Notes under the pieces: model-generated
The model's input: only the letters and a program-made list of their open reading frames with translations
Told to the model about the DNA's origin: nothing
Databases searched by the model: none
Position numbers and translations under genes: made by a program
NCBI GenBank assembly: GCA_050298595.1
Contig: JBNKUM010000094.1
Span: 160,001-224,000, forward strand
Length of the DNA stretch: 64,000 nucleotides
Direction: 5' to 3'
From: Gammaproteobacteria bacterium
Lineage (GTDB): Bacteria > Pseudomonadota > Gammaproteobacteria > GCA-001735895
In this document: piece after piece, positions 1 through 64,000 of the stretch
How positions within the stretch are numbered: the stretch's first letter is position 1
Layout: the number at the start of each line of letters is the position of its first letter

Positions 1-744
1 ATGCGAGCCCATAATCGCAGGGTCAAAGCCGGTCAGTGAAACCTGGCCGGTCTGGATCAAATGATTGCCGCGTATTTCAAAGCGAACTAGTCCAGGAGGG
101 ATGTGCTGAAATGGGCTGCCTTCAAGTACCGCATAGTAATCAGAGCCAGCCTTCAGGATATGGTGCATTGCGGTGGGTAAAACCAGGATATCCAGCAGAT
201 GGCCATTGGTTGAATAATATTGCAGGATACGGGTGGTGCGATCGAGTTGGAGAAAGCTGTGCTTACTCACCCAGTAAGGGTGTCCGGTAGCATTGCTGCC
301 ACCAAAATCAACAGGTGGATTGTAAACCTCGCTGCCTACAAGCTGCTTAATTTGCGACTGTTTAACCTTCACCAGCGTGGTTTGAGGTTTATCCTTACCG
401 GAGATTAGAGCGCTACGATTTTTCGGGTTATAACTGGAAGAACGTGGTTTATGGTTCAATGCCAGGCGGGTTTCTTCTTCGAAGGTACATACATTTATAA
501 CACCTACCGAGGCAGCGTTCCGTGTGATGGCATAAATCTTATTGGGGCCAGCAAGATCGACCGGGTAGGGTTGATCAGCCGTATCAACAGTGGCAAGTAG
601 CGTCATACTGGGAATGTCGATTTTATACACTCTGTCGTTATCATTATCGCTATAAAAAACGATACCCGGTTCAGTGGTTGCCATCGCCGAAAAACAGGAT
701 AGGATCAGGCTAGCGGTTAATAGCTGAATATGTCGTTTTATCAT
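1..744 (-). CDS. Exported beta-propeller-like (YncE/YVTN-like) protein, 3' end outside window
   Basis: Manual translation from ATG at 744: MIKRHIQLLTASLILSCFSAMATTEPGIVFYSDNDNDRVYKIDIPSMTLLATVDTADQPYPVD...; signal peptide; absent from the ORF track, probably because it is truncated by the window edge. Confidence 0.65.
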   Translation of the reverse strand, partial: MIKRHIQLLTASLILSCFSAMATTEPGIVFYSDNDNDRVYKIDIPSMTLLATVDTADQPYPVDLAGPNKIYAITRNAASVGVINVCTFEEETRLALNHKPRSSSYNPKNRSALISGKDKPQTTLVKVKQSQIKQLVGSEVYNPPVDFGGSNATGHPYWVSKHSFLQLDRTTRILQYYSTNGHLLDILVLPTAMHHILKAGSDYYAVLEGSPFQHIPPGLVRFEIRGNHLIQTGQVSLTGFDPAIMGSH

Positions 745-986
745 GATTATTTCCTGTGCTTTATTATATGAGGGTGATACAACGCATACAGATTGTTGGA
801 GAAACAATACGGATAGTATAAAGCGGAGTTGTTATCGGCCTTGTCGGTCAAAAGCTTGACTAACCCAATGTTTATAGCAGTTCGCCGACACTATGCTGAA
901 GATGAATATAACTGAAGCTGGCCTGAGTCCTGATATTCACAAAGGCAGCCTATTGATTTTAATACAAATTTACCACTGATCGAGAT

Positions 987-1769
987 TTGTTAAATATGTA
1001 TGACCGGCTTATAGATTCTCATTGTCACCTGGATGATGATCGTTTCGATGAAGATCGTTTAGCGATGATGCAGCGTGCGCAGGCCTGCGGTATTTCCAGA
1101 ATTATAATACCTGCTACCACCGCTAAACGCTGGCCCAAAGTCAGACAGGTGGCAGATGAGTTCACCGGGGTATCGGCCAGTTATGGGCTACACCCGATGT
1201 TTATGTCAGAGCACCAGCCTGAAGATATTGCGCTGCTGGATGAATGGTTACAACAGAATGAGGCGGTAGCCGTAGGCGAATGCGGTCTGGATTTTTTTAT
1301 TTCCGATCAGGATCAGGATGCGCAGCTAATACTGTTTCGTGATCAGCTCACAGTGGCCTGTAATCATCGCTTACCGGTGATTATCCATGCACGTAAAGCG
1401 CTAGATCTGGTGATACGCGAGATTCGTAATTCCAGTATCGAATTGGGTGTAATACACAGTTTTAGTGGTAGTCTGCAACAGGCGCATCAACTGGTTGAGC
1501 TTGGGTTTAAGCTGGGCATAGCGGCGATTGTCGGGTATGAGCGGGCAAAGAAACTAAGGCAGATAGTGCGTGAGATCGATATGAATGCGCTGTTGATCGA
1601 AACCGATGCGCCTGATCAGAGTGGCCCGCAGCATCGGGGTGTTAGAAATGAACCCGCATTTATCATGGATCATCTGGTAACTGTAGCGAACTTACGTGAA
1701 ATGGATGTAGATGAGTGCGCCAGACAGTTGTCACAAAACTGTAGGCAGTTGTTCAAATTGACTGATTGA
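987..1769 (+). CDS. TatD family hydrolase/DNase
   Basis: IDSHCHLD, GECGLDF, HSFSG, ETDAPD and RNEP motifs. Confidence 0.92.
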   Translation: MLNMYDRLIDSHCHLDDDRFDEDRLAMMQRAQACGISRIIIPATTAKRWPKVRQVADEFTGVSASYGLHPMFMSEHQPEDIALLDEWLQQNEAVAVGECGLDFFISDQDQDAQLILFRDQLTVACNHRLPVIIHARKALDLVIREIRNSSIELGVIHSFSGSLQQAHQLVELGFKLGIAAIVGYERAKKLRQIVREIDMNALLIETDAPDQSGPQHRGVRNEPAFIMDHLVTVANLREMDVDECARQLSQNCRQLFKLTD

Positions 1770-2010
1770 CGGGCAAAACCTCAATTGTATATGCGCAGCA
1801 ACTCAGCTGAATGTAATCTGCAACTGGCGTCAGCAAGCCCTGGTCTATTTTATTTCAGGTATCGGTCACTTATGAGTAACAAGCTGGCTGTTAGCTGATT
1901 GCTGGTCTGTTTTATAATAAAAACAACTTAACATAAGCCCGAGCTGATTTGCTTCCTCAGTTTGTATATGGTTATATAAATAAGCATGTACTTAACTTAT
2001 AGAGGAATAC

Positions 2011-3021
2011 ATGCTTAAAATAATAAAACCTGGCGCAATTCTCGCGCTATCCCTTCTTTCAATGCCCTCCCATGCATCTAATTGCGGATCAATCCAGATT
2101 GCTGAAATGAACTGGGCTTCAGCCGAGTTAATGGCCAATGTCGATAAGATTATTCTGGACGATGGATATGGTTGCGATGTCAGTCTGATACCGGGGGCTA
2201 CGCAAACCACATTTGCATCCATGAATGAAAAAGGTCAGCCGGATGTCGCTCCTGAAATGTGGACTAATGCAGTTGCTGTTCCATTGAAAAAGGCAATGGG
2301 CGAAGGTCGTCTACATTCCCTTAATAAGGGCCCGATTACTGACCTTGGCGAAGGCTGGTGGATTACCCCCAAAACCGCCAAAGATCATCCTGAATTGAAA
2401 ACTGTTCTGGATATTCTTAAACACCCTGAAATTTTTCCTGACAAGGAAGATCCTGGTAAAGGCGCCTTTGTCGGCTGTCCTGCTGGTTGGGGCTGCCAGC
2501 TTATAAACGCCAACCTGTTCCGCGCTTTTGACATGGAAAAGAAAGGCTGGAAGCTGGTCGACCCAGGCTCGGCTGCCGGTCTTGATGGTTCCATGTCAAA
2601 AGCTGTTGAGCGTGGCGAGTACTGGTTTGGTTATTACTGGTCACCCACCGCCTTGATTGGTAAATACAAAATGGTCAAGGTTCCTTTTGGGGTTCCTTTT
2701 GTGGGCAGGGATCATTGGGATAACTGCCTTGTTAAAGCAGAGCAGGATTGTGCCAAACCCAAACCGAGTGCCTGGATTCAATCAGAAGTACAAACTATCG
2801 TTACCGACAAACATAAAAAAACGGCAGGTAAGGCTGTAACAGAGTATTACAGTAAGCGGATTTTTCCTGGTGAAGTCATGAACGAGATGCTGGTTTATAT
2901 GGGGGATAATCAGGCATCAGGTGAAGATGCTGCGATTGAGTTCCTGCTCAAGCATGAGGATGTGTGGACAAAATGGGTACCCGAAGACGTCGCCAGAAAA
3001 GTCACTAAATCATTGAATTGA
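2011..3021 (+). CDS. proX: Glycine betaine/proline ABC transporter substrate-binding protein
   Basis: Signal peptide, AEMNWAS and GCPAGWGC motifs, operon with permease and ATPase. Confidence 0.85.
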   Translation: MLKIIKPGAILALSLLSMPSHASNCGSIQIAEMNWASAELMANVDKIILDDGYGCDVSLIPGATQTTFASMNEKGQPDVAPEMWTNAVAVPLKKAMGEGRLHSLNKGPITDLGEGWWITPKTAKDHPELKTVLDILKHPEIFPDKEDPGKGAFVGCPAGWGCQLINANLFRAFDMEKKGWKLVDPGSAAGLDGSMSKAVERGEYWFGYYWSPTALIGKYKMVKVPFGVPFVGRDHWDNCLVKAEQDCAKPKPSAWIQSEVQTIVTDKHKKTAGKAVTEYYSKRIFPGEVMNEMLVYMGDNQASGEDAAIEFLLKHEDVWTKWVPEDVARKVTKSLN

Positions 3022-3044
3022 TTGTTATCAGGCCCGGTTAATTC

Positions 3045-3072
3045 AGAGCCCATCTTATTAATGATGGGCTTT
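3045..3072 (+). terminator. Hairpin between substrate-binding gene and permease gene (attenuating or mRNA-stabilising)
   Basis: AGAGCCCATC-loop-GATGGGCTTT. Confidence 0.55.
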
Positions 3073-3116
3073 ATTTAACCTGAATCCGTAAAAAATAAAA
3101 ATGATCGGGAGGTCAG

Positions 3117-4007
3117 ATGGAAATTTTTGAGGACTTTCCTTCCCTGGGGCGTGCAGACCTCAGGGATTTGAAAAAAACAATTGATGCCGGGTTTCGTGAA
3201 TTCACCCGCGCATATGGTGAGGATATTGAAAATTTTTTTGATCCTCTGTTGCAATTTATGGTGTGGTTTGAAAAGTTGCTTCAGGCGACACCCTGGCCGG
3301 TGATTCTACTGGTCATTGCTGCGGTTGCATGGTTTGGATCACGCAGTATCAAGATCACTGCAGGTAGCGTACTGTCTTTTGTTGTCATTGGTTATTTCGG
3401 CATGTGGGAAGATCTGATGTCGACGCTGGCGATTATTTCGGTGGCGACCTCCCTGTGTGTGATACTGGGCATCCCTCTGGGTATCCTGATGGCGAAATCT
3501 GATCGTACGCAAATGGTTATTACCCCAGTACTGGATGTAATGCAGACCATCCCTGCTTTTGTTTATCTGATTCCGGTGGTGATGCTGCTCGGTATCGGTA
3601 AGGTGCCGGGCCTGATTGCCGTCAGTATTTATGCGATTCCTCCTATTGTGCGCCTGACTAACCTGGGAATTCGGCTGGTGGATAAAGAAGCACTGGAAGC
3701 AGCTGATGCTTTTGGGGCCAGTTATTTCCAGAAATTATTTGGCGTACAGATACCGCTCGCGCTACCCAATATCTTTGCGGGTGTAAATCAGACCATTATG
3801 ATGGCACTGTCGATGGTCGTAATTGCATCCATGATCGGTGTCGCCGGTCTGGGTGTGCCTGTTCTACGTGCGATCTCCAATCAGTATCTTGCACTGGGGC
3901 TGATGAATGGGCTGGCAATAGTTGCACTGGCAATTATCTTCGACCGGGTCTCTCAGCAATATGGAATAAGAATTCAGAAACACCGAACAGGGCAGGACAA
4001 TGGCTGA
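3117..4007 (+). CDS. proW: Glycine betaine/proline ABC transporter permease
   Basis: LDVMQTIPAFVYLIP, EAA loop, AGVNQTIMMALSMVV. Confidence 0.9.
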   Translation: MEIFEDFPSLGRADLRDLKKTIDAGFREFTRAYGEDIENFFDPLLQFMVWFEKLLQATPWPVILLVIAAVAWFGSRSIKITAGSVLSFVVIGYFGMWEDLMSTLAIISVATSLCVILGIPLGILMAKSDRTQMVITPVLDVMQTIPAFVYLIPVVMLLGIGKVPGLIAVSIYAIPPIVRLTNLGIRLVDKEALEAADAFGASYFQKLFGVQIPLALPNIFAGVNQTIMMALSMVVIASMIGVAGLGVPVLRAISNQYLALGLMNGLAIVALAIIFDRVSQQYGIRIQKHRTGQDNG

Positions 4008-5058
4008 TATTAAAATTAAGATCGAAAATCTGACCAAGATATTTGGCCCGAAACCAGCTGCTGTACTAAAGCATGTAAATGCCGGTGTAGATAAGGATCA
4101 GCTATTAAGCGAACATGGTCATGTTCTTGGCTTACACGATATAAATTTGTCGCTCGAAAACAAGAATATCGAAGTGATCATGGGCTTGTCTGGTTCAGGA
4201 AAATCTACCTTGATCCGTCATATCAATCGACTCATTGAACCCACTGCCGGATCGATTCTGGTGGATGGTGAAGACGTAATGAAAATGAATGAAAAAGAGT
4301 TACGTCATTTTCGGCAATCTAAAACTGCCATGGTATTCCAGAAGTTTGCGCTGATGCCACACCACACTATTATCGAAAATGCCGGCTTCGGTTTAAAGAT
4401 ACAGGGCAAGGAAAAAAGGGATATTCAGCAGCAGGCGCAGAAGTGGCTGGACAGAGTAGGTTTATCTGGATATGAAAACCATTATCCGGCTCAGCTTTCA
4501 GGTGGCATGCAGCAGCGTGTTGGCCTGGCTCGTGCGCTGGCCTGTGATGCCGATATTCTGATGATGGACGAGGCATTCAGCGCGCTTGATCCGCTGATTC
4601 GTTCCGACATGCAGGACCTGCTACTTGAGCTACAGGAAGAGCTGCACAAAACCATCGTCTTTATTACCCATGATCTGGATGAGGCGTTAAAGATTGGCGA
4701 CAAAATTTCGATTCTCAATCAGGGCTTGCTGGTGCAGCATGGTACCCCGCAGGAAATATTGCTTAATCCAGCAGACGACTATGTCGAACGTTTTGTGGCC
4801 GATGTGAATCGTACTCGAGTGTTGCTGGCAAAATCTATTATGATGGATGAAAGGCCAGACCATGATCATTCTCAGTCGGTCACGGTGAGGGAAACTGAAA
4901 CCGTTGATACCGTATTACATGCACTATTATCTGAAGATGGTACCTACGTAGTCGTAGAGGATCGTAAGGGGCAAAAAGTTGGGTATATTGATAAGGAAAC
5001 GCTGGCTGAGACCTTAAAGCAAAACGAAAAGGATGAGGTGATCACAGAAGTAGCCTGA
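4000..5058 (+). CDS. proV: Glycine betaine/proline ABC transporter ATP-binding protein
   Basis: GLSGSGKS, LSGGMQQRVGLARAL, DEAFSALDPLIR. Confidence 0.92.
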   Translation: MADIKIKIENLTKIFGPKPAAVLKHVNAGVDKDQLLSEHGHVLGLHDINLSLENKNIEVIMGLSGSGKSTLIRHINRLIEPTAGSILVDGEDVMKMNEKELRHFRQSKTAMVFQKFALMPHHTIIENAGFGLKIQGKEKRDIQQQAQKWLDRVGLSGYENHYPAQLSGGMQQRVGLARALACDADILMMDEAFSALDPLIRSDMQDLLLELQEELHKTIVFITHDLDEALKIGDKISILNQGLLVQHGTPQEILLNPADDYVERFVADVNRTRVLLAKSIMMDERPDHDHSQSVTVRETETVDTVLHALLSEDGTYVVVEDRKGQKVGYIDKETLAETLKQNEKDEVITEVA

Positions 5059-5082
5059 TAAAGCTTTACAGGGCAGGTTGGT

Positions 5083-6051
5083 TTAATCCAGATAGGGCTT
5101 AACCAGATTAGCCATCATCTGGATATGATCTTCTCGATCATTCAGGCAGGGGATGTAATAGTATTGCTCCCCACCGTTTTCCTCAAATATCTCCTTATTT
5201 TCCATCTGGATCTCTTCCAGTGTCTCCAGGCAATCTACCGAGAAACCGGGACACACCACATCGATCTCCTTGAGCCCTTTCTGCGCCATAGCGGCGAGTA
5301 TTTCCGAGGTATAAGGCTTTAGCCAGGTCTGTTTACCAAAACGTGATTGAAAGCTCATCGCCCACTGATCTGAACCCAGTCCCATGATGGTGGCCAGCAG
5401 GTGTGCGGTCCCCATGCATTGATCGTAGTAGGGATCGCCCAGGTCAACATTACGCTGAGGCAGGCCGTGGAATGACATCAACAGGAAACGCTGGCGCTGC
5501 TGTTGTTGCCAGTGTTCCTGTATGGAGGCTGCCAGCGCATGGATATAGTCGGGGTCACCATGGTATTGATTGATAAAACATAGCTCGGGTACCTCGCGCC
5601 AGGATTTCATTACATCAGCGATATGGTCAAAGGTGGTCGCTGTGGTAGTTGCTGAGTTTTGCGGGTAGAGCGGCAGGATAATCATTTTCCTGTATTGCTC
5701 CTGCTGTAACTGGTTTAACACCGAGGCAAAGGATGGCTCACCATAACGCATCATTAATTCTACCTTTACCTCATCCCCCAGTTTTTGCTGTAGGGCCTGC
5801 TGCTGGCGGCGACTAATAGACAGAAGAGGTGAGCCTTCATCGGTCCAGATTCGATTGTATGCGGTCAGAGACTTTTTCGATCTAAAAGGCAGGATAATCA
5901 GGTTGAGAATAAACCACCAGATAAAAGCCGGTATCTCTACCACGCGTTGATCGGACAGGAATTGTTTAAGAAAGCTACGCACAGAAGGTACGGTATTATT
6001 GGCGGGTGTGCCCAGATTGGTCAGGATTACAGCGGTTTTTTGCAAGCGCAT
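5083..6051 (-). CDS. hemH: Ferrochelatase
   Basis: NLGTP, LMSFHGLP, FQSRFG and DCLETLEEI motifs. Confidence 0.95.
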   Translation of the reverse strand: MRLQKTAVILTNLGTPANNTVPSVRSFLKQFLSDQRVVEIPAFIWWFILNLIILPFRSKKSLTAYNRIWTDEGSPLLSISRRQQQALQQKLGDEVKVELMMRYGEPSFASVLNQLQQEQYRKMIILPLYPQNSATTTATTFDHIADVMKSWREVPELCFINQYHGDPDYIHALAASIQEHWQQQQRQRFLLMSFHGLPQRNVDLGDPYYDQCMGTAHLLATIMGLGSDQWAMSFQSRFGKQTWLKPYTSEILAAMAQKGLKEIDVVCPGFSVDCLETLEEIQMENKEIFEENGGEQYYYIPCLNDREDHIQMMANLVKPYLD

Positions 6052-6239
6052 ATTAAGAGTATGTTGGTTTTATTTTTATCAGGAGACTAAGTGTGTCAGA
6101 TTACTCCTGCAAGTCAAATTCGTTATCGGGTAATGAAAAAAAACGTTTTTAAAAAATCAGGATTCTAATAACCTGATGCTATCTATATATAAAAATAAAT
6201 AATTATAAAACAGGGGGTTTTGCTATTGACAATAGAAAG

Positions 6240-6450
6240 ATATGCACATTTTTATTCAAGTTTTGAATAAGGGATAATACTCCAGCACATTTTTTTCTAT
6301 TGAAACATTGCTGCTTGTAAGTTATTGAATATAAAGAATAAAAAAAATTGTTCGTAAATCATACAATTTAACACAACTGTAACATTGGCGCGGGCTGGAC
6401 GACATTTTTAAATACTTACACACAGACTTATCCACAGGAAATGTGGATAA
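6240..6450. promoter_or_regulatory. DnaA-box cluster with IHF-like site in an AT-rich intergenic region (oriC-like)
   Basis: Perfect TTATCCACA 6428-6436 and TGTGGATAA 6442-6450; near-matches at 6416, 6367 and 6240; IHF-like TAAGTTATTGAAT 6318-6330. Confidence 0.6.
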
Positions 6451-6624
6451 ATGAATATTGTCAATTTTGACAACAGTTTAGCTCTCGGCGCGTAGAATTT
6501 ACTTTAACAAGTGCTCGTAAGTGTTTTTTGATTAGAGGTGGAAAAAGTCGTACTACCAGATACGACTTTGCTGTTGCATAGGTGATGTTATGATGTCACT
6601 TTTAAGCCGGTGATTGATTTTCTT

Positions 6625-8823
6625 ATGCCCCAAACAATGCAAGTCTGTTCCTTTGCAATGATGTTACCGGTATACCATTATTTTGATTACCTGATCGATT
6701 CCTCTATTTCCTGCCAGCCCGGGCAACGTTACATCCTGCCTTTTGGTTCCACTGAAAAAACTGGCATCCTGATCAGCTGTAATGAGAACAATGAATCTGA
6801 GCGCAAGCTTAAGCCTGTTAAACAACAGCTGGATACTCATCCCGTACTGTCGTCGCATTTAATGCAACTGGCTGAATGGATGGCAGATTATTACTGTCAG
6901 CCAGCGGGCGAATTACTGTTTCAGTTTCTTCCGCGTTATTTACGTAACAAGCAAACCCAGAAATCAGTCGCTGTTGAATACTGGTGTGCGCAAAATCTAT
7001 CAGACGAAGATTTTCAAAGCCTGCAACGCAAGGCTCCAAAGCAATGTCAGTTGTTAGAGACTGTGATGGAAAGCGAATATGGTCTGCATGCCGCGCAACT
7101 TAATGATCTGCATAGTGGATGGCGTGCACAGATGAAAGGCCTGCAGGATAAAGGGCTGGTGCGTAGTGAATTTCGTGAGCCCCTGTATGCGGTTGAAACG
7201 ATTGAAGATGAGGCTCCAGTACTTAGCGATGAGCAGCAACAGGCAGTGACATCTATAACACAGGGCTTAGGGGCATTTCGGGTAGATCTGCTTCAAGGAG
7301 TGACCGGTAGTGGTAAAACCGAGGTGTACCTGGCACTCATGCAGCAGGTTATCGCCGAGGGCAAGCAGGTGATTTATCTGGTGCCAGAGATCGGACTTAC
7401 TCCTCAATTGTTGCAGCGATTACAAAATCGCCTGGGCAAGGCTGTCGTCACTTCGCATTCCGGGCAGGCTGAATACCCGCGTTATCAAAGCTGGGATCAG
7501 TTTCGACGTGGGGCAGCTCAGGTGATGATTGGAACCCGTTCGGCGCTATTCAGTGAAGCGCCAGATCTGGGGCTGATCATTATAGATGAAGAACACGATA
7601 GCTCTTATCGACAGCAGGATGGGGTGCGCTATCACGCACGCGACGTAGCGATTAAACGCGCTCAAATGCTCAATATATCGGTAGTGTTGGGCTCAGCCAC
7701 GCCGTCGCTGGAAACACTGCATAACCTGAGCAAGCCGCATTTCTTTCATCATCAACTCAGACAGAGACCGGGTAGCGCAAAGCCGCCACAGGTTCAGCTA
7801 GTTGATTGCGGCAGTGTGAATCTGAATACGGGATGCAGTCCGCAACTGCTGCAGGCCATGCATCAGCATTTACAGCAGCAGGGGCAGGTTCTGCTGTTTT
7901 TAAATCGGCGTGGATTTGCTCCTGTGGTGATGTGTCATGAATGTGGCTGGCAGGCTGAGTGTCATCAATGCGATGCACGTATGACGCTGCATCAATCGCT
8001 TAACCGTATGGTTTGCCATCATTGTGGCTATGCAGAGCCCGTGGTCCGTAGTTGCCCTAAATGCGGCGAGAAAGAGATTCGTCATTACGGCGTAGGTACT
8101 GAACAGCTACAGCAATTTATCCAGCAGCATTTCGATAAGGTGCCGGTGATTCGCATAGACCGCGATAGCGTGAGCAATTCCAGGCAGATGGAAAACATGC
8201 TGCAACCGGTACGCGATGGCGAGCCCTGTATTCTGGTGGGTACCCAGATGCTGGCCAAGGGGCACGATTATCCGAACATTACACTGGTGGGTATTCTGGA
8301 TAGCGACCAGGCCTTATATAGCAGTTTTTATCGAGCTACAGAACGCCTGATCCAGACAGTGTTGCAGGTGGCTGGGCGCGCAGGACGGGCGGACAGGGCA
8401 GGGCAGGCGCTCTTGCAAACCGCATTCCCTCAACACGAATTGATGCAAAAGCTGTGTCATCAGGATTATGCCGAGCTGGTGCAGCCAATCATGCAGGAGC
8501 GTCAGTTGGTAGGATTTCCGCCGTATGTAAGAGTGATTACGCTAAGTGCTGATGCGCTGGAGTTGAATCTGGCGATGAATCGTTTGCATCAGATCCATAA
8601 GGTTCTGATGGCTTTAGATCAGATTTCGAACATCAAGGTGGTTGGGCCGATTCCAGCACTAATGACACGACGCATTGGACGGTATCGTGCTCAGTTATCC
8701 TTGCTAGGAGGCAATATTCGACAATTGCGCCAGATACTGAATAGTGTGTTGCCTGAAATCCAGCGCGTTAAAAATACGGCGCGTTTAAGATTGATTGTTG
8801 AAGTTGACCCTCTGGACCTGTAA
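6625..8823 (+). CDS. priA: Primosomal protein N'
   Basis: GVTGSGKTEVY, DEEH, Cys-rich zinc region, QVAGRAGR, VEVDP C-terminus; start codon uncertain. Confidence 0.95.
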   Translation: MPQTMQVCSFAMMLPVYHYFDYLIDSSISCQPGQRYILPFGSTEKTGILISCNENNESERKLKPVKQQLDTHPVLSSHLMQLAEWMADYYCQPAGELLFQFLPRYLRNKQTQKSVAVEYWCAQNLSDEDFQSLQRKAPKQCQLLETVMESEYGLHAAQLNDLHSGWRAQMKGLQDKGLVRSEFREPLYAVETIEDEAPVLSDEQQQAVTSITQGLGAFRVDLLQGVTGSGKTEVYLALMQQVIAEGKQVIYLVPEIGLTPQLLQRLQNRLGKAVVTSHSGQAEYPRYQSWDQFRRGAAQVMIGTRSALFSEAPDLGLIIIDEEHDSSYRQQDGVRYHARDVAIKRAQMLNISVVLGSATPSLETLHNLSKPHFFHHQLRQRPGSAKPPQVQLVDCGSVNLNTGCSPQLLQAMHQHLQQQGQVLLFLNRRGFAPVVMCHECGWQAECHQCDARMTLHQSLNRMVCHHCGYAEPVVRSCPKCGEKEIRHYGVGTEQLQQFIQQHFDKVPVIRIDRDSVSNSRQMENMLQPVRDGEPCILVGTQMLAKGHDYPNITLVGILDSDQALYSSFYRATERLIQTVLQVAGRAGRADRAGQALLQTAFPQHELMQKLCHQDYAELVQPIMQERQLVGFPPYVRVITLSADALELNLAMNRLHQIHKVLMALDQISNIKVVGPIPALMTRRIGRYRAQLSLLGGNIRQLRQILNSVLPEIQRVKNTARLRLIVEVDPLDL

Positions 8824-8941
8824 AAAATAATCCTCATACTGTGCTGCTTGGCCTTTAACCTGCGCTGGCACCTTTAAAAAGTGTTAACAGGCCCTAATAC
8901 CATGTAGAATTCGCATTTTTTTAATACCCGGCAGAATCCTT

Positions 8942-10693
8942 TTGAAGCAGCAAGTCGAACAATTGATAACCTCATCCATTCAACAACTGATCAGCAACGG
9001 TGACCTGGCTCAGGATTTTCAGGCGAAAGTACTGGTTACGCCTAGTAAAGATAGTTCTCAGGGTGATTTTGCATCGAATGTGGCACTGGCAGCGGCTAAA
9101 ACTGCAGGCATGTCCCCACGCCAGTTTGCCGAAAAACTAGTTGCGCACATCCAGTATCAGGACTGGTTACAGAAGATAGAGATTGCAGGCCCAGGCTTTA
9201 TCAATTTCTTTCTAAATGCCGATGTCAATCAATCTCTGGTCAATCAAATCCTGCAACAGAAGTCCGATTTTGGTCACTGTGATTTTGGCAATAAACAGCG
9301 CGTGCAGATTGAGTATGTTTCTGCAAATCCTACTGGGCCGCTGCATGTAGGCCATGGTCGTGGTGCTGCTTACGGTGCTACGCTGTCCAATATGCTCAAG
9401 GCAGTCGGTTATGAAGTGAGCAATGAATACTATGTCAACGATGCTGGTCGTCAGATGGATATACTGGGTACATCGGTATGGCTGCGCTATCTGGAACTGG
9501 CGGGTGAAACCCTGACCTTTCCATCCAATGGTTATAAAGGTGATTACATCTGGGATATCGCCGCCACTTTACATCGTGAAAATGGCGATACCTACCGCAA
9601 AACCACAGGCGAAGTGTTCGACAATGTAACCGCTGATGCACCAGAGGGTGACAAGGAGTTACATATCGATGACCTGATTGCTAATGCCAAAAAATTATTA
9701 GGTGCGCAAGCCTATCGAGTGGTATTCGATCTGGCATTGAATACCCTGGTGGATGTGATCAGCGCCGATCTGAAGCTGTTTGGCGTCGAGTTCGATGAAT
9801 GGTTTTCCGAACGCCAGCTTACCGATAAAGGTATCGTCGATAAAGCACTGCAAACCCTGCAGGATAAAGGGCAGGTATATGAAAAGGATGGCGCGCTATG
9901 GTTTAAATCCAGCGAGTTTGGTGATGAGAAAGATCGCGTCGTCAAACGCGAGAACGGCGCAACTACCTATTTTGCTTCGGATATTGCCTACCACATGAAT
10001 AAATTTGACCGTGGCTTTGATTTCGTGATCAATATCTGGGGTGCTGATCATCACGGCTATATCCCACGCGTAAAGGCTTCGCTGCAGGCGATGGATTATC
10101 CCGCTGACAAGCTGGAAGTACTGCTGGTGCAATTTGCTAACCTGTTCGAAAATGGTGAAAAAATGCCAATGTCGACGCGTTCCGGTGAATTTGTCACCCT
10201 GCGTACGCTACGTGAAGATGTAGGGAAAGATGCTGCGCGTTTCTTTTATGTAATGCGTAAAGCCGATCAGCATATGGATTTCGATCTGACACTGGCGCGC
10301 CAGCAATCTACTGACAACCCGGTATTCTATGTGCAATACGCACATGCTCGTATTTGTAGCGTAGAAAAACAATGCGAAGAGCAGGGTATAACACTGGACA
10401 TCGAAAACGCCGCCCTGCAAAAACTGGATAACAGCCACGAACAGGCCATTCTGAAATTGCTTGCTCTATATCCTGCACGACTGCTGAGTGCAGCACAACG
10501 TCGTGAACCGCATATTGTCGTGAATTATCTACGCGAACTGTCGAACCTGTTTCACTCCTGGTACAACGCGCATAAATTTATCGTCGATGATGTAGAGCTG
10601 ATGAATGCACGTATTGCGCTTGCCTTTGCCACCCGTCAGGTTCTGAAAAACGGACTACACATGATGGGTGTTAGCGCACCCGAGAAAATGTAA
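8942..10693 (+). CDS. argS: Arginine--tRNA ligase
   Basis: SANPTGPLHVGH, GADHHGY, MSTRSG, YVQYAHAR. Confidence 0.97.
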   Translation: MKQQVEQLITSSIQQLISNGDLAQDFQAKVLVTPSKDSSQGDFASNVALAAAKTAGMSPRQFAEKLVAHIQYQDWLQKIEIAGPGFINFFLNADVNQSLVNQILQQKSDFGHCDFGNKQRVQIEYVSANPTGPLHVGHGRGAAYGATLSNMLKAVGYEVSNEYYVNDAGRQMDILGTSVWLRYLELAGETLTFPSNGYKGDYIWDIAATLHRENGDTYRKTTGEVFDNVTADAPEGDKELHIDDLIANAKKLLGAQAYRVVFDLALNTLVDVISADLKLFGVEFDEWFSERQLTDKGIVDKALQTLQDKGQVYEKDGALWFKSSEFGDEKDRVVKRENGATTYFASDIAYHMNKFDRGFDFVINIWGADHHGYIPRVKASLQAMDYPADKLEVLLVQFANLFENGEKMPMSTRSGEFVTLRTLREDVGKDAARFFYVMRKADQHMDFDLTLARQQSTDNPVFYVQYAHARICSVEKQCEEQGITLDIENAALQKLDNSHEQAILKLLALYPARLLSAAQRREPHIVVNYLRELSNLFHSWYNAHKFIVDDVELMNARIALAFATRQVLKNGLHMMGVSAPEKM

Positions 10694-10696
10694 GTC

Positions 10697-11197
10697 ATGG
10701 CTGAAGCAAAAAAATCATCACCCTGGGTCTGGGTTTCACTAGGCTTGATCATTGGGTTGTTTGTCGCGTTCGTACTTTTTCTGGATCAGAAAATTGTAAA
10801 AACTACGCATCAGCCCTTGCCAGCCGATACGACTCAGGAAGACAGTAAAAAACCGATATTTGACTTTTATACGGTGTTGCCCAAGCGTGAAGTGGATATC
10901 CCTGAGCCTGATTTGAGTGAAAATAAGCGGAATAAAAAATCACCACAAAAGCAACCAGCAGCTAAGGTTCAATATATTTTACAGGCCGGTTCATTTACCA
11001 CTGCCGAAGATGCTGAGCGGCAAAAGGCGAAGCTGGCTTTAGTCGGGCTGCAGTCAGTGGTGAGCAAGGCGGATGTGAATGGTACGGTTTACTTTCGAGT
11101 TGAGCTTGGGCCCTTTGTGGACGATGGTGCCTACTCTGAGGTTAAGAACCTGCTGATTGAAAACGATATCGCTTATATCCCAAAAGCTATTCACTAG
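10697..11197 (+). CDS. SPOR domain protein (FtsN-like)
   Basis: N-terminal TM helix, FDFYTVLP motif, LQAGSF SPOR domain, usual position after argS. Confidence 0.85.
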   Translation: MAEAKKSSPWVWVSLGLIIGLFVAFVLFLDQKIVKTTHQPLPADTTQEDSKKPIFDFYTVLPKREVDIPEPDLSENKRNKKSPQKQPAAKVQYILQAGSFTTAEDAERQKAKLALVGLQSVVSKADVNGTVYFRVELGPFVDDGAYSEVKNLLIENDIAYIPKAIH

Positions 11198-11261
11198 GCT
11201 TGCTTCGATTAAGCTCGGTTTTGCCGGGTTCAGGTATTATTAAAAGAAATGGAGATCAGTA

Positions 11262-12806
11262 ATGATAGATAAAATCAGTATGGACTTTGAAGTCAATATT
11301 GACACAAACGCTCCAGCAAAATCGAATATTCGCCCAAGCAGTCCGAATAGCCCATTTTGTATTGCCATACTGGGAGATTTCAGTGGCCGTACTAATCGTT
11401 CGCAGCATGAGCCTGGGACGCTTTCCAGTCGACGTTTGATTGAAATAGATTGCGATAATTTTGAACAGGTAATGGCGCGTTTCAATATCAGTTTGAATCT
11501 GAACTTCGCTGAGGGCGAAGGCATACAGATGAGCATAAAAGAGCTGGATGATTTTCATCCCGATGAACTGTATGAAAAGCTCGAAACCTTCAGCGAGCTT
11601 CGCAGCCTGCGTCGCAGATTAAAAAACAATAATAGCTTTGCCGAAGCTGCGGCTGAGATACAGAGCTGGAACATAGTAAATGAATCTCCAGTTATCCAGC
11701 CAGCAAGCCCTGCTGATTCTGATGTAAATAAGGCAATACAGGCCGACGCGGGAAATTTACTAAATAGCATACTTGGTTCTCAACAACAATCCTCAGGCGC
11801 TTCTAATGCTGCAACAAGTCAAATCGACCGCTTGATTAAAAGAGTGGTTGCACCTTACATCGAACCTGCTGCTGACCCGCGACAGGATGAGATGATATCC
11901 AGTGTCGATCAGGCGATACAAACCCATATGCGAGATATTTTGCATCATGCTGATTTTCAGGCGCTGGAATCTGCCTGGCAATCTGTGGACTTTTTGATTA
12001 AACGTCTGGAGACCGATGCCAGTCTGAAAATAAAAATACTGGATGTCAGCAAGCAGGAGTTACAGGCCGATCTGGCGGTGGATGACCTGACGGCCTCTTC
12101 GATCTACAAACTGTTCTGCGATCCCGCTGAAGGCGATGAACCATGCAGTGTGTTGCTGGGCAACTATAGTTTCACCGACAGCATTGATGATGTACTCTCG
12201 CTGGCCAGTATAGCTGCTATTGCCAAACAGGCAGGTGCTCCGTTTATTGCGGCTGCTGAAGAAACTCTGGCTGGCTGTGAGTCATTTGCCACTACGCCCG
12301 ATTATGAAGACTGGAATCATAGTATCAGTGAAGGGGTGAGCAGCGCCTGGAAAATGTTACGCCAGTCATCTGTGGCCGCTTATATAGGTTTGGCCCTGCC
12401 GAGATTTTTACTCAGATTGCCCTATGGCAGGAAAACCAGGCCGATAGACTCATTTTCTTTTGAAGAAATGCCAGACGAGCCTTGTCATGCCTGTTATCTG
12501 TGGGGCAATGCGGCGTTCATCAAGGTTGAGTTACTGGCGCGCAATTTCAAAAAACGCGGCTGGCAGATGCGGCCGGGCGAAGAGTATCAAACCGACGGAC
12601 TGCCGGTTCATTACTATAAAGAAGATGGCGAAACCGTGGGCAAGCCTGTGGCCGAAATCCTGCTAACGGAAAAGGGCGGGGAAATCATAAGCCAGCAGGG
12701 CTTGATGCCCTTATGGTCGGTTAAAAACAGCGATGCTATTCGATCATCTGACTTTCGTTCAGTGGATGAAAATGGTCAGACAATCATCGGACGTTGGGTA
12801 TCCTAA
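11262..12806 (+). CDS. Fused type VI secretion sheath protein (TssB-like plus TssC-like)
   Basis: N-terminal ILGDFSGR...DNFEQVM...DDFHPD (VipA/TssB) followed by ILHHADFQALESAW, PRFLLRLPYG and LWGNAA (VipB/TssC). Confidence 0.82.
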   Translation: MIDKISMDFEVNIDTNAPAKSNIRPSSPNSPFCIAILGDFSGRTNRSQHEPGTLSSRRLIEIDCDNFEQVMARFNISLNLNFAEGEGIQMSIKELDDFHPDELYEKLETFSELRSLRRRLKNNNSFAEAAAEIQSWNIVNESPVIQPASPADSDVNKAIQADAGNLLNSILGSQQQSSGASNAATSQIDRLIKRVVAPYIEPAADPRQDEMISSVDQAIQTHMRDILHHADFQALESAWQSVDFLIKRLETDASLKIKILDVSKQELQADLAVDDLTASSIYKLFCDPAEGDEPCSVLLGNYSFTDSIDDVLSLASIAAIAKQAGAPFIAAAEETLAGCESFATTPDYEDWNHSISEGVSSAWKMLRQSSVAAYIGLALPRFLLRLPYGRKTRPIDSFSFEEMPDEPCHACYLWGNAAFIKVELLARNFKKRGWQMRPGEEYQTDGLPVHYYKEDGETVGKPVAEILLTEKGGEIISQQGLMPLWSVKNSDAIRSSDFRSVDENGQTIIGRWVS

Positions 12807-12812
12807 CTTACG

Positions 12813-13862
12813 CTAGCCCTGTTGCAATAATTGCTTGAGGTCGATAACGGCTGCATTAGCACGTGATATGTAAGATGCCATCACCAGCGAGTGATTGGCG
12901 AACATGCCAAAGCCTGAGCCATTCATGATCATCGGTGACCACAGTGGTTCCTGGGTGGCTTCCAGTTCTCTGATGATCTGGCGCAGGCTGATCAGTGCGT
13001 TTTTCTTACGCAGGATACTGTCGAAATCCTTCTCTACGGCTTTCATAATATGTACCAGAGCCCAGGCCGCGCCACGCGTCTGATAAAACACATCATCAAT
13101 CTCGCTCCATGGGGTTTGAATATCAACCTCGTTAGCGGTATGGGTAGATTGCTCGGCGGCAGCGTCTCCCGCCAGATCTGTATTGATGCGAGTCTGGCCC
13201 ACGCTGGCACTGAGACGTTGCGACAGACTGCCAAGGCGTTTTTCAACCTGACCCAGCCAGTCAGCCAGGTTATCTGCGCGTGCATAAAACTGAGCTTCAG
13301 GGTTATTCGGATTTTGCAGGCGTTTCAGATAGCTCTGCATCGCGTTCAGGCCTTTTTGATATTCGCTTTCAGTGGCTGGGAAAAGCCAGGACTCATTATC
13401 AAAGTTGAATTGCGGTTCAGCAATAATCAAATCCTTATCCTCAACAGACTGTGATTGTGAACGGCTGAAATCGTTACGCATCGCGCGCGCCATATCTCGG
13501 CATTGAATCAAAACCCCGTATTCCCAGTTGGGTATGTTGTCCAGCCACAGGCTGGGGGGCAATACATCATTGCTGAGATAGCCGCCGGGTTTGGTTAGCA
13601 GGGTTTGCATAAGATGAATAACGGTTGCTGTGGTGGTACTGCCGATAGTGATATTCTGCGAATCCTGCGGTGCCATCTGCTGGGTAACCTGCTGTACATC
13701 GAAACTGTCGGGTTCCTGACTCCAGTACCATCCGAGCATAATCAGGCACAGCAATATTGCTACGATCAGGCCACCGGTAAAGCCGAGGGGGTATTCGCTG
13801 TTTTTGAAATTGTTAAATCCTGTTTTCAATCGGTCCATTAGGTCTTCACTGGTTATGTTCAT
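12813..13862 (-). CDS. DUF2333 family protein
   Basis: LLTKPGGYLSND, DNIPNWEYG, FYARADNL, FANHSLVMASYISRANAA; start codon uncertain. Confidence 0.85.
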   Translation of the reverse strand: MNITSEDLMDRLKTGFNNFKNSEYPLGFTGGLIVAILLCLIMLGWYWSQEPDSFDVQQVTQQMAPQDSQNITIGSTTTATVIHLMQTLLTKPGGYLSNDVLPPSLWLDNIPNWEYGVLIQCRDMARAMRNDFSRSQSQSVEDKDLIIAEPQFNFDNESWLFPATESEYQKGLNAMQSYLKRLQNPNNPEAQFYARADNLADWLGQVEKRLGSLSQRLSASVGQTRINTDLAGDAAAEQSTHTANEVDIQTPWSEIDDVFYQTRGAAWALVHIMKAVEKDFDSILRKKNALISLRQIIRELEATQEPLWSPMIMNGSGFGMFANHSLVMASYISRANAAVIDLKQLLQQG

Positions 13863-13993
13863 AATCTTGAATCTTGTGAGTTTTCGTGCAACAGTCTGCG
13901 CGTTCATTAAAACAGATATCCATGTACTAAGGAACCTCTGTAAAGATCAAGATCTAAACTGCTGCTACACAACACAAAAATCAAGGACTATCC

Positions 13994-16294
13994 ATGAAAA
14001 TATTTAAATACCTGATGCTAACGCTAGGCGCGCTTATTCTACTGGTGGTTATCACTGTGGGTGTATTTCTCGCTACTTTTGATGCCAATCAATACAAGCA
14101 GGAGCTGTCAGATCTGCTGCGACAGCAAACTGGGCGTGAACTGGTCTTTCAGGGTGATATAGGCTTAACCCTGTATCCTGCACTGGGGATGAAGCTGGGT
14201 TCTCTGACCCTGTCCAATGCTGTGGGATTCGGTAATCGCCCCATGCTGTCGGTGAATAAGGTCAGTGCCAGTGTGGATGTATTATCCATTCTGTCATTAA
14301 AGCCACAGGTGGCGCAACTTGTGCTGGATGGGCTAAATGTTGATTTGCAGAAAAATGCTCAGGGCGTGACCAACTGGGATGACCTGGTCAAAAAAGCTGA
14401 GGCTCAGCCCGAATCTTCGACCACAGCCCCGGCAACCGATCAGCCTGCTGAGGGCAAGCCTATGCAAATCGGTGGAGCGTTTGGCGGATTGAATATTACT
14501 AATGCCAATATTAACTGGAACGATGCCCAGGCGGGCGCTCAATATAGCGTTAGTGACCTGTCACTGGTCAGTGGTGCGATAGAGCCAGAGAAGGCATTCC
14601 CGCTAGCGCTGAAACTATCCCTCTCCAGTGCGCAACAATTGACAAGTGATATCCAGCTGGATACCGAGGTGTTGTTCAAAAATCAAACTCTGAAGCTATC
14701 AGCCGTCAAGCTCAATGCGCGTGCAAATGGCAAACTCATCCCGCTGGATGAAGTGAAGTTATTACTCAATGCGGATGTTGAGTTTGCGTTAAACAGAAAT
14801 CAGCTGTCTGTTGAGGGGCTCAGTACACAGATCAATACGACAGGTGGTGTGCTTACCTCCTCTGAAGTGAAGCTGGCCGGTGAAGTGGGTTTTGATTTAA
14901 ATCAGCAGCATTTGACTATAGCCGTGCTGGATGTGACGGCAGATTTGGCTGGAGAATCCGTACCCAACCAGAAAATGAAAGTGGGTATGTCCTCTTCACA
15001 GCTGGATATGAGGCTAGATAAGCGCAGCATCGATTTAGCGAATCTGGTGATGATGCTAAATGACAACCGCTTCGAGGGTTTTGTTAAGGTACAGGATTAC
15101 GCACAGCCAGCGCTTAGCTTTAAACTGGCTTCAAAAAGCCTGGATGTCGATAAGCTCACCGGTTGGGTACGTCCTGAACCAGTCGAAACGCCGACCACTG
15201 TGGATGCCCCTGCTACGGAACCGGCACCCGATGTAGAGATTGCGCTACCAATGGAATTGCTGCGTAGTTTAAAAATTGATGGCGAGCTGGGTATAGGTAA
15301 ATTGGTGGCACAGGGCCTGAGCATGCAAAACCTGTTACTCAAGGTTAAGGCTGCTGATGGCGTGATTGAACTCAACCCAATCAAACTGGATTTATACGAT
15401 GGCAGCTTTGATGGCTCAGTAAAAATCAATGCCCAGGGTGAAAAGCCCGTGTATAGCGTGCACAAAAAGCTATCGGCTTTCCATATCGGTGAATTTCTGA
15501 AGGATTTCATGCAAAAAGATCCGGTTAGCGGGTTAGCTAATCTGGATGTTAATGTTACTACACAGGGTGACTGGCTCAGTCAGCTTAAGTCTAACCTGAA
15601 TGGTAAGGTTGCTGTTGCGATAGAGGATGGTGCCCTGAAAGGTTTTAATCTAAGAGCAGAAATCGATAAAGCCAAAGCCAGTTTACAGGGTGAAAAGCTA
15701 AAGGATCGTGAAGTCCAGAAAACTGATTTTAGTGCGCTGTCCTTAGGCGGTGTGATCAACAATGGCGTGTTTGCCACTGATGACCTGAATCTGCAGGCTC
15801 CGCTGCTACGGGTAGGCGGAGCGGGAACGGTCAATCTGGTAAAGGAAAGCGTGGACTATCTGGTCAATGCCAAGATTGTAGGTACGACCAAGGGGCAGGG
15901 CGCGGGTGGCCTCAATGACCTGGCTGGATTATTAATACCGGTAAAGGTCACCGGTTCCTGGCTGGATCCAAAACTTGATGTGCAACTGGATGATATTCTG
16001 AAAAAGAAATTCGATGCTGAAAAAGCAAAAATCGCGGCTGAGGTTGCTGATCAGAAGGCAGCGCTACAGGCAAAACTGGCAGCGGAAAAAGCCAAACTGA
16101 AAGCAGCACAGGAAAAGAAAATCGCCGCTGAAAAAGAAGCGCTGGCTAAAAAGCAGCAGTTGCTTGAAGCAGAGCAGAAAGCAAAGCTGGCAGCGGAAAA
16201 GAAAAAGCAACAGGATGCGCTGGAGGCAAAGAAAAAAGCAGAAGAGGAAAGGGCCAAAAGCAAGCTGGAAGAAAAGCTGAAAAAACTGTTTTAA
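13994..16294 (+). CDS. asmA: AsmA family protein
   Basis: N-terminal TM helix, TGRELV, NWDDL, PLLRVGGAG; lies upstream of mutY. Confidence 0.85.
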   Translation: MKIFKYLMLTLGALILLVVITVGVFLATFDANQYKQELSDLLRQQTGRELVFQGDIGLTLYPALGMKLGSLTLSNAVGFGNRPMLSVNKVSASVDVLSILSLKPQVAQLVLDGLNVDLQKNAQGVTNWDDLVKKAEAQPESSTTAPATDQPAEGKPMQIGGAFGGLNITNANINWNDAQAGAQYSVSDLSLVSGAIEPEKAFPLALKLSLSSAQQLTSDIQLDTEVLFKNQTLKLSAVKLNARANGKLIPLDEVKLLLNADVEFALNRNQLSVEGLSTQINTTGGVLTSSEVKLAGEVGFDLNQQHLTIAVLDVTADLAGESVPNQKMKVGMSSSQLDMRLDKRSIDLANLVMMLNDNRFEGFVKVQDYAQPALSFKLASKSLDVDKLTGWVRPEPVETPTTVDAPATEPAPDVEIALPMELLRSLKIDGELGIGKLVAQGLSMQNLLLKVKAADGVIELNPIKLDLYDGSFDGSVKINAQGEKPVYSVHKKLSAFHIGEFLKDFMQKDPVSGLANLDVNVTTQGDWLSQLKSNLNGKVAVAIEDGALKGFNLRAEIDKAKASLQGEKLKDREVQKTDFSALSLGGVINNGVFATDDLNLQAPLLRVGGAGTVNLVKESVDYLVNAKIVGTTKGQGAGGLNDLAGLLIPVKVTGSWLDPKLDVQLDDILKKKFDAEKAKIAAEVADQKAALQAKLAAEKAKLKAAQEKKIAAEKEALAKKQQLLEAEQKAKLAAEKKKQQDALEAKKKAEEERAKSKLEEKLKKLF

Positions 16295-17346
16295 TGCCAG
16301 ATATTGCGCAATATTTGCTGCCCTGGTTTGATCAGTATGGGCGTAAGGACCTGCCCTGGCAGCAGCAGGTGAATGGATACAGGGTCTGGTTATCCGAAAT
16401 CATGCTGCAGCAAACTCAGGTCGCAACGGTTATTCCGTATTTTAATCGGTTTATCGAATCCTTTCCTGATGTAAACGCATTGGCAGACGCTGATCTGGAT
16501 TCTGTATTGAATCATTGGGCCGGTTTAGGGTATTACGCACGAGCGCGTAACCTGCATAAAACAGCCGCTATGGTGAAGGATCGGTTCAGCGGCAGTTTCC
16601 CCGAAGACTTGCAACAACTGGAGTCTTTACCGGGTATTGGTCGCTCTACAGCTGCTGCGATTCTCAGTCTGGCTTATCAACAAAAGGCTACGATTCTGGA
16701 TGGCAATGTTAAGCGCGTACTGGCAAGGGTTTATCAGGTGGATGGATGGTATGGTCAAAGCAGGACCCTGAATACATTATGGGGCATAGCAGAACAACAA
16801 ACGCCAGACCGTCGAGTGGCTCACTATAATCAGGCGATGATGGATCTGGGTGCTACCGTTTGTAAACGGAGTAAGCCGCTGTGTGAAAGTTGCCCGCTAA
16901 TAGATATATGTGCCAGTTATCAGCAGGGTACCCAGCAGCAGTATCCGGTTTCTCGTCCAGCCAGGAAGCGTCCGCATAAGCATTGCTGGGTATTACTGCA
17001 TCAATCAGAAAGTCATATTCTGCTGGAGCGCAGGCCGCCCAGTGGTATCTGGGGTGGCTTGTGGTCATTACCGGAAATGGAAGATCTGGCCCAACTGGAT
17101 AGCTGGCAGTTACAGCATCTGGGGCAGGTTAAGCAGGTTTGTGAAACGCAGGAAAACTCTTTACTACATAAATTTACTCATTTTGATTTGAGTCTTTCAG
17201 TCGCGCGAGTAGAGTTTTCACAGCAGGATAGATTGCCTGCGCCGGTAATAGTGTCAGAGCTGGAAAGATATCAATGGATAGAATGTGAGCAGCTTGCTCA
17301 ATACGGGCTGCCAACGCCTATTCAGAAAATCCTTAATCGTTATTGA
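16294..17346 (+). CDS. mutY: A/G-specific adenine glycosylase
   Basis: SEIMLQQTQV, GLGYYARARNL, HhH LPGIGRSTA, Fe-S motif CKRSKPLCESCPL. Confidence 0.96.
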   Translation: MPDIAQYLLPWFDQYGRKDLPWQQQVNGYRVWLSEIMLQQTQVATVIPYFNRFIESFPDVNALADADLDSVLNHWAGLGYYARARNLHKTAAMVKDRFSGSFPEDLQQLESLPGIGRSTAAAILSLAYQQKATILDGNVKRVLARVYQVDGWYGQSRTLNTLWGIAEQQTPDRRVAHYNQAMMDLGATVCKRSKPLCESCPLIDICASYQQGTQQQYPVSRPARKRPHKHCWVLLHQSESHILLERRPPSGIWGGLWSLPEMEDLAQLDSWQLQHLGQVKQVCETQENSLLHKFTHFDLSLSVARVEFSQQDRLPAPVIVSELERYQWIECEQLAQYGLPTPIQKILNRY

Positions 17347-17353
17347 TACAGTT

Positions 17354-17517
17354 CAGGAGCCTGTCGGATTTTGGATGAATCTACTGCGGAAAAGGCATTT
17401 TGGCCAAAAATCCAATCATTTTCGTTAAATAGGCTCACTATTCGACTCAAATGATCGAAATATTTGACTCAAAATGCCATTCCCTCGCTGCGATCACCTA
17501 AACCCGACAGTATTCTG
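17354..17517. repeat. MITE-like imperfect palindromic element of about 165 bp
   Basis: Ends CTGTCGGATTTTGG and CCTAAACCCGACAG; inner arms GGCATTTTG and CAAAATGCC. Confidence 0.6.
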
Positions 17518-17651
17518 GCCAGTGCTTTTTAAGTTGCTGACTGCAAGGAATCCAGGCTAATGACAGCCTTTGATGTGGTGGTGATCTTCAGGGGTTAAAG
17601 TACAGATAAAAATTTGAGCGCCACCTGCTCAACAGGTTTATCAGAGGGGGG

Positions 17652-18170
17652 CTAGTCCTCCTGATGTTTCATCTCCCTGGCCAGTTGCTCCAGTTCCTGT
17701 AAGCGTTTCCATGCTATGTCATTAGCACCTGGGCCGGCAGTAGGTAACATATCTCGTGGTCTAAGCTCTCTTCCATCCAGAGCATGGACGCGGATAGGAC
17801 TAATTGGCTGGCCGCTTTCTTTATCTCGAAAAACGATGGGTTCATTACCTTCGCCATAAATCCATTTGTCGCCCCATTGGGTTAGAGCAATGAGTAATGG
17901 CATCAATTCTTTACCTTTATTGGTCAGGATATACTCATGGCGTTTGGCGCCCTCTTTGATAGGTACGCGTTCCAGAATATCATTGTCACACAGTTTTTTA
18001 AGGCGAGACGTCAGGATGTTGCGAGCAATTCCAAGATGGCGTTGAAATTCTTCGAAACGGTGGACACCAAAAAATGATTCACGGATTATCAGCATAGACC
18101 AGCCTTCTCCGATGATCTCCAGTATATGAGCAATAGACCCGTTTAGCGGGTCAAAGCGTTCCATTTTCAT
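17652..18170 (-). CDS. HxlR family winged-helix transcriptional regulator
   Basis: IGEGWSMLIIRE, RFEEFQRHLGIARNILTSRL, EYILT. Confidence 0.9.
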   Translation of the reverse strand: MKMERFDPLNGSIAHILEIIGEGWSMLIIRESFFGVHRFEEFQRHLGIARNILTSRLKKLCDNDILERVPIKEGAKRHEYILTNKGKELMPLLIALTQWGDKWIYGEGNEPIVFRDKESGQPISPIRVHALDGRELRPRDMLPTAGPGANDIAWKRLQELEQLAREMKHQED

Positions 18171-18313
18171 ATGATTTGAGTGAGTTCTTTTAAAGTTGGC
18201 AGCTATCCTATAGTTTTATTAAGAAACTGTAAATATTTCTCAGCCTTTTCGGGTTCATTTTTTGTTCAGCATTGGTGGCTCAAACTGTCACAAATCATAA
18301 TCAGGATACTTCA

Positions 18314-18853
18314 ATGAAAACTTCAATGGCCTTAATGATACCAGCTTTGCTGGCTATGCCTCTTGCGCAAGCTGACTTATACGTTGAGTTAGGTGCAGAA
18401 AGTGGCTCGAAAGAATTAATTGCTACTAGCAATGGAGATAACATTTACAGTGGAGGGGGTGTTAAGGTAGCAGCAGGTGTTCAAAATTATATTAATTATG
18501 ATACCTCTATTCGGCTGACACTGGGTTATCTGGGAGACTCGGTGGATGCAACGAATGGACACGCAGCAATAAATACGGTAACTTTTGACGCGCTGTATCT
18601 GGTCAACTCTGGCCTGCATACCTTCGGCATTGGTCCCACCGTCCATATGAGTCCGAGTTATCACGATAATGTGTCGGGTTATACTCCCGTAGATATAGAG
18701 TTCGATAATGCAGTAGGACTTATGTTTCAATACGGTTATAAATTAGTTCCGGGTATTGAAATTGGGGCTCGAGTTACCAATATCGAATATGTCAATAATG
18801 CAACTACGCTTGATGCAAGCAGTTTTGGAGTATATTTGTCGAATGGGTTTTAA
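18314..18853 (+). CDS. Outer membrane beta-barrel protein
   Basis: Signal peptide, amphipathic strands, C-terminal Phe. Confidence 0.7.
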   Translation: MKTSMALMIPALLAMPLAQADLYVELGAESGSKELIATSNGDNIYSGGGVKVAAGVQNYINYDTSIRLTLGYLGDSVDATNGHAAINTVTFDALYLVNSGLHTFGIGPTVHMSPSYHDNVSGYTPVDIEFDNAVGLMFQYGYKLVPGIEIGARVTNIEYVNNATTLDASSFGVYLSNGF

Positions 18854-19238
18854 AATTGATGAGCGCTTGATCGCTGACTGCAATGTGCTGCTGGAGCAGG
18901 ATGATATAAGCTTTCTATTTCATAATAATGCCGATGTATTGTGGTTCATTCTGGTGCCGCATACCGATGCGGTTGAGTTTTACCAGTTGTCTATGCAGCA
19001 ACAGCACAATATTTGTGCACAGATTAATCGCGTCAGTGAGTTGATCAACAACAATTTTCAGTTCGATAAGCTTAATGTTGCGACTATAGGTAATGTGGTT
19101 TCTCAAATGCATATCCATATCGTAGCCAGGCGAAAAGATGATCCTTACTGGCCGGGTGTGGTTTGGGGACAGACTGTACGAAATCAACATGATGCATCGT
19201 TTATTGATCGGGTACGCAGCCTGATAGTAAGTTGTTAA
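18843..19238 (+). CDS. HIT family protein
   Basis: FKIDERL, KLNVATIGNVVSQMHIHIVAR, DPYWPGVVWG. Confidence 0.85.
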   Translation: MGFKIDERLIADCNVLLEQDDISFLFHNNADVLWFILVPHTDAVEFYQLSMQQQHNICAQINRVSELINNNFQFDKLNVATIGNVVSQMHIHIVARRKDDPYWPGVVWGQTVRNQHDASFIDRVRSLIVSC

Positions 19239-19326
19239 CTGCCTGTATTGGTCCCAGTTTTACATTGACATTTCACAGTCAAAGTATACAAATAGAACAT
19301 TGATATTTCTCTAGAAGCTGATTTTT

Positions 19327-20562
19327 ATGCATTACATTAACCCCGATATCTCAACGCTGAAGCGGTTGCGTCCACTTAGCCAGTTTACTGATGAGCATTT
19401 ACAAACACTTGCCAATCAGCTCCAGCTTAAGACAGCGCGAAAAAAGGAGAAACTTATCGAGCTGGGTTGTACAGATGATTACAGCTTGTTTGTGATTGAA
19501 GGTGAAGTGACTCTGAAAGCCCGCGACGGAAAAGTTCAGGAGCTGAGTTTTGACCAGAAACAGGAGCTTAACCCCATTGCTCAGCTACGCCCCTGTATCT
19601 ATGATGTAATCGCGACCAGTCAGCTTACCTATCTGAAGATAGATAAACACCTGCTCACTCAGTTTGCACAGCTAATGGAACAGGGGGAAGACGTGGATGA
19701 TATAAGCGTGCATATGTTTGAAGGGGATGTTAATGCTAACAGTTTAACCATGCATCTGTATCAGGACCTGATAGAAGATAAAATCACACTACCCAGTTTG
19801 CCCGAGGTCGCGCATAAAATTCAGCAGGTATTTAACAGTGAAGATGTTAATGCTGATAAAGTAGCCCAGGTATTGCTGGCCGACCCGGCGATGACGGGAA
19901 AACTGATCCGGGTAGCCAATAGTGCCCTGTATCGAGGCGTAGCTCAGATTGATACGCTACAGGCGGTAGTGGTTCGACTGGGTATGGATACTACTTATAA
20001 GCTGGTGATGACCTACGCAATGAATGAGCTGTTTAAAAGCCATTCTGAGTATGTGTCAAAACGTATGCATCAGTTATCGATGCATAGTCGAAAGGTTGCA
20101 GCAATCACTCGTGTGCTGGCTGAGAATAGTAAAAAATTCGACCCTGAGCAGGCTATGTTAGCTGGGCTTGTACATGACCTTGGGGTCATTGTTATCCTGA
20201 ATTACATCGACCTTCATAACGAGGAATTATCCGACACTCAGCAGTTGGAGCAAACCATTGTGACCATGCGCCCCCAGATTACCGGCATGCTGATGCAGAA
20301 ATGGAATTTCACCGATGAGATTATTCGTGTAGCCGAAGAGTGTGAGGACTGGTTTAGAAATCCAGAGGAAGAGGCAGACCTGTGTGATCTGGTCATGGTC
20401 GCTCAATATCACAGTATGATGGGTACGCCGGAGATGAAGTCATTACCACCGATTAGCACTTTACCCGCTATGGTTAAACTCCATATGGGGCCGACGGAAA
20501 GTATCGAACTGATCAAGCAATCGCGTGAGAAAATCGCTGAAATAGAGAAATTATTACAATAG
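19327..20562 (+). CDS. HDOD domain protein with N-terminal cNMP-binding-like domain
   Basis: LPSLPEVA, DPAMTGKLIRVANSALY, AGLVHDLG. Confidence 0.88.
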   Translation: MHYINPDISTLKRLRPLSQFTDEHLQTLANQLQLKTARKKEKLIELGCTDDYSLFVIEGEVTLKARDGKVQELSFDQKQELNPIAQLRPCIYDVIATSQLTYLKIDKHLLTQFAQLMEQGEDVDDISVHMFEGDVNANSLTMHLYQDLIEDKITLPSLPEVAHKIQQVFNSEDVNADKVAQVLLADPAMTGKLIRVANSALYRGVAQIDTLQAVVVRLGMDTTYKLVMTYAMNELFKSHSEYVSKRMHQLSMHSRKVAAITRVLAENSKKFDPEQAMLAGLVHDLGVIVILNYIDLHNEELSDTQQLEQTIVTMRPQITGMLMQKWNFTDEIIRVAEECEDWFRNPEEEADLCDLVMVAQYHSMMGTPEMKSLPPISTLPAMVKLHMGPTESIELIKQSREKIAEIEKLLQ

Positions 20563-20681
20563 TTCGCCGAAATAACCTTAACTTCATCAAGTTTGCTCTG
20601 TTTTTCGGTGCCATCCCTTTCATCGCCCGTTTGTTTTCTGTATGGTGTGGGGCTCTTTTACTAGTACAGACCTAAAACATC

Positions 20682-21170
20682 ATGAATATAGCAGACAACC
20701 ATGTCGTTACCCTGAATTACACCCTGACCGATAACGATGGCGAAATCATAGACCAGGCCAACGACGGCAGTTTTGTTTACCTGCATGGCGCAAGTAACAT
20801 TATCCCTGGACTGGAAAAGGAATTAACCGGTAAGGCAGTAGGTGATCAGCTGAACGTTAAGGTCTCACCTGATGAAGGATATGGTCAGCGTAATGAAGCA
20901 CTGGTTGAAGAAGTACCACGTGAAATGTTTCCAGAAGGCGATGGTGTTCAGGCCGGTATGGTATTTCACGCTGAAGGGCCAGGCGGCGAATTAATCACTG
21001 TCACTGTGCTTGAAGTGGGTGAAGAAACCGTAAAGATCGATGCCAATCATGCCCTGGCTGGAATCGAGCTTAACTTTGAGGTTGAAGTTATGGGTATCCG
21101 CGAAGCAGAAGCGGTTGAGCTGGAACATGGACATGTACACGGACCTGATGGACATCACCACGACCATTAA
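20682..21170 (+). CDS. slyD: FKBP-type peptidyl-prolyl isomerase
   Basis: YLHGASNIIPGLE, IDANHALAG, His-rich tail. Confidence 0.93.
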   Translation: MNIADNHVVTLNYTLTDNDGEIIDQANDGSFVYLHGASNIIPGLEKELTGKAVGDQLNVKVSPDEGYGQRNEALVEEVPREMFPEGDGVQAGMVFHAEGPGGELITVTVLEVGEETVKIDANHALAGIELNFEVEVMGIREAEAVELEHGHVHGPDGHHHDH

Positions 21171-21175
21171 GTTGT

Positions 21176-21208
21176 AGTCAGTAGCCCAGGATCTCTGGGC
21201 TACTGACT
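21176..21208 (+). terminator. Long hairpin after slyD
   Basis: AGTCAGTAGCCCAG-loop-CTGGGCTACTGACT. Confidence 0.6.
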
Positions 21209-21506
21209 CACTATTCTCCACTGCTCCCCTCTTTTTTTATCACTAAACAGGTCTTTCTCCAGGCATTTCCTGTAATGGTGAGCACATAAGCTTAATCTGA
21301 ATTAATAAATCATCTATTCAGCTACCTTTTTCCCGCTAATAATTGGCTGTAACAAAATTTAACAAATCCATTTTAGTTTTCTGATGCATTCAAACTGGAA
21401 AAAAGATATAAAGCTCTGGTTCGTAGTGTTTTTCCCATTCCCTGGGATTATTTTTATTAAAAACCTCAGGGGCATATAGCTAATTATTATATAGACAGGA
21501 GATATC

Positions 21507-22328
21507 ATGTTTGAAAAATTAGACATAACAAAATTGACTGAGACCTACGTTATACCCTGGGGTATCAATATTGCGCTTGCTCTGCTTGTCTTTCTGGTTG
21601 GTAAATTTATCGTCAATCTTTTAACCGGTCTGTTACGCAAAGTTCTAACCAAATCGAAGATGGATTCAATTCTGGTTGAATTCGTATCATCTATTTTCAA
21701 AACTGTCCTGATGCTGTTTGTGGTGATAGCCGCACTAGATCGTTTAGGGGTTGAAACAACTTCTCTTATCGCATTGTTAGGTGCTGCTGGACTGGCTATT
21801 GGCCTGGCGCTTCAGGGTTCTTTGCAGAATTTTGCAGCAGGTGTCATGCTGATTGTTTTTAGACCGTTCAAGGCAGGTGATTTTGTCGAAGCTGGTGGAG
21901 TAGCCGGTGTGGTGGAATCAATCAGTATCTTTAGTTCAATTTTTCGCACCGGTGATAATCGCGAAGTGATTATTCCTAACGGTTCTATCTATGGTGGCAC
22001 CATTACTAACTATTCGGCGCGCGCGACCCGTCGTATAGATATGGTATTTGGTATTGGCTATGACGATGACATCAAGAAAGCCAAGGAACTGCTGCAGAAG
22101 GTAGTGACGTCTGATGAAAGAGTGCTGGCTGATCCAGCTCCGGTGATTGCAGTCTCTGAACTGGCGGATTCTTCGGTTAACTTTGTGGTTCGACCCTGGG
22201 TTAATACAGCTGATTACTGGGCGGTGTTATGGGATTTAACTGAGAAGGTTAAGCTGGAATTTGATGCCAATGGCGTATCTATTCCTTATCCTCAGATGGA
22301 TGTGCACCATCCTGACAAGGCTGCTTAA
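21507..22328 (+). CDS. mscS: Small-conductance mechanosensitive channel
   Basis: GAAGLAIGLALQGSLQNFAAG, RPFKAGD, IPYPQ. Confidence 0.93.
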   Translation: MFEKLDITKLTETYVIPWGINIALALLVFLVGKFIVNLLTGLLRKVLTKSKMDSILVEFVSSIFKTVLMLFVVIAALDRLGVETTSLIALLGAAGLAIGLALQGSLQNFAAGVMLIVFRPFKAGDFVEAGGVAGVVESISIFSSIFRTGDNREVIIPNGSIYGGTITNYSARATRRIDMVFGIGYDDDIKKAKELLQKVVTSDERVLADPAPVIAVSELADSSVNFVVRPWVNTADYWAVLWDLTEKVKLEFDANGVSIPYPQMDVHHPDKAA

Positions 22329-22349
22329 TTTATTTTAGGTAGATAAATT

Positions 22350-22384
22350 AAGCCCTGCTCATGTAGTATGAGTGGGGCTTTTTT
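22350..22384. terminator. Rho-independent terminator between convergent genes
   Basis: AAGCCCTGCTCAT-loop-ATGAGTGGGGCTTTTTT. Confidence 0.75.
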
Positions 22385-22396
22385 ATGGGAGATTAT

Positions 22397-23092
22397 TTAG
22401 TCATCCTTAAGTGCGAAATCTACTGCAGCCTGAGCGTGTATGGCAGTAGTATCAAATAATGGAATACTGGTATCTGACTGTTTAACCAGTGAGGTTATTT
22501 CAGTGCAGCCAGCGATAATGCACTCAGCTCCCTTATTTACCAGGTCGTCGATAATGTTCAGGTAGTTCTGACGTGAAACCTTGTTAATTTCGCCATGACA
22601 CAATTCATTAAAAATCACTTCATCAACGAGCTTGCAGGATTCGTCGTCGGGAATAATCACTTCTAAACCATTATCCTGTAGATGTGATTTATAGTAATCC
22701 ATCTGCATGGTAAAACGGGTACCCAGTAATCCCGTCGAGCTGTAACCCTGACCCTTGATAGCTTTAGCGGTAGCATCGGCTATATGCAGAATCGGGATGT
22801 GAATATATTCCTGAATGATCGGTACCGAGATATGCATAGTGTTAGTGCCAATGATTAAAAAGTCAGCGCCAGCCTGCTGCAGCTTTAATGCCTGCTGCGC
22901 AAGTATCTCTCCAGCCTCATCCCATGCGCCCTTTTTTTGCAGTTCAGCGATTTCGGCAAAATCCACACTGGACATTAAAATCCTGGCGCTATGAAAACCG
23001 CCCAGTCGTTGCTGTATCCCTTCATTTAACAACTGGTAATACAGGGCACTGCTGTGCCAGCTCATGCCGGCCAGTAATCCTATCGCTTTCAT
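22397..23092 (-). CDS. Aspartate/glutamate racemase family protein (YgeA-like)
   Basis: IGLLAGMSW, TNTMH, LLGTRFTM, GCTEI. Confidence 0.9.
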   Translation of the reverse strand: MKAIGLLAGMSWHSSALYYQLLNEGIQQRLGGFHSARILMSSVDFAEIAELQKKGAWDEAGEILAQQALKLQQAGADFLIIGTNTMHISVPIIQEYIHIPILHIADATAKAIKGQGYSSTGLLGTRFTMQMDYYKSHLQDNGLEVIIPDDESCKLVDEVIFNELCHGEINKVSRQNYLNIIDDLVNKGAECIIAGCTEITSLVKQSDTSIPLFDTTAIHAQAAVDFALKDD

Positions 23093-23763
23093 ATGGTTTG
23101 CTCCGCTTTTAATATGGGCAGAATTTCATCAAAGGTATGAATCGCCTGAAAATGCTCAACGTCTTTTTTGGCTGCCTTCGAGTCAGGTTGATAGATCGCA
23201 AGCAGATTGGCGATGCCGTATTGCTCGGCAGACTTCAACACGTTCAAATTATCATCTACCAGCAGTGTGCGCATACGATCAAATGGATGGATTCTATTCA
23301 CCTCATCCCAGCAGGCAATGTTTTCCTTAGGCAGGGAAAACTCATGTACGGTAATCATTCGGTCGAATTTATGTGCCAGGCCGGTTTTGTCCATCTTCAG
23401 GTTCAGACTGTCGTGGTGTGCATTAGTCACCATCACAATGTCTTTTTCGGCGGCTTTCAGCCCATCCAGAAATTCATGGCAAAAAGGCACTTCCTGCACC
23501 CGGTGACGTACCTCGTGTTTAAGCGCTACCACATCTATACCCAGTGCCTCGGTCCAGTAAGTGGTGCTGTACCATTCCAGCGTGCCCTCCAGGGCGCGAG
23601 TCTTTGCATTGATGGATGCTTTGGCCTGCTCTGGGTCGAGACCAAACTCCTGCGCATAACGTTCAGGCAGGTATTCCAGCCAGAAGTAATTATCGAAATT
23701 CAAATCCAGCAAAGTGCCATCCATGTCCAGTAGCACGGTATCAATCTGGGTCCAGTTGAGCAT
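23089..23763 (-). CDS. yrfG: GMP/IMP nucleotidase (HAD family)
   Basis: LLDMDGTLLDLNFDNYFW; divergent from nudE. Confidence 0.92.
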   Translation of the reverse strand: MLNWTQIDTVLLDMDGTLLDLNFDNYFWLEYLPERYAQEFGLDPEQAKASINAKTRALEGTLEWYSTTYWTEALGIDVVALKHEVRHRVQEVPFCHEFLDGLKAAEKDIVMVTNAHHDSLNLKMDKTGLAHKFDRMITVHEFSLPKENIACWDEVNRIHPFDRMRTLLVDDNLNVLKSAEQYGIANLLAIYQPDSKAAKKDVEHFQAIHTFDEILPILKAEQTI

Positions 23764-23827
23764 AGTTATCAGTGATCATTTTTAAAGAGGTTATAATCGC
23801 ATAATTAAGTGAGGGCCTGTTAACACT

Positions 23828-24379
23828 ATGAAGCAAAAACCTGAAATCAAACGTATTACAGAATTGGCAAAGTCACGCCTGTTCGCCATACAGCAGCTGG
23901 ATTTACAGTTTTCTAATGGAGTACAGGTTCAGTTTGAACGCATCAAGGCGAATGCCGGGCGAGCAGTGATGGTGGCGGCGATTACCGCCCAGAATGAGAT
24001 TATTCTGATACGCGAATATGCTGCGGGAACCGAGCGTTACGAGTTGCAATTACCCAAGGGTATAGTGGAGCCGGATGAAGATAGCATACAGGCGGCTAAC
24101 CGCGAGCTATCGGAAGAGACGGGTTATGCGGGCAGGGTGTCTAAAATGTTGCAGACTCTGCGTGTCTCTCCTGGTTATTTTCAACATGAAACCGATCTGG
24201 TGATGTTGACGGAGCTGTTTGAAAACAAACTGGAAAGTGGTGATGAGCCAGAGCCACCAGAAGTGATCAAATACCCATTGGCAAAAGTGGATGAACTGCT
24301 GGGTCGAGATGACTTTAGCGAGTCGCGCAGTATTGCCGGGTTGTTGCTGGTGATGCGAGAGCTGCGTATTCCAGGTTAA
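23828..24379 (+). CDS. nudE: ADP compounds hydrolase
   Basis: SRLFAIQQLDLQFSNG, Nudix box ANRELSEETG, GDEPEP. Confidence 0.92.
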   Translation: MKQKPEIKRITELAKSRLFAIQQLDLQFSNGVQVQFERIKANAGRAVMVAAITAQNEIILIREYAAGTERYELQLPKGIVEPDEDSIQAANRELSEETGYAGRVSKMLQTLRVSPGYFQHETDLVMLTELFENKLESGDEPEPPEVIKYPLAKVDELLGRDDFSESRSIAGLLLVMRELRIPG

Positions 24380-25440
24380 TCAATCAGTCCCGCTTCTTTC
24401 TCAAATTTCTTTAACACGATCCCCTCCGAACCACAGCAACTGGCAGTACATTTATTCATCCGTTTAACTTCATCAGCAGACTTACCCAGCCAGTCATCCA
24501 CAGTGGCGTTTTCAGAGGCGCAATCGCAGCTGATATCAGTATGAGCATACACATGCTTCAAACCGATCTCACTCGCCTGTTGAGCGGCTATGTCGATGAT
24601 TTCATGCGGGGTTTGCGGTACATGCGATAACTGATACGCCGGGAAGAATTTGGTGACATGCCAGGGGCTATCCTCACCCAGGTTATCGCGTATCCATTCG
24701 GCAATGGCCTTTAACTCAGCCGGGTCATCATTCTTACCAGGAATAACATTGGTACGCGTTTCGACATGTATACCCAGGTCGTGCGCCTTTTTGATCGATG
24801 CTAGTACCTGGCGCACATCACTCACCGGGCACACATCTTTATAAAACTCATCCGACAGACTTTTAATATCCGAACACAAAACATCGATATAGGGAGCCAC
24901 CTCTTCCAGTGCCTCGTTGGTAACAAAGCTATTGGATACATAAACCGTGTACAGCCCCGCCTCCTTTGCCAGCTTGCCGACATCGATAACATACTCCATC
25001 CACACTGCCGGTTCTGAATAGGTGAATGCAATACCATCAGCACCATGCTTTTTCGCCAGCTCGATAATCTCTTCTGGCTTTACCCAGGCATCGGTGGACT
25101 CACCGCGTGCCAGCTTGTCCAGAGCTTCCACGCCCCATGAGATATCGAGGTTATGGCAACCCTTGCAACGGAAGTTACAGCCATAGCTACCGATAGACAT
25201 CACCCTGGAGCCGGGACGATAGTGATACACGGGCTTATTCTCTATAGCCTCTACATCAATGGCTGAGATAATGCCGTAAGAAAGGTTATACAGGGTTCCG
25301 TGACGGTTAACATGAGACTGGCAAAAACCACGCTGGCCATGACGCAGGTGGCAGCGCCACAGGCACAGGTTACACACGGTATCACCGTTATCCAGTGGGG
25401 TTTGCAGGCGAGTCTCAATCAGTTGGTAATTTTCAGGCAT
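24376..25440 (-). CDS. amrS: AmmeMemoRadiSam system radical SAM enzyme
   Basis: N-terminal CxxCxxxC...GFC, CNFRCKGC, AFTYSEP, FFPAYQL. Confidence 0.85.
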   Translation of the reverse strand: MPENYQLIETRLQTPLDNGDTVCNLCLWRCHLRHGQRGFCQSHVNRHGTLYNLSYGIISAIDVEAIENKPVYHYRPGSRVMSIGSYGCNFRCKGCHNLDISWGVEALDKLARGESTDAWVKPEEIIELAKKHGADGIAFTYSEPAVWMEYVIDVGKLAKEAGLYTVYVSNSFVTNEALEEVAPYIDVLCSDIKSLSDEFYKDVCPVSDVRQVLASIKKAHDLGIHVETRTNVIPGKNDDPAELKAIAEWIRDNLGEDSPWHVTKFFPAYQLSHVPQTPHEIIDIAAQQASEIGLKHVYAHTDISCDCASENATVDDWLGKSADEVKRMNKCTASCCGSEGIVLKKFEKEAGLID

Positions 25441-25576
25441 GGAATAAATCCGGGGTTGGGGATGTCATGTTTCTATCTGACTCTAACACAGAATCAGCAA
25501 ACTTGTTTGTTGTGTAAAAGATGATCAATAATAGTCAGTTATAGCCATATATTAAACATATTGTAAAAGAGGTCTT

Positions 25577-26083
25577 ATGAAAAAGTTACTGCTAAGTGTT
25601 CTGTTTTTATTCGGTTTTTCACTGAATGCACAGGCACAGGAAATGTTCGAGCTATCCGAAAACTGCTCTGAAGACGTCATGAATATGATCAAGTGCAAGG
25701 TAGCTGAAGATGTTTCAGCTGATGACGCCATCGACTCCATGAAGCTACGCGCCAACTTTCTGAATTTTAAACTGGTAGGGCATATGCCATTATCAGAGCA
25801 GGTAAAGGCCAACGGTGGCGAATCCAACCGTATGGAAATCTTCCAGTTCTGCGATGCTAATATCGCCGCCAAAATGGTCAGGTACAGCATGGCATTCGCA
25901 GGCTATCTGCCCTGCCGAATCTCACTGGTACTGGATGACAAGGGCCAGGCCTGGCTGATCACTCTGAATATGGACAAAACCATGGGCGATGCCTCCTTAC
26001 CCAAAGAGTTACAGGGGCTAGGCATGAAGGTCAGAAACAATATCTACTCGATCATTACTGCCGGTGCAGAAGGCGATCTGTAA
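25577..26083 (+). CDS. DUF302 domain periplasmic protein
   Basis: Signal peptide; EIFQFCD and YLPCRI motifs. Confidence 0.8.
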   Translation: MKKLLLSVLFLFGFSLNAQAQEMFELSENCSEDVMNMIKCKVAEDVSADDAIDSMKLRANFLNFKLVGHMPLSEQVKANGGESNRMEIFQFCDANIAAKMVRYSMAFAGYLPCRISLVLDDKGQAWLITLNMDKTMGDASLPKELQGLGMKVRNNIYSIITAGAEGDL

Positions 26084-26113
26084 GTAGCCCCTAAGAAAGT
26101 GCGGCAAAGGCCA

Positions 26114-26187
26114 GAGCCGCACAACTCTAGTTAATACTTGCTTCGAGACAGTCAAAATACCCAGGTAGCTCAGTTGGTAAAACAGAG
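26114..26187 (+). pseudogene. Degenerate duplicate of the tRNA-Phe promoter/leader and 5' end
   Basis: GAGCCGCACAACTCTA...GCTTCGAGACAGTCAAAAT-CCCAGGTAGCTCAGTTGGTA matches 27597-27692 with an internal deletion. Confidence 0.8.
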
Positions 26188-26562
26188 AAGGGTTAAAATA
26201 TTTCTCACAAAATCAATTGCTTATCGGCCCCTGGGTTCATAACAATTTTCATGTGGTAAAAAATCTGAAAAGGTCCGCCGACATGTTGCACGCTATTGGC
26301 GGAAAATGCTCAATAATTGCGATCAAGAAGGCCTGTCGCCAGAGAAGTATTCCAGAAAGACAGGATACTCTATCCTTTACAGCGACCAGAGCTAGTGATT
26401 CCATATTCGAAGCTACAAGCGGTTGCTGTGTGGTGAACTAATGATTGAAGAGCTTAGTACGCTAGCAGTGGTGCACCGAAAGCTGATCATAAGGATGATA
26501 ATCCGCGCGTAACGTTCTATGGGAATTGGCGGCGGGTGACTGCTTACAATGCCCGGCTGTGA

Positions 26563-26701
26563 TGTAAAGTTTCCTGACAAATCATCAATCAAAACCGTAA
26601 AAAATTTTTACATTTTAGGTGGTAAAAAATTCACTATATTGAAGTTCAAGGTAAAATTTGGCTTGACATCTAGGTAGTGTTTATGCTGGCTTAATTCTTG
26701 C
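26563..26701 (+). promoter_or_regulatory. Two PEP-CTERM-box-like enhancer sites and a sigma54 promoter
   Basis: TGTAAAGTTTCCTGACA 26563-26579, CGTAAAAAATTTTTACA 26596-26612, TGGC-N7-TTGC 26687-26701. Confidence 0.65.
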
Positions 26702-26738
26702 CTTATATATTATGTCGTAAACGAAAAAGGGTATATTC

Positions 26739-27428
26739 ATGAAAAATGTATTAAAAAATATTTTATTTCTTGGACTGATTTACTCTGGAATTTCTAGTGC
26801 GGTTATAATTGATTTTGCTGGGGGGACAGCTTACTTATCAGATGGTACAAGTGTTTCAACAAGCGATACCATGTCTCCACTTTATTATAGTAATGTGGAT
26901 TACTATATTGAAGATGGGGTTAAATTTGACTTTGTCGGGGGGTATGGAATTGTTGGTCGCTACTATGATTCATTCAGCCATCCAGAAATAGAGAACAGTG
27001 TTATCCATGCACACTGGAATGCAGTAAAATCGATGGTTATTTCTATGGTCGATGGCTCGCTGTTTGATTTAAATTATATAGACTTAACCTCTAATACAAC
27101 TGTAGGAGGAGGGACAGCAACTGGAACTGAGCTTTCTTATATTTCTACAAATAGTGGCGATTCTGAGCTACTTCCTTCAAGTGATTGGGGTATTGACTAT
27201 ATATCTACTGGGGCAGCTGGTGATGGCATTGAACGGTTGTTTTTAGGTAATGAGTTTGATGGACTGTTGTCAGCTACTTTTACATCTGATAATGCATACT
27301 GTTTTGGTTTAGATAACTTTTATATTAATGAACCAGCACCTCCAATTCCTGAGCCAGCAATTATTTCTCTGTTTGTCCTGGGGCTGGCAGGATTAGGCTT
27401 ATCTCGTAGAAGAAAGATCATGAAGTAA
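26739..27428 (+). CDS. PEP-CTERM sorting domain protein
   Basis: Signal peptide; C-terminal IPEPAIISLFVLGLAGLGLSRRRK. Confidence 0.92.
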   Translation: MKNVLKNILFLGLIYSGISSAVIIDFAGGTAYLSDGTSVSTSDTMSPLYYSNVDYYIEDGVKFDFVGGYGIVGRYYDSFSHPEIENSVIHAHWNAVKSMVISMVDGSLFDLNYIDLTSNTTVGGGTATGTELSYISTNSGDSELLPSSDWGIDYISTGAAGDGIERLFLGNEFDGLLSATFTSDNAYCFGLDNFYINEPAPPIPEPAIISLFVLGLAGLGLSRRRKIMK

Positions 27429-27459
27429 TTGCTATTCCTGGTATAGCTGTTTTATTTAT

Positions 27460-27487
27460 CAAGCCGCCTCAATTTTGGGGTGGCTTG
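27460..27487 (+). terminator. Hairpin terminator after the PEP-CTERM gene
   Basis: CAAGCCGCCTC-loop-GGGGTGGCTTG. Confidence 0.55.
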
Positions 27488-27589
27488 TATCTTATCTAAA
27501 AATGTCCATAACCTTCAGAATCAAATGTCCAGTAAAGTGCGGATATTTTTAATGATCAGTTTTTTTATATTATGATTTTTAAAACTGAC

Positions 27590-27618
27590 TTGACTCGAGC
27601 CGCACAACTCTATTTAAT
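27590..27618 (+). promoter_or_regulatory. sigma70 promoter of tRNA-Phe
   Basis: TTGACT-17 bp-TTTAAT followed by GC-rich discriminator ACGCGC. Confidence 0.65.
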
Positions 27619-27669
27619 ACGCGCTTTCCAAAATTCTGAATCGAACACTCGCTTCGAGACAGTCAAAAT

Positions 27670-27745
27670 GCCCAGGTAGCTCAGTCGGTAGAGCAGGGGA
27701 CTGAAAATCCCCGTGTCGGTGGTTCGATTCCGCCCCTGGGCACCA
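27670..27745 (+). tRNA. tRNA-Phe(GAA)
   Basis: Canonical 76-nt cloverleaf, CTGAAAA anticodon loop, encoded CCA. Confidence 0.98.
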
Positions 27746-28600
27746 TTCTAAACCGTAAATCCATCACTATCGAAGCCTTGTTAATATTCGTTCATCCATC
27801 TGGAATCGAACAGAATGTTTGTCGGTGGTTCGATAATTCGGGTCATCCTTGACCCTCACCCTACAGGCTCGCTATGCTCGTGCGAAATTCGTTCCAGACG
27901 AATTTGTCCGCCCCTGGGCACCATTTTATATATTTATCTCTTAATTTTCGAAGCCCTGCTATTCACTAAATACCGTGCATGGAATCGAACAGCATTTTTG
28001 TCGGTGGTTAGATTGTTTGACTCATCCCTGAGCCAAATCCTGCGGACTCGCTATCGCTCACGTTAGCCTGTTCCGGGCAGGCTAATCCGCCCCAGGGCAC
28101 CATTTATAACCTACCCCTATCATCGCGACAGAAAACAGCTCCTGCGTTTTCTGCATACATACCATCCATGGCAATAACCGAAGCGTGGCAGGAGTGATAC
28201 AGGGATGTATCGTTTACGGAACCAAGGGAAGCCATCTTATTTCGAAGCCCTGCTATTCACCAAAGACTGTGCTTGGAATCGAACAGCATTATTGTCGGTA
28301 GTTAGATTGTTTGACTCATCCATGGGCCAAATCGTTATTACACTCATCCCTGGGTTCCACCCTTCGGCTGTTCAAATTTAATCCCGATAAATTTGTCGGA
28401 CTCTCTATCGCTCACGTTAGCCAGTTCCGGACAGGCTAATCCGCCCCTAGGTACCATTTATAACCTACCCCTGTCATCGCGACAGAAAACAGCTCCTGGT
28501 TTTCTGCATACATACCATCCATGGCAATAACCCAAGCGCGGCAGGAGTGATACAGGGAAGTATCGTTTACGGAACAAAGGGAAGCCATCTTAATTCTGAG
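27746..28600 (+). repeat. tRNA-Phe-linked tandem repeats, each with an interrupted tRNA 3' half
   Basis: Three copies of TGTCGGTRGTT-[insert]-TCCGCCC...GGYACCA ending at about 27923, 28102 and 28456; shared CGAAGCC...TGGAATCGAACAG spacer; block of about 140 bp duplicated at about 28103 and 28457. Confidence 0.85.
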
Positions 28601-28735
28601 GCCTCGATCTTTCCTATCATCGTGCCATTCAAATATACTTGTTCCTGGATACTCTGAAAAAACCAAAATGAATAAATAAGTGTATTTAGTAAACTGTCAC
28701 CGTAATTTCGCACTGGGGAAGTTGGGCTTTTCCAG

Positions 28736-29205
28736 TTGAAATGGCAAGAATATTCCACTAACGATGTTCGCAAACTGCGAAGCAAAGCCTCAAATCTCTC
28801 GGCCGAATTGATTGACTGGTCTGAGAAGGTAGAATCCTGGATTGAAGAGAATGGAACCTCGGCACTAGGCAAGTCTATGAGGCTCAAACAAAAGCGCCGC
28901 GAGGTGGTGAAGAGAGTACTTCTCTTCGCCATTTCGAAATCTTCTGTTCGGACTTTGGGCTACGGCGTAAAGACTATACTCCTTGCTTAGCCATGGCAGT
29001 ATGGCCCCAGTTCGTGCGTGCCCGCTTAGAAGTAGGGCCCTCCGAGCAGCCGCTGCAAGAGATTCATGCGCAGCTAGTCAATGAGTACGACGAGGTTCCA
29101 ATCATCCAACCGATGTCGGCGTCGATTCGAGTGGCTGATATAACAATACACATTCATGATCTTTGGAATCGAACTGATGGTCCCATGCCAGGGGAGCAGG
29201 TGTGA
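28736..29205 (+). pseudogene. Probably frameshifted hypothetical cassette gene
   Basis: The frame of 28993-29205 stays open upstream (STSLRHFEIFCSDFGLRRKDYTPCLA) and overlaps ORF 28736-28990. Confidence 0.4.
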
Positions 29206-29209
29206 TGCC

Positions 29210-29270
29210 GTCAAACAAACAGAACAACTACGCGCCTTCGGCGCAGGACGCAGCGTTCCGCTGTGCGTGT
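29210..29270 (+). mobile_element. Truncated attC-like site
   Basis: GTCAAAC-AAACAGAACAACTACGCGCCTTCGGCGCAGGACGCAGC...GCTG directly after a stop codon. Confidence 0.4.
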
Positions 29271-29473
29271 TTTAAACAGTCTGTCCAAACAGCAGACTTT
29301 CAGGGGGTGGCTGATTTATACCCGATGTGTTGATAAAACTACCGTTGATTATTTTGTCATTGAATGAGAGCATATTGCTGCATATCACAAAATTTTAGCA
29401 GTTGCCAATATGCTTAATGCTGTATCTTTGCAGTCAGCTGTAGATGTAAAAAATAATAAATTGGAGACCAAAT

Positions 29474-29869
29474 GTGTCGAGAATAACAAAATGGTTATTG
29501 TTTGGAGTGGTATGCAGTTTACTTCCCATACTATTTAAAGTCATCACCTATGTTACTCGAGGGCAGAATATTGAACTCACAATTTTGGTAGAACATGGTG
29601 AGTTGTTTTTAATATCTACTGCAATAGCCGCTACTGGCTTGGGCGAGTTGGTAACAGAAGGACCAAAGCCAACTACCGGTGTAATACTTACAGCATTTTC
29701 ATCTTTTGCTCTAACGGCAGTTTCAGCTTATTGGTTTTCTGATTTAAATAATGCAGCACAGGTGGATCTAAATAATATCGTTAATGCATCAGTCACAATT
29801 TTCCTTGTGTCTTTGATAAGTACATTTATATGTTTTAAACAGACGGAGGTCCCAGCATGGAGAATCTAA
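29474..29869 (+). CDS. Hypothetical membrane protein (about 4 TM helices)
   Basis: GGAG RBS, hydrophobic helices, AT-rich. Confidence 0.7.
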   Translation: MSRITKWLLFGVVCSLLPILFKVITYVTRGQNIELTILVEHGELFLISTAIAATGLGELVTEGPKPTTGVILTAFSSFALTAVSAYWFSDLNNAAQVDLNNIVNASVTIFLVSLISTFICFKQTEVPAWRI

Positions 29870-30303
29870 CAATTTTGTATCCTGTTATCTTCGGATTAAT
29901 CTCAATTTTTGGTTTATTTCTTACTAAAAATAAAAATTCAAAAATTGAGTCGCACCTTAAGAGTATAAAGAATAACTTTATTGGTTTTCAGTCCACAGAA
30001 AGCAATGATAGTGATATTTCTGAGAAAGCGAAAGATATTGTATGGGAATTAGAAGAATCGTTGGCTGATATTAAGGAAGCTGTTGTTCAAATTGGAAACA
30101 ATCTATTTATCAAGAAATTAGGGCAAAGGGGTCCCGAAATAATTTATTTTAATCTTGAGCCAAAAATTTCAGGATTCATAAAGGATAATCCGAATCTTTT
30201 GAGGCATCCTGATAAAATCTATGAAGTTGTTATCTCAATGAGGATGGAGAAGCAATCATTAGAACGTGACCCAAAAGATAGTATAAAGATAATGAATAAC
30301 TAG
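29857..30303 (+). CDS. Hypothetical protein with N-terminal TM helix
   Basis: GGAGG RBS; overlaps the upstream ORF. Confidence 0.7.
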   Translation: MENLTILYPVIFGLISIFGLFLTKNKNSKIESHLKSIKNNFIGFQSTESNDSDISEKAKDIVWELEESLADIKEAVVQIGNNLFIKKLGQRGPEIIYFNLEPKISGFIKDNPNLLRHPDKIYEVVISMRMEKQSLERDPKDSIKIMNN

Positions 30304-30427
30304 CCAATTTGATCTTCTGAACTCAAACTTTGAATGTCGGTTCATGGTCAAGACTGTGTGAAAAGTCAAAGATTGGTATAATAGTTCATTACAACCACCG
30401 GGTCATTGTGAACGACCGCTTATTTGA

Positions 30428-30596
30428 CAGGCTGTGTGAAAACTATTTTCAATTTTTTAAAGTGGTTTTGAACAGTCTAAAACTGGCAAATGCTCATGCC
30501 ATTGTGGGTTTTATACGCTGATAATTCATCATTAAACTGGCTGGTGTAGGAAATATTTTTTGAATTTCATTTTTCTTTGAGTTTTTACACAGCCTG
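30428..30596. mobile_element. MITE with IS1182-like terminal inverted repeats
   Basis: CAGGCTGTGTGAAAACT and AGTTTTTACACAGCCTG form a 17-bp inverted repeat with one mismatch; further related ends at about 30352 and 29270. Confidence 0.65.
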
Positions 30597-30671
30597 TTGA
30601 CTTACCTGTCATTCCCTACGCCCTAGGGGTCAGGTCTAGCTTTTAGCCTATCAATCTGATAGTGTTTATCC

Positions 30672-30880
30672 ATGTCCAGACCTTTACGATTAGAATTCCC
30701 CGAAGCACTCTACCATCTCACCTCCAGAGGGGGTCGTCGTGAAAATATTTATGAAGACGATGAAGATAGCCTGGCTTTTCTAGAAGTGTTTTCATCTGTC
30801 ATCGAGCAGTTCAACTGGGTGTGTTATGCCTATTGCCTGATGAGCAATCATTACCATCTTCTGGTTCAGGCCCCCGATGC
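30672..30880 (+). pseudogene. Truncated REP-associated tyrosine transposase (RAYT), 5' part
   Basis: MSRPLRLEFPEALYHLTSRG...AYCLMSNHYHLL (HUH motif), cut by a GGGTCAG repeat. Confidence 0.85.
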
Positions 30881-30883
30881 TCA

Positions 30884-31641
30884 AATAACGAGGGTCAGAT
30901 ACAAATTAAAAATATCGCGCAGAATTTTGGGGTCACGTAAGGCTGTCAATTATGATTAGACCCAAGCTAAACTTTATAGCAATGTATTTAATGCATGCAG
31001 GGAATTCGAGAGACGGTTTACTAAATTCAACACCACTCGGGATGCGTTAGAGGAAATGTCCAGTGGACGTTTTCCTCCATGCATCCCCATGCCGTCAGAT
31101 CTAAAAATGATTTCTGTAGTGCTTTTGTGTTATCCGGTCTTGCTCATGATATCCAGTTCGTTTGAAATGGCCTGATTTTTTCTTATTAGGGTTCCCACTC
31201 TCATGTAGTCTTTTACTCCGGTTGCGATCATTATGCGTCAAATCATAGATGCGATGGCTGGCCAGGTTTAGCTTCCGTTTCAGTGTCTTTCGCTCAAATC
31301 GACTTAAGTGTCCATCCTTGTTGAATTGTCTGCTCAGAGTTTTTATGTGCCGGTGTTGTTTGCGTAGCTTATGGGCTTCTTTTTTGGTTAACTCACCCAT
31401 GCGAACCCCTTTATTGATGCGCTTATGCTGTCGTTCTATTCGGTCATCGAATTGTGAATAGCCACTATGATCAACGTGAGCCATTACCGGGTTTGAGAGC
31501 ACTGCTACCAGGGGTAAAACAAAAATAGTGTTAAAAAATTTCATAATTATCTCCAGTTGTTCATTCGGAAATTACTTTATGATTGATATACTGAATGGAT
31601 GCTGAACTGATAATCTTGTTCGGGGAAAAGCTCTGATTTAG
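30884..31641. repeat. Copy 1 of a duplicated segment of about 760 bp
   Basis: Colinear and highly similar to 35482-36240. Confidence 0.9.
31101..31544 (-). CDS. Secreted basic His/Arg-rich protein, copy 1
   Basis: Signal peptide; RQHKRINKGVRMGELTKKEA and DGHLSRFER repeats. Confidence 0.8.
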   Translation of the reverse strand: MKFFNTIFVLPLVAVLSNPVMAHVDHSGYSQFDDRIERQHKRINKGVRMGELTKKEAHKLRKQHRHIKTLSRQFNKDGHLSRFERKTLKRKLNLASHRIYDLTHNDRNRSKRLHESGNPNKKKSGHFKRTGYHEQDRITQKHYRNHF

Positions 31642-31861
31642 TTCTTAAGTGCCCCTTTTTTCCGGAAACATCTTGCTTTCAAGGTAGAGGCTTTGCCTAA
31701 AATCCATGGGAATTACTATTTACTTTTTTATTGGGTTTCGATTTCATGTTACTTGCCTGGAACTAAACCGGGTCGGACATAGGTAACTCCAGAAAGTGCT
31801 ACAGCATATGGGTGATGAGGTATAAAATGTGCGGATACCTAAAATACAGAAGTGATTAATC

Positions 31862-31950
31862 GCTAAAACTCTGACAGAGTATGAGAGAGTGACACCAGGA
31901 CGAGACGAGGAAATTGTGCAGGCGTATGCAAGCGGTATTCACTCTTATAT
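31862..31950 (+). pseudogene. RAYT C-terminal remnant
   Basis: AKTLTEYERVTPGRDEEIVQAYASG resembles the C-terminal HTH region of RAYTs; CTGACCC repeats follow. Confidence 0.45.
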
Positions 31951-31986
31951 GGCTGACCCTGAGACTCCTGACCTTGCGAGTATGTA

Positions 31987-32802
31987 ATGAACAAAAGTCC
32001 CGATCATTTAAATAATGCTTTGTTGAACGAAATCACTCTGGCTTTCAAAACGGCGGGTGTCAGAGTAGAGGACTTAAAACTTGAGGACCTGGGACGCATC
32101 GATGAATTTCATATTGGTGGTCGGCACGTCACCCACCTGATCACACAACAATTGAATCTCAGGGCTGATCAGCAGTTGCTTGATATAGGTTGCGGCATTG
32201 GCGGAACTGCACGTTATCTTGTCGATACCTATAACTGTGAGGTGACAGGTATAGATTCAAATTCCGAATATATTGCCACTGGGCAGACGCTAAATCACTG
32301 GGTAAAACTAGCAGATAAAATCGATTTAAACTGTTGTAACGCATTAGATCTGCCTTATGATTCAAATAACTTTGATTGCGCCTGTATGCTACATGTAGGG
32401 ATGAATATTGATGACAAGTCAACATTATTCTCAGAAATTTATCGTGTAATAAATGCGCAGGGAAAGTTGCTTATCTATGATGTGATGTTGACTGACTGTG
32501 CGCAACCAGAATATCCATTGCCCTGGGCTGATGATGCTTCAGAATCATATTTAGAAACACTTAACGACTATCTGAAACGATTAACTGCAGCAGGTTTTAA
32601 AATCGACAGGACGCAGGGCCATCGCGATACAGCTTTAAAAAGTATCAATGCATTGCGTGATTTCCGGCGCAGCAGTAATAAACCAGACATGCCGGGACTG
32701 GAGATACTCATGGGGCAAACCTTTTCTCAAAAGATTAGTAACTTGACGGCTGGTTTGACTGCCGGGTTAATTGCTCCGTTTGAAATAATTGCCAGTAAAT
32801 AA
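31987..32802 (+). CDS. Class I SAM-dependent methyltransferase
   Basis: DEFHIGG, LDIGCGIGG, HVGMNI, YPLPWA. Confidence 0.88.
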   Translation: MNKSPDHLNNALLNEITLAFKTAGVRVEDLKLEDLGRIDEFHIGGRHVTHLITQQLNLRADQQLLDIGCGIGGTARYLVDTYNCEVTGIDSNSEYIATGQTLNHWVKLADKIDLNCCNALDLPYDSNNFDCACMLHVGMNIDDKSTLFSEIYRVINAQGKLLIYDVMLTDCAQPEYPLPWADDASESYLETLNDYLKRLTAAGFKIDRTQGHRDTALKSINALRDFRRSSNKPDMPGLEILMGQTFSQKISNLTAGLTAGLIAPFEIIASK

Positions 32803-33569
32803 TCAGCAGCGCTAAAAAAAAATTTAATTGTCCATTGTTTAGAGGATATTATTGACTAATTTTTATTCCCTGTGAACAAGAATAAGGGGGCAGGTTTTTT
32901 GATTTAGGATCAACCTTTTTAAATATAATTAGACTCGTATACTTTAATAATATTTATTTTCCGGTCATTTTTTATTAGGTAGCTTGAAGCATTTAGACAA
33001 AATTTATGAAACTGTAATAAGAAATAGTTTGACATTAAAAAAATCGAAGCGTATTTTCAAAAATTAGAAAGCAGTCTTCATGGATCAAACAGGAAGTTAG
33101 TTTGGAAGTGCTCTGCAGTCTCTATGCAAAATAAATAATAATCGCATAAAGGCAGGGGGGTATTTATACAACAAGCCATATTGGGTATAGAAGATCAAAA
33201 GCTAGTTTTTCATCAGAGAAAATTGGCGCCCGAAATATTTCTAGTAAAGTCGTTGCCTCTCTTTTACATTAATTTGAGCAACCAAGGTTACCGTGTTTTT
33301 CAGTAGTGGCTCAGTATTTTTGCATTAGGCTAAAAGCTAGACCTGAGCCTGTTGTCTTCAATTCAGGGTGGATTGCCTGATGATTTTGTTAAAAAAATTA
33401 GGAATTGATACATCAAAAACATATGTGGATTTGTCCTCTGCAAAAGATGTTTTAAATAGACATACCCATATAGAAGAGAGAACTTTCTCATTATCAAAAA
33501 AAGAAATATACCTTCTCTCAGAGTAATGCCTTCAGGCCTTTGAAACATACATTACAATAATTGATGAAT

Positions 33570-33945
33570 GTAAAGAGAGGATTAGTAATAACATAATTGA
33601 TGAAGTAGATAGACACCTTAATTAATAAAGTTGTTTCCGGTGGAGTTGATGAAATTGGAGAAATAGCTACCCATAGCTGGTTTGATGAAATCTTAATTGA
33701 TTAGGTTGTCGTTGATAAAATATTGGCAAAAACAGTACTGCTAACAGTATTCGGAAATATCGGAGTAGGACTACAGTATGGATCTAATTCGGATGTAAGA
33801 GATGATATTGGTTACGTTACTTCAGACTCTTTCCCGTATAGAGCAAATGTTACTGTTGTAATGAAACGCCCATTAGGTTCGCATACTAAAGTAATATCTC
33901 TAAATGTAGATACAGATAGTTTTATGAATGAAAAATGTACTAACA
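33570..33945 (+). pseudogene. Decayed gene resembling the pPIWI-associating nuclease domain
   Basis: EIATHSWFDEI...GLQYGSNSDVRDDIG...DSFPY with stops and frameshifts; family recognised from memory. Confidence 0.45.
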
Positions 33946-33994
33946 ATCTGCTGCATAGGATACGCTCGCTCTTCTGTGAGTCGGGGCGTTAGAA
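33938..33994 (+). mobile_element. attC-like site
   Basis: CTAACAATCTGCTGCATAGGA...CTGTGAG...GGGCGTTAG between a gene end and the next gene start. Confidence 0.5.
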
Positions 33995-34026
33995 TTTAGG
34001 AACTACACATACTGGAAAAAATAAAA

Positions 34027-34995
34027 ATGAAAACGGTACAATACTTCTATTTCTTCACAATTGCCCTTAGTTCGTTAATGATGATATCAGGTTGTCAATC
34101 AGCTAGTATAGAAGAACCTGTGCCAGCTTCAGAATCCGAAGATCCCAGCGCAGCAACGAAAATCGCTATCTACAATTCTAAATTAAAGTTTGCTCGCCTG
34201 GGAAGTCAGGGGAATGACTATCCTGAAATAATTAACTTAATAAGAGCAGCGGAAGAAACTGCAGCAACTGGTGAGGAAGATCAGGCAATTATGCTGGCTA
34301 ATCTCGCAAGTACCAAGATCGATTTATTACTGATATCAGCTTCAAAAACAGGTTTAAAAACTGCACCAAAAATTGTGGAAACCCTATTACCGAGATTCCC
34401 TTGGCCTCCTCCTAAACCATCTTCGATGGTCGTACTCCCAACGGCTTTTTTTACACACGAATCTGGGAATGAACTTCTACTTTCTGATATTGATGAAAAA
34501 ATCCTGCGTGCTCTTGACTCTTCAGGATATGTAGAACGCAGTTATCACGGTATCTCTGATGGGTTCGTGTTGGTAACACGTTTAGAAGCATTTAATTCTG
34601 ATGGAACTCCAAAACTGGGGGATGATCGATGGTCTAAAGATGTTAAACCACTCAGCAATTTCACGTTAGCAGGATATCTCAAGGCTTTATTTACTAGCAA
34701 TCCTGGTTTCTTTAGGGTAATTGTTTTTGCTGTAACTCCTCACTCATTCAGTCCTGATACAAAAAAGGGAAAAGTAAGTCGACCCGAGGCTATAGATTGG
34801 ATTTCTAAAGGTGCAAATGTCTTACCAATACCTATAGCCAGCCAAAAGTATTCGAGTCACTATTCTTGTACCGCACTAGTTTATGAGTTCAAGAAAGAAG
34901 CGGTCGATAAAACTGCTAAGACAGAAGTTCCTGGTAGCTTACCCGCTAAAGTCCACCTTCAGAGATCAGGCATATGGCAAGGACTAAACCAATGA
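34027..34995 (+). CDS. Hypothetical lipoprotein
   Basis: Lipobox ISGC; conserved-looking C-terminal domain PRFPWPPP...GFVLVTRLE...YLKALF...FRVIVF. Confidence 0.8.
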   Translation: MKTVQYFYFFTIALSSLMMISGCQSASIEEPVPASESEDPSAATKIAIYNSKLKFARLGSQGNDYPEIINLIRAAEETAATGEEDQAIMLANLASTKIDLLLISASKTGLKTAPKIVETLLPRFPWPPPKPSSMVVLPTAFFTHESGNELLLSDIDEKILRALDSSGYVERSYHGISDGFVLVTRLEAFNSDGTPKLGDDRWSKDVKPLSNFTLAGYLKALFTSNPGFFRVIVFAVTPHSFSPDTKKGKVSRPEAIDWISKGANVLPIPIASQKYSSHYSCTALVYEFKKEAVDKTAKTEVPGSLPAKVHLQRSGIWQGLNQ

Positions 34996-35447
34996 CTAAA
35001 AAAATATCGATTTCTATTTGCAAAAAAAGGCTTGCTACTACATGGTTTGTAGGCGCAGGCATTCTCTTTCTTCTATTCTTTATCCAATCAGTTCTCGGTC
35101 GATTCTCTGATCGCATTATGGATGCATGGGGCTGGTTTTTGCCTAACCTAGTCCCAACTCTATCATTAATAATTGGTGTTCTGGTGTCAGAAACTATTAA
35201 AGATAATCAAAATAACAAAGAGATAGATCCCTTTATTTTTAAGCTAGCATTAGCTTTATCATATGCCTACTTCATTATTCTATCATCTACAATATTACTT
35301 AAGCCATTTAATAATTCACCACTAATAGAGTATCTAAACACTTCAAATTTATGGCTTGCCCCATTACAAGGTTTGGCTACTGCAGCACTAGGAGTTTTTT
35401 TTGTTAACGCTGAGAAAAATGAAGAATTAGACAAGTTAAGCAATTGA
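34992..35447 (+). CDS. Hypothetical membrane protein (about 4 TM helices)
   Basis: ATGA overlap with the upstream gene; AWGWFLPNLVPTLSLIIGV. Confidence 0.75.
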   Translation: MTKKISISICKKRLATTWFVGAGILFLLFFIQSVLGRFSDRIMDAWGWFLPNLVPTLSLIIGVLVSETIKDNQNNKEIDPFIFKLALALSYAYFIILSSTILLKPFNNSPLIEYLNTSNLWLAPLQGLATAALGVFFVNAEKNEELDKLSN

Positions 35448-35481
35448 TGACCCATAAAAATATCAGAGCGTTAAATGCCCG

Positions 35482-36240
35482 AATAACGAGGGTCAGAATA
35501 ACGAGGATCAGATACAAATTAAAAATATTACGCAGAGATTTGGGGTCACGTAAGGCTGTTAATTATGTTTAGACCAAAGCTAAACTCTCTAGCAATGTAT
35601 TTAATGCATACAGGGAATTCCGGGGACGGTTTACTTAATTTAACACTACTCGGGATGCGTTAGAGGAAATGTCCAGTGGAAGTGTTCCTCCATGCATCCA
35701 AATTTCGTCACATCTAACAATGATTTCTGTAATACTTTCGTGTTACTCGGTCTTGATCATGAAGTCGAGTTCGTTTGAAATGGCCAGAATGTTTCTTATT
35801 AGGGTTACCACTATCATGTAGTCTTTTATTCCGGTTGCGATCATTATGCGTCAAATCATAGATGCGATGGCTGGCCAGGTTTAGTTCCCGTTTTAGTGTC
35901 TTCCGTTCAAACCGACTTAAGTGTCCATCCTTGTTGAATTGCCTGCTCAGCTTTTTTATGTGCCGGTGTTGTTTGCGCAGCTTATGGGCTTCTTTTTTTG
36001 TCAACTCACCCATGCGAACCCCTTTATTGATGCGCTTATGTTGTCGTTCTATTCGGTTATCGAATTTTGAATAGCCACTATGATCATAGTGAGCCATTAC
36101 GGGGTTTGAGAGTACCGCCATCAGGGGTAAAACGAAAACAGTGTTAAAAAATTTCATAATTATCTCCAGTTGTTCGTTCGGAAATTACTTTATGATTGAT
36201 ATGCTGAATGGATGCTGTTCCGGGAAAAACTCTGATTTAG
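35482..36240. repeat. Copy 2 of the duplicated segment
   Basis: Matches 30884-31641. Confidence 0.9.
35714..36157 (-). CDS. Secreted basic His/Arg-rich protein, copy 2
   Basis: 147 aa close paralog of 31101-31544. Confidence 0.8.
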   Translation of the reverse strand: MKFFNTVFVLPLMAVLSNPVMAHYDHSGYSKFDNRIERQHKRINKGVRMGELTKKEAHKLRKQHRHIKKLSRQFNKDGHLSRFERKTLKRELNLASHRIYDLTHNDRNRNKRLHDSGNPNKKHSGHFKRTRLHDQDRVTRKYYRNHC

Positions 36241-36293
36241 GAGGCGGGGGGGCAGGTCTATCCTTTATCCTATCAATCCGATAGTCTTTATCC

Positions 36294-36385
36294 ATGTCAA
36301 GGCCCTTACGATCAGAATTCCCCGAAGCACTCTACCATCTCGCTTCCAGAGGGGATCCTCGTGAAGATATCTATGACGACGATAT
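36294..36385 (+). pseudogene. RAYT 5' fragment
   Basis: MSRPLRSEFPEALYHLASRGDPREDIYDDD; same upstream sequence as the fragment at 30672. Confidence 0.8.
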
Positions 36386-36468
36386 AAATGGTAGATTGCT
36401 GGATGAAATTTAGCGAATTGATATACGTGGATTGGGCTTCTATACTTCCTATCATTTAGGCGGAGGCC

Positions 36469-39318
36469 ATGGTGAAAAGAGTTCTCGTTTGTCTGGTTGT
36501 GGTTTTAATAGTACTGCTGTCCGCTTGCGGCGGTGGCTCCACCTCTTCAAACAACACTACGGGCGATAACACCAACCCGGGAACTACCCCCACTCAAATC
36601 CCGAATACGATTCCCGACCTCTCATGCACTTCGGGAACCGTGCAGACGGGCGTTTGCACAACCTACGGACTCAGCGGAACACATAGCCGTAGCTGTAACA
36701 CTTCCGGCGAGTGGGACGCCTGGAGCAACTGCACATCCGACCCACAGCTCCCTTCGGCCTCGGGCAATACCTATTACGTCTCCGCCAGCGGTCCCGACAT
36801 CGCCGACGATACCCTGCACGGCAGCGACGCGGCCCCCTGGAGAACTATTCAGTATGCGGTAACCCAACTGCAACCCAATGATACGCTAATCATCCGGCGC
36901 GGATACTATTTTGGAACAGTGACCATCAATAGCAGCGGCGACGTAGCCAACCGAATCACCATCCGTTCCGAAATCTCGCATGCCGCCAAACTGAGCGGCG
37001 GTATCACCATAAACGGCAGCTATGTCACCGTTTATGGACTGGATATCGAGCAGCCCACCTCCGGCACAGGCATCACCATCAACAACTCGCAAGGGGTGGA
37101 AATTCTCAGCAATCGAATCCACGACTGTCCGATGTACGGCATCAATGTCGCATCGACAGCGGCCGGTAATTATACCATCGGCGGCAATACGCTCAGCTAT
37201 AACGGACAGGCCGGGATCATTCTTCGCGGCGATAGCGGCACGGTGGAAAACAACAATATTCTGGAAGTGGTGGCTTTTCATCCCAAGCTATCCTCCGTCA
37301 ACGTCAGTAACGGCGACGATGCCGACGGCATCATCGTCGCGGGAAGCAATCACACCATCCGACGCAACCTCATCGCCAACTACAGCGATCCCCTGGATAC
37401 CCACAACTACTATCTGCCCGACCCGATCCACAACGCCCATGCGGACTGTTTCGACATGCGGGAGATTAGCGGAGTAACCGTTGAAGGCAACTACTGCTGG
37501 AGCAACTTTCACGTCAGCAAGGGACTTATCTTCAACGGTACCGGCGCCACCCGGGACAACGTAACCATTCGCAACAACATTTTCGAATACCGCGACGTCG
37601 GCATCAGCATTCATGCGGGCAGTTTTGCGGTACAGAACACCCACGTGTACAACAATCTGCTCAAAGCAAAGATCGACGATGTCATAGATTCATACCTGAA
37701 CCCCGGCACCGTTGCGAGCATACCGGGGGACTGCATCTCAATCTCTGGTGTTACCAACTACACCGTGTTCAATAATATTACCGTCGACTGCGACAACCAT
37801 AACATGGCAAACGTCACCGGCAACCCGGTAAAAATCACCGGTGGCACCGGCAGTGCCGACTATAACTTCTCATGGAATTCGGACGGTGCCGTATTCAGTG
37901 GCGCCAATCCCGGCGCGCACGGCAGCCTGAGCCTCGACCCTACATTTGTTGCCTACGACAGCAACGTGCACGGTAAAAACAATTACCGCCTGCAGGCAAC
38001 CTCCCCTCTCATTGGCAAGGGCACCGCAGGCATCAACGACACGAGCGCCACACTCATCACAGTGACCGACGACATCGATGGTCTGGCCCGCCCGCAGGAC
38101 ACCACCTACGAGCCCGGTCCCTATGAGTATTCAACCAACACCGCCGCCACACCCGATTTCATCTCCACTCATGTAAATTCGACTGCGCTGGAACTGACCC
38201 CGACCAGTTGCGCCGCGCCAGCCAGCACAGTCGACGTGCAGATAGCCCGCTGGTCCGGCAATAAACAGGGAGCGGTGATTATCCGCTTTGACGACAGCAC
38301 ACCGGGACATGCCCTGTGCGGACTCAAGGCATTCGGTGACCGCGATCTCACAGGAACCTGGTACATCAATCCGGGCGGTACTGCATTTAACGCCTCGATG
38401 CAGCACCCCACAACCGGCGAAACGATTGTCCTGGCGGACAGATGGAACAATGCACCGAACCTCGGCCAGGAGCTGGCCAACCACACGCAAAATCACAGCT
38501 ACGAAACCAGCCCCAGCGTGTGGCGCTCGGAAGTCGAACAGGCGGCAGACAAAATATGGGAGATCCGCCACGGCTTGCCGCTGAAAAAGAACGGCTCGTT
38601 AATGGCGTTCAACAATAGCAGCAGCGTCGCCTGGCCCTGGTCGCCCAGCGAGGAAGCGGTTATATTGAGCGACTTAAGTAACATTGAACGGCAAACCTAC
38701 ATGGGACCAACCTATCAGGCACAGGCCAACCCCACCTTCTCGGTGCCGGCCGGTTCCACCGCAGATGCAATGTATTGCAGTCACCCCAGCCTGAGCCTCA
38801 ACAGTGCCGGAGAGTGCGTTGACAGCGGCGGCACCGTCTACTCCAGTGGCGTCAATCAAGCAATAAACAGTGGCGTCATCTATCAGGCGGCGTTCCACGG
38901 CATTCTCAGCACCGCCACCGACAACTGCCCCGACTACACCAACACGGGCACAACAGATAGTGGCAATGCTGGTGTGCAGTTCGCCGAACTGGAAACCTTT
39001 CTCGACAGGGTTGCCGCGCAAAAAAGCAAAGTCTGGGTGGCGGGAGCCATTCAACTCTACAAATATACCCAGGAAGCACAACGCGCCAACATCCGCATGC
39101 ATCAGAGCTGCGCCGACAGAGTCTACTTCGATCTCACCACCGCCCTCGATCCGCTCTACGATGAACCGTTAACGCTCATCGTGACGGTTCCAACTGACTG
39201 GACGGCCTGTAGCGCGATGCAGGGTGGGCAGCAACTGGGATGTACAATCGACAGCAATGGCAAGGTATTAATCAACGTCGTCCCGAACAACGGTCGGATA
39301 GCACTGTTGAAGCAGTAA
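36469..39318 (+). CDS. Lipoprotein with a right-handed beta-helix and a polysaccharide deacetylase-like domain
   Basis: LSAC lipobox, YYVS...PWRTIQYAV, beta-helix repeats, IRFDD and ELANHT motifs; GC-rich relative to its flanks. Confidence 0.8.
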   Translation: MVKRVLVCLVVVLIVLLSACGGGSTSSNNTTGDNTNPGTTPTQIPNTIPDLSCTSGTVQTGVCTTYGLSGTHSRSCNTSGEWDAWSNCTSDPQLPSASGNTYYVSASGPDIADDTLHGSDAAPWRTIQYAVTQLQPNDTLIIRRGYYFGTVTINSSGDVANRITIRSEISHAAKLSGGITINGSYVTVYGLDIEQPTSGTGITINNSQGVEILSNRIHDCPMYGINVASTAAGNYTIGGNTLSYNGQAGIILRGDSGTVENNNILEVVAFHPKLSSVNVSNGDDADGIIVAGSNHTIRRNLIANYSDPLDTHNYYLPDPIHNAHADCFDMREISGVTVEGNYCWSNFHVSKGLIFNGTGATRDNVTIRNNIFEYRDVGISIHAGSFAVQNTHVYNNLLKAKIDDVIDSYLNPGTVASIPGDCISISGVTNYTVFNNITVDCDNHNMANVTGNPVKITGGTGSADYNFSWNSDGAVFSGANPGAHGSLSLDPTFVAYDSNVHGKNNYRLQATSPLIGKGTAGINDTSATLITVTDDIDGLARPQDTTYEPGPYEYSTNTAATPDFISTHVNSTALELTPTSCAAPASTVDVQIARWSGNKQGAVIIRFDDSTPGHALCGLKAFGDRDLTGTWYINPGGTAFNASMQHPTTGETIVLADRWNNAPNLGQELANHTQNHSYETSPSVWRSEVEQAADKIWEIRHGLPLKKNGSLMAFNNSSSVAWPWSPSEEAVILSDLSNIERQTYMGPTYQAQANPTFSVPAGSTADAMYCSHPSLSLNSAGECVDSGGTVYSSGVNQAINSGVIYQAAFHGILSTATDNCPDYTNTGTTDSGNAGVQFAELETFLDRVAAQKSKVWVAGAIQLYKYTQEAQRANIRMHQSCADRVYFDLTTALDPLYDEPLTLIVTVPTDWTACSAMQGGQQLGCTIDSNGKVLINVVPNNGRIALLKQ

Positions 39319-39783
39319 CAACCGGATATACAACAGCAAGGTCATATTGAATCTCTAACGGATGGTGTTGTATAGCCAACGCGCCGGACGGACAGCGCGC
39401 TCTGGGGTCACCCATTAGGCAAATGGTCAAGCGAAGGTATAAAAATATTCTCCCGATGTCCCGGGCTGATTCAATCACCGGTACATTTAAATTAGCGTGC
39501 CCGTCTTTTTATGGTAATGGTGCCACAGTAAGTGCTCACCAAGAGTTCACGGTCAGGTCTTTGATTTATGATCAAGTATTGTTCGAGTATTACAGCTCAC
39601 TTTCAAATTTTCTAAACGGCAACTTAGGGCCGATTGGAGTCAACTCAGTCACAATCTCGAACGACCACTTATTTGTCACTCCTGTTATTTGCTACAGCTC
39701 TTACTCAGGAATGACGGCAGTTTGCACTCGAGAAGAGCCATTGACTCTGTAGTATGGAATGTCCACTTTTTTATAACAGCCAA

Positions 39784-40410
39784 TTAACAGGTGTAATTTT
39801 TTTGATATACAACATCCCCCATGCATTTAATATGGTGGCCAATCATTTTATTAAATATTTCTAACAGGGGCTGATATTTATCAGGACCTTCCTCCAGACA
39901 GGAAAGCAAACCTACAATTGATTCCAGAGTTGAAACCAGTCCTGGTCCTGGTTGTTTTCTGATTTTATAATTTGATTGTTTCAGTTTATCTAGCTCAATA
40001 GCTGTCAACTGGTGCAAATTAGTTGATAAGTGCCATATCTTTTTAGCTTTACGCCAACTCGCATCAATAAATACAAAGGTATACTGACTAAGAGCATTTT
40101 CTTCAACAGCATGCTTTTGCTTAAATAAACTTAGTGACAATGCATTAGCAGTAGGAAATACAAGAAATACTTTATTAAGATTCTCATGAAGTATTTGATT
40201 TAGTTCCTGGTTGGAAGAAAAATCCTCACCAACATATCGAATGCATCGTTGCAAATATAAATCGGCAATAATCGCACTCCCTTTAGGATGACGAACTTCA
40301 TCCTTATGCTGCAATATAATAATGCCTGGTTTGTTATGAACTCGCTTTATCTTGCCACATAAACAGGCCGTTTTTGGGCGATAACACTGATAACAATATG
40401 CTCGACTCAT
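39784..40410 (-). CDS. DTW-domain tRNA-uridine aminocarboxypropyltransferase (TapT-like)
   Basis: CxxC...CLC, LQHKDE, DASW (DTW variant), STLES. Confidence 0.85.
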   Translation of the reverse strand: MSRAYCYQCYRPKTACLCGKIKRVHNKPGIIILQHKDEVRHPKGSAIIADLYLQRCIRYVGEDFSSNQELNQILHENLNKVFLVFPTANALSLSLFKQKHAVEENALSQYTFVFIDASWRKAKKIWHLSTNLHQLTAIELDKLKQSNYKIRKQPGPGLVSTLESIVGLLSCLEEGPDKYQPLLEIFNKMIGHHIKCMGDVVYQKNYTC

Positions 40411-40569
40411 ATCGATGATATTAACATTTAATAAAACACATTAAAGTTTATGTATTCTTGCTCATTATGCATACTAAGGATTAAACCCCGAGTATTTGGA
40501 AATTTATTTACAGTGGCTATCCCAAAAAATTAAAAGATTTTCTCCAAAACAATTTCGTCTAAAAAGAAT

Positions 40570-41385
40570 ATGAATGTAGCACAACAACCCGTAACTCTCA
40601 GCCGACTACGTCAGCAAATCCATGCCAGCTCAGCACTGGATATGGCGACCATGCTGCAGCACTACTTTGACTACCTGCGTCAACGTCTACATGCCGATAT
40701 GGTAGGGCTGCTCATCGCCTACCGGGGCAAGTATGTGGATGAGGTCTGGAAGGCAGACTTGCTTGATGACTGGAAGGTGATGGATTACATCACCCCGGCT
40801 GGCAATATCAGCAGCAACTGGGCTATGTGTGAAGCCTATTATCAACAGGCAAGGGCCAAGGGCATCGGCCCAGTGACCCGATACGCCCTCAAGCATACCG
40901 GGAAAACCCGCACCCACCGCTATTCTGATGTTATTCAGGATAATGATGAGGAGTGGCAGCAACACTGGAAGCGCGAAGCGTTGCAAGAGCAGAATGTGGG
41001 CGATCGTATGATAGGGGTTTACCACCTCGATGCCGAAGCGGAAAGCTACCTCATCGTCGACAGGGCTATGGCTGCCACCCCTTTCAGCAAGGAGGATGAA
41101 GCACGACTGATGGATTGTCTGCTCGAATTCCCTCGGCTGCACTACTGGTTATTTCTTGAGCGTGGTCTGCTTGCCCGGCACGAGCGACCCTGCTCACCCA
41201 AACAGCGTGAAATCATCCCATTGCTCTTCTCGAGTATGACCGAAAAGGATATCGCAGAAACCATTGGCGTATCGCGGGGGACAGCCCACGGATATATCGT
41301 GGACATCTACCGCAACTTCGGCGTCAACTCGCGGGCCGAACTGGCTAGCCTGTGGTTTGAAGCACTACCAGTCACAGAGTCGTAG
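40570..41385 (+). CDS. LuxR-type HTH transcriptional regulator
   Basis: C-terminal SPKQREI...EKDIAETIGVSRGTAHGYIVDIYRNFGVNSRAEL. Confidence 0.85.
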   Translation: MNVAQQPVTLSRLRQQIHASSALDMATMLQHYFDYLRQRLHADMVGLLIAYRGKYVDEVWKADLLDDWKVMDYITPAGNISSNWAMCEAYYQQARAKGIGPVTRYALKHTGKTRTHRYSDVIQDNDEEWQQHWKREALQEQNVGDRMIGVYHLDAEAESYLIVDRAMAATPFSKEDEARLMDCLLEFPRLHYWLFLERGLLARHERPCSPKQREIIPLLFSSMTEKDIAETIGVSRGTAHGYIVDIYRNFGVNSRAELASLWFEALPVTES

Positions 41386-41520
41386 TCTGCATCTCGCTAT
41401 CCTTGCTGATCGATCTGCCGGGTTATCTCCACAGTCAACTTTCAACTAAATAGTAGGGTCACAACCTCCCTCTGGCTGGGTATATTTCCATGTTTGCCCA
41501 GCATTATAGAGAATAGCTAA

Positions 41521-43251
41521 ATGAAAGACAGACCGATCAAGCACTACCTGAAGTTCACCATTTATCTCCCATTTTTAGTGGTCAGTATGATTATTAGTGG
41601 GTGTGGCGGGAGTGGAACTAAAGAGGCTACTGCAGAAACTATTTCTGGCCAGTTTATTGATGCACCTGTTAGCGGATTAACTTACAGCTGTTCATCAGGT
41701 AGTAGTGGTGTGACGAACAATAATGGAGACTACAGCTGTAACGTTGGGGATACTGTAACCTTCAGCATCAACGGCTTTGTTATTGGTAGTGCTGCTGCGG
41801 CAGATGTTGTTACCCCATACGATATCTCTGGTGATGACGCACAGGCAATAAATATTGCACAACTATTACAAACGCTTGATAGTGACGGTGACCCAACAAA
41901 CGGAATCTCCATAGCACAAAGCGGTATTCTGTATGATGTCATGGGTACGCTTAAGGAAGGCGGCATAACGCTTGCACAAGTCGATTTTGATACAAACGTC
42001 CAGGCATATATCGACGCAGCATATAGCGCAGCGGGCCTGACACCGGCCACACTGGTTGATGCAGATACCGCGGAGACCGACCTGATTAAATCCATCGCAG
42101 GTTTATCTGGCTATGTGTCGAGCGAGGTGAATGCGGCAATCACGCAGCAGCTTGTTCCCACTACCATCACCGATCCGATCCACGTGGAGCTAGTCACCGT
42201 GGCCGACTACCCGACTCTCCTCAAGAACCCGATGGTCAGCGTCCCGGCGGGATTCAACGGCGTCACGGTGAGCGAGAACGTTGACGGGCGTTATTGCCCC
42301 AACGGCAGCAGCGGCTGCAAGCAACGTTGGGACCTATATTTCACGGCTGATGGCGCGTGTGAACTCGACGGCAACTATGACTTTTCTTTTACTGTGGGAT
42401 GTGCGGCGGGTGGTGACTGCGGCACCATCGACCCTGAGTTTACGGATTTCGCGGTTACTGCAACGCTAGATTCTGAGAACTACTGCGCGGGGACGCAGGT
42501 TGGCTATGACCCGTTTACAGCGACAGCGGCTGTCACACAGCAGATTGTTCCCACCGACGTCAAAAATCCCCTCTATGTAGAGCTCGTGACCATCAGCGAC
42601 GCGCCTTACCGTTTGACGGCGAATAACGTCACCATCCCGAGCGGTCTCACCCTCCAGAGTTTCTCTGAGGATGAGGCGAATGCCGATTGTCCGAACAGCA
42701 GTGGTAACTGTAAGCAGCGCTGGGATCTCTACCTTCTCGACAACAGTGCCTGCGCCCTCGACGGCGATTACGTGTTCAACTTTGATACCACTTGCGATGT
42801 CGATGGGAACTGCGATCCGGCAGCAACCTACCAGGTGAAGGCGACGCTGGATTCTGAGAACTACTGCGCGAGCACGGGGTTCGACCCATTTAGAGCGGTA
42901 GCGGCAATCACGCAGCAGATCGTTCCTGTCGACGTCAGCAATCCTATCTATGTCGAGCTCGTTACTATTGCCGACGCGCCCTACCGATTGGTGGCGAACA
43001 ACGTCAAGCTCCCGAGCGGCCTCACCCTCCAGAGTTTCTCTGAGGACACAGCGAACGCAAAATGTCCGAACAGCAGTGGCAACTGTAAGCAGCGCTGGGA
43101 TCTCTACCTTATTGATAACGGCGCCTGCGCTCTAGACGGTAATTATGTCTACACTTTTGACACCACCTGCGATAATGGTGGGAACTGCGATCCGGCGGTG
43201 AGCAGCTACCAGGTGAAATCCACGTTGAACTCTGAGAGGTACTGCCACTGA
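41521..43251 (+). CDS. Lipoprotein with three Cys-rich repeats of about 120 aa
   Basis: ISGC lipobox, GQFIDAPVSGL and LLQTLDSDGD N-domain, three copies of AAITQQ...CKQRWDLY...SENYC. Confidence 0.85.
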   Translation: MKDRPIKHYLKFTIYLPFLVVSMIISGCGGSGTKEATAETISGQFIDAPVSGLTYSCSSGSSGVTNNNGDYSCNVGDTVTFSINGFVIGSAAAADVVTPYDISGDDAQAINIAQLLQTLDSDGDPTNGISIAQSGILYDVMGTLKEGGITLAQVDFDTNVQAYIDAAYSAAGLTPATLVDADTAETDLIKSIAGLSGYVSSEVNAAITQQLVPTTITDPIHVELVTVADYPTLLKNPMVSVPAGFNGVTVSENVDGRYCPNGSSGCKQRWDLYFTADGACELDGNYDFSFTVGCAAGGDCGTIDPEFTDFAVTATLDSENYCAGTQVGYDPFTATAAVTQQIVPTDVKNPLYVELVTISDAPYRLTANNVTIPSGLTLQSFSEDEANADCPNSSGNCKQRWDLYLLDNSACALDGDYVFNFDTTCDVDGNCDPAATYQVKATLDSENYCASTGFDPFRAVAAITQQIVPVDVSNPIYVELVTIADAPYRLVANNVKLPSGLTLQSFSEDTANAKCPNSSGNCKQRWDLYLIDNGACALDGNYVYTFDTTCDNGGNCDPAVSSYQVKSTLNSERYCH

Positions 43252-43359
43252 ATGTCGTAGGCCGCAATCACCCCGGTTAGCACGAAATTTTACTTATTCC
43301 ATTAAGGTGAAATTAAGTTGTCCCTGGTTGACAGTAACCATCTAAGGCCGTTAATTTAA

Positions 43360-43393
43360 CCAGAGCCTGTTAGCACGTGTTAACAGGCTCTGG
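43360..43393. repeat. 34-bp palindrome (collapsed MITE ends)
   Basis: CCAGAGCCTGTTAGCACGTGTTAACAGGCTCTGG. Confidence 0.6.
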
Positions 43394-43443
43394 CCCAGCG
43401 CATCTGGCGAGGGTTGAAATTACTACGGAACTTACGGACATCC

Positions 43444-44346
43444 ATGATTACACGAAAATATCGCTACCTGATAGCATTGGCCAGCGAAAAACACTTTGGA
43501 CGAGCAGCCGCGATCTGCCATGTTTCACCCTCTACCCTGTCTGCAGCAATTCGAGATATCGAAGAGACTCTGGGCGTTACCGTGGTAGAGCGCGGACAGC
43601 AGTTCGCCGGATTAACCTCTGAAGGCGAGGTCGTAGTGAAGTATGCCCAGCGTATGGCGGCAAGCGTGACCGACCTTAAACATGAGCTGGAGAATCTACG
43701 TGATGAGTTGACAGGATGCTTGCGCATTGGTGTGATTCCGACGGCAACTACGGCCGTTGCTACGTTGACTACCGCTTTCTGTCACCGACATAAAAATGCA
43801 ACTGTCCAGGTATTGTCCCAGACCAATGATCAAATCTTGCAGCGCCTGCAACGTTTCGAACTCGACGCTGGGGTGATTTACTTCGACACGGCGGTTGATC
43901 CGGCATTCAAGGTGGTACCGATGTGGAACGAACAACATGTTTTGCTCACTGCAGTGGATGGACCTTTTGCCGATTACTGCAGCGTTAGCTGGAAGGATGC
44001 AGCGAAAACTCCGTTATGCCTGCTGACGCCTGACATGACCAATCGCAAGACCATCGATTCGGTGTTCGCACAGGTTGGTACAACCGTTTCCCCCACACTT
44101 GAAACCAATTCGCTGATTAGCCTGCTTGCGCATGTTGACACGGGTAACTGGTCCTCCATTATCCCACGTAGCGTGCTGGAACAAATTGGCACACCACCAG
44201 GAGTCGTCGCTGTCGAACTGGTAGACCCCGGTGTAAAGTGGTCAACCGCGCTGGTGACCCTGGCGCGCGAACCTGCACCGCCTATCGTCAAGGAAATTGT
44301 ACGTCAAGCTGAGTTGATGGTGCAGTCATTCGGCCCAGACGAATAG
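43444..44346 (+). CDS. LysR family regulator of the formate dehydrogenase operon
   Basis: HFGRAAAICHVSPSTLSAAI HTH; PLCLLTPDMTNR. Confidence 0.9.
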   Translation: MITRKYRYLIALASEKHFGRAAAICHVSPSTLSAAIRDIEETLGVTVVERGQQFAGLTSEGEVVVKYAQRMAASVTDLKHELENLRDELTGCLRIGVIPTATTAVATLTTAFCHRHKNATVQVLSQTNDQILQRLQRFELDAGVIYFDTAVDPAFKVVPMWNEQHVLLTAVDGPFADYCSVSWKDAAKTPLCLLTPDMTNRKTIDSVFAQVGTTVSPTLETNSLISLLAHVDTGNWSSIIPRSVLEQIGTPPGVVAVELVDPGVKWSTALVTLAREPAPPIVKEIVRQAELMVQSFGPDE

Positions 44347-44401
44347 TTGTTCGAAAAATCTCGCTTTTCATTACTCAGGAACGAGATTAAAAAACGGGGT
44401 T

Positions 44402-44851
44402 ATGAATAATGCACACAATAAAATCGTCGATCGACTGATCGCTAACCATCGGGATCGTCCCGGCCCCTTATTACCCCTGCTACATGATGTGCAGGATGCT
44501 CTGGGGTATATCCCTGCTGACACGGTACCGATGATTGCCGCAGGGCTCAATCTGTCGCGTGCCGAAGTGCACGGCGTCATCAGCTATTACCATCATTTTC
44601 GCAGCAAGCCACCCGCAGCCAGGGTCATCAAGATTTGTCGTGCCGAAGCCTGTCAGGCCAGAGGCAGTGAGGCCCTGGCACAGCATGCAGAGGCAAGTGT
44701 TAACGGCCAGGACGTTGAGCTGGAAACCGTATATTGCCTGGGGCTATGCGCCAGCGGCCCCGCGATACAGATCAACGAGACCCAGCTCCACGCCAATCTT
44801 ACGACGGATAAATTTGACGCTATCGTCGCAGACCTGGAGACACAATCATGA
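44402..44851 (+). CDS. fdsG: NAD-dependent formate dehydrogenase gamma subunit
   Basis: LNLSRAEVHGVISYYHHF, CRAEAC, CLGLC. Confidence 0.92.
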   Translation: MNNAHNKIVDRLIANHRDRPGPLLPLLHDVQDALGYIPADTVPMIAAGLNLSRAEVHGVISYYHHFRSKPPAARVIKICRAEACQARGSEALAQHAEASVNGQDVELETVYCLGLCASGPAIQINETQLHANLTTDKFDAIVADLETQS

Positions 44852-46341
44852 GAGTGACGATGTATGTACCCGGTGATGCTGCAGCCTGTGCATTAGGGGC
44901 CGACGCGGTTGCTGAAGCAATTGTGAGAGAAGCATCAAGCCGTGATCTGCAGATTTCGCTGGTACGTAATGGCTCACGCGGCCTGTTCTGGCTGGAGCCC
45001 ATGGTAGAGGTAAACACGCCTGGCGGGCGTGTCGCCTACGGAGCGGTACAGGCCAGTGACGTCCCTGCGTTATTTGATGCGGGATTGTTTAATGGTGGTG
45101 AGCATGCCCTGCGCCTGGGTCTGGTTGAGCAGATTCCTTACCTGGCGAAACAGCAACGGGTCAGCATGAAGCGGCTTGGCGTGGTTGACCCACGTTCTCT
45201 GGACGACTATCTGGCTCATGGCGGTGGCGCAGGGCTGGCGCGCGCGCGTCAGATGAAGCCTGAAGAAATCGTTCAGGAAGTTATAGATTCAGGATTGCGC
45301 GGTCGCGGTGGTGCCGCTTTTCCTACCGGTATTAAATGGCAAACCGTACACAATACCCCCGCACCACAGAAGTATATTGTGTGCAATGCAGATGAGGGTG
45401 ACTCTGGCACTTTTGCAGATCGCTTACTGATGGAAGGTGACCCTTTCTGTCTTTTTGAAGGCATGGCTATCGCTGGACTCGCCGTTGGTGCAAGCCGTGG
45501 CTACATCTATTTACGTTCGGAATATCCGCATGCCTATGCAGTGATGCAGGATGCACTGGATCAGGCCGGGTCCTGGCTCAATGGCTTCAGCATTGAGATT
45601 CGTAAGGCTGCGGGAGCCTATGTTTGCGGTGAAGAAACCGCATTAATGGAAAGTATCGAAGGCCGCCGAGGTATTGTGCGTAACAAGCCACCCTTGCCAG
45701 CCATTGAAGGGCTGTTCGGTGCGCCAACCGTGATTAATAATGTGATCAGTCTTGCCAGCGTGCCGGATATTCTAGCCGAGGGCGCTGCTTTTTATCATGG
45801 CTATGGCGTTGATCGATCGCGCGGTACGCTGCCATTCCAGCTTGCGGGTAACCTGAGGTACGGTGGACTGGTAGAAGTCCCGTTCGGACTTACCCTGCGC
45901 GAACTACTATATGACTTTGGCGGCGGTTCCGTCTCTGGACGTCCTCTGCGCGCAGTCCAGGTCGGCGGACCTCTCGGTGCCTACCTGCCTGAGTCACAGT
46001 TCGACACGGTGCTGGACTATGAAGCCTTTAGTGCCATTGGTGCAGTACTCGGTCACGGTGGCATCGTGGCCTTCGACGATAGTGTCGATATGGTCAGCCA
46101 GGCCCATTATGCAATGAAGTTCTGTGCTGAAGAATCCTGTGGTAAGTGTACCCCCTGTCGCATCGGTTCCACTCGTGGTATGGAAGTGATTGATCGCATC
46201 CGCGCCGGCCAGGCGGGGCAAACCGAATTACTGCGCAGCCTTTGTGACACCATGCTTAACGGTTCTATGTGCGCCATGGGCGGCATGACCCCTTATCCAG
46301 TGCTTTCTGCACTCAATCATTTTCCAGAGGACTTCCAGTGA
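44848..46341 (+). CDS. fdsB: NAD-dependent formate dehydrogenase beta subunit
   Basis: RNGSRGLFWLEP, GRGGAAFP, NADEGD, CGKCTPC. Confidence 0.93.
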   Translation: MRVTMYVPGDAAACALGADAVAEAIVREASSRDLQISLVRNGSRGLFWLEPMVEVNTPGGRVAYGAVQASDVPALFDAGLFNGGEHALRLGLVEQIPYLAKQQRVSMKRLGVVDPRSLDDYLAHGGGAGLARARQMKPEEIVQEVIDSGLRGRGGAAFPTGIKWQTVHNTPAPQKYIVCNADEGDSGTFADRLLMEGDPFCLFEGMAIAGLAVGASRGYIYLRSEYPHAYAVMQDALDQAGSWLNGFSIEIRKAAGAYVCGEETALMESIEGRRGIVRNKPPLPAIEGLFGAPTVINNVISLASVPDILAEGAAFYHGYGVDRSRGTLPFQLAGNLRYGGLVEVPFGLTLRELLYDFGGGSVSGRPLRAVQVGGPLGAYLPESQFDTVLDYEAFSAIGAVLGHGGIVAFDDSVDMVSQAHYAMKFCAEESCGKCTPCRIGSTRGMEVIDRIRAGQAGQTELLRSLCDTMLNGSMCAMGGMTPYPVLSALNHFPEDFQ

Positions 46342-49172
46342 AAGCGACTGACTACGGTACCCCGGCGATCACTGCCGATGATGAGGTAAATCTTGAGATA
46401 GACGGCGTTGCTGTCAAGGTGCCAGCGGGCACCTCGGTAATGCGCGCAGCGGTCATGGCCGGTGCAATGATCCCCAAGCTATGCGCGACCGATAGCTTGA
46501 AACCCTTTGGTTCCTGTCGTTTATGTCTGGTGGAAATTGAAGGGCGGCGTGGTACACCAGCCTCCTGTACCACGCCAGTAGAGCAGGGCATGCAGGTGCG
46601 TACCCAGTCAGCGCAACTGGCTGAACTGCGACGCAACGTGATGGAGCTTTACATCTCCGACCATCCGCTTGATTGCTTAACCTGTTCCGCCAACGGTAAC
46701 TGCGAGTTACAGACGATGGCTGGCGTGGTTGGACTACGCGAAGTACGTTACGGCTTTTCTGGCGCCAACCATTTCGAGGATGCGCAAAAAGACGAATCCA
46801 ACCCGTATTTTAGTTATGACCCGGCAAAGTGCATTGTATGTAACCGCTGCGTGCGAGCCTGCGAAGAGCAACAGGGCAGCTTCGCCATTACCATTTCAGG
46901 ACGAGGTTTCGAGTCTCGAGTGACTGCAGGCCAGGAGGAATCCTTTATGGATTCTGAATGTGTTTCCTGTGGTGCCTGCGTTAATGCCTGTCCCACCGCC
47001 ACGCTGATGGACAAAAGTGTCATAGAGCACGGTCAAGCTGAGCATAGCATCTCCACCACCTGCGCCTACTGCGGTGTCGGTTGTGGCTTCGATGCCGAGA
47101 TGCAGGGCAACAAAGTGATCCGCATGACCCCTACCAAATCCAGCCGCGCCAACGAAGGTCATGCCTGCGTTAAGGGGCGTTTTGCCTGGGGCTATGCGAC
47201 ACACCCAGATCGCATTACCAAACCGATGATTCGAGCCAAAACCAGCGACCCCTGGCGCGAGGTCTCATGGCAGGAAGCGCTGGATCATGCTGCCTCTGAA
47301 TTTCGCCGTATTCAACAAAAGCATGGACAAAACGCCATTGGCGCACTGGTGTCCAGCCGTTGCACCAACGAAGAAGACTATCTGGTACAGAAGTTAGTAC
47401 GTACCGCGTTTGGCAATAACAATGTCGACACCTGCGCTCGAGTATGCCATTCACCTACGGGTTATGGACTTGGCCAGACTTATGGTACCTCCGCTGGAAC
47501 CCAGACCTTCAAATCGGTAGAAAAGGCCGATGTCATCATGGTCATAGGCGCCAACCCGGTTGCTGCTCATCCGGTGTTTGGTTCACGCCTGCGCAAACGG
47601 GTACGCGAGGGTGCCAAACTGATTGTCATCGATCCGCGTACCACTGAGATGGTCGATTCACCGCATGCGGGTGCAATACATCACCTTAAGTTACGTCCAG
47701 GCACCAATGTCGCTTTACTCACCTCGCTGGCGCATGTCATTGTCGATGAGGGTCTACTCGACGAAGCTTTTATCAGTGAACGCTGTGAAAGCCAGGCCTT
47801 TGCCGACTGGCGTAACTTTGTGGCGCGACAGGAGAATTCCCCCGAAGCCATGGCCAAAGAAACCGGCGTTGAGGCGCAGCAGGTACGTGAAGCGGCACGC
47901 CTGTATGCTAGTGGCGGTAACGCAGCCATCTACTACGGTCTGGGTGTCACCGAACATTCTCAGGGCTCTACATCTGTCATCGCTATTGCAAACCTTGCCA
48001 TGGCAACCGGAAATGTGGGCCGTGAAGGCGTAGGCGTGAATCCATTGCGAGGACAAAACAATGTGCAGGGTTCCTGTGATATGGGGAGTTTTCCTCATGA
48101 GCTGCCCGGCTACCGCCATGTCTCTGACAGTGCGACTCGGTCGTTGTTTGAGCAGGCCTGGGGCGTCAGCCTGCAGGCTGAACCTGGCCTGCGTATTCCG
48201 AATATGCTGGAAGCAGCCTTGGATGGCTCATTTCAGGGGCTCTACTGTCAGGGCGAGGACCCAGCCCAGTCCGACCCCAATACCCAGCACGTTCAGGCAG
48301 CGCTAAAAGCAATGGAATGCGTGGTCGTTCAGGATCTGTTCCTCAACGAAACCGCCAAATATGCCCATGTCTTTCTACCCGGCGCATCGTTCCTGGAAAA
48401 GGATGGTACCTTTACCAATGCCGAGCGCCGCATCTCGCGGGTGCGTCGAGTCATGCCACCCTTAGCCGGTAAAGCTGACTGGGAAGTAACCATGGGGCTG
48501 GCTAATGCACTCGGTTACAGCATGCACTACGAGCATCCTGCGCAAATCATGGATGAAATCGCAACGCTGACGCCTTCTTTCAACGGTGTCAGCTACGATA
48601 AGCTGGAACAACATGGCAGCTTACAATGGCCCTGCAATGACAGCGCCCCTCTGGGCACAGCAACCATGCACGCAGAAGGTTTTGTGCGCGGTCAGGGACG
48701 TTTCATGATCACCCAGTATGTCCCTACCGATGAAAAGGTGAACAAGCGCTTTCCGCTGATACTCACTACCGGTCGCGTACTGTCGCAATACAATGTCGGC
48801 GCACAGACACGACGTACCGAGAATAATCGCTTCTTTGCCGAAGACCGACTGGAAATCCACCCGCAGGATGCCGAGGATCGCGGTATCGCTGAAGGCGACT
48901 GGGTAGGCATTCGTTCGCGTACTGGCGAGACGGTACTACGCGCAACACTGACACAACGTGTACAGGCAGGTGTATGCTATACCACCTTCCACTTTCCGGA
49001 AAGTGGCGCCAACGTGATCACCACCGATAACTCAGACTGGGCCACCAATTGCCCAGAATATAAGGTCACTGCTGTTGAGCTGGTGCGGGTTGAACAGCCT
49101 TCCACCTGGCAGCAACGCAATGCGCGCCATGATGCTGAACAGCGCCGCCTGCTGACTGGGGCAGAAAGCTAA
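46338..49172 (+). CDS. fdsA: NAD-dependent formate dehydrogenase alpha subunit (Mo-bisPGD)
   Basis: Fe-S motifs, CAYCGVGC, active-site CARVCH, RGQNNVQG; GTG start overlaps the fdsB stop. Confidence 0.95.
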   Translation: MKATDYGTPAITADDEVNLEIDGVAVKVPAGTSVMRAAVMAGAMIPKLCATDSLKPFGSCRLCLVEIEGRRGTPASCTTPVEQGMQVRTQSAQLAELRRNVMELYISDHPLDCLTCSANGNCELQTMAGVVGLREVRYGFSGANHFEDAQKDESNPYFSYDPAKCIVCNRCVRACEEQQGSFAITISGRGFESRVTAGQEESFMDSECVSCGACVNACPTATLMDKSVIEHGQAEHSISTTCAYCGVGCGFDAEMQGNKVIRMTPTKSSRANEGHACVKGRFAWGYATHPDRITKPMIRAKTSDPWREVSWQEALDHAASEFRRIQQKHGQNAIGALVSSRCTNEEDYLVQKLVRTAFGNNNVDTCARVCHSPTGYGLGQTYGTSAGTQTFKSVEKADVIMVIGANPVAAHPVFGSRLRKRVREGAKLIVIDPRTTEMVDSPHAGAIHHLKLRPGTNVALLTSLAHVIVDEGLLDEAFISERCESQAFADWRNFVARQENSPEAMAKETGVEAQQVREAARLYASGGNAAIYYGLGVTEHSQGSTSVIAIANLAMATGNVGREGVGVNPLRGQNNVQGSCDMGSFPHELPGYRHVSDSATRSLFEQAWGVSLQAEPGLRIPNMLEAALDGSFQGLYCQGEDPAQSDPNTQHVQAALKAMECVVVQDLFLNETAKYAHVFLPGASFLEKDGTFTNAERRISRVRRVMPPLAGKADWEVTMGLANALGYSMHYEHPAQIMDEIATLTPSFNGVSYDKLEQHGSLQWPCNDSAPLGTATMHAEGFVRGQGRFMITQYVPTDEKVNKRFPLILTTGRVLSQYNVGAQTRRTENNRFFAEDRLEIHPQDAEDRGIAEGDWVGIRSRTGETVLRATLTQRVQAGVCYTTFHFPESGANVITTDNSDWATNCPEYKVTAVELVRVEQPSTWQQRNARHDAEQRRLLTGAES

Positions 49173-50008
49173 TGCAACGCCATTCCGCGTTTCGCGTACG
49201 CCGCCCCGGACAACCTAGCGCTATTGATCGAGTGGTTGAAGAGGTAGCGGTGGCTTTCGAATACAATGGCATCGCGCATACCGTGATGCTGGCGACGCCT
49301 GATGATCTGGAAGATTTTGCCGTTGGTTTTAGTCTAACTGAGGGTATTGTTAACGATGTCACGCAGATCCATGACCTCGAAATAGAGTCATCAGATATGG
49401 GGGTCGTGTTGCACATCGATATCGCGGGCGGGCCTTTTTTCCAGCTCAAGCAACGGCGTCGTAGCCTGGCCGGACGTACCGGCTGCGGTCTGTGTGGTGC
49501 AGAAAGCCTTTCTCAGGTTACGCGCGACCTGGCAGCGGTCAGCGCCAGTGCAACACCGACACTGGAAGCACTGCGCAGCGCAATACATAAGCTGCCGCAG
49601 CATCAGCAGTTACAGCAGGAAACCGGAGCAGTCCATGCCACCTGCCATGTAGCAGTTGATGGAGAACTGAGTCATATACGCGAAGATGTTGGGCGTCATA
49701 ATGCACTGGACAAAACCCTGGGCAGCCTAGCACGTACGAGGCACCCGGTAGAGGGCGGCCTGCTCGTTACCAGTCGCGCAAGTTTTGAGATGGTACAAAA
49801 AACCGCTGCGCTTGGTTATGGGCTACTGGCCGCCGTCTCAGCGCCCACCGCCGCCGCAATCAGGCTGGCACAAAGCCTTGACCTGACACTGGTCGGTTTT
49901 TTACGGGGTGATAAATGCGTGATCTACACCCACGAACACCGCCTGCTCAACGAGCCTGTCTGCAGTGAAGATTACCCGTTTTACTTTTCGATGGAAAACC
50001 GAGCATGA
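49172..50008 (+). CDS. fdhD: Formate dehydrogenase accessory sulfurtransferase (FdsC)
   Basis: GCGLCG, EDVGRHNALDK, SAPT. Confidence 0.93.
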   Translation: MQRHSAFRVRRPGQPSAIDRVVEEVAVAFEYNGIAHTVMLATPDDLEDFAVGFSLTEGIVNDVTQIHDLEIESSDMGVVLHIDIAGGPFFQLKQRRRSLAGRTGCGLCGAESLSQVTRDLAAVSASATPTLEALRSAIHKLPQHQQLQQETGAVHATCHVAVDGELSHIREDVGRHNALDKTLGSLARTRHPVEGGLLVTSRASFEMVQKTAALGYGLLAAVSAPTAAAIRLAQSLDLTLVGFLRGDKCVIYTHEHRLLNEPVCSEDYPFYFSMENRA

Positions 50009-50223
50009 ATCCAAACAACCTGATCAAAATGGCCAACCAGATTGGTGACTTCTTTTCTGCTATGCCCGATGCTGAACAAGCTAAACATGATATTGCTGAC
50101 CATATGCAACGCTTCTGGGAACCACGCATGCGACAAAACCTGATGAGTCATCTTGACCAGCACGGCGATGCACAATTGAAACCCATGGTGCGCGCTGCGC
50201 TTGTGTTGATGAAAGAAAGTTAA
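50005..50223 (+). CDS. fdsD: Formate dehydrogenase delta subunit
   Basis: LIKMANQIGDFF, FWEPRMR. Confidence 0.92.
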   Translation: MNPNNLIKMANQIGDFFSAMPDAEQAKHDIADHMQRFWEPRMRQNLMSHLDQHGDAQLKPMVRAALVLMKES

Positions 50224-50463
50224 GTCAGCGCCTGCTCAACAAATAGGAGCAATGGCATGACAGGTAAAGGAACTACAACGGGAAGCACTGGGGCCGTTTA
50301 AGCCTGAATAATCGCCAGTTTTCGGATAAAATATTTGTTTAAACAATAGCTTACTTTGGTCCATCCCTCTATGTGACTCAAAGATCTCAGTTAAAGCGAT
50401 GCGGGGTTTCTGTTATGGTTTCCCTGTTAGAAAATTCATGTCCCCAGGTGTTTAGAAAATAAT

Positions 50464-51453
50464 ATGAAAACAAGAATATTGGGTAAGTCTGGTTATGTGG
50501 TATCTGAAATAGGCTTGGGTTGCTGGCAGCTCGGTAATGACTTTGGCCCCGTGGAAGAGCAACAGGCTGCCGCAATACTGGACACGGCTGAGGACCAGCA
50601 GATTTGCTTCTGGGATACTGCCGATGTTTATGGTGCAGGTTTGAGTGAACGCCGTATTGGTCAATGGCTGGCCAGCTTGGGACCGAATGATAAGCGGCCA
50701 CTGGTGGCTACCAAAGTCGGGCGGGATGCCGCTCTTTATCCCGATGGATACACTAAAGCCAGGGTACGGACTAATTTACTTGGCTCGATTGATCGTTTGG
50801 GTGTGGAAGCGTTAGATCTGGTTCAGCTACATTGTGTACCTACCGAGATATTGATGGCAGGCGATATGCTGGACTGGATGGAAGACTTTCAACAGGAAGG
50901 GTTGATCAAGGCTTTTGGAGCCAGTGTAGAGAAAATAGATGAGGCTTTGTTCTGTGTTGAGCACCCTAAGCTGACCAGTTTGCAGATTCTATTTAATCTC
51001 TTTAGACAGGATGCTACCGAAGTTCTGTTGCCCAAAGCAGCAGAAAAAGAGGTAGGTGTTATTGTACGTTTGCCATTAGCCAGTGGCTTACTCAGTGGCA
51101 AGATGACCAAAGATCAGCAATTTGCAGCGGGAGATCATCGCAACTATAACCGTGATGGTGCCGCTTTCCATGTGGGAGAGACCTTTAATGGTATTCCCTT
51201 TGAAAAGGGCGTGGAGTTGGTGCAAGAACTGAATAGCTTTGTTCCTCAGGACATGACGTTATTGCAAATGGCCTTGCGCTGGATATTGGATCAACCGCAG
51301 GTGAGCACGGTTATTGCCGGTGCTAGTAAAGCTTATCAGGTGGAAAGCAACGCCGCTGCTTCAGCACTTCCACCTTTATCTGACGTTCTGCATCAACAAT
51401 TGCGGGCATTCTATTACGACAAAGTAAGAGACCAGATTCGGGGAGGGCTCTAA
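50464..51453 (+). CDS. Aldo/keto reductase
   Basis: GLGCWQLG, DTADVYG, LVQLH, PLASGLL. Confidence 0.92.
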   Translation: MKTRILGKSGYVVSEIGLGCWQLGNDFGPVEEQQAAAILDTAEDQQICFWDTADVYGAGLSERRIGQWLASLGPNDKRPLVATKVGRDAALYPDGYTKARVRTNLLGSIDRLGVEALDLVQLHCVPTEILMAGDMLDWMEDFQQEGLIKAFGASVEKIDEALFCVEHPKLTSLQILFNLFRQDATEVLLPKAAEKEVGVIVRLPLASGLLSGKMTKDQQFAAGDHRNYNRDGAAFHVGETFNGIPFEKGVELVQELNSFVPQDMTLLQMALRWILDQPQVSTVIAGASKAYQVESNAAASALPPLSDVLHQQLRAFYYDKVRDQIRGGL

Positions 51454-51507
51454 GAGCTAAAAGGACAGGTCTATCCTTTAAGACTTTCAAAATGATACGC
51501 TTTACTC

Positions 51508-51662
51508 ATGTACAGACCTTACGACTAGAATTTCTGTTTGCCCTCTAACGTCTCGCTTCCAGTGTGGGTATCGTGAAGATATCGAGGAAGATCGCCTGGC
51601 TTTTCTAGAAGTGTTTTGATCTGTTATCGAGCAGTTCAACTGGTGTGTTTTGCCTATTGCCA
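51508..51662 (+). pseudogene. Decayed RAYT 5' fragment
   Basis: Nucleotide match to 30672-30840 (CCTGGCTTTTCTAGAAGTGTTTT...GAGCAGTTCAACTGG); preceded by GGACAGGTCTATCCTTTA. Confidence 0.75.
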
Positions 51663-51687
51663 GATGTGCACTCGTTACACCTTCGAA

Positions 51688-51832
51688 GTTGCATCGAGAG
51701 TGAGTGAAGAGGCTCTGCAAATTCTAAAGGCGGGTGCATTGATGGTCGTTCTCGAATATGTTTCCCCATACGCTTGCGCACCACATCGCCTGCTCGCTCA
51801 GCATTCCAATCATCGGTATCGGCGCTGGTAAC
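51688..51832 (+). pseudogene. panB-like internal fragment, frameshifted
   Basis: ALQILKAGALMVVLEYV then, after a frameshift, LAHHIACSLSIPIIGIGAG. Confidence 0.55.
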
Positions 51833-52268
51833 TTCTGTTCAGAAAAGGAATCGATGGAGTTTCCCCGCAATATTAACCAGCTCATCAGTAGTGATTCGGG
51901 TTGATATTGGCACCGCCTCCTGGTCTATGCAGAAAGTGTTAAATCTCGAGTAGCGTTCTGCAGTTGCACATGAATTTGTGTGTATCTTTACCCTATGTCC
52001 GTTTCTTGCGGTCAATAGAGAAATCTGATTTTGTCTGAACCTGTCCATTCATCGTTTTGCTTAATTCTGACCCGGATCTATGAAATATATAAAATAAATT
52101 GAGATTTAGTTCAAAATTGCATGTAGTATTGATATAAATTTATTTTACATTTAAATAAGAGCTTATTAGTAGCTATTTAAGTAAATAAATAAATTATCTA
52201 TAACATATATAAATCAGATACTTATAAAAATAACAATATTTTAATTAACCAATTAGAGGAATTACGCT

Positions 52269-52967
52269 ATGAAAACTACTGTTTCTATATTAGCAGGTCT
52301 AATGTTCACCATTTTTTGTAGCATATCATTTGCGGAAGAAGTGTCATCCATAGCCAGGGGAGGAAGACTTTACGACAAGTGGTTTAAGGTGATCGGTGCA
52401 CAAAAACCCAAAGATACTCATCCGGCCTGGCCTGCATCCAACACTAAGAAGAAAGGCGACGCCACACATCGTTGTAAAGCGTGCCATGGCTGGGATCTCA
52501 TGGGTAAAGATGGCGCCTATGCATCGGGATCCTATAAAACTGGAATTAAAGGCTTAACTGATATGAAAGGAGCAGCCAACGACAGGGTCATTGCTGCTAT
52601 GAAAGATGCGACACATGGATTTGCCGGGAAGATGCAGGCACAGGATTTCACCGATCTGGCTAATTTTGTAACCAAAGGGCAAATCGATATAGATGCGGCT
52701 ATTGACCGAAAATCGAAAATGGCACGCGGTGATAATGCGCAGGGCGAGAAATATTTTAATACAATATGCGCCAACTGCCATGGAAAATCCGGCCTGCGGC
52801 CTAAAGAGATGAAACCTCTTGGTATGTTATCTAATGATAATCCCTGGGAAATCCTGCAAAAGATTCAAAACGGTCAACCTGATGAAAATATGCCCGCAAT
52901 GAGAGCATTTGAGTTACAGGTTTCTGTAGACATACTTGCCTACCTGCAAACGCTGCCTAAACGGTAA
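52269..52967 (+). CDS. Periplasmic diheme cytochrome c
   Basis: Signal peptide; CKACH and CANCH. Confidence 0.88.
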   Translation: MKTTVSILAGLMFTIFCSISFAEEVSSIARGGRLYDKWFKVIGAQKPKDTHPAWPASNTKKKGDATHRCKACHGWDLMGKDGAYASGSYKTGIKGLTDMKGAANDRVIAAMKDATHGFAGKMQAQDFTDLANFVTKGQIDIDAAIDRKSKMARGDNAQGEKYFNTICANCHGKSGLRPKEMKPLGMLSNDNPWEILQKIQNGQPDENMPAMRAFELQVSVDILAYLQTLPKR

Positions 52968-53070
52968 TCCGAATTAAGAGTTTGATAGGCAGCTGCGCCA
53001 GCCTTCGTTAATTCAGCAGCCTACAAATAAGATACTGACCGTCCCTGTTTATACAGGGGCCGGTTTCAGG

Positions 53071-53637
53071 ATGGCTAAATATATGTTTTCAAAAAATAAA
53101 AAACGTGCCTTTTATACCTTCATTGCTGGAACTGTGTTCGGCATTCTTTTCTGGGGTGGATATCACACGGTAATCGAACAGACCAATACACTGGGGTTTT
53201 GTATTTCATGCCATGAGATGGAGCAAACGGTGTATCAGGAATACAAAAAAAGCATCCACTACACAAACGCCTCGGGAGTCAGAGCAATCTGTTCAGATTG
53301 TCATGTACCCAAACAATGGCTGCCAAAAATGGTTCGCAAAATACAGGCAAGTAACGAGCTTTATCACAAGTTACTGGGATCTATAGATACGGTCGAAAAA
53401 TTCGAAGCTAAACGTCTTCAACTTGCCGAACATGTTTGGGCGAGTATGGAGAAAAACGATTCACGCGAATGTCGAAACTGCCACTCTTTTGAGTCGATGA
53501 ATTTCCATGAACAACGTCGACGATCAGCGGAAAAAATGCAGCCGGTGGTTGAGCAGAACACGGGAGAAACCTGTATAGATTGCCATAAAGGTATTGCGCA
53601 TGAATTACCCGAGGGATATGGGGATGACGATGATTGA
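53071..53637 (+). CDS. NapC/NirT family tetraheme cytochrome c
   Basis: TM anchor; CISCH, CSDCH, CRNCH, CIDCH. Confidence 0.93.
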   Translation: MAKYMFSKNKKRAFYTFIAGTVFGILFWGGYHTVIEQTNTLGFCISCHEMEQTVYQEYKKSIHYTNASGVRAICSDCHVPKQWLPKMVRKIQASNELYHKLLGSIDTVEKFEAKRLQLAEHVWASMEKNDSRECRNCHSFESMNFHEQRRRSAEKMQPVVEQNTGETCIDCHKGIAHELPEGYGDDDD

Positions 53638-54064
53638 GGGATATCTAAAAACTGCCCCTTCCAATCAGGTCTGGGTGGCTGTGCTCGCTTAACTCGTTTT
53701 TCTGGCATGGGTAGTAAAGTCATCGAGGAAAGCGCTCTGGGGTCAGGTCTTTGAATTAGGATCAATCTTTTTGAGGGTCTTTGTCGGGGTTAGGTCTTTG
53801 AATTTAAATCAAGGTTTTTTCAGTATTTCTACTCTATCAGGATTCGATCCAGTCCGAAAGGTTTTGGGCTTGGCCTATCATTAAGCTTAATCATCGTAAA
53901 CTCTAATTAATTGTGCCAATTAATTGATAGCAAATAATCAGTTCGTTTATTTTTAGGCGAGTTAAGGGTGGATTGTCATCTAGAGGTTTACTGGTTTACC
54001 AAAAATGGATATTGAATATAAGGGGACGCTACTTTTTTAATAGTCATTCAACTACACTATCTGA

Positions 54065-54745
54065 ATGCCAAGACAAGCCAGAACCGTATTTGCAGGTGTT
54101 CCTCACCACATCACCCAAAGAGGTAATCGTCGAGAGGACATATTCTATGCTGACGAAGATAGAGAAGTTTATCTGGGCTGGTTGCAGGATTATTGTCAGA
54201 TACACAAAGTCGAGATTCTGGCTTATTGCCTGATGACTAACCACATTTACTTATTCGTCCTGCCTAAGAAAGAGGCTGGATTATAATTAGTACTCAAACC
54301 GCTGCATATGCGATATGCACAGCGATTTAATCGTCAACGTGGATGGAAAGGACATGTTTGGCAGGGGCGTTATTTTTCATCAGCACTGGACGAGCATTAT
54401 CTGAGGGCCGCGATTCGCTATGTCGAAAGAAATCATGTCAGGACAAAAATGGTGATAAAAGCAGAAAACTATACCTGGTCAAGTGCAGCCGCGCATTGTA
54501 AAGGGTATACAGACACGGTATTGACTATAAAGGTTTACTGGAAGAAACAATTCGAATCTATTGGCAATTGGTCCGCCTGGTTAGCGGAAGGTGATCCTGT
54601 TGATGATCTATTGATCATTCGACATAATATTGAAAAGGGATTGCCCTGTGGTTCTAATCGATTTATTCAGAAACTGGAAAAACAAATTAGAAGGGTATTA
54701 CAGTATCGACCACTTGGTAAACCAAGAAAGCTGGACGAAGATTGA
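54065..54745 (+). pseudogene. Full-length RAYT transposase with one in-frame stop
   Basis: MPRQARTVFAGVPHHITQRGNRR...AYCLMTNHI; TAA at 54284-54286; frame continues into GHVWQGRY, IRYVERN and YTWSS. Confidence 0.88.
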
Positions 54746-54867
54746 AAAAGGGTAGCGACCCCGTTAAATTTAAAACTTCTATCTGATATGATATTGAGTT
54801 ACTGCTATTTGGTCAGCGGAGCCTTAAGGAGGCAGAGTGCTTAGTCAGGCAAAGCGAAATTGTCATT

Positions 54868-55239
54868 TCAAGCAACAAATTTAACAAAGTCCAGCGAAGA
54901 CAAAATTCCTACCAGTTCCTCGGCCTCTGTTACCACCAGGTGATGCACCTGATGTTCGAGCATCTTTTGAGCGGCTTCTTCAATTGTGGTTTCAGGTGAA
55001 ATGATGATCACTATTGGGCTTGCAATTTCAAACACCCTTGTATAATTTGGGTCCTCGCCTGTGGAGTCAAAACGTGTAACATCTGACTTTGATACGAATC
55101 CAATCAGACTCCCTGAGTTATCGATAACAGGGCCTCCACTGATTTTGTGGGTAACAAAGATTTCCTCTAGATCGCAAACCGAGATGTCACGATGAATTGT
55201 TCTGACTGAGGTCGACATAATGTCACTGACAGTTTTCAT
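54868..55239 (-). CDS. CBS domain protein
   Basis: Tandem CBS pair (VSDIM, ISGGPVID, VHHLVV). Confidence 0.85.
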   Translation of the reverse strand: MKTVSDIMSTSVRTIHRDISVCDLEEIFVTHKISGGPVIDNSGSLIGFVSKSDVTRFDSTGEDPNYTRVFEIASPIVIIISPETTIEEAAQKMLEHQVHHLVVTEAEELVGILSSLDFVKFVA

Positions 55240-55589
55240 TTGAATGTCATTTTGACTTCGATTGGCTGATGCGAATGTAGCAGTGGAAATCATAGAAAAA
55301 TAGTGTTTTTGTCTGCAGTAGATTGTAGCTTATAAATAAAAATTTCGGTAAAGATAAACAGTAAAACAATATAAAATCAAAAGCTCATGACCGTAAAAAA
55401 CTTCATGAGTTTATACCTGGAATTAACGTAAGGTATTCAATTGACATGCTAATTATGATATCGAGCTGTTTCTCAAATATTTCACCTGCAAATTAAATTG
55501 TTACAAAATATTTCAAAACCCTGGAGCCAGGTAAGCTCATGCCAGATAAAATGCAATCAGGAAAAATTCTAATCGTCCAACGTATAATG

Positions 55590-55650
55590 GTGAGGCAGGG
55601 CCCCACCCTACGGCCTATGATTTCGTGTAGGGTTAGGCTCTGCCCCTCCG
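55590..55650. repeat. GTAG-type REP-like inverted pair
   Basis: GGCAGGGCCCCACCCTAC and GTAGGGTTAGGCTCTGCC. Confidence 0.55.
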
Positions 55651-55871
55651 ATTTTCGCTGAATGGACCATTAACATTTCCTTTACAACGATTAAGTAAGT
55701 GCTATTCCTCTCTGGCCTGGTTTTTCAGCTGAGGTACTGCCCTTAAAAATGCACATCGATGGTTAGCCCCGCATAAGGCGGTGGCCTCTGCACAAAAACT
55801 GCACCAAATTTCCGCTGAATTTCCTGCTTTGCACCACGGGATTTGCACGGTCGCTGTTCATACTGTGTCAC

Positions 55872-57392
55872 ATGAATAGACCACTACACATCCCTTCAGT
55901 CTCTTTCTTAATGTTGGCGCTCGGCGTCAGCATCTTAGCCATTGATCCCATTCACTGGTTGGTTAATTCCTGGTTTGAACCCAGTTATGATTCCGATGGG
56001 CTTTGGGTCTTTATGTTGTTCTCCCTGCTGCTGTTGTGGAGCCTGACCTCGCCTCGGAAAGAGGTGCCAGGCCGACATCAGCGCCTGGCTTTGCTGCTGT
56101 TGGCGGCAACCGCCATGCTCCGCCTGGCGGGGCAGGTGTTGGCGGTCAATATTCTCGGCGCCTTAGCCCTGGTGGTGGATGTCTATGCTCTGGGGTTGAT
56201 ACTGGGCTTGCAACAACGACAGCGTCCGCTGTCACCTCTGTGGATGGCGCTGTTGTTCGCTTGTGCCCTACCACTGGAGCGGGTATTGCAGCGTACTCTG
56301 GGGTATGGCCTGCAACAATTATCTACCTGGTCTTCCTGCTCATTGCTGACAGGCCTGGATGCCGGCATTACTTGCCAGGGCACGCGAATACAACTACCAA
56401 CTGAGACCTTGTTGATCGATTTGCCCTGCTCGGGGGCTTCGGCTCTGGTATTACTGACCGTGCTGCTGAGCGCTTTGATGGCTGTGGCGCGTCCTGGTCG
56501 TTGGCAAGGCGTGGCAGCGACCTGGGTTATGTTGTTGGCTGCCTGGATGAGCAATAGCCTGCGTATCCTGATCTTGACGCTGGGTGTGCTGCATCCTGTG
56601 TCAAATGTGGATGTGATGCAGCAGCCCTGGCATGAGTTGATCGGATTGTTTTCCCTGCTGCCTGCCTTCGCTTTACTGGTCTACTATTTTCTGTTGGTGA
56701 CTCGGCCAGGCCGGTGCCAGGTGTGCGACAAGGCCTGGAGACCAGCAGCTCAAAGCCAACCGGTAAAGACCGCTTTGACTTCTGTTTCACCTGCCCTGGG
56801 TGCTGTGGCCTTCTTCTTGTTGGTCCTGGTGATTGTTACCCGCACTCCGCATCCGGTGGACAGCAGCACAGTACTGGATACACCCTATGCCCCGCGTTTT
56901 CTGGCGGGAGAGTATGGCCAGGTCGTGCCCTTACTCGATAAAGAGCGTCACTATTTTGAACGCTTCGGCGGCGCCGCCATCAAGGTGCAATATGCTGAGC
57001 ATGGCTTGCTGATTACCCAGACCCAATCCCCGTTGCGCCATCTGCATGCTCCAGATGAATGCTTGCGCGGACTGGGGTTTTCTGTGGACTACGTCGGCAG
57101 CCATGCCGCCGTGTTGCCTACTGCCGTCTACCGGGCGCAATCCCCTGATGGTCGCCTCTGGCGTGTTTCCGTCAGCTTTGTATCCAGTAGCGGCAAGACC
57201 GCGACACATGTGGCAGAGGCTGTTTGGTATTGGTTGCGCACACCAGAGACCTGGATGGCGATGCAGCGCATTGTCCCCTGGGATAGCCCAACTCCCGAGG
57301 ATCAGGATTGGGACCAATACTTATTCGCCGCGCTAGATATCCCTTCTGTTGCGATTAATCCGCAGCTTAACCCTCAACCCTTAAGGAATTGA
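55872..57392 (+). CDS. Exosortase (exosortase T-like)
   Basis: Multi-TM protein; catalytic triad in PCSG, NSLRI and PWHELIG; adjacent VIT/vWA target. Confidence 0.82.
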   Translation: MNRPLHIPSVSFLMLALGVSILAIDPIHWLVNSWFEPSYDSDGLWVFMLFSLLLLWSLTSPRKEVPGRHQRLALLLLAATAMLRLAGQVLAVNILGALALVVDVYALGLILGLQQRQRPLSPLWMALLFACALPLERVLQRTLGYGLQQLSTWSSCSLLTGLDAGITCQGTRIQLPTETLLIDLPCSGASALVLLTVLLSALMAVARPGRWQGVAATWVMLLAAWMSNSLRILILTLGVLHPVSNVDVMQQPWHELIGLFSLLPAFALLVYYFLLVTRPGRCQVCDKAWRPAAQSQPVKTALTSVSPALGAVAFFLLVLVIVTRTPHPVDSSTVLDTPYAPRFLAGEYGQVVPLLDKERHYFERFGGAAIKVQYAEHGLLITQTQSPLRHLHAPDECLRGLGFSVDYVGSHAAVLPTAVYRAQSPDGRLWRVSVSFVSSSGKTATHVAEAVWYWLRTPETWMAMQRIVPWDSPTPEDQDWDQYLFAALDIPSVAINPQLNPQPLRN

Positions 57393-57396
57393 TGAC

Positions 57397-59439
57397 ATGA
57401 AAAAAATGCTAATTTTACTGATGATTCTGTGGTGCTTGCCCGTCTGGGCTGAAGATCAGGTTCCCGGCGGTTTTATTGAAGCTGAACATCAGGGAAAGAA
57501 GATCCTGTTTCCATTATTGAAATCCCATTACCAGGTCGATATCCAGGGCGACCTGGCCCAGGTGACCCTGGAGCAGGACTTCCAGAATCCGACCGGTATT
57601 CCACTCAATGCCAGCTACCTTTTTCCCTTGAATAAGGACGCCGCCGTGCATGCCATGCACATGCAGGTAGCGGACGAACTGGTCGAAGCCAGGATTCGCC
57701 GCCGCGAAGAGGCCAGGAAAGCATTTGCCGAAGCTAAGGTGCAGGGTAAATCTGCCAGTTTACTTGAACAGCATCGCCCCAACATGTTTACCCAACAACT
57801 GGCCAATCTCATGCCGGATATTCCCATCCATATTACTTTGCAATATGTACAGCATATTAACCGGGTGGACAGCCACTATGAGCTAGTCTTGCCACTCATT
57901 GTGGGGCCCCGCTACCAACCGGAACAAACACAACAAAAGACCATCAAGCGAGTCGGCATGTGGCAGTTGGAGGCATTACCAGCCTATCCCTCAGTGGCTG
58001 GGCTGAACCTGCCCAAAGAAATTGAACAAGAGCGGGTGAGCATCGAGATTACTTTAGACGGTGGAATGCCTATCTCGGCTGTTTCCAGCCCGACTCACGG
58101 CATAGAGATCAAATCAGTGGATGAACAGCAAAGGCGCATCAGTCTTAGCAACGGTCGCACCATCGATAACCGGGATTTTGAATTGCACTACCGTTTAGCT
58201 GGAGAACGGGTACAGGCTGGTTTGCTGACCCATGAAAATGAGCGTGGCCGCTTCTTTAGCCTGTTACTGGAACCGCCAGCTATACCCCAGAGCGAGGCCA
58301 TCACCCCGCGTGAGATGGTGTTTGTGCTAGACACCTCTGGCTCCATGTCCGGTGACCCGCTTAAGGCCAGCAAAGCTTTCATGCAGCAGGTGTTGCACCA
58401 CTTGCGGCCCAGTGACCATTTTCGCATCATCGACTTCAGCAACAGTCCCAGGGAATTCCATGCCAACCCGTTGCCAGCAACCGCTGAGAATCTGCGTCTC
58501 GGTCAGGCTCATATCCAGGGCTTTAAAGCCGGTGGCGGCACCGAGATCGATAGTGCTATCAAGCAGGCCCTATCAGTACCAGCGATGCAAAACCATCTAC
58601 GCATCGTAGTATTTCTGACCGACGGTTACATCGGTAATGAGCACAGCGTACTACAACGCATCCAGTATTTGCGCGGTAATGCCCGTATCTATGCCCTGGG
58701 TGTCGGTACCGCTGTTAACCGCTACCTGTTGGATGAAATGGTGCGGGCAGGTCAAGGCTTTGTGCGCTATATCGACCCTACCGAGGAAGTGGAAGGTGCC
58801 GCCCAGCGCTTTGCAGAGCGCTTGCGTACGCCGGTGCTGACCGATGTTAGTATCGACTGGGGCGATACCAGGGTCGAGCAGGTCACACCTGCGCAGCTGC
58901 CTGACCTCTTTACCGGCGATTCTCTGCGTCTGCTGGGCAAGATCAAGCAGGTGGGTCAGAAGCCCATCAAAATTCTCGGACGCATCAATGGGCAGCAGGC
59001 TACTTTGCCGCTCAAACTTCAGTTCGATGAGCAAGCAGCAAATCAGGGCCAGGCGATTCCCCTGATCTGGGCCAGAAGCCGGATTGCCGATCATATGCGA
59101 GAAATGACGTTGCCGAATGATCGCCGCTCTTCGGAACTGCCTGATAAGGCATTGAAAGAAAAGGTGACCCAATTGGGGTTGGATTATTCCCTGATGACGC
59201 GTTGGACCGCTTTCATCGCCGTGTCGCAGAAGATCTACAATGAACAGCCCGCTGCGTCTAAGGATGTTTCGGTTCCCCTGCCCATGGTCAAGGGTGTCAG
59301 TCAAAAGGCCTATCCTAAACAAACTCAGCAGTTTCATGGCAGCTCAGCGCCGGAGGCTGAAGAGGGCCTGCTGTTGCTGATGTTGGTCTTGGCTGGGTTG
59401 TACTGGTGGCAGCGTCACCAGTATGGAGAAATGCTTTGA
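57397..59439 (+). CDS. VIT and vWA domain protein with a PEP-CTERM-like sorting signal
   Basis: Signal peptide, YLFPL, DTSGSM MIDAS, LTDG, C-terminal APEAEEGLLLLMLVLAGLYWWQR. Confidence 0.9.
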   Translation: MKKMLILLMILWCLPVWAEDQVPGGFIEAEHQGKKILFPLLKSHYQVDIQGDLAQVTLEQDFQNPTGIPLNASYLFPLNKDAAVHAMHMQVADELVEARIRRREEARKAFAEAKVQGKSASLLEQHRPNMFTQQLANLMPDIPIHITLQYVQHINRVDSHYELVLPLIVGPRYQPEQTQQKTIKRVGMWQLEALPAYPSVAGLNLPKEIEQERVSIEITLDGGMPISAVSSPTHGIEIKSVDEQQRRISLSNGRTIDNRDFELHYRLAGERVQAGLLTHENERGRFFSLLLEPPAIPQSEAITPREMVFVLDTSGSMSGDPLKASKAFMQQVLHHLRPSDHFRIIDFSNSPREFHANPLPATAENLRLGQAHIQGFKAGGGTEIDSAIKQALSVPAMQNHLRIVVFLTDGYIGNEHSVLQRIQYLRGNARIYALGVGTAVNRYLLDEMVRAGQGFVRYIDPTEEVEGAAQRFAERLRTPVLTDVSIDWGDTRVEQVTPAQLPDLFTGDSLRLLGKIKQVGQKPIKILGRINGQQATLPLKLQFDEQAANQGQAIPLIWARSRIADHMREMTLPNDRRSSELPDKALKEKVTQLGLDYSLMTRWTAFIAVSQKIYNEQPAASKDVSVPLPMVKGVSQKAYPKQTQQFHGSSAPEAEEGLLLLMLVLAGLYWWQRHQYGEML

Positions 59440-59567
59440 GGGTTTACTAAACCGGGTCGAGAATAATGTAGGTCAGATACAAATATATAAATATTGCGTG
59501 TACAAGACTCCAGTTATGTAGGTGAAAAATGCATGTTGATGAGGGGCACCCATTAAGGGGCAGGGGG

Positions 59568-60173
59568 TCAGGTTGAACCAGCGGCTATGACCCTGGATAT
59601 CTGCATCATTTTATCCTTTTCTTTTTGATCCAGATTTGAGTAGATCATCAAAATCTCCTGAAGATCATCTGGAAAGTAGGCGCATAGGCCATCTAGCTCC
59701 ACATGCTGTTCATCCATCCAGTTGCGGGATTTTTTTAGCTGCTTTTCGATTTTACGACATAATTTATCCTGAAGTTTCAGGAAGGGATTATCCAGGTGTT
59801 GCTTGAATTCTGAAGGTTTCAGCCCGGTAGTTTTTCTAAGTGCCGTGACTTCTGTTTTATTTAAAGATTTTACCAGTTGGCTCAGGTTCTGATGACGAAT
59901 AGCCTGAAGATCGCGCTCACCAGACCCTATGCTACCTAAACCAAACTGAATCCAGCAGGGATTAATTTTAGTGACTTCGGCTATCTTCAATATGTCCTGA
60001 GAGGCGGGCATAGAGATGCCCTGCTCATAGTTACCCAATCGGCTGACACTCCATTCAGGAGTCGCCTGTATAAATGCTGCGCGCGTCTTAAACCCCGCCA
60101 TTTGCCGGGCCTGTTTAATTCGTGCACCGACCTGTTTTCTAAAATCATCAGTAGTAGTATTTTTTTTGGTCAT
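59568..60173 (-). CDS. XRE family HTH transcriptional regulator
   Basis: GARIKQAR...RLGNYEQG...INPCWIQFG and a second HTH-like region RHQNL...CRKIEK...WMDEQH. Confidence 0.85.
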   Translation of the reverse strand: MTKKNTTTDDFRKQVGARIKQARQMAGFKTRAAFIQATPEWSVSRLGNYEQGISMPASQDILKIAEVTKINPCWIQFGLGSIGSGERDLQAIRHQNLSQLVKSLNKTEVTALRKTTGLKPSEFKQHLDNPFLKLQDKLCRKIEKQLKKSRNWMDEQHVELDGLCAYFPDDLQEILMIYSNLDQKEKDKMMQISRVIAAGST

Positions 60174-60181
60174 AATAAATA

Positions 60182-60238
60182 ACAAGAATCTTGTAATTAG
60201 TGGTTGACAGCTTGTAATGCTTCATTATACTACGCAGC
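60182..60238 (+). promoter_or_regulatory. sigma70 promoter of the tRNA/ncRNA array with candidate operators
   Basis: TTGACA 60204-60209, 16 bp spacer, TATACT 60226-60231; CTTGTAAT at 60190 and 60211; palindrome ACAAGAATCTTGT. Confidence 0.75.
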
Positions 60239-60267
60239 AATTCTTAATTCTGATTAATTTTAAAGGT

Positions 60268-60384
60268 ATGCATCATTTATTCATTTCAACGCAGAAGCAA
60301 CTCAGTATCAGCCCCCAGGCTGTGCCTATGTGTGAGTGGATATGTATATCTTTTGATAATGAGTATAAGACAGTAGATTTTTGA
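60268..60384 (+). CDS. Putative leader peptide 1 (38 aa)
   Basis: MHHLFISTQKQLSISPQAVPMCEWICISFDNEYKTVDF; stops just before attenuator 1; weak RBS. Confidence 0.45.
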   Translation: MHHLFISTQKQLSISPQAVPMCEWICISFDNEYKTVDF

Positions 60385-60393
60385 CTTTCTATT

Positions 60394-60470
60394 TTGGAAG
60401 GTCAATGGCACCTTCCGAGCAAAAATTAAAAACCCGGTTTGTGCTAAACAAGTCCGGGTTTTTTTATGCC
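60394..60470 (+). terminator. Attenuator 1 (alternative hairpins plus terminator)
   Basis: GGAAGGT/ACCTTCC stem; terminator AAAACCCGG...CCGGGTTTTTTT containing GTGC complementary to the upstream GCAC. Confidence 0.7.
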
Positions 60471-60545
60471 GGGAGAAAGGGAAACCAGAGATACTACATA
60501 ATTGACAAGGGGTGCTCTAGTTATTCACAACTAGAGGAATATGAA

Positions 60546-60659
60546 ATGTCTGTAAAAAACAAGACTATAGATAGAGAGCTCTATGGTTGTGTTAAAAGAA
60601 AATATATAGGGCCATGGTCAACATATTGGTTAGTGTTAACAGACCCTGGGTCAAGCTAG
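60546..60659 (+). CDS. Small ORF (37 aa) between the attenuators
   Basis: GAGGA RBS; MSVKNKTIDRELYGCVKRKYIGPWSTYWLVLTDPGSS. Confidence 0.35.
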   Translation: MSVKNKTIDRELYGCVKRKYIGPWSTYWLVLTDPGSS

Positions 60660-60829
60660 ATATGACACGGCCAGGAAGAAGGGAAAATAAATGTTGCTGT
60701 ATTGCAGTAACGAAGGGGAAGGATCCAGATGGTCTGGTATTCCCTTTGGGTAATCACCGACCCCATGAATATTACTGGTGAGTGACTGGCGTAATAAGCT
60801 ATTGAATAAATTTAGGAGCAAAGTTTTTA

Positions 60830-61006
60830 GTGAACATGTTATCGATAAATAGAGCTGTCTGGCCGGTGATTTATGTATCGCCAACAGCCCAGTTGCGCCC
60901 TGAGTTTATGGGCAAGCAGCTCTGTATATCCGCTCTGTATATAAGCAATGCGCCCAGGAACCTGGAACAGAATCATTTTGATTCAAAGGGTATTGGTAAA
61001 ACGTAA
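60830..61006 (+). CDS. Putative leader peptide 2
   Basis: AGGAG RBS, GTG or ATG start, MLSINRAVWPVIY...KGIGKT; stops before attenuator 2. Confidence 0.5.
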   Translation: MNMLSINRAVWPVIYVSPTAQLRPEFMGKQLCISALYISNAPRNLEQNHFDSKGIGKT

Positions 61007-61022
61007 TTCTCCATGAAAGTCC

Positions 61023-61110
61023 TTCGGAGGGTTGCAGTAATAACAAGCACCTCCGAGAGTTTAAAAAACCCCGGTTGTGCTTGAGAAGGCACCCGGGGTT
61101 TTTTTATGCC
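61023..61110 (+). terminator. Attenuator 2
   Basis: TCGGAGG/CCTCCGA stem; CAAGCAC/GTGCTTG antiterminator pairing; terminator AAAAACCCCGG...CCGGGGTTTTTTT. Confidence 0.75.
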
Positions 61111-61113
61111 CCC

Positions 61114-61148
61114 ACACCGGCGTTCCCGGTGTTAATGATCTTTGACAA
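61114..61148 (+). promoter_or_regulatory. boxB-boxA-like antitermination signal
   Basis: Hairpin ACACCGG-CGTTC-CCGGTGT followed by TGATCTTTGACAA (rrn boxA is TGCTCTTTAACAA). Confidence 0.6.
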
Positions 61149-61269
61149 TTTGGAATCACGCAATGCCACCGGGAAACCGGTGGCCGGGCGAAACACTGAA
61201 GTAATCAGTCAGTTGTTTTGTCGCGGACATTTGTCTGCGATATGTCGAACCCATCGACCGCCCACAACT

Positions 61270-61344
61270 GCAGATATAGCTCAATGGGTAGAGCGACGGC
61301 TTTCCTGGCCGAGGACCCCAGTTCGATTCCGGGTATCTGCTCCA
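61270..61344 (+). tRNA. tRNA-Gly(TCC), atypical
   Basis: Cloverleaf, loop TTTCCTG, U73, CCA; T-stem mismatch. Confidence 0.8.
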
Positions 61345-61424
61345 GATTCGCCTGCTTGCAGGCAAATGCCTGGCATTCTTGTCCCGAGATGCCGGTGCAG
61401 CGACACATCGGGTTCCCATGATGG

Positions 61425-62283
61425 ATAAGCCGGACATCCAGTGTAGTCGGCAGTGTCATCAGACCGCGTGAGGTCTTTACGATAATTGATGGCGACATCG
61501 AAAAAGGGGGAATGCCTGCATACCCTCGCCGGGGCAACTCGGTCGATTTACGCAAGCCCAGTCCTCTACGTCTTCGGGTCGCTCGGAGATACTGATAAAG
61601 GGATGCATGGTAATTAAGGATGCCGGGCGGCTAAAACCGTGGTATTCGAATGTTTTCGTGACTGTTAACGCCATGGGTCAACATCTCGTTTCAGGAGGGA
61701 TGAAGGGTGCACTTTTAGTCCGAGCCGTCAGGTTAGGGCGTTAGTGAAGTTTGAAGGGTGAGGGCAGTGGCCCAGATCCTGAAAAACGGTCAAGTAGCGG
61801 GATACGTGAAAGACATGGGGTGTGTGGCATTTTTGTCCTCAAAAGGGACTGGAACCACCGGAGTACGCACATCCTGGCAGGTTGTTGAAATAGCTCAACT
61901 GGTAGAGCAATTACCTCTTAAGTAATGGGTTTCAGGTTCAATTCCTGATTTCAAGGCAAACAGAAAATGGAAAGACGTACTCCAGCGTTAAGTGAAAGTG
62001 ACCTAAGTCTCGGCAGCTTGCTGAACCGAGAAGGGTTTGAGGCCCCAAGCCAATAACCCGGGTACCGAATCGCATCAATGGGCCGGACAGCTCAGAGAGT
62101 AGATGAAGTGCCGAGTAGCTTAGCGGTATGTAGGTATTGCCACCTACTCAAACAAGGCGGTTACGAAGGTTTACCATGATGCCAAGAAAGGGGGCATGGT
62201 GGATAAGCTGGGAAACAGCGGGTGGAACCGACTGATAATCCAGTGAAAGGATCTTCATAGAGGCTGTAATCTCAGGCCTTATT
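61425..62283 (+). ncRNA. Probable GOLLD-type large structured RNA with an embedded tRNA
   Basis: About 860 nt without a credible sense ORF, inside a tRNA array; 5' GCCGGACATCCAGTGTAGTCGGC and 3' CGAGTAG...TCAAA...GTGGATAAG...ATAATCC...GCTGTAATCTCAGGC resemble GOLLD ends from memory; boundaries approximate. Confidence 0.62.
61884..61956 (+). tRNA. tRNA-Lys(CTT)-like domain inside the large RNA
   Basis: Perfect D, anticodon (CTCTTAA) and T arms; 1:72 G-G mismatch; no CCA. Confidence 0.75.
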
Positions 62284-62285
62284 CT

Positions 62286-62361
62286 TCCCTGATGGCGTAA
62301 ATGGTGAACGTAGCTGACTGTTAATCAGAAGTTTCGGGTTCGAATCCTGATCGGGGAGCCA
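62286..62361 (+). tRNA. tRNA-Asn(GTT)
   Basis: Loop CTGTTAA, G73, CCA. Confidence 0.88.
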
Positions 62362-62367
62362 GATATT

Positions 62368-62451
62368 GGTTGTACTGAGCATTGGTGGGCTCACCTGGCT
62401 GTAACCCAGACTCCTCTGGACGTGATGGTTCGACTCCATCTGCAACCACCA
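62368..62451 (+). tRNA. tRNA-Tyr(GTA)
   Basis: Loop CTGTAAC, long variable arm, A73, CCA. Confidence 0.88.
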
Positions 62452-62565
62452 GACAAAAAAATCATGAGAGCAAACTGCAGACACTCTCGATATCGATTGA
62501 TAAAAGCGGCGTTGGCCGTGAATTATCCCCTGGCTAATTCCTGAAACGGCGAGGGTTAGATTTAT

Positions 62566-62642
62566 GCGTCCGTAGTATAACTGGATATTACACCGGACTT
62601 TTAATCCGGCTAATGCGAGTTCAACTCTTGCCGGACGTACCA
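62566..62642 (+). tRNA. tRNA-Lys(TTT)
   Basis: Loop CTTTTAA, CCA. Confidence 0.88.
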
Positions 62643-62648
62643 TTTTAT

Positions 62649-62723
62649 TGCTCTGTAGCTCAATGGTAGAGCCCCCGGCTGATAACCGGAAGGTAGTGGG
62701 GTCAGTACCCACCAGAGCAACCA
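62649..62723 (+). tRNA. tRNA-Ile(GAT), atypical T-loop
   Basis: Loop CTGATAA, T-loop GTCAGTA, CCA. Confidence 0.85.
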
Positions 62724-62798
62724 GTTTGTTATGTTCCCAGGCTCTGGACAAACGATATTCCTGCGAGCCAGGCTGCCCGACAATCGGGCTCAAATTAC

Positions 62799-62873
62799 AC
62801 TCCCGTGGATTAATGGTGAGATCGACAGACTTTCAATCTGTAGGTGAGGGTTCAATTCCCTTCGGGAGTACCA
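62799..62873 (+). tRNA. tRNA-Glu(TTC)
   Basis: Loop CTTTCAA, CCA. Confidence 0.88.
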
Positions 62874-62878
62874 GATAT

Positions 62879-62952
62879 GGGGTCATAGTTAAGTTTGGGC
62901 GAGTGCCTGTTTTACAAGTTGATTATTGCCAGTTCGATTCTGGCTGGCTCTA
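62879..62952 (+). pseudogene. Decayed tRNA with Ala-type body (G3:U70) and TAC anticodon
   Basis: Acceptor GGGGTCA/TGGCTCT, intact T arm, broken anticodon stem, CTG instead of CCA. Confidence 0.65.
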
Positions 62953-63091
62953 CTGAATGTGCCTACCTTGTTAGCTACAGGAAGGTCATCACACCACAGT
63001 CAGCACAGAGGGGGGCTGAATAGCAGCGAGGCTGCAAAACGGTGCGGTAAAAGTCCGAAGTTTCGTAACACAACAGTAACGGAGGTATCCA

Positions 63092-63262
63092 ATGAATCAC
63101 TATCGTAAATTTGAACGTGCAGTTCAGGATATGAATATCCCGAAAAACCGCAAGACTGCCAACCCAGCTAATGCGAGTTGGTTCTTAAGGTCAGGAGTAG
63201 CCTACAACCGTGATCACGACAAGATCATGACGGCGATATTCCATGCGCGCAATATTTCTTAA
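63092..63262 (+). CDS. Small protein (56 aa) inside the tRNA array
   Basis: GGAGG RBS; MNHYRKFERAVQDMNIPKNRKTANPANASWFLRSGVAYNRDHDKIMTAIFHARNIS. Confidence 0.7.
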   Translation: MNHYRKFERAVQDMNIPKNRKTANPANASWFLRSGVAYNRDHDKIMTAIFHARNIS

Positions 63263-63266
63263 CAAT

Positions 63267-63344
63267 GGTGGGTATAGCTCAGTGGGTAAGAGCGCCGGGT
63301 TGTGACCTCGGAGGTCATCGGTTCAAGTCCGATTATTCACCCCA
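63267..63344 (+). tRNA. tRNA-His(GTG)
   Basis: G-1, loop TTGTGAC, C73, CCA. Confidence 0.9.
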
Positions 63345-63410
63345 AACAAGGACTGCTTTAACTTCCCCCAGGGATTGGTGGATACAGACCCGGAGTTAAA
63401 GCACCAATTT

Positions 63411-63487
63411 ATCCTGATGGCCAAATTGAATAAGGCAGCGGTTTATGAAACTGGAGAATGCAGGTTTGACTCCTGCTCGGGATACCA
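63411..63487 (+). pseudogene. Atypical tRNA with ATG anticodon, probably decayed tRNA-Arg(ACG)
   Basis: Loop TTATGAA, Arg-like D-loop, T-loop TTTGACT, CCA. Confidence 0.65.
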
Positions 63488-63496
63488 AATCATTCT

Positions 63497-63573
63497 GCCG
63501 GGGTGATGGAATTGGCATACATGCTTGTCTTAGAAACAAGATTTTGCGGGTTCAAATCCCGCCCCCGGTACCA
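63497..63573 (+). tRNA. tRNA-Leu(TAG) with short variable loop
   Basis: Loop CTTAGAA, 5-nt variable loop ATTTT, A73, CCA. Confidence 0.88.
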
Positions 63574-63579
63574 GTTCAA

Positions 63580-63656
63580 TAGCGATTAACTCAGCTGGTT
63601 AGAGTGCCAACCTTACCAGTTGGATGTCGTGTGTTCGAATCACACATCGCTAACCA
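63580..63656 (+). tRNA. tRNA-Val(TAC)
   Basis: All stems paired, loop CTTACCA (C37 atypical), CCA. Confidence 0.82.
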
Positions 63657-63657
63657 C

Positions 63658-63734
63658 GGCAAAGTGGCTGAAATGAAAATGGCGCAAACCTCATAAGATT
63701 GAAAATGCCGATTTAATCCCGGCCTTTGCCTCCA
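63658..63734 (+). pseudogene. Degenerate tRNA-Met(CAT)
   Basis: Paired acceptor, loop CTCATAA, degraded D- and T-loops, CCA. Confidence 0.65.
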
Positions 63735-63740
63735 ATATTT

Positions 63741-63815
63741 AGCGAGATAGACCTAATGTTAGAGCACCGGGTTCATTTCCCCGAAGACCCGGTTTAGATT
63801 CAAAATTTCGCTCCC
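63741..63815 (+). pseudogene. Decayed initiator-type tRNA-Met(CAT)
   Basis: AGCGAGA/TTTCGCT acceptor, GGG/CCC anticodon stem, T arm destroyed. Confidence 0.55.
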
Positions 63816-63821
63816 GATTAT

Positions 63822-63899
63822 CTGGGTGTAGCTCAGTCTGGTCAGAGTTCTTGCCTTGGAAGCAAGATGCCGTTGGTTCGAATCCAACCACCCAGACCA
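63822..63899 (+). tRNA. tRNA-Pro(TGG)
   Basis: C1-G72, loop CTTGGAA, A73, CCA. Confidence 0.92.
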
Positions 63900-63904
63900 A
63901 ATAT

Positions 63905-63979
63905 GCGGATGTAGCTCAACGGTAGAGCATTGCCCTGTCAAGGCAGAGGTCGTGGGGTCAGTACCCATCATTCGCGCCA
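63905..63979 (+). tRNA. tRNA-Asp(GTC), atypical T-loop
   Basis: Loop CTGTCAA, T-loop GTCAGTA, G73, CCA. Confidence 0.88.
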
Positions 63980-64000
63980 GATTCTACGAAAGGAAAAGTC

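Follow-up and report, generated by a model that had tools for sequence, protein, structure and literature searches.

What is the dense set of RNA genes at positions 59568-64000 of the 64,000-nt gammaproteobacterial stretch analysed here (the window), what controls it and what is it for? The original prediction saw a translation-stress RNA operon in a combination not known to it from Gammaproteobacteria; its anatomy turned out to be real and conserved, but the combination is not new as such. We favour, at a probability of roughly 60%, a GOLLD tRNA array of known class that would be gated by three layers of control and would respond to translation stress by supplying replacement tRNAs.

Regulator, promoter and leader

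The XRE-type gene expected to diverge from the array is present on the minus strand (59568-60173) and encodes a 201-aa XRE-family repressor with an N-terminal HTH and an all-helical, conserved C-terminal domain. Its Pfam matches, HTH_31 and HTH_3, score under the curated cut-offs, PHROG repressor families match it at 8e-8, and in Foldseek searches ImmR, BldD and P22 c2 were matched by the N-terminal domain only, the C-terminal domain having no structural match; the AF2 model has a pLDDT of 84. The regulator has 136 homologs with 43-55% identity, and the set of loci with homologous regulators comprises 69 members, most counts below being based on 66 of them.

The candidate operator, read from the sequence, consists of a 13-bp palindrome of the CAAGnnnCTTG type (60182-60194) and of further CTTG(T/C)AA boxes that extend to 60217 and overlap the -35 element and spacer of the promoter. 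The latter, located by a scan where a promoter of the array had been predicted, is near-consensus and of the sigma-70 type (TTGACA-16-TATACT, 60204-60231, plus strand, 11 of 12 matches). Boxes of the same type are found again at the promoter of homologous loci, and the equivalent promoter of relatives is TTGCAA-N16-TATACT. In the first layer of control, the XRE-family repressor would bind the CAAG/CTTG boxes lying over this strong promoter.

Both predicted leader/attenuator units were recovered downstream on the plus strand, each with a leader ORF and, in the folds, a hairpin followed by U7. In unit 1, the stop codon of the predicted leader ORF 1 (60268-60384, 38 codons, from the ORF list and sequence) adjoins segment 1 of the switch, and the folds place segments 1-3, antiterminator and terminator at 60382-60465, the terminator hairpin occupying 60428-60458 and its U7 running through 60465. 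A 37-codon ORF with a GAGGAA Shine-Dalgarno sequence (60546-60659), uncertain as a gene and without a PHROG match, separates the two units. The predicted leader ORF 2 (60836-61006, 56 codons) ends in Gly-Lys-Thr-stop; three near-identical relatives keep this frame open, one with Gly-Met-Thr-stop as its end. Leader ORF 2 is followed by segments 1-3 and terminator of unit 2 (61004-61105), folded and aligned with 21 relatives, whose terminator hairpin (61063-61098, with U7) has 15 pairs and a predicted -22.9 kcal/mol. A simple terminator scan called neither terminator because its loop limit was 8 nt and both loops are longer. The leader of P. aeruginosa PA5471.1 is much shorter than the island leader.

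In the second layer, one or two leader-peptide attenuators would act downstream of the promoter, as suggested by folds and covariation. A ribosome at the leader stop codon would cover segment 1, leaving 2:3 to pair and 4:5 to form the terminator; with ribosomes lagging, stalled or absent, 1:2 and 3:4 would form and RNA polymerase would read through. This switch was examined in silico on 22 leaders, each folded as free nascent RNA and with 15 nt masked. Free RNA adopted 1:2 + 3:4 in 19 of the 22, and masking led to 2:3 in 20 and freed the terminator arm in 14; all switch criteria together were satisfied by only 11. Unit 1 of the window switches as expected, from 1:2 + 3:4 when free to 2:3 when masked, whereas unit 2 does not, being antiterminated also when masked (0.90 sequestered in both states). 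Shuffling segment 1 lowered the value modestly, from 0.58 to 0.46, with a difference above 0.2 in 6/22 leaders. Across the alignment, 83.2% of cells were paired in the OFF structure (37-60% when slid) and 81.3% in the ON structure (37-53% when slid), both structures having been derived from the same sequences on which these cells were counted. Compensation in the OFF structure involves 9 pairs and 23 cells with both sides changed; the covariation score of the ON structure was equalled or exceeded by 86 of 500 shuffles, and its "further pair types" were lower than in shuffles. Taken together, folding and covariation moderately back read-through when ribosomes lag, and the leader-peptide attenuation of the original prediction thus appears in the leader as a ribosome-sensing attenuator logic.

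It is possible, though we consider it unlikely, that the leader works otherwise, as an attenuator responding to amino-acid supply or tRNA charging, through nascent-peptide arrest, or through a protein or RNA that binds the hairpin, with a correspondingly specific induction. Peptide-level conservation across subfamilies is seen for the C-terminal Met-Thr-stop and for a Cys in mid-peptide, neither of which the RNA-pairing model needs; the conserved Gly-Met-Thr-stop end might respond to one particular ligand or to a defective release factor. The insensitivity of unit 2 to masking and the presence in the window of two different units in series point in the same direction. However, the leader ORFs are free of runs of any single codon, and the codons that are conserved coincide in part with segment 1 or resemble the hairpin loop and 3' arm, so that pairing at the nucleotide level could explain their conservation; furthermore, the alternative pairings are themselves conserved, with some compensatory changes.

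boxA and the control cassette in related loci

The boxB-boxA pair of the original prediction is likewise there: a boxB-like hairpin at 61114-61132 (7-bp stem, 5-nt loop, z = -2.1) and an rrn-type boxA at 61136-61153, both on the plus strand. The latter agrees at 15 of 17 positions with the boxA of E. coli rrnB (PMC2176067); the assembly is without 16S, and so without an rrn boxA of the host for comparison. The motif occurs only once in the 5.49-Mb genome. Among homologous loci, boxA-like motifs in the leader zone are above chance (30 of 66, against about 5 expected at 0.074 per zone), the motif search finding none in the other 36 leaders, and in most relatives a hairpin is predicted in the 33-36-nt spacer (mean z -1.4, below -1.5 in 11/22). 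Judged from the motif, boxB/boxA on read-through transcripts would recruit Nus antitermination factors as a third layer, and the polymerase would be carried across ~3.5 kb of RNA that is highly structured and untranslated.

The search for the same architecture beside XRE homologs was productive, with boxA as above and a divergent tRNA within 2 kb of the regulator in 50 of 66 loci, against 1 of 58 on the control side of the regulator gene. The recurring cassette comprises operator repeats, a leader ORF of 45-60 codons, the five-segment switch, a terminator and boxA. Many of the leader ORFs have weak Shine-Dalgarno sequences; they end in Met-Thr-stop in 15 of 26 loci and in (Met/Val)-x-stop in 24. 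The two-unit layout is seen again at L013, whose regulator is 51% identical.

The rtcB gene, which the original prediction had proposed to look for, is present in relatives as part of the commonest cassette cargo, an RtcB RNA-ligase operon (38/66 loci); SPFH is found in 39/66 and tRNA arrays are a minority cargo (10/66). RtcB and a tRNA array stand together in one string in L011 and L071, and in L035 rtcB lies directly 3' of the terminator. The window's own genome has a separate rtcB, with neighbours resembling the classical rtcBA/RtcR layout. Because relatives place RtcB RNA-ligase operons under this cassette, the array would most likely serve to answer damage to translation, or a block of it, by supplying replacement tRNAs.

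Cargo and origin of the island

The transcription unit, all on the plus strand, begins with tRNA-Gly(UCC) (61270-61344, ARAGORN/Rfam), likewise the first gene in L019, L023, L025, L053 and L070. Next comes GOLLD RNA (61345-62280), with a 5' half at about 61345-61816 and a conserved 3' domain (61817-62278) that matches Rfam RF02032 over the full model at 166.7 bits (cut-off 150); its linker contains tRNA-Lys(CUU) (61884-61957), alone among the island tRNAs in not encoding its CCA end. The large structured RNA of the original prediction therefore exists, but at ~930 nt, counting the 5' half from after tRNA-Gly, rather than ~860 nt, and the supposed RNA scaffold is the already known GOLLD. It is 98.4% identical in the sister genome. 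Contigs from RNA libraries of four metatranscriptome studies cover 61372-62253, 61416-62451, 61613-62363 and 61489-62279, so transcription of the region takes place in some natural settings at least; this argues against strict silence of the array, which the original prediction took to be normally silent.

A dense array follows, with 13 further tRNA(-like) genes in 62286-64000. The window thus holds 15 (13 from ARAGORN, 2 from Rfam) and not the 16 claimed, 63732-63821 giving no tRNA-like match even at E<=10. Five more tRNAs extend beyond the window as far as equivalent position 64658, so that the island has 20 within 3.4 kb, covering 16 amino acids. They are only 52-77% identical to the host isoacceptors, 17 of 18 look intact with CCA encoded, and 15 of 18 anticodons are redundant with host genes. 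The small ORF predicted within the array (63092-63262, GGAGG Shine-Dalgarno) was confirmed; the sister genome encodes its 56-aa basic protein with 100% identity, and homologs in nine other cassette loci make this protein a recurrent cargo of the control cassette. It matches no Pfam or PHROG family, and a word-indexed search among 30-98-residue proteins returned three matches. An inspection of the adjoining sequence for HNH, also proposed initially, revealed an HNH endonuclease gene directly past the array (HNH_5, 4e-15; end at about window-equivalent 65290). Besides GOLLD RNA and HNH, the output would thus comprise the small basic protein and about 20 tRNAs, foreign and for the most part redundant.

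Positions 59568-64000 form one end of a horizontally acquired island of ~7.4 kb, which extends from the XRE gene as far as an aldo/keto reductase. The island is ~95% identical to the sister genome, in which an adjacent gene is 83% identical and located elsewhere, and GOLLD occurs in only 1 of 13 other genomes of the genus and in none of 87 further relatives; together with the divergent tRNAs, these contrasts mark the island as foreign by its sequence. Its components could be what survives of a decayed phage, or cargo of a mobile element, namely a CI-like repressor, a phage tRNA set, GOLLD and a homing HNH, expressed constitutively or with a helper phage and having no role in host translation stress. 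GOLLD + tRNA islands are described as a typical feature of phage and prophage genomes, with a rise of GOLLD at phage lysis (bioRxiv 10.1101/2024.12.08.627333); phage families match HNH as PHROG repressor families match the regulator, and some of the foreign tRNAs are 76-80% identical to phage tRNAs. Against this, both flanks are ordinary chromosomal genes and, as originally noted for the region in view, genes for phage structural proteins, integrases or transposases are absent from them and from ~30 kb downstream. Individual phage records cover at most 5% of the region, no relative of the regulator was found in viral contigs (0 of 23 candidates), and tblastn of the regulator family found no match in 72,556 plasmid and 50,697 phage records; elsewhere, the cassette mostly drives chromosomal RtcB operons. 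By its flanks and the absence of the regulator from these viral, phage and plasmid data, the island is no prophage, and we regard a remnant as quite improbable. Ordinary extra tRNA capacity (gene dosage, or codon supply for horizontally acquired genes) expressed in normal growth, with terminators setting its level, would suit the intact tRNAs and the environmental RNA contigs over GOLLD and adjacent tRNAs, but is very improbable given the redundant anticodons, a control by repressor, two terminators and antiterminator too heavy for a housekeeping set, and the reported silence of the Anabaena L-array until translation is impaired (PMC8421152).

We therefore return to the translation-stress array as the preferred reading. 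GOLLD/HNH/XRE arrays and L-arrays are both on record, and thus the island belongs to a known kind.

Relation to known systems

The combination of GOLLD, HNH and XRE in a tRNA array is not new as such; for the control cassette, with its leader attenuators, boxA and RtcB-operon link, the literature searched gave no published description. Mycobacterial tRNA array units were reportedly treated by Morgado et al. in 2020. Their dense, horizontally spread array of foreign tRNAs (Morgado and Vicente, 2018, PMC5966550) is shared with the island, as are GOLLD with an embedded tRNA, the HNH endonuclease and the XRE-type gene; the parts available report XRE + HNH in ~87% of one group and a structured RNA of ~430 nt in ~81% of arrays (PMC5966550), and GOLLD + HNH in a 32-tRNA cluster (Behra et al., 2019, PMC6582537). 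These units belong to another phylum, and the same parts of both papers mention no attenuators, boxA or RtcB link. Homology of the regulator family to the mycobacterial XRE is left unsupported by the tblastn result on plasmid and phage records.

L-arrays are reported from all classes of Proteobacteria, and that of Anabaena sp. PCC 7120 is co-induced with its HNH gene and rtcB by translation inhibitors (Santamaria-Gomez et al., 2021, PMC8421152). According to the portions available, this trn operon shares with the island a long tRNA array that has spread horizontally and is linked to HNH, repeats over a strong sigma-70 promoter that suggest repression, rtcB co-regulation and a proposed use in translational stress; they report no leader-peptide attenuator, boxA or GOLLD. 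Its repressor TrcR (Wang et al., 2023, PMC10272220) is of the ribbon-helix-helix type, and the gene for it lies elsewhere in the genome, unlike the adjoining XRE-type gene here.

The RtcB-like armZ of P. aeruginosa comes nearer to the leader: as far as PMC12057347 was available, a gammaproteobacterial RtcB-family gene follows a leader ORF and terminators, the PA5471.1 peptide senses stalled ribosomes and allows read-through, and SuhB, which belongs to the boxA/Nus complex, affects expression, while these excerpts make no mention of an XRE gene, tRNA or boxA next to it. Induction of an RNA-repair ligase by damage to the translation apparatus is also shared with rtcBA, whose activator RtcR is described as a sigma-54 type with a CARF domain (Hughes et al., 2020, PMC7790460), in place of which the island would use repressor and attenuator. 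The GOLLD family, known to form multimeric cages by cryo-EM (bioRxiv 10.1101/2024.12.08.627333; PMC12990946), has in common with the RNA described here an above-threshold whole-model score, a linker tRNA, neighbouring tRNAs, a length over 800 nt and a variable 5' half, as far as these sources are available; the present carrier, known from sequence, is instead a gammaproteobacterial chromosome without prophage, with an attenuator/boxA leader upstream. Finally, rrn antitermination (NusA/B/E/G, SuhB, S4) also relies on a boxB hairpin followed by boxA upstream of a long structured RNA that is not translated (PMC10250234, PMC6614797 and PMC4807359, each in part), and the boxA consensus of the regulator family matches the E. 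coli rrnB sequence (PMC2176067); in contrast to the boxB-boxA-boxC of rrn operons, the predicted boxA of the island lies after a conditional terminator and precedes tRNAs and GOLLD rather than rRNA.

The control region of the island

The original prediction had placed at this locus an XRE gene, a promoter, two leader units, boxB and boxA, a large structured RNA, tRNA genes and a small ORF, an anatomy that was confirmed. The regulator gene lies on the reverse strand (59568–60173) and codes for a protein of 201 aa with an N-terminal helix-turn-helix (HTH). Its Pfam matches to HTH_31 and HTH_3 (21–22 bits) fall under the curated cut-offs; it matches PHROG repressor families at 8e-8, and its homologs number at least 136, of about 200 aa and at 43–55% identity, many homologous regulators carrying precomputed PF01381/PF13560 assignments. 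The N-terminal domain of the AlphaFold model (pLDDT 84) superposes on ImmR, BldD, P22 c2 and DdrO, reaching in the first three a TM of 0.8 of target (Foldseek), and the model points to an HTH_3-type DNA-binding domain of the XRE / Cro-CI family. The helical C-terminal domain gave no PDB match by Foldseek at E ≤ 0.001, a PDB profile search with the regulator matched the HTH domain and not the C-terminal one, and the Protein Atlas offered for the latter, as a lead, nameless clusters (at 0.93) and also contains clusters of 111–123-aa proteins similar to it. Elsewhere in the genome (contig C119, 11462–11794, minus strand) an open frame with one in-frame TAA is 38% identical to regulator residues 86–194, that is, to the C-terminal domain alone, and may represent a free-standing partner or a pseudogene.

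A 13-bp palindrome with CTTG(T/C)AA boxes (60182–60217), which recurs in relatives, is the candidate operator, and a promoter with 11 of 12 matches (TTGACA-16-TATACT, 60204–60231) reads along the forward strand. Two leader units follow in the same orientation. In unit 1 the stop codon of a 38-codon leader ORF abuts alternative hairpins, and the predicted terminator with its U7 tract ends at 60465; a 37-codon ORF separates it from unit 2, in which a 56-codon leader ORF precedes a similar arrangement with a terminator ending at 61105 (15 pairs, –22.9 kcal/mol, RNAfold). Both terminators were missed by a simple terminator scan because of its loop limit. This layout of an attenuator, with a short ORF ending at or abutting the first alternative segment and then an intrinsic terminator, is present in both units and in 26 loci. 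Downstream are a 7-bp boxB-like hairpin (61114–61132, forward strand) and a boxA (61136–61153, forward strand) that agrees at 15 of 17 positions with the Escherichia coli rrnB boxA as printed in PMC2176067; the family consensus is still closer to rrnB than the copy in the window. This boxA occurs once in the 5.49-Mb genome, an assembly in which neither a 16S signature nor an exact rrn-type boxA was found elsewhere, and together with the preceding hairpin it constitutes a putative rrn-type (Nus factor) antitermination site. Among the Rfam candidates, His_leader (28.5 bits against a threshold of 49), ncr1015 (41.5 against 60), YrlA (up to 24 against 69) and Plastid-ycf2, on the antisense strand of the tRNAs, all remained sub-threshold and were treated as terminator or tRNA look-alikes.

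The cargo of the island and its origin

GOLLD is among the largest bacterial non-coding RNAs and builds RNA-only cages, and its function has been open since 2009. The 3′ domain of this RNA (RF02032) is found at 61817–62278 on the forward strand, with 166.7 bits against a gathering score of 150, and the match covers model positions 1–416 of 416 (E 5e-45, Rfam covariance model). The variable 5′ half occupies about 470 nt from tRNA-Gly (61270–61344) to the 3′ domain and is alignable in part to two other loci with a homologous regulator, L013 and L019, and two contigs from RNA libraries, 884 and 1057 nt long, extend over both halves; the total length exceeds 800 nt. There are tRNAs on either side of GOLLD, and a tRNA-Lys(CUU) gene (61884–61957, forward strand) lies inside the match, in the linker. 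Of 13 other genomes in the genus a single one, a sister genome with a second copy of the island, has this RNA, at 98.4% identity, and a search of 87 further relatives gave no case. GOLLD is an optional cargo of the cassette: L019 alone among the ten other array loci has it, once more with a tRNA inside and behind an initial tRNA-Gly(UCC). At L013, the sequence about 880–1270 from the regulator start, in its own orientation, has 72–79% identity to parts of the 5′ half of GOLLD in the window; the Rfam 3′ domain is absent there and a tRNA-Asn comes directly after, so that L013 may hold a relative with the 5′ half only.

Part of the stretch is present in 21 public runs, six of which are RNA libraries, and four of these, from four studies, were examined by contig; the small word shares (0.10–0.14) of the other runs were given no weight for habitat or expression. 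Contigs of 97–99% identity cover the GOLLD region at 61372–62253 and at 61613–62363, the latter ending at the 3′ end of tRNA-Asn, and another (61416–62451) ends at the 3′ end of tRNA-Tyr; in a further contig, 61489–62279, adapter sequence follows directly after 62279–62281, where the Rfam match ends. One low-depth contig (61091–61352) runs from the tail of the terminator through boxA into tRNA-Gly. Judging by these contigs, GOLLD seems to accumulate under natural conditions as an RNA of some 900 nt, in some cases with downstream tRNAs attached, which speaks against strict silence of the island; the original prediction had supposed it to be normally silent. Contigs document presence and not regulation, and it is no sign of silence that none cover the XRE gene or the greater part of the leader.

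Instead of the 16 tRNA-like genes originally counted, ARAGORN and Rfam together identify 15 in the window, with nothing at 63732–63821 even at E ≤ 10. The array extends to the window-equivalent position 64658 and then comprises 18 ARAGORN genes and two weak genes seen by Rfam only (33 and 40 bits), that is, 20 genes for 16 amino acids, at a density of 5.9 per kb over 3.4 kb. Long tRNA arrays (L-arrays) are defined by at least 20 tRNA genes at a density of at least 2 per kb (PMC4758250); the density lies above this value, and the number is reached only with the two weak genes included. CCA is encoded in 17 of the 18 island tRNAs, the exception being the tRNA-Lys(CUU) embedded in GOLLD. For the tRNA-like gene at 62879–62952, a suppressor reading was rejected, the Rfam alignment giving UAC in a poor anticodon stem. 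The gene at 63411–63487, next to a normal tRNA-His(GUG), is a tRNA-His with anticodon AUG according to ARAGORN (47.6 bits in Rfam) and has only 52% identity to the host tRNA-His; a His anticodon AUG is unusual for bacteria. In the sister genome, some 145 nt bounded by inverted repeats split the T-arm of tRNA-Ile(GAU) (L007, 9131–9278), perhaps as a small mobile element or an insert akin to an intron; the copy in the window (62649–62723) is intact.

The original prediction had pointed beyond the window for HNH, release-factor or rtcB genes, and an HNH endonuclease gene (HNH_5, 3.9e-15, Pfam) does stand directly after the last tRNA, as HNH genes also do behind the tRNA arrays of L070 and L045; further downstream are genes for an aldo/keto reductase, pilin-like proteins and an alpha-2-macroglobulin. 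The array also contains a 56-aa protein without Pfam or PHROG family, 100% identical in the sister genome, which recurs at nine further loci of the cassette, three of which have it directly behind the leader; a word-indexed search of proteins of 30–98 residues returned three that resemble it, one named ‘hypothetical protein’ and the others nameless.

The island tRNAs share 52–77% identity with the host isoacceptors, and 15 of 18 anticodons are already present in the host. A block of 7.4 kb, from the stop codon of the regulator to that of the reductase, is common to the window and the sister genome at 94.6–95.6% identity and sits there between different genes: the left flank of the window is missing from the sister genome, the right-flank gene is on another contig, and the chromosomal gene adjoining the island is only 83% identical and located elsewhere. 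Because of the low identity of the tRNAs (52–77%), the patchy distribution and the higher conservation of the island (about 95%) than of its neighbor gene (83%), the supernumerary tRNAs of the array are considered foreign and horizontally spread. Neither a clean insertion site nor direct repeats could be defined for the island from the two genomes. Immediately upstream (55872–59439) lies an ordinary pair of sorting enzyme and target: an exosortase gene of the EpsH family and, behind it, the gene of a VIT/VWA-domain protein whose C-terminal tail is hydrophobic. Two short repeats look like MITE or REP elements: one of about 50–180 nt (L003, 10346–10526; window-equivalent 69346–69526), the source of dozens of the 46 sister-genome matches, and one between HNH and reductase (L003, 6448–6568), found again near the sister island.

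A prophage tRNA cluster, the outcome that would have gone against the original prediction, was rejected: phage DNA records match single tRNAs of the region only, no phage, integrase or transposase genes are present in the 30 kb downstream or in either flank in the two genomes, and the regulator family had no confirmed relative among the phage and plasmid records or in IMG/VR contigs, where 0 of 23 candidates held up.

The cassette in relatives and a putative translational switch

When species-representative genomes were scanned with a profile of the regulator, 69 loci emerged, which going by their names belong mostly to sulfur-oxidising Gammaproteobacteria; in 66 the leader side extends for at least 1 kb. 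The original prediction had proposed a search for the same architecture beside XRE homologs, and the control cassette is conserved there: a divergent-strand tRNA lies within 2 kb in 50 of 66 loci, and any tRNA on the other side of the regulator in one of 58. The leaders have in common repeated CAAG/CTTG boxes over a near-consensus promoter, a leader ORF of 45–60 codons ending in Met-Thr-stop (15/26 loci) or, more generally, (Met/Val)-x-stop (24/26) about 130 nt ahead of boxA, and three short segments with a GC-rich terminator, followed in many by a spacer of 33–36 nt that contains a predicted hairpin, and then boxA. The evidence for this hairpin in the spacer is moderate. In 30 of the 66 loci the leader zone has a boxA-like motif in sense orientation, against 0.074 expected per zone from the background of the same loci, and the two-unit layout of the window was found again in L013, whose regulator is 51% identical.

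The leader-side cargo includes RtcB in 38 of 66 loci (Pfam 8e-129 in examples), an SPFH/Band-7 protein in 39 and arrays of 8–33 tRNAs in 10; at least one among RtcB, SPFH/Band-7, a 315-aa protein, a tRNA array or a tRNA is found in 61. At L035 rtcB begins directly after the terminator, and at L011 and L071 RtcB and a tRNA array form one string. By their names, carriers of the RtcB type include the cultured Thiorhodococcus, Thiocystis violacea and Imhoffiella purpurea. The window’s genome has two rtcB genes elsewhere, without the cassette, and neither is adjoined by a tRNA or a boxA-bearing leader.

Some further features accompany the RtcB-type loci. The 315-aa protein (e.g., L042, 4130–5077), without Pfam family, is kept beside RtcB and SPFH in 25 of 66 loci, and its place is taken in L011 and L071 by a PcfJ-like protein. 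In L029, L036 and L042 the first or second leader-side gene is tRNA-like with anticodon UUA (ARAGORN), an anticodon that would read the UAA stop codon. In RtcB-type operons without boxA (L011, L071, L012, L066, L050), a conserved stretch made of a hairpin and a well-conserved run precedes the first ‘tRNA-Met’ by about 150 nt and could belong to a larger tRNA-like RNA, perhaps in the manner of the Y RNA-like genes beside rtcB in other bacteria.

In these leaders, segment 1 starts at or just past the leader stop codon and can pair with segment 2, whose alternative partner is segment 3; for segment 3 the alternative is the terminator (arms 4:5), with its 5′ arm and loop. The OFF fold would combine 2:3 with the formed terminator, and the ON fold 1:2 with 3:4, allowing read-through. 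When 22 leaders were folded in silico as nascent RNA cut ahead of the terminator 3′ arm, the free RNA adopted 1:2 + 3:4 in 19; masking of 15 nt from the stop codon, which mimics a terminating ribosome, gave 2:3 in 20 and freed the terminator arm in 14, and 11 of the 22 behaved as a switch in every respect considered. Mean sequestration of the terminator arm was 0.58 in the free RNA, 0.33 when masked and 0.46 with segment 1 shuffled; in the window, unit 1 is predicted to switch on masking and unit 2 is not. The OFF structure pairs 83.2% of cells against 37–60% when slid, and its 23 cells changed on both sides were reached by 0 of 500 shuffles; the ON structure pairs 81.3% against 37–53%, with 11 cells changed on both sides and a covariation score reached by 86 of 500 shuffles, both structures having been derived from the same sequences on which they were counted. 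The folds and the alignment lend moderate support to a putative switch between alternative structures, in which the position of the ribosome may decide the fold.

In such a switch, a ribosome at the stop codon in step with the polymerase would lead to termination, while lagging, stalled or missing ribosomes would permit read-through, after which boxA would make the polymerase processive across the untranslated array. The cassette as a whole may be pictured as a dedicated, portable sensor of failing translation, in which a repressor acts first, a ribosome-lag attenuator second and Nus-dependent processivity last. In sulfur-oxidising and related Gammaproteobacteria it would switch on a toolbox for damaged translation, which as a rule would hold RtcB together with an SPFH protein and one tRNA-like gene, in some cases entire sets of replacement tRNAs and, in a few lineages, GOLLD. 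We consider this sensor reading tentative and give it a probability of roughly one in three (about 0.35). Were it true, GOLLD would belong to a host-encoded response to RNA damage or translation stress and not solely to phage biology, for example as a cage storing or shielding co-transcribed tRNAs; were the island simply constitutive, it would be one more GOLLD-bearing tRNA array. At this locus GOLLD stands behind a readable, testable control region, away from any phage, and the same region drives RtcB in relatives. The cassette may also explain the quiet state of long tRNA arrays in Proteobacteria, the sole array regulator known so far being, to our knowledge, the cyanobacterial TrcR.

Comparison with known systems

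The original prediction, a translation-stress system whose combination of parts seemed undescribed in Gammaproteobacteria, held in the conserved anatomy, the attenuator layout and the link to RtcB; however, the large RNA is the known GOLLD, and the combination is not new as such since tRNA arrays with GOLLD, XRE and HNH genes have already been described. The island is therefore a GOLLD-bearing tRNA array with an HNH and an XRE gene, of a kind already known. GOLLD is reported near or inside tRNA islands, both in prophages and in non-prophage-like regions, sometimes with an internal tRNA (PMC5737381; bioRxiv 10.1101/2024.12.08.627333; PMC12990946), and a mycobacterial cluster of 32 tRNAs contains GOLLD and HNH (PMC6582537). 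An XRE regulator and HNH accompany about 87% of arrays in the commonest mycobacterial group, and a structured RNA of about 430 nt is found in about 81% of mycobacterial arrays overall (PMC5966550), while long arrays spread by transfer, with a conserved HNH neighbor, are distributed over seven phyla and all classes of Proteobacteria (PMC8421152). The supplementary lists of PMC8421152, PMC5966550 and the cryo-EM preprint may already hold gammaproteobacterial arrays or XRE neighbors. An attenuator/boxA leader common to RtcB operons was not found described in the literature searched, which comprised main texts and few subscription journals.

The regulation of two systems comes close to what is proposed here. 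In Anabaena, repeats over the –10 box keep the array, its HNH gene and rtcB silent as long as translation is unimpaired (PMC8421152), and TrcR, which is of the ribbon-helix-helix type, acts as the repressor of the array (PMC10272220). For the RtcB-like ArmZ of Pseudomonas, control is exerted by a leader peptide responsive to ribosome stalling, and a suhB mutant shows altered armZ expression (PMC12057347); as a gene of the RtcB family behind a leader peptide sensing stalled ribosomes, it parallels the cassette.

Follow-up and report, generated by a model that had tools for sequence, protein, structure and literature searches.

Two candidate ribosome-dependent transcription attenuators in series upstream of a tRNA-GOLLD array in a gammaproteobacterial genome

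The locus was analyzed within a window, i.e., the whole stretch of 64,000 nucleotides. An XRE-type helix-turn-helix regulator gene was found at 59568-60173 on the minus strand (201 amino acids from the ATG at 60173, in an ORF extending to 60185), divergent from the leader transcript. The protein showed weak matches to HTH_31/HTH_3, DicA, and the ICEBs1 Xre-family regulator 7t8i. In viral contigs searched for relatives of the regulator, one weak partial relative was the only hit. With defence-system models the regulator had no match, and the endonuclease that closes the locus gave only generic HNH matches.

Between the regulator gene and the leader, an operator-like palindrome, ACAAGAATCTTGTAAT, was located at 60182-60197 (plus strand). 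When the window was scanned with a pattern built from the other loci, this was the one exact match. A sigma-70-type promoter (TTGACA-16-TATACT) follows at 60204-60231 on the plus strand. It agrees with the consensus at 11 of 12 positions, and its hexamers are invariant in four genomes. The spacer that separates the -35 and -10 elements holds a second repeat, CTTGTAAT, at 60211-60218, and similar repeats occupy the same position in five related loci. The regulator may bind at the operator-like palindrome.

The cargo placed downstream, which would be under the control of the leader, spans 61270-64000 on the plus strand and runs past the window. It comprises tRNA-Gly, the GOLLD RNA, further tRNAs to about position 64658, and an HNH endonuclease gene. 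The GOLLD RNA was matched by Rfam at 61817-62278 with 166.7 bits (gathering score 150) and contains an embedded tRNA-Lys. Eighteen tRNAs were predicted by ARAGORN and two more by Rfam, all within approximately 3.4 kb. The tRNA genes are many, tightly packed, co-oriented, supernumerary, and patchy in distribution, i.e., they form a long tRNA array (L-array). One candidate, an ochre-suppressor tRNA at 62879-62952, was dropped, since the Rfam alignment puts UAC at the anticodon position. Among 151 genomes of the class, 2 had GOLLD; within the attenuator family, the flanking DNA examined at 20 other loci contained none.

A prophage context was considered for the array and rejected. The neighbours encode exosortase, a VIT/VWA protein, aldo-keto reductase, pilin-like proteins, and alpha-2-macroglobulin. 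The HNH gene alone closes the array, and the island is small, chromosomal, and free of phage genes. Metatranscriptome contigs from four runs of four studies were compared with positions 59500-64000. Only GOLLD and tRNAs were covered, with RNA contigs spanning approximately 61361-62263. The zero contigs on 59500-61311 are uninformative on leader expression either way, because contigs and not reads were compared.

The initial annotation described two homologous leader units in series before non-coding genes, and both were found where it had placed them. Unit 1 (60382-60465) and unit 2 (61004-61105) are paralogous, each with the layout of a five-segment RNA switch. They share a 25-nt stretch of 80% identity and a 15-nt stretch of 100% identity. 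The sequence GCACCTYCCGAG was restricted to the two units in a search of the genome. The tail common to both, GGGTTTTTTTATGCC, is not specific to them: this genome uses it as a generic terminator tail, at 12 sites with no more than one mismatch, both units counted. A covariance model of the module returned two matches in the whole genome, i.e., units 1 and 2 with 57.7 and 66.2 bits, both of which are in the seed of the model. The fold of unit 1 reached -31.7 kcal/mol (z -5.18) and that of unit 2 -41.3 kcal/mol (z -4.33), and none of 200 shuffles was equally good in either case. The whole module is compact, with about 250 nt.

A leader ORF precedes each unit, and its stop codon sits within segment 1 in both. 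In unit 1, segment 1 (UGACUUUCUA, 60382-60391, including the stop codon) is predicted to pair with 60395-60404 in an RNA that ends short of the 3' terminator arm. By folding, segment 2 (UUGGAAGGUCA, 60394-60404) would pair with either segment 1 or segment 3, and segment 3 (GCACCUUCCGAG, 60408-60419) with either segment 2 or the 5' arm of the terminator. The sequence of this segment 3 was found in the two units only, within this genome. The hairpin of segments 2 and 3 was predicted at 60394-60403/60408-60418, and the intrinsic terminator T1 at 60428-60465, consisting of a stem (60428-60458) and a run of seven T (60459-60465). All segments of both units are on the plus strand.

Unit 2 has the same order. 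Its segment 1 (UAAUUCUCC, 61004-61012, including the stop codon) is predicted to pair with 61026-61034, and in the four-genome comparison the changes in two genomes preserve this pairing. Segment 2 was assigned by folding to 61023-61034. Segment 3 (CAAGCACCUCCGAG, 61044-61057) would pair with segment 2, as the hairpin 61023-61034/61044-61057, or with 61065-61083. The intrinsic terminator T2 was predicted at 61063-61105, i.e., a stem at 61063-61098 and seven T at 61099-61105. Between the units, the plus-strand stretch 60546-60781 has reading frames that are open in some genomes only and shifted by indels among the four genomes. It would be transcribed only where T1 is read through.

Both short ORFs of the initial annotation were confirmed as open frames. 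The leader ORF of unit 1 (60268-60384, plus strand) has 38 codons, MHHLFISTQKQLSISPQAVPMCEWICISFDNEYKTVDF, with stop TGA. All 4 genomes compared keep this frame open, without indels. Its Shine-Dalgarno sequence is poor, i.e., only AAGG 1 nt upstream of the ATG, which is lost in relatives. Among the four close genomes, variable sites numbered 6, 8, and 9 by codon position, without codon-position bias, and 3 synonymous and 23 non-synonymous differences were counted, without a coding-type substitution pattern. The leader end, ...DNEYKT, aligns to the ...D.NE.GMT end of the family. The leader ORF of unit 2 (60830-61006, plus strand) has 58 codons, starts with GTG, ends with ...NLEQNHFDSKGIGKT, and stops at TAA. 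It is open in all four related genomes, with AGGAG at 60814-60818, and uses all 20 amino acids. The variable sites, 6, 7, and 11 by codon position, are a weak coding signal, and the peptide end resembles the ...NEQNKSYASELGMT end of the family leaders.

Neither leader has a run of one amino acid, as had been pointed out. Codons for Phe, Ser, Thr, and Ala (11 of 38 in unit 1) have no cognate among the 18 ARAGORN-typed tRNAs of the array, and the window leaders do not simply list the tRNAs that the array supplies. One relative, L025, has a 53-codon leader with 11 His and 11 Leu, followed by two tRNA-His and two tRNA-Leu genes.

Homologs of the module were found beside a homologous XRE-type regulator gene in three close relatives, two diverged genomes, approximately ten further MAGs, and most of 80 metagenome loci. 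Regulator homologs adjoin the same RNA module in all other loci, and the matches found in other genomes by the RNA model alone were next to the regulator gene in 6 of 6 cases. Within the genus, leader-region DNA was detected in 4 of 13 other genomes searched; one of these four matched at terminator 2 only (E 9.3e-4). The module usually precedes tRNA arrays and sometimes RtcB. Among 46 distinct loci with at least 1 kb of downstream sequence, 29 had at least three co-oriented tRNAs, eight had one or two, and nine had none. RtcB was found in three of these nine. Tandem units recur independently in four loci. No published description of such an attenuator before tRNA arrays was found in the literature, and the family is apparently widespread and undescribed.

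The translation signature of the leaders was clearer in the family. The last codons encode Gly in 38 of 60 leaders, Met in 47, and Thr in 36 (ACC 19, ACG 13, ACA 4). This Gly-Met-Thr-stop end is kept at the amino-acid level with synonymous changes at third positions, and all three stop codons are used (TAG 23, TGA 21, TAA 16). Upstream of the leader start, an SD-like 4-mer was present in 38 of 60 cases, versus 10 of 180 control windows. Upstream of the conserved C-terminal end, the peptides vary freely. The window units carry Lys where the family has Met, and the stop of unit 1 is shifted by two codons. Judged from these sequence patterns, the family leader ORF appears to be translated.

The covariation analysis of homologs that had been proposed as a check was run on 65 sequences, with 500 shuffles and slid pairings as controls. 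In the terminating fold, i.e., segments 2:3 plus the terminator, 92.4% of positions were paired and both sides change in 15 of 22 pairs. In the competing fold, i.e., segments 1:2 plus segment 3 with the 5' arm of the terminator (3:T5'), 83.3% were paired and both sides change in 14 of 21 pairs. The covariation score was 0.297 for the terminating fold, against 0.149 in the shuffles and 0.068-0.098 in the slid controls, and 0.268 for the competing fold, against 0.177 and 0.074-0.092; none of the 500 shuffles reached either value, but they overstate significance because the aligned sequences are related, and the slid controls are the fairer comparison.

Each helix of the competing fold was also counted separately. 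Helix 1:2 was paired at 88.1%, with 7 of 9 pairs altered on both sides, and helix 3:T5' at 79.6%, with 7 of 12. The last base of the stop codon pairs inside helix 1:2 and covaries (AU 30, GC 24, columns 80/110). The alternative GCAC/GTGC pairing of the initial annotation is present by folding. It corresponds to the antiterminator helix, and it covaries in the family at columns 125-128 with 170-173. This pattern argues that a mutually exclusive antiterminator is kept by selection family-wide.

Switching was then considered in silico. When the RNA was cut before the 3' arm of the terminator (T3'), segment 1 paired with segment 2 in 47 of 60 loci. The T5' arm was sequestered by at least 60% in 50 of 61 loci with segment 1 free, versus 12 of 61 with 13 nt from the stop codon blocked. 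This crude measure fails on the window units, giving 0.5 versus 0.6 for unit 1 and 0.92 versus 0.92 for unit 2. On inspection of the folds, unit 1 switches as the model predicts. For unit 2, the truncated RNA still favours the antiterminator (-18.3 kcal/mol) over the hairpin of segments 2 and 3 (-14.4 kcal/mol) when segment 1 is blocked, and switching there would have to be kinetic, or leaky. Unit 2 thus appears thermodynamically ambiguous in these models, without clean switching by thermodynamics alone. When the full-length RNAs were folded to minimum energy, 27 of 60 loci had segment 1 paired with a part of the ORF upstream of it. Therefore, a sixth segment that reverses the outcome for absent translation may exist; in a search for a conserved upstream partner of segment 1, no conserved candidate was found.

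Downstream of T2, a hairpin (CACCGG/CCGGTG) followed by a boxA-like sequence, GATCTTTGACAATTTGGA, was found at 61115-61154 on the plus strand, with the boxA-like part at 61137-61154. The boxA element has a known consensus and a role in antitermination in E. coli. The window copy matches GCTCTTTAACAA at 10 of 12 positions, and alone it is not above chance, with five such matches in the window against 6.4 expected. In related loci, boxA-like copies with no more than one mismatch were found at the same position in 26 of 53, versus 0 of 53 on the opposite strand. There they lie 40-120 nt after the last terminator, and tRNAs begin within 70-200 nt in many of these loci. No clear boxA copy was found in the rRNA leaders of this genome, of which the rRNA operons may be unassembled.

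We consider that each unit is a ribosome-dependent transcription attenuator of five RNA segments, with general translation slowing as the likely signal, at a probability of roughly 70%. The five segments would be 1, 2, 3, and the terminator arms T5' and T3'. The 'stop' fold (2:3 with T5':T3') and the 'go' fold (1:2 with 3:T5') would be mutually exclusive. The direction of the switch is suggested by folding and geometry. With a ribosome close behind the polymerase and placed on the stop codon, segment 1 would be hidden, 2:3 would pair, and the terminator would form and end transcription. With a ribosome lagging or stalled anywhere in the ORF, 1:2 would form first, segment 3 would capture T5', and read-through would follow. 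Read-through is thus predicted to depend on leader translation.

A single promoter, at 60204-60231, would supply the transcripts on which the two units act one after the other, and the divergently encoded XRE-type protein probably represses this promoter as well. Across the tRNA-GOLLD array, which is untranslated, the polymerase is probably made Rho-resistant by the boxA-like site after T2. The system would likely respond to a general slowing of translation, i.e., translational stress, by making spare tRNAs and GOLLD RNA. The initial annotation had proposed ribosome-dependent attenuation. The conserved leader end, the stop codon inside the switching helix, and the covariation of both folds support it. 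Its idea of a general stalling sensor agrees with how varied the leaders are in amino acids, and also with the His/Leu leader of L025.

The same switch might work with an arrest peptide as its leader. In that case the Gly-Met-Thr-stop end (Lys-Thr in the window) would slow termination or release, or would need a ligand or a certain release-factor or tRNA status, and a more specific cue than elongation speed would be sensed. The last three codons and the C-terminal motif (D.NE..GMT; NEQ.KSY.S.LGMT) are conserved as amino acids, which a pure speed gauge does not need. Against this, the remainder of the peptide varies freely, the window units replace Met by Lys with the unit 1 stop displaced by two codons, and no result points to any ligand or factor. 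We regard an arrest peptide as unlikely. The fold might also be picked by a trans-acting factor, i.e., an RNA-binding protein, a small RNA, or a tRNA on CCUUCC/GGAAGG, with the ORF incidental or otherwise used. These segments presumably resemble Shine-Dalgarno and anti-Shine-Dalgarno sequences, and a dedicated regulator gene is always adjacent. However, the protein encoded next to the module is of the DNA-binding HTH type, and the promoter carries an operator-like palindrome. Free covariation of the segments speaks against a binder that recognizes one sequence. Nor would a trans-acting factor explain why helix 1:2 includes the stop codon or why the end of the ORF has a coding signature, and such a factor is improbable in our estimate.

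Least probable of all, by a little, is that T1 and T2 are plain terminators and not switches. They would end one or two short transcripts, i.e., small RNAs or small-protein mRNAs, and insulate an array that has its own unrecognised promoter. Both terminators are strong and thermodynamically favoured in full-length RNA, the promoter scan detects sigma-70-like sites only, and the metatranscriptome contigs cover GOLLD and tRNAs and not the leader. A plain terminator, however, has no need of helices 1:2 and 3:T5', which covary. An independent promoter after terminator 2 that drives the array had been named in the initial annotation as one of two observations that would speak against attenuation. 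The consensus scan, which recognizes sigma-70-like sites only, found no promoter-like site on the plus strand at 60232-62496, a range that includes the stretch from unit 1 to the first tRNA. The boxA-like element begins 38 nt after the T-run of T2 and therefore leaves no room for a promoter there. In related loci, boxA-like elements and tRNAs come soon after the last terminator, which likewise leaves little promoter room.

Attenuation by a leader ribosome is familiar from amino-acid operons (trpL, hisL, thrL, pheL, leuL, ilv), which likewise combine a small translated ORF with alternative hairpins and an intrinsic terminator and leave the decision to the position of the ribosome. The window units are not members of the amino-acid leader families of Rfam, all of which scored under the gathering score: His_leader reached 28.5 and 17.8 bits on the two units (gathering score 49), Phe_leader 17.7 (55), and Thr_leader 15.9 (55). 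Those leaders have a run of regulatory codons, which is absent from both window leaders and present, as His/Leu, in L025. They have four or six segments, whereas five are found here, so that by folding alone the absence of a ribosome predicts read-through and not super-attenuation. Here, by contrast, the switching segment contains the stop codon, and tRNAs, GOLLD RNA, or RtcB would be controlled in place of biosynthetic enzymes.

Attenuators with uORFs that respond to general translation stress are a further likeness, in other taxa. For whiB7/wblC of actinobacteria and toiL of E. coli topAI-yjhQ, uORF stalling is believed to cause antitermination, and many translation insults activate it (PMC10274678; PMC12121999). 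The products there are a transcription factor or a toxin-antitoxin pair, whereas here they are tRNAs, i.e., a translation substrate, and a ligase for RNA repair; the module here also comes with its own XRE-type regulator. For rrn-type boxA/Nus leaders, the likeness is a hairpin and then a boxA-like sequence after the last terminator, ahead of long untranslated genes; the window copy is a putative site with two mismatches to the 12-mer and is alone not above chance.

Among tRNA arrays, that of Anabaena PCC 7120 is similar to the window array, with approximately 20 supernumerary tRNA genes in one tight operon of patchy distribution. The Anabaena array is reported to be silent and to be switched on by translational stress, under shared regulation with rtcB (PMC8421152), and its control is ascribed to promoter direct repeats and the repressor TrcR (PMC8421152; PMC10272220). 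The words terminator, attenuat-, and leader are absent from the main texts of both papers. In Anabaena, rtcB is co-regulated with the array; here, the same control module heads tRNA arrays or rtcB. The promoter repressor TrcR stands there in contrast to an attenuator, doubled in the window, plus a repressor-type gene of another family. GOLLD RNA (RF02032) is described as having an embedded tRNA and tRNA neighbours (PMC5737381) and as frequent in prophages. The window copy shares the embedded tRNA and the tRNA neighbours, but its setting is a small island in the chromosome that lacks phage genes, downstream of the two attenuator units.

The wider picture is tentative. It is possible, although we would not favour it over its absence, that sediment and salt-marsh Gammaproteobacteria carry a mobile 'translation-damage' module made of an XRE-type repressor and an attenuator. 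The Gly-Met-Thr-stop peptide end would park the ribosome, and ribosome failure would switch on tRNA arrays, RtcB, and, in this lineage, GOLLD. If this is true, GOLLD would be placed in a response to impaired translation, e.g., tRNA cleavage by toxins or phage defence, and a direct way to induce and study GOLLD would be at hand.

Long tRNA arrays occur widely, spread by horizontal transfer, and are silent for the most part. To our knowledge, one case has been studied, in which the array is induced by translational stress via a promoter repressor. A conserved ribosome-sensing attenuator before such arrays would be a second and direct mechanism, in which decoding speed is measured and more tRNA is the answer. 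The presence of the same module before RtcB ties it to RNA repair. Because the window array includes GOLLD, the mechanism also predicts a condition for GOLLD production and would make the function of GOLLD testable.

Genes for a host-type exosortase and a VIT/VWA protein end at position 59439 of the window, and a compact island begins after them in the host genome (5.49 Mb in 119 contigs, 45% G+C). An XRE-type helix-turn-helix gene was recognized on the minus strand (59568-60173) as an ORF with weak profile and structure matches, and a strong sigma-70-like promoter, i.e., TTGACA-16-TATACT, was found on the plus strand (60204-60231) by consensus scan. Two units, each comprising a leader ORF stop codon, an RNA switch and an intrinsic terminator, lie 3' of the promoter on the same strand, i.e., unit 1 (60382-60465, terminator T1) and unit 2 (61004-61105, terminator T2). 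These are followed by tRNA-Gly (61270-61344), a GOLLD RNA (61817-62278; Rfam RF02032, 166.7 bits) with tRNA-Lys inside, and further tRNAs up to window position ~64658 (ARAGORN, Rfam). The array holds 18 tRNAs by ARAGORN, with two extra tRNA matches by Rfam. An HNH endonuclease gene (HNH_5; window 64571-65290, L001 5571-6290) closes the array, and ordinary chromosomal genes are placed beyond it. No phage genes were seen in the island and its surroundings. The HNH core of the endonuclease is similar to those of Cas9/IscB and PtuB, and a similar HNH gene lies 3' of the leader in locus L018. At 63411-63487, ARAGORN predicted a tRNA-His with the anticodon ATG, which is unusual in bacteria, beside a normal tRNA-His (GTG).

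The GOLLD region was matched by metatranscriptome contigs of four studies (wetland, rhizosphere, root, and salt marsh) at 61361-62263, i.e., from just past tRNA-Gly to just short of tRNA-Asn. Three contigs of 876-891 nt fit this span end to end at ~98% identity, so the full GOLLD RNA here would be ~900 nt, about twice the Rfam match. It seems to accumulate as a piece excised between tRNAs, although contigs are no proof of RNA ends.

The initial annotation had described two homologous leader-peptide attenuators at 60268-61110. Both units were found in the sequence where it placed them, and folding with shuffles confirmed a hairpin followed by a strong terminator in each. Unit 1 folds at -31.7 kcal/mol (z = -5.18) and unit 2 at -41.3 kcal/mol (z = -4.33), and none of 200 shuffles was as stable in either case. 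According to the repeat finder, the units share stretches of 25 nt (80% identity) and 15 nt (100%). The likeness is partly generic, as the tail GGGTTTTTTTATGCC occurs at 12 sites in the genome with at most one mismatch. GCACCTYCCGAG was found genome-wide in the two units only. A covariance model of the whole module also matched only these two in the genome, both being in the model seed. The GCAC/GTGC pairing, proposed as the basis of mutually exclusive folds, is present as a 19-nt imperfect complement (repeat finder).

Three further genomes of the same genus match the whole 1.1-kb leader region at 87-92% identity (alignment A1). The promoter, both hairpin-terminator modules and the sequence from ~60700 through to the first tRNA are near-invariant there, and many indels fall at 60486-60515 and 60636-60695. 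Between the units (60546-60781), there are frames that could encode peptides of ~37 and ~55 aa, which are fused into one in genomes G010 and G011 and shifted by indels in the host genome and G001; hardly any variation was seen at 60700-60830 among the close genomes. In two far more distant loci the layout is the same: regulator homolog, promoter, ORF, CCUUCC/GGAAGG/CCUUCC segments, terminator, tRNAs. One is in G012, of the same genus with a different sequence, and the other in G186, from a different family of the class, where 25 tRNAs and GOLLD are present.

The regulator protein was used as a search handle for further loci (alignments A2 and A3). Fourteen loci were obtained from the genome collection, all in gammaproteobacterial MAGs labeled Ectothiorhodospiraceae, Chromatiales, Methylococcaceae or Thioalkalispiraceae. 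The best 80 of 126 regulator relatives were taken from the metagenome collection, and viral contigs gave one weak partial regulator match. By scripted search of the strand running divergently to the regulator gene, a terminator was found in 75 of 91 loci (L017-L107). Eleven of the 16 loci without a call had less than ~420 nt of upstream DNA; L023 and L083, missed by the script, were matched by the RNA model, and L022, L070 and L105 had no terminator on that strand. The terminator call in L027 was false and was dropped. After removal of nine duplicates, 65 distinct 130-nt sequences were left. When 79 genomes of the order were searched with no query but the RNA model, 11 had matches. Six new matches were fetched, and all six lie beside a regulator-gene homolog, three with co-oriented tRNAs within ~1.5 kb. 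At two metagenome loci, a group II intron domain (L078, 4452-4628) and a cspA thermoregulator (L045, 5256-5555) were found beside the regulator gene, probably as unrelated neighbours.

Each module was divided into segments 1, 2 and 3 and the terminator arms T5' and T3'. The terminating fold pairs 2:3 and T5':T3', and the competing fold pairs 1:2 and 3:T5'. RNA folded from the leader stop codon onward took 2:3 plus the terminator, and RNA cut just before T3' took 1:2 plus 3:T5' in the majority of an initial set of 11 loci, both window units included. Alignment A4 comprises 65 sequences, i.e., both window units, G186 and 62 of the 65 distinct loci, with L025, L028 and L092 omitted as too divergent to align. 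With structure strings from one member (L042), which favour the measure of cells paired but not that of compensatory changes, the terminating fold had 92.4% of cells paired, with 15/22 pairs and 113 cells changed on both sides, and the competing fold had 83.3%, with 14/21 pairs and 107 cells. Covariation was 0.297 for the terminating fold (shuffle mean 0.149, slid controls 0.068-0.098) and 0.268 for the competing fold (0.177 and 0.074-0.092). No shuffle of 500 reached the observed value in either fold, a significance that is overstated because the A4 sequences are related; the slid controls retain this relatedness and still score three to four times below the observed values. Within the competing fold, 7/9 pairs of helix 1:2 changed on both sides, as did 7/12 of helix 3:T5', within which GCAC:GTGC falls.

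Of 66 distinct loci, 60 carry an ORF of 30 codons or more (mean 57.6) whose end lies 72-108 nt upstream of the T-run and whose stop codon abuts segment 1. Through its last base, the stop codon takes part in helix 1:2, and this base covaries with the one it pairs with (A-U 30, G-C 24). The final sense codons encode Gly (38/60), Met (47/60) and Thr (36/60). The Thr codons are ACC 19, ACG 13 and ACA 4, and all three stop codons are in use (23, 21 and 16 of 60 leaders). A conserved residue with free third positions and free stop choice is the pattern expected from translation. The C-terminal motifs D.NE.GMT and NEQ.KSY.S.LGMT are common to sub-groups of leaders, and an SD-like 4-mer stands 4-15 nt before the start in 38/60 leaders versus 10/180 control windows. 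Judged by sequence, the window ORFs fit this family. The 58-codon ORF of unit 2 (60830-61006) ends in ...NLEQNHFDSKGIGKT-TAA, i.e., GGT AAA ACG TAA, as against GGT ATG ACN stop in the family. The 38-codon ORF of unit 1 (60268-60384) ends in ...FDNEYKTVDF-TGA; in A4, an extra G shifts the ancestral stop, and the frame runs two codons longer, into segment 1. No good Shine-Dalgarno sequence was found at the unit 1 start in A1, and substitutions in this ORF showed no coding pattern among the four close genomes. The covariation of both folds and the conserved leader end support the proposed interpretation as ribosome-dependent attenuators.

When the stop codon occupies the A site, the ribosome covers ~10-13 nt beyond it, which in these leaders is segment 1. 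Of 60 loci folded as transcripts cut 45 nt past the stop, 47 paired segment 1 with segment 2, 8 paired it with upstream RNA, and 5 showed no clear preference for either. When the RNA was truncated before T3', at least 60% of the T5' arm was sequestered in 50/61 cases with segment 1 free, and in 12/61 with 13 nt from the stop blocked. From the 1:2 pairing and this drop, we infer that a ribosome at the stop would favour termination and a late ribosome read-through. Full-length folds pair segment 1 upstream in 27/60 loci, so a sixth segment may conceivably exist, which would make untranslated RNA terminate as in trp or his. For termination by a ribosome at the stop, unit 1 switches as predicted, i.e., 1:2 plus 3:T5' at -20.0 kcal/mol when free, and 2:3 kept when blocked. 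In unit 2, blocking segment 1 leaves the antiterminator (-18.3) more stable than 2:3 (-14.4). Thermodynamics alone does not switch this unit, which must either rely on the order of folding or be leaky. In full-length RNA, the terminator is preferred in both units (-30.5 and -41.3). A pure speed gauge does not account for the conserved Gly-Met-Thr-stop end (Lys-Thr in the window), which may serve to slow termination and so hold the ribosome over segment 1.

Tandem units were found by the RNA model in four further independent loci, i.e., L028, L090, L107 and L027. In the three inspected, the second leader ORF begins a short distance past terminator one; it has an SD-like motif of its own, and no obvious promoter lies ahead of it. 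In the window, no promoter-like site was found by consensus scan on the plus strand at 60232-62496, so expression of the tRNA array most likely depends on reading through both T1 and T2, in agreement with the "double lock" suggested earlier. A boxA-like sequence (at most one mismatch to GCTCTTTAACAA) occurs within 700 nt past the first terminator in 26/53 loci versus 0/53 on the opposite strand, and in related loci it is always 3' of the last terminator, by ~40-120 nt. The window copy, GATCTTTGACAATTTGGA (61137-61154, plus strand), has a hairpin before it and starts 38 nt past the T-run of T2; with two mismatches, it is not above chance alone.

Among 46 distinct loci with at least 1 kb past the terminator, at least three co-oriented tRNAs follow in 29, one or two in 8, and none in 9. 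RtcB is encoded in three of these nine (L019, L087, and L092). SPFH-domain proteins, HNH and an unknown family are also found among the cargo. Homologous proteins of ~310 aa lie 3' of the attenuator in L035 (471-1418), L037 (396-1340) and L038 (2-922). They had no Pfam, NCBIfam or PADLOC match, i.e., an unknown cargo class under the same control module. The 53-codon leader of L025 contains 11 His and 11 Leu codons, with two tRNA-His and two tRNA-Leu genes downstream, a classical match of leader codons to product. The other leaders are of unusual diversity, with a mean of 18.58 distinct amino acids versus 17.02 +/- 0.17 in equal-length windows of the genome's long ORFs. The unit 2 leader uses all 20 amino acids (P = 0.033) and that of unit 1 uses 18 in 38 codons (P = 0.087). 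The window leaders are no checklist of the array, as their Phe, Ser, Thr and Ala codons are without a typed cognate tRNA there.

Rfam has no family for the units, with nothing at gathering thresholds; sub-threshold matches were His_leader (28.5 and 17.8 bits), Phe_leader, Thr_leader and an unrelated sRNA model. According to the published texts, the parallel of the window array is the Anabaena L-array, which is silent and is induced together with rtcB when translation is impaired (PMC8421152). Its control is ascribed to promoter repeats and the repressor TrcR (PMC8421152; PMC10272220), and the words terminator, attenuat- and leader are absent from the main texts of both papers. The nearest functional analogues, as these are described, are uORF attenuators for general translation stress, i.e., whiB7 (PMC10274678) and toiL (PMC12121999). 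No publication on leader-peptide attenuation of tRNA genes or arrays, or on GOLLD with tRNA, terminator and promoter, was found in searches of literature listings and abstracts. The tandem units in the window are real, and comparative evidence supports reading them as attenuators. Compared with known ribosome-dependent attenuators, they would be novel in cargo, i.e., a tRNA array and GOLLD RNA, with RtcB elsewhere, in logic, with the stop codon inside a switch of five segments, and in partner, an XRE-type regulator.

Follow-up and report, generated by a model that had tools for sequence, protein, structure and literature searches.

The stretch of gammaproteobacterial DNA analyzed here (64,000 nt, referred to as the window) carries a compact cassette at its right-hand end. 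Reading along the contig, the cassette consists of an XRE-type regulator, two leader elements that each combine a hairpin with an intrinsic terminator, a tRNA-Gly gene, a GOLLD RNA, a further 18 or so tRNA genes and, last, an HNH endonuclease (Table 1). GOLLD is the second gene of the tRNA array and lies directly between tRNA-Gly and tRNA-Asn. The whole array packs 18 tRNAs identified by ARAGORN, and two more identified by Rfam only, into 3.4 kb. It is also redundant: the genome encodes 39 tRNAs elsewhere, and these already cover 15 of the 18 array anticodons. Cassettes of this kind also occur in the genome G010, which we compare below with G000, and, in a more distantly related form, at a locus we call L006.

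Table 1. Features of the cassette. Positions are those of the window, except where a contig position (C94) is given.
Feature	Position	Strand	Basis and remarks
XRE-family helix-turn-helix regulator of 205 aa, at the cassette's left end	59568..60185	-	Weak Pfam HTH_31/HTH_3; PHROG regulator/repressor families, E = 1e-7
Promoter-like site: TTGACA, 16-nt spacer, TATACT (11/12 matches)	60204..60231	+	Best in a scan of 59400-64000; a consensus match only, such sites being no more numerous in the scan than in shuffles
Leader element 1: 7-bp hairpin followed by an A-rich tract and an intrinsic terminator with U run	60397..60466	+	Fold z = -4.99
Leader element 2: hairpin followed by an A-rich tract and an intrinsic terminator that has 15-nt arms and a U run	61022..61106	+	Inverted repeat I1; fold z = -4.84
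19-nt box 3' of terminator 2, containing TTGACA	61141..61159	+	Read by eye, L006 has a near-identical box at the corresponding place; not aligned there by MAFFT
tRNA-Gly(TCC), first array gene, encoded CCA	61270..61344	+	ARAGORN; Rfam tRNA, 56.5 bits
GOLLD 5' domain	61345..61816	+	nhmmer and MAFFT homology to viral GOLLD 5' regions
First RF02032 hairpin, opening the conserved 3' region	61817..61877	+	cmscan, model 1-62
Module resembling tRNA-Lys(CTT), within the linker of GOLLD	61884..61957	+	ARAGORN; Rfam tRNA, 61.8 bits
GOLLD 3' core, including the model pseudoknot	61958..62278	+	cmscan alignment
tRNA-Asn(GTT)	62286..62361	+	ARAGORN; Rfam tRNA model
Accessory tRNA array	62286..64000	+	ARAGORN/Rfam; continues to C94:224658, 658 bases past the window
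HNH endonuclease gene, 239 aa, overlapping the array end	C94:224571-225290		Pfam HNH_5, 3.9e-15; PHROG HNH endonuclease, 5.8e-25

An earlier, sequence-only reading of this DNA had described the region between tRNA-Gly and tRNA-Asn as a hairpin-rich, non-coding stretch and had proposed that it encodes a GOLLD RNA. Both proposals are borne out. No Pfam family matches any of the five open reading frames overlapping GOLLD and the leading tRNAs of the array (61075-62956, both strands), and the intergenic stretch folds better than 20/20 shuffles (z = -2.49). A covariance search with cmscan matches the Rfam GOLLD family (RF02032) to 61817-62278 on the plus strand across the full model (1-416 of 416), with E = 5e-45 and a score of 166.7 bits that exceeds the gathering score of 150 by only 17 bits. 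The match is present on both sides of the tRNA-Lys(CTT) because the tRNA sits in the model's variable linker. Within the 3' core, the cmscan alignment retains the pseudoknot and most stems of the consensus. One hairpin (model ~246-264) is deleted, another carries a 17-nt insert, and about 17 pairs are flagged as non-standard. Given the marginal score, the missing hairpin and the non-standard pairs, the size of a cage oligomer cannot be deduced for this copy, nor is its assembly assured. The window's genome holds a single RF02032 copy; none of 14 control genomes has a match.

The complete RNA takes up the space between the two tRNA genes, running on the plus strand from ~61345/61373 to 62278-62285, a length of ~0.9 kb that leaves 7 nt between the end of the Rfam match and tRNA-Asn. 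Its start is 61345 if it abuts tRNA-Gly, or ~61372-61374, where two of the RNA-library contigs described below begin. The earlier bounds of 61425..62283 were right at the 3' end, to judge from the Rfam match, but the true 5' end lies some 50-80 bases further upstream.

The 5' domain is variable over 61345-61469, while 61470-61816 is common to phage GOLLDs and L006 and can be aligned to eight viral GOLLDs over their 5' regions. Three helices (22 pairs) emerge from this alignment; 88.6% of their cells are paired, compared with 63.6% in shuffles, a value reached by 0/500 shuffles, although the structure came from the very alignment used for the covariation test, which favors the result. Sliding the partners lowers pairing to 38-49%. 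Compared with L006, 11 of 92 predicted pairs in the 5' domain are compensated. Exact-word searches for close relatives of this domain yielded little: a 15-mer picked out 48 viral loci, none of which has a blastn match to the window RNA; a 19-mer degenerate at one position found no viral locus; and a 20-mer found two metagenome loci devoid of GOLLD, tRNA or blastn match. Since these words returned chance matches or nothing, either few members of this subtype are present in the collections searched or their sequence departs from the chosen words.

The tRNA-Lys(CTT) enters the RF02032 alignment as an insertion after the first hairpin. According to ARAGORN, its D, anticodon and T arms are intact, and six acceptor pairs lie under a G1.G72 mismatch and a G-C-A-A-A tail that lacks CCA, which agrees with the good arms, 1:72 mismatch and absent CCA noted earlier from the sequence. 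It is an oddity within the array. CCA is encoded by 17/18 of the ARAGORN tRNAs, and the embedded tRNA is the sole exception. GOLLD linkers can hold tRNAs (Kretsch 2025), and 6/66 of the viral GOLLD loci we collected have one by ARAGORN, with one more by Rfam. In two of these loci (L092 and L139), the linker tRNA is again a tRNA-Lys(CTT). Linker tRNAs in three viral relatives do have CCA, and those of L096, L117 and L144 span 3-68 of the Rfam tRNA model. Judging from these CCA-bearing relatives and from its own Rfam score, the embedded tRNA might possibly be processed in some molecules.

Upstream of the array, the regulator is transcribed divergently from the RNA genes. It has 255 homologues, the named ones being gammaproteobacterial, and is 51% identical to its counterpart at the same position in L006. 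A search for its relatives on viral contigs gave 137 pattern matches, none of them confirmed, by a method that reaches only relatives keeping two short peptides. Between the promoter-like site and the array come the two leader elements, which are paralogous. Element 1 is kept in L006 and, genome-wide, is found only at this locus. Element 2 is also kept in L006; between G000 and G010 it is 99.1% identical, compared with 88% for the spacer that precedes it. Downstream of the second terminator, the 19-nt box is a candidate promoter element or operator, a possibility suggested by its sequence; on reading what follows it, we saw no acceptable -10 hexamer.

The sequence-only reading called this context attenuator-controlled. 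Part of that description survives, namely the two conserved hairpin-plus-intrinsic-terminator units in front of the array, and in this the locus resembles trp/thr leaders and the T-box, which also place intrinsic terminators between promoter and structural genes. The rest does not. In two genomes, both elements fold as an upstream hairpin and a separate terminator, and no segment in these folds is complementary to the terminator arm, as an antiterminator would have to be. Nor is there a conserved leader peptide: the small open reading frames differ between G000 and G010 mostly by amino-acid-changing substitutions and are unalignable with L006. No Rfam leader or riboswitch matches 60400-61270 at E <= 1. 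With no terminator/antiterminator switch, conserved leader peptide or Rfam leader found, classical attenuation is unsupported here. In L006, weak sub-threshold matches to Thr_leader fall on or near its terminator-like hairpins.

How did the cassette come to be here? GOLLD is found in 4/14 genomes of the genus, two of which have it as contig-end pieces, and in 0/65 other genomes of the order. The cassette occupies three different chromosomal sites in G000, G010 and L006, flanked by housekeeping genes (across the three genomes, a ribosomal protein operon, gidAB, MCP and PBP1C). G000 and G010 share just 7.4 kb of DNA here, which begins exactly at the 3' end of the regulator and ends at gene ends, and we saw by eye no direct or inverted repeat at the cassette borders of the kind that marks att sites or the ends of mobile elements. 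The cassette is horizontally acquired and patchy in its distribution. It looks phage-derived, on the strength of its relatives in viral contigs and its HNH family.

The closest GOLLD relatives are indeed on viral contigs, where 17/20 of the pattern-selected loci that we scanned reach the gathering score. Of these 17, the seven nearest to the window copy score 159-199 bits, as it does itself, while typical viral members reach 270-316. Viral GOLLDs also keep company with tRNAs: at 39/66 loci, tRNAs lie on the same strand at a distance of up to 1.5 kb, and in 10/17 of the loci with a downstream tRNA the gap from the GOLLD 3' end is <=30 nt. Among 50,697 phage records there is no close DNA relative, blastn of 61200-64000 giving tRNA-sized matches only. 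The HNH endonuclease has 35 relatives on viral contigs, and its best sequenced ones are in jumbo phages. As a marker of tRNA arrays this family fails, an array (31 tRNAs) being present at only 1/35 of the viral loci; no tRNA is annotated near the HNH relative at the two best sequenced phage matches or at Marinimicrobia loci.

Such viral connections are what make an ordinary prophage the first alternative to consider. Array and GOLLD would then reside in an integrated phage or its remnant and be expressed in the lytic cycle, as in Lactobacillus brevis. The likeness of the regulator to PHROG phage repressors points the same way, as does the literature, which usually places GOLLD in phages and prophages (Kretsch 2025). 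The neighborhood argues otherwise. We scanned 56 open reading frames of the window (chosen from 112 of >=80 aa, plus one short one) and 11 in the first 18 kb downstream, on a draft genome whose contig extends only ~30 kb further, and encountered no phage structural, packaging, lysis or integrase family. Within those frames, the non-phage context proposed earlier holds. Add to this the shortness of the shared DNA with its gene-end boundaries, the housekeeping flanks in three genomes and the lack of att-like repeats, and a resident prophage becomes unlikely. The window copy shares with the phage tRNA islands that bear GOLLD or ROOL its tRNA neighbors and an occasional linker tRNA, tRNA-Lys(CTT) included; it differs from them in having no phage genome around it.

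The next alternative comes from L006 itself. Here, the 5' domain stands alone and runs directly into tRNA-Asn, and nowhere in the genome does RF02032 match at E <= 1. With a 5' domain existing apart from the 3' core, it is not a given that both halves always function together in a single RNA, and cryo-EM has the 5' and 3' regions as separate domains (Kretsch 2025). Could the locus make two or three products, a structured 5' RNA, a working tRNA-Lys(CTT) matured from the linker (the tRNA does score well against Rfam) and a separate 3'-core RNA? RNA-library contigs from four studies speak against this. At 817, 884, 1057 and 751 nt, they correspond to 61374-62190, 61372-62253, 61416-62451 and 61613-62363, respectively, and all four bridge the tRNA and both domain borders unbroken, with the proviso that such libraries can contain DNA. 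The contigs are silent on strand, ends and level, and DNA carried into the libraries may be their source. Also against separate products are the G1.G72 mismatch and the missing CCA of the embedded tRNA, together with a mycobacterial precedent, the passages of Behra 2019 (PMC6582537) on a GOLLD tRNA cluster reporting that the product of its embedded pseudo-tRNA went undetected. Moreover, L006 resembles a deletion of exactly the tRNA plus 3' core, with the first hairpin truncated. Taken together, we find separate products very improbable.

The same contigs bear on whether a transcript exists at all, since the sequence-only reading had named the lack of a stable one, together with the lack of a GOLLD covariance match, as grounds for abandoning GOLLD. 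Contigs of 751-1057 nt were recovered from RNA libraries in four studies, DNA in the libraries being a possible source. One of them continues through tRNA-Asn and tRNA-Tyr, which leaves release of GOLLD by tRNA processing as something we infer. In the four RNA runs used, out of 12 listed, no contig covers 59400-61371, and this carries no weight on silence of that region, on the promoter or on DNA carry-over.

A last alternative, that GOLLD is a decaying pseudogene, functionless in its host and carried along with the transferred tRNA array, appeals to the score barely over threshold, the lost hairpin and the L006 relative without an entire 3' core, yet is scarcely credible in view of the RNA-library contigs, the conservation of the RNA and a compensatory change among natural variants. 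Between G000 and G010, identity is 99.3% in the GOLLD 3' core, 100% in the linker and tRNA and 97.5% in the 5' domain, above that of the protein genes on either side (regulator, 95.3%; HNH, 95.4%). The compensatory change, 61818 G>A with 61874 C>T, co-occurs in 3/4 RNA-library contigs and in G010, and turns a G-C pair into A-U. As viral members of this subtype have similar scores, the low RF02032 score is a trait of the subtype rather than a sign of decay.

We conclude, with a probability of roughly 0.88, that the window encodes a genuine full-length GOLLD, comprising a 5' domain, the first hairpin of the 3' region, a tRNA-Lys(CUU)-like module in the linker and a 3' core, within a transferred accessory cassette. 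It agrees with the family in its full match to the model, its two-domain build (variable 5', conserved 3'), the position of the linker, the tRNA neighbors and the size range. Where it departs from the family is in belonging to a divergent, low-scoring subtype, with one model hairpin absent and one extended, and in being chromosomal without a recognizable phage.

Accessory tRNA arrays with GOLLD and HNH in Mycobacterium are reportedly the subject of a 2020 paper by Morgado. A transferred mycobacterial tRNA cluster with GOLLD, an embedded pseudo-tRNA and HNH has been described, and its GOLLD RNA was detected (Behra 2019, PMC6582537; Behra 2022, PMC9569102). The parallels with our cassette are close: a large, redundant, transferred tRNA cluster; GOLLD with an embedded tRNA or pseudo-tRNA; an HNH gene, where the likeness is the presence of the gene and not a sequence comparison of the two proteins; and even a rare tRNA-His(ATG), present in both (PMC9569102). 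The differences are that ours belongs to another phylum and also includes an XRE regulator, transcribed divergently, and two leaders that carry terminators; the passages of PMC6582537 and PMC9569102 on these clusters describe neither the regulator nor the leaders. With the trio of GOLLD, tRNA array and HNH in print for Mycobacterium, and linker tRNAs known, the window copy is another member of a known arrangement.

What might the RNA do? GOLLDs are among the largest bacterial RNAs without a known function, and the cage structure published in 2025 did not reveal their role. Solved by cryo-EM, the cages are a 14-mer (env-38) and a 12-mer (Streptococcus agalactiae), with the linker inside (Kretsch 2025). 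The window RNA would be made as part of the array transcript and freed by tRNA-processing enzymes, with RNase P acting at tRNA-Asn and the other end coming either from maturation of the tRNA-Gly 3' end or from cleavage near 61372. The embedded tRNA, with its G1.G72 mismatch and no CCA, would be a poor substrate for processing and stay tethered. The RNA would then close into a homo-oligomeric cage like those solved, with linker and tRNA module inside. Our best guess is that the cage works on behalf of the tRNA cassette, or of phage tRNA biology, by sequestering a tRNA-shaped module or presenting one.

A more ambitious reading, which we regard as doubtful, is that sulfur-cycling Gammaproteobacteria have taken from phages a self-contained tRNA reserve, gated by the repressor and mobilized by the HNH endonuclease. 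GOLLD would then be modular, its 5' domain able to work alone, as in L006, and the tRNA plus 3' core an add-on for caging a look-alike of tRNA-Lys that cannot be cleaved. On this same doubtful footing, the caged look-alike could serve, for example, as a protected decoy or a protected store when tRNAs come under attack, whether from anticodon nucleases or otherwise. Were it true, the cassette would provide a switchable, host-side setting in which to test GOLLD function without a phage. The organism is known from metagenome assemblies only, so experiments are limited to heterologous expression.

For now, the window copy adds a clean example of GOLLD outside phages and outside the Actinobacteria and Firmicutes. 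It comes with a dedicated regulator, terminator-bearing leaders and environmental RNA-library contigs in which the linker tRNA is uncut. None of these additions alters what is known of GOLLD in kind. L006, with its 5' domain only, offers a natural dissection of the two GOLLD domains.

By its sequence, the RNA between tRNA-Gly and tRNA-Asn is predicted to be one full-length GOLLD. With cmscan and Rfam 15 the family model RF02032 aligns to 61817-62278 on the forward strand, over positions 1-416 of 416, at 166.7 bits against a gathering score of 150 (E = 5e-45), and no other non-tRNA family in the 64-kb window passes its own gathering score. The first hairpin of the model falls at 61817-61877; a tRNA-Lys follows as an insertion in the variable linker, and the core with its pseudoknot then reaches 62278. 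The sequence-only reading had proposed a GOLLD carrying this tRNA, and the covariance match does lie on both sides of it, hairpin before and core after. One model hairpin (about positions 246-264) is missing, another is lengthened by a 17-nt insert, and the alignment marks about 17 pairs as non-standard. RF02032 is single-copy in the genome and matches none of 14 control genomes. A motif of the GOLLD 3' region retrieved 66 loci on viral contigs; 17 of the 20 scanned passed the gathering score, and the seven passing loci nearest to the window GOLLD score much as it does (159-199 bits), typical members reaching 270-316. The 941 bases separating the two flanking tRNAs fold with lower energy than 20 of 20 shuffles (z = -2.49), and no Pfam family is matched by the five ORFs, from both strands, that lie across GOLLD and the array's first tRNAs, which bears out the earlier description of a hairpin-rich non-coding stretch.

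Because the Rfam model is restricted to the conserved 3' region, we analysed the 470 bases upstream separately. By nhmmer and MAFFT, 61470-61816 is homologous to the sequence that precedes the 3' domain in viral GOLLD relatives. RNAalifold on an 11-sequence alignment gave three helices of 22 pairs, 16 with compensatory changes. In these helices, derived from the same alignment, the paired fraction of cells is 88.6%, compared with 63.6% in shuffles, none of 500 being as high, and sliding the partners drops pairing to 38-49%. Further upstream, 61345-61469 is variable and includes a small copy of a hairpin motif from the 3' region (repeat D8, 61417-61433 versus 62195-62211). From where the upstream tRNA stops, it is 934 nt to the GOLLD 3' end; the corresponding interval at 12 viral loci is 731-1295 nt. 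The start first proposed, 61425, was 50-80 bases too far downstream.

The 5' domain also turned up by itself. In a Thiotrichaceae MAG (JAGLEV010000037.1; L006:6347-6690 of the fetched locus) it heads an 11-tRNA array without the 3' core: a homologue of window 61497-61830 leads into a shortened first hairpin and linker and then directly into tRNA-Asn, with the embedded tRNA and the entire 3' core absent. RF02032 has no match at E <= 1 at this locus or in the rest of that genome. Of the 92 pairs predicted, comparison of the two 5' domains shows 11 compensated and about 10 broken. This single case may reflect either a clean deletion or a 5' domain able to act alone.

A word index of public runs gave 20 with part of 61100-62400, 12 of them metatranscriptomic, and we compared four RNA runs from four studies with 59400-64000. 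Being assembled contigs, these data speak to presence and continuity only, not to strand, ends or level, and library DNA is possible. Each run has one long contig on GOLLD, with 7-18 differences apiece from the window, and all four cross the embedded tRNA without a joint. Two contigs start two bases apart (61372 and 61374), immediately past a small hairpin at 61359-61372, a weak hint of the GOLLD 5' end; two stop no more than two bases from the tRNA-Asn and tRNA-Tyr 3' ends. Strain differences in GOLLD are as expected of a folded RNA. In three contigs and in G010, another genome of the genus, 61818 G>A is accompanied by 61874 C>T, so that a G-C pair of the first hairpin becomes A-U; 61526 T>C changes G.U to G-C, and at 61714 a T>A change re-forms a pair where the window has U.U. 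The window genome (G000) and G010 are 99.3% identical in the 3' core, 100% in linker and tRNA, 97.5% in the 5' domain and 95.3-95.8% in the genes for the regulator, HNH endonuclease and aldo/keto reductase. In one RNA run (X8), record 10 (689 nt) matches the window only at 61808-61833 and 61928-61949; it is a diverged relative of this part of GOLLD whose linker tRNA has another body, and it occurs in that same library.

Features of the cassette, its RNA-library contigs and regulator paralogues (window coordinates unless prefixed)
Feature	Position	Strand	Source or remark
Promoter-like site TTGACA-16-TATACT	60204-60231	facing array	strong consensus match
Paralogous leader unit 1	60397-60466		between promoter-like site and tRNA-Gly
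Paralogous leader unit 2	61022-61106		between promoter-like site and tRNA-Gly
tRNA-Gly(TCC)	61270-61344	+	ARAGORN; Rfam tRNA model
tRNA-Lys(CTT), inside GOLLD	61884-61957	+	ARAGORN; Rfam tRNA model
tRNA-Asn(GTT)	62286-62361	+	ARAGORN; Rfam tRNA model
tRNA-like gene	62879-62952	+	Rfam only, missed by ARAGORN; 33.3 bits
tRNA-like gene, apparent CAT anticodon	63658-63731	+	Rfam only, missed by ARAGORN; 40 bits
RNA-library contig 1	61374-62190		817 nt
RNA-library contig 2	61372-62253		884 nt
RNA-library contig 3	61416-62451		1057 nt
RNA-library contig 4	61613-62363		751 nt
XRE regulator paralogue L198	G004:C1:49662-50207		48% identical; three divergently oriented tRNA genes beside, no GOLLD
XRE regulator paralogue L199	G012:C13:47756-48301		48% identical; three divergently oriented tRNA genes beside, no GOLLD

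ARAGORN finds ten further tRNAs from tRNA-Asn to the window end, all on the forward strand, and 18 array tRNAs on the whole contig, the last ending at C94:224658. The array is redundant, since 39 tRNAs elsewhere in the genome cover 15 of its 18 anticodons. Its embedded tRNA-Lys has regular D, anticodon and T arms and six acceptor pairs below a G.G at 1:72, a drawing that agrees with the intact arms, 1:72 mismatch and missing CCA noted from the sequence; the other 17 of 17 ARAGORN array tRNAs encode CCA. The tRNA at 63411-63487 reads as His(ATG), whose anticodon is unusual, and this rare isoacceptor is also listed for mycobacterial genomes (PMC9569102). A 56-aa ORF in the array (63092-63262), with no Pfam or PHROG family match, contains a 26-nt piece that shares 81% identity with a portion of tRNA-Lys(TTT) (repeat D3) and is probably a decayed tRNA rather than a gene.

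Among the 56 window ORFs scanned, 15 have no match, and the Pfam-matched ones are genes ordinarily found on chromosomes (PriA, ArgS, MutY, formate dehydrogenase, NapC/CymA and exosortase, for example), IS200 transposase fragments in a low-GC island being the exception. The genes downstream of the array encode an HNH endonuclease, an aldo/keto reductase, pilins, alpha-2-macroglobulin and PBP1C. Among the window and downstream ORFs scanned, none matched a family of phage structural, lysis or integrase proteins. GOLLD is present in four of 14 genus genomes (G000, G010, and contig-end pieces in G001 and G011) and in none of 65 other genomes of the order. G000 and G010 have exactly 7.4 kb in common, from the regulator gene 3' end to the aldo/keto reductase 3' end, and the genes on both sides differ. 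A third, more distant cassette, in L006, has its parts in the same gene order: regulator (51% identical), both leader elements, array and HNH gene (62% identical). Its neighbours are bioB-gidAB on one side and the rplQ-rpoA-rpsD operon on the other. Judged from the assemblies, what we see is therefore a small cassette capable of transfer, found at differing chromosomal sites, and not a prophage, in keeping with the non-phage context suspected at the outset. Parts of it have phage relatives: the nearest GOLLDs are on viral contigs, as are 35 relatives of the HNH endonuclease, whose best sequenced matches are in jumbo phages (42% and 37% identity). An array-specific HNH family is ruled out, a tRNA array being present at only one of these 35 viral loci. 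Two aldo/keto reductase genes (50381-51460 and C94:225904-226983) flank a 14.5-kb segment that takes in the cassette; they are 92% identical over 1080 bp, and the second copy accompanies the cassette in G010.

Each leader unit upstream of the array combines a hairpin with an A-rich tract and an intrinsic terminator that has a U run, and the genome has no further copies. Both are kept in L006 although the surrounding DNA is unalignable; identity between G000 and G010 reaches 99.1% in element 2 and 88% in the spacer before it, and a 19-nt box downstream of terminator 2 is near-identical in L006 as judged by eye. Leader units and box are real, module-specific signals. The sequence-only reading had called the context attenuator-controlled. 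Conserved, terminator-bearing leaders are indeed there, but attenuation found no backing: no segment can pair with a terminator arm, the small ORFs before the units differ in close strains mostly at the protein level and have no relation to those of L006, and the leader region matches no Rfam leader family. The regulator's family numbers 255 proteins, and its named members come from sulfur-oxidising Gammaproteobacteria. Of five paralogous loci in the genus, in the 10-kb stretches fetched, two adjoin three divergent tRNA genes and three adjoin none; the family may often be a companion of accessory tRNA clusters.

The window GOLLD is conserved and of the phage-borne subtype, and RNA libraries contain it with the tRNA in its linker uncut. 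It lies directly between two tRNAs, 7 nt from the next; of the 17 viral loci with a tRNA downstream, 10 have it no more than 30 nt past the GOLLD end. GOLLD would be transcribed together with the array and freed by RNase P at tRNA-Asn and by tRNA-Gly 3' processing or a cut near 61372. The embedded tRNA, because of its G1.G72 and missing CCA, would resist processing. In three viral relatives the linker tRNA matches the Rfam tRNA model at positions 3-68 only, and three of six viral linker tRNAs found by ARAGORN have no CCA; at two of these three loci all flanking tRNAs have it, and the third has no flanking tRNA. A mycobacterial embedded pseudo-tRNA gave no detectable product in the work described (Behra 2019). 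By homology with the env-38 and S. agalactiae GOLLDs, which form closed homo-oligomers with the linker inside (Kretsch 2025; 2026 RNA Biology review), the window RNA may do likewise; its stoichiometry is not predictable, because the peripheral helices differ. Published speculation on the role runs to storage or shielding of a tRNA-shaped module (Kretsch 2025; 2026 RNA Biology review).

Linker tRNAs, a tRNA neighbourhood and the cage are already established features of the GOLLD family. A trio of tRNA array, GOLLD and HNH endonuclease in Mycobacterium was reportedly noted by Morgado in 2020. Mycobacterial accessory arrays are like the window cassette in combining these three on a chromosome, where the trio is described as transferred (PMC6582537; PMC9569102). 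In open-access full text we found no published proteobacterial cassette of the three. As far as could be seen, what is new is the host group, a dedicated XRE regulator together with its pair of terminator leaders, the RNA contigs from environmental samples and the relative with only a 5' domain.

Two unrelated observations concern the rest of the window. A 514-aa ORF at 11262-12806 (+), between a SPOR-domain gene and DUF2333, matches T6SS_VipA (residues 31-123) and VipB (209-492), a fused sheath-like protein with no other secretion genes seen nearby. The low-GC island (0.37-0.44; 27670-36200) follows tRNA-Phe and contains, with the IS200 transposase fragments, a methyltransferase and a pPIWI-associated nuclease fragment (33723-33992).
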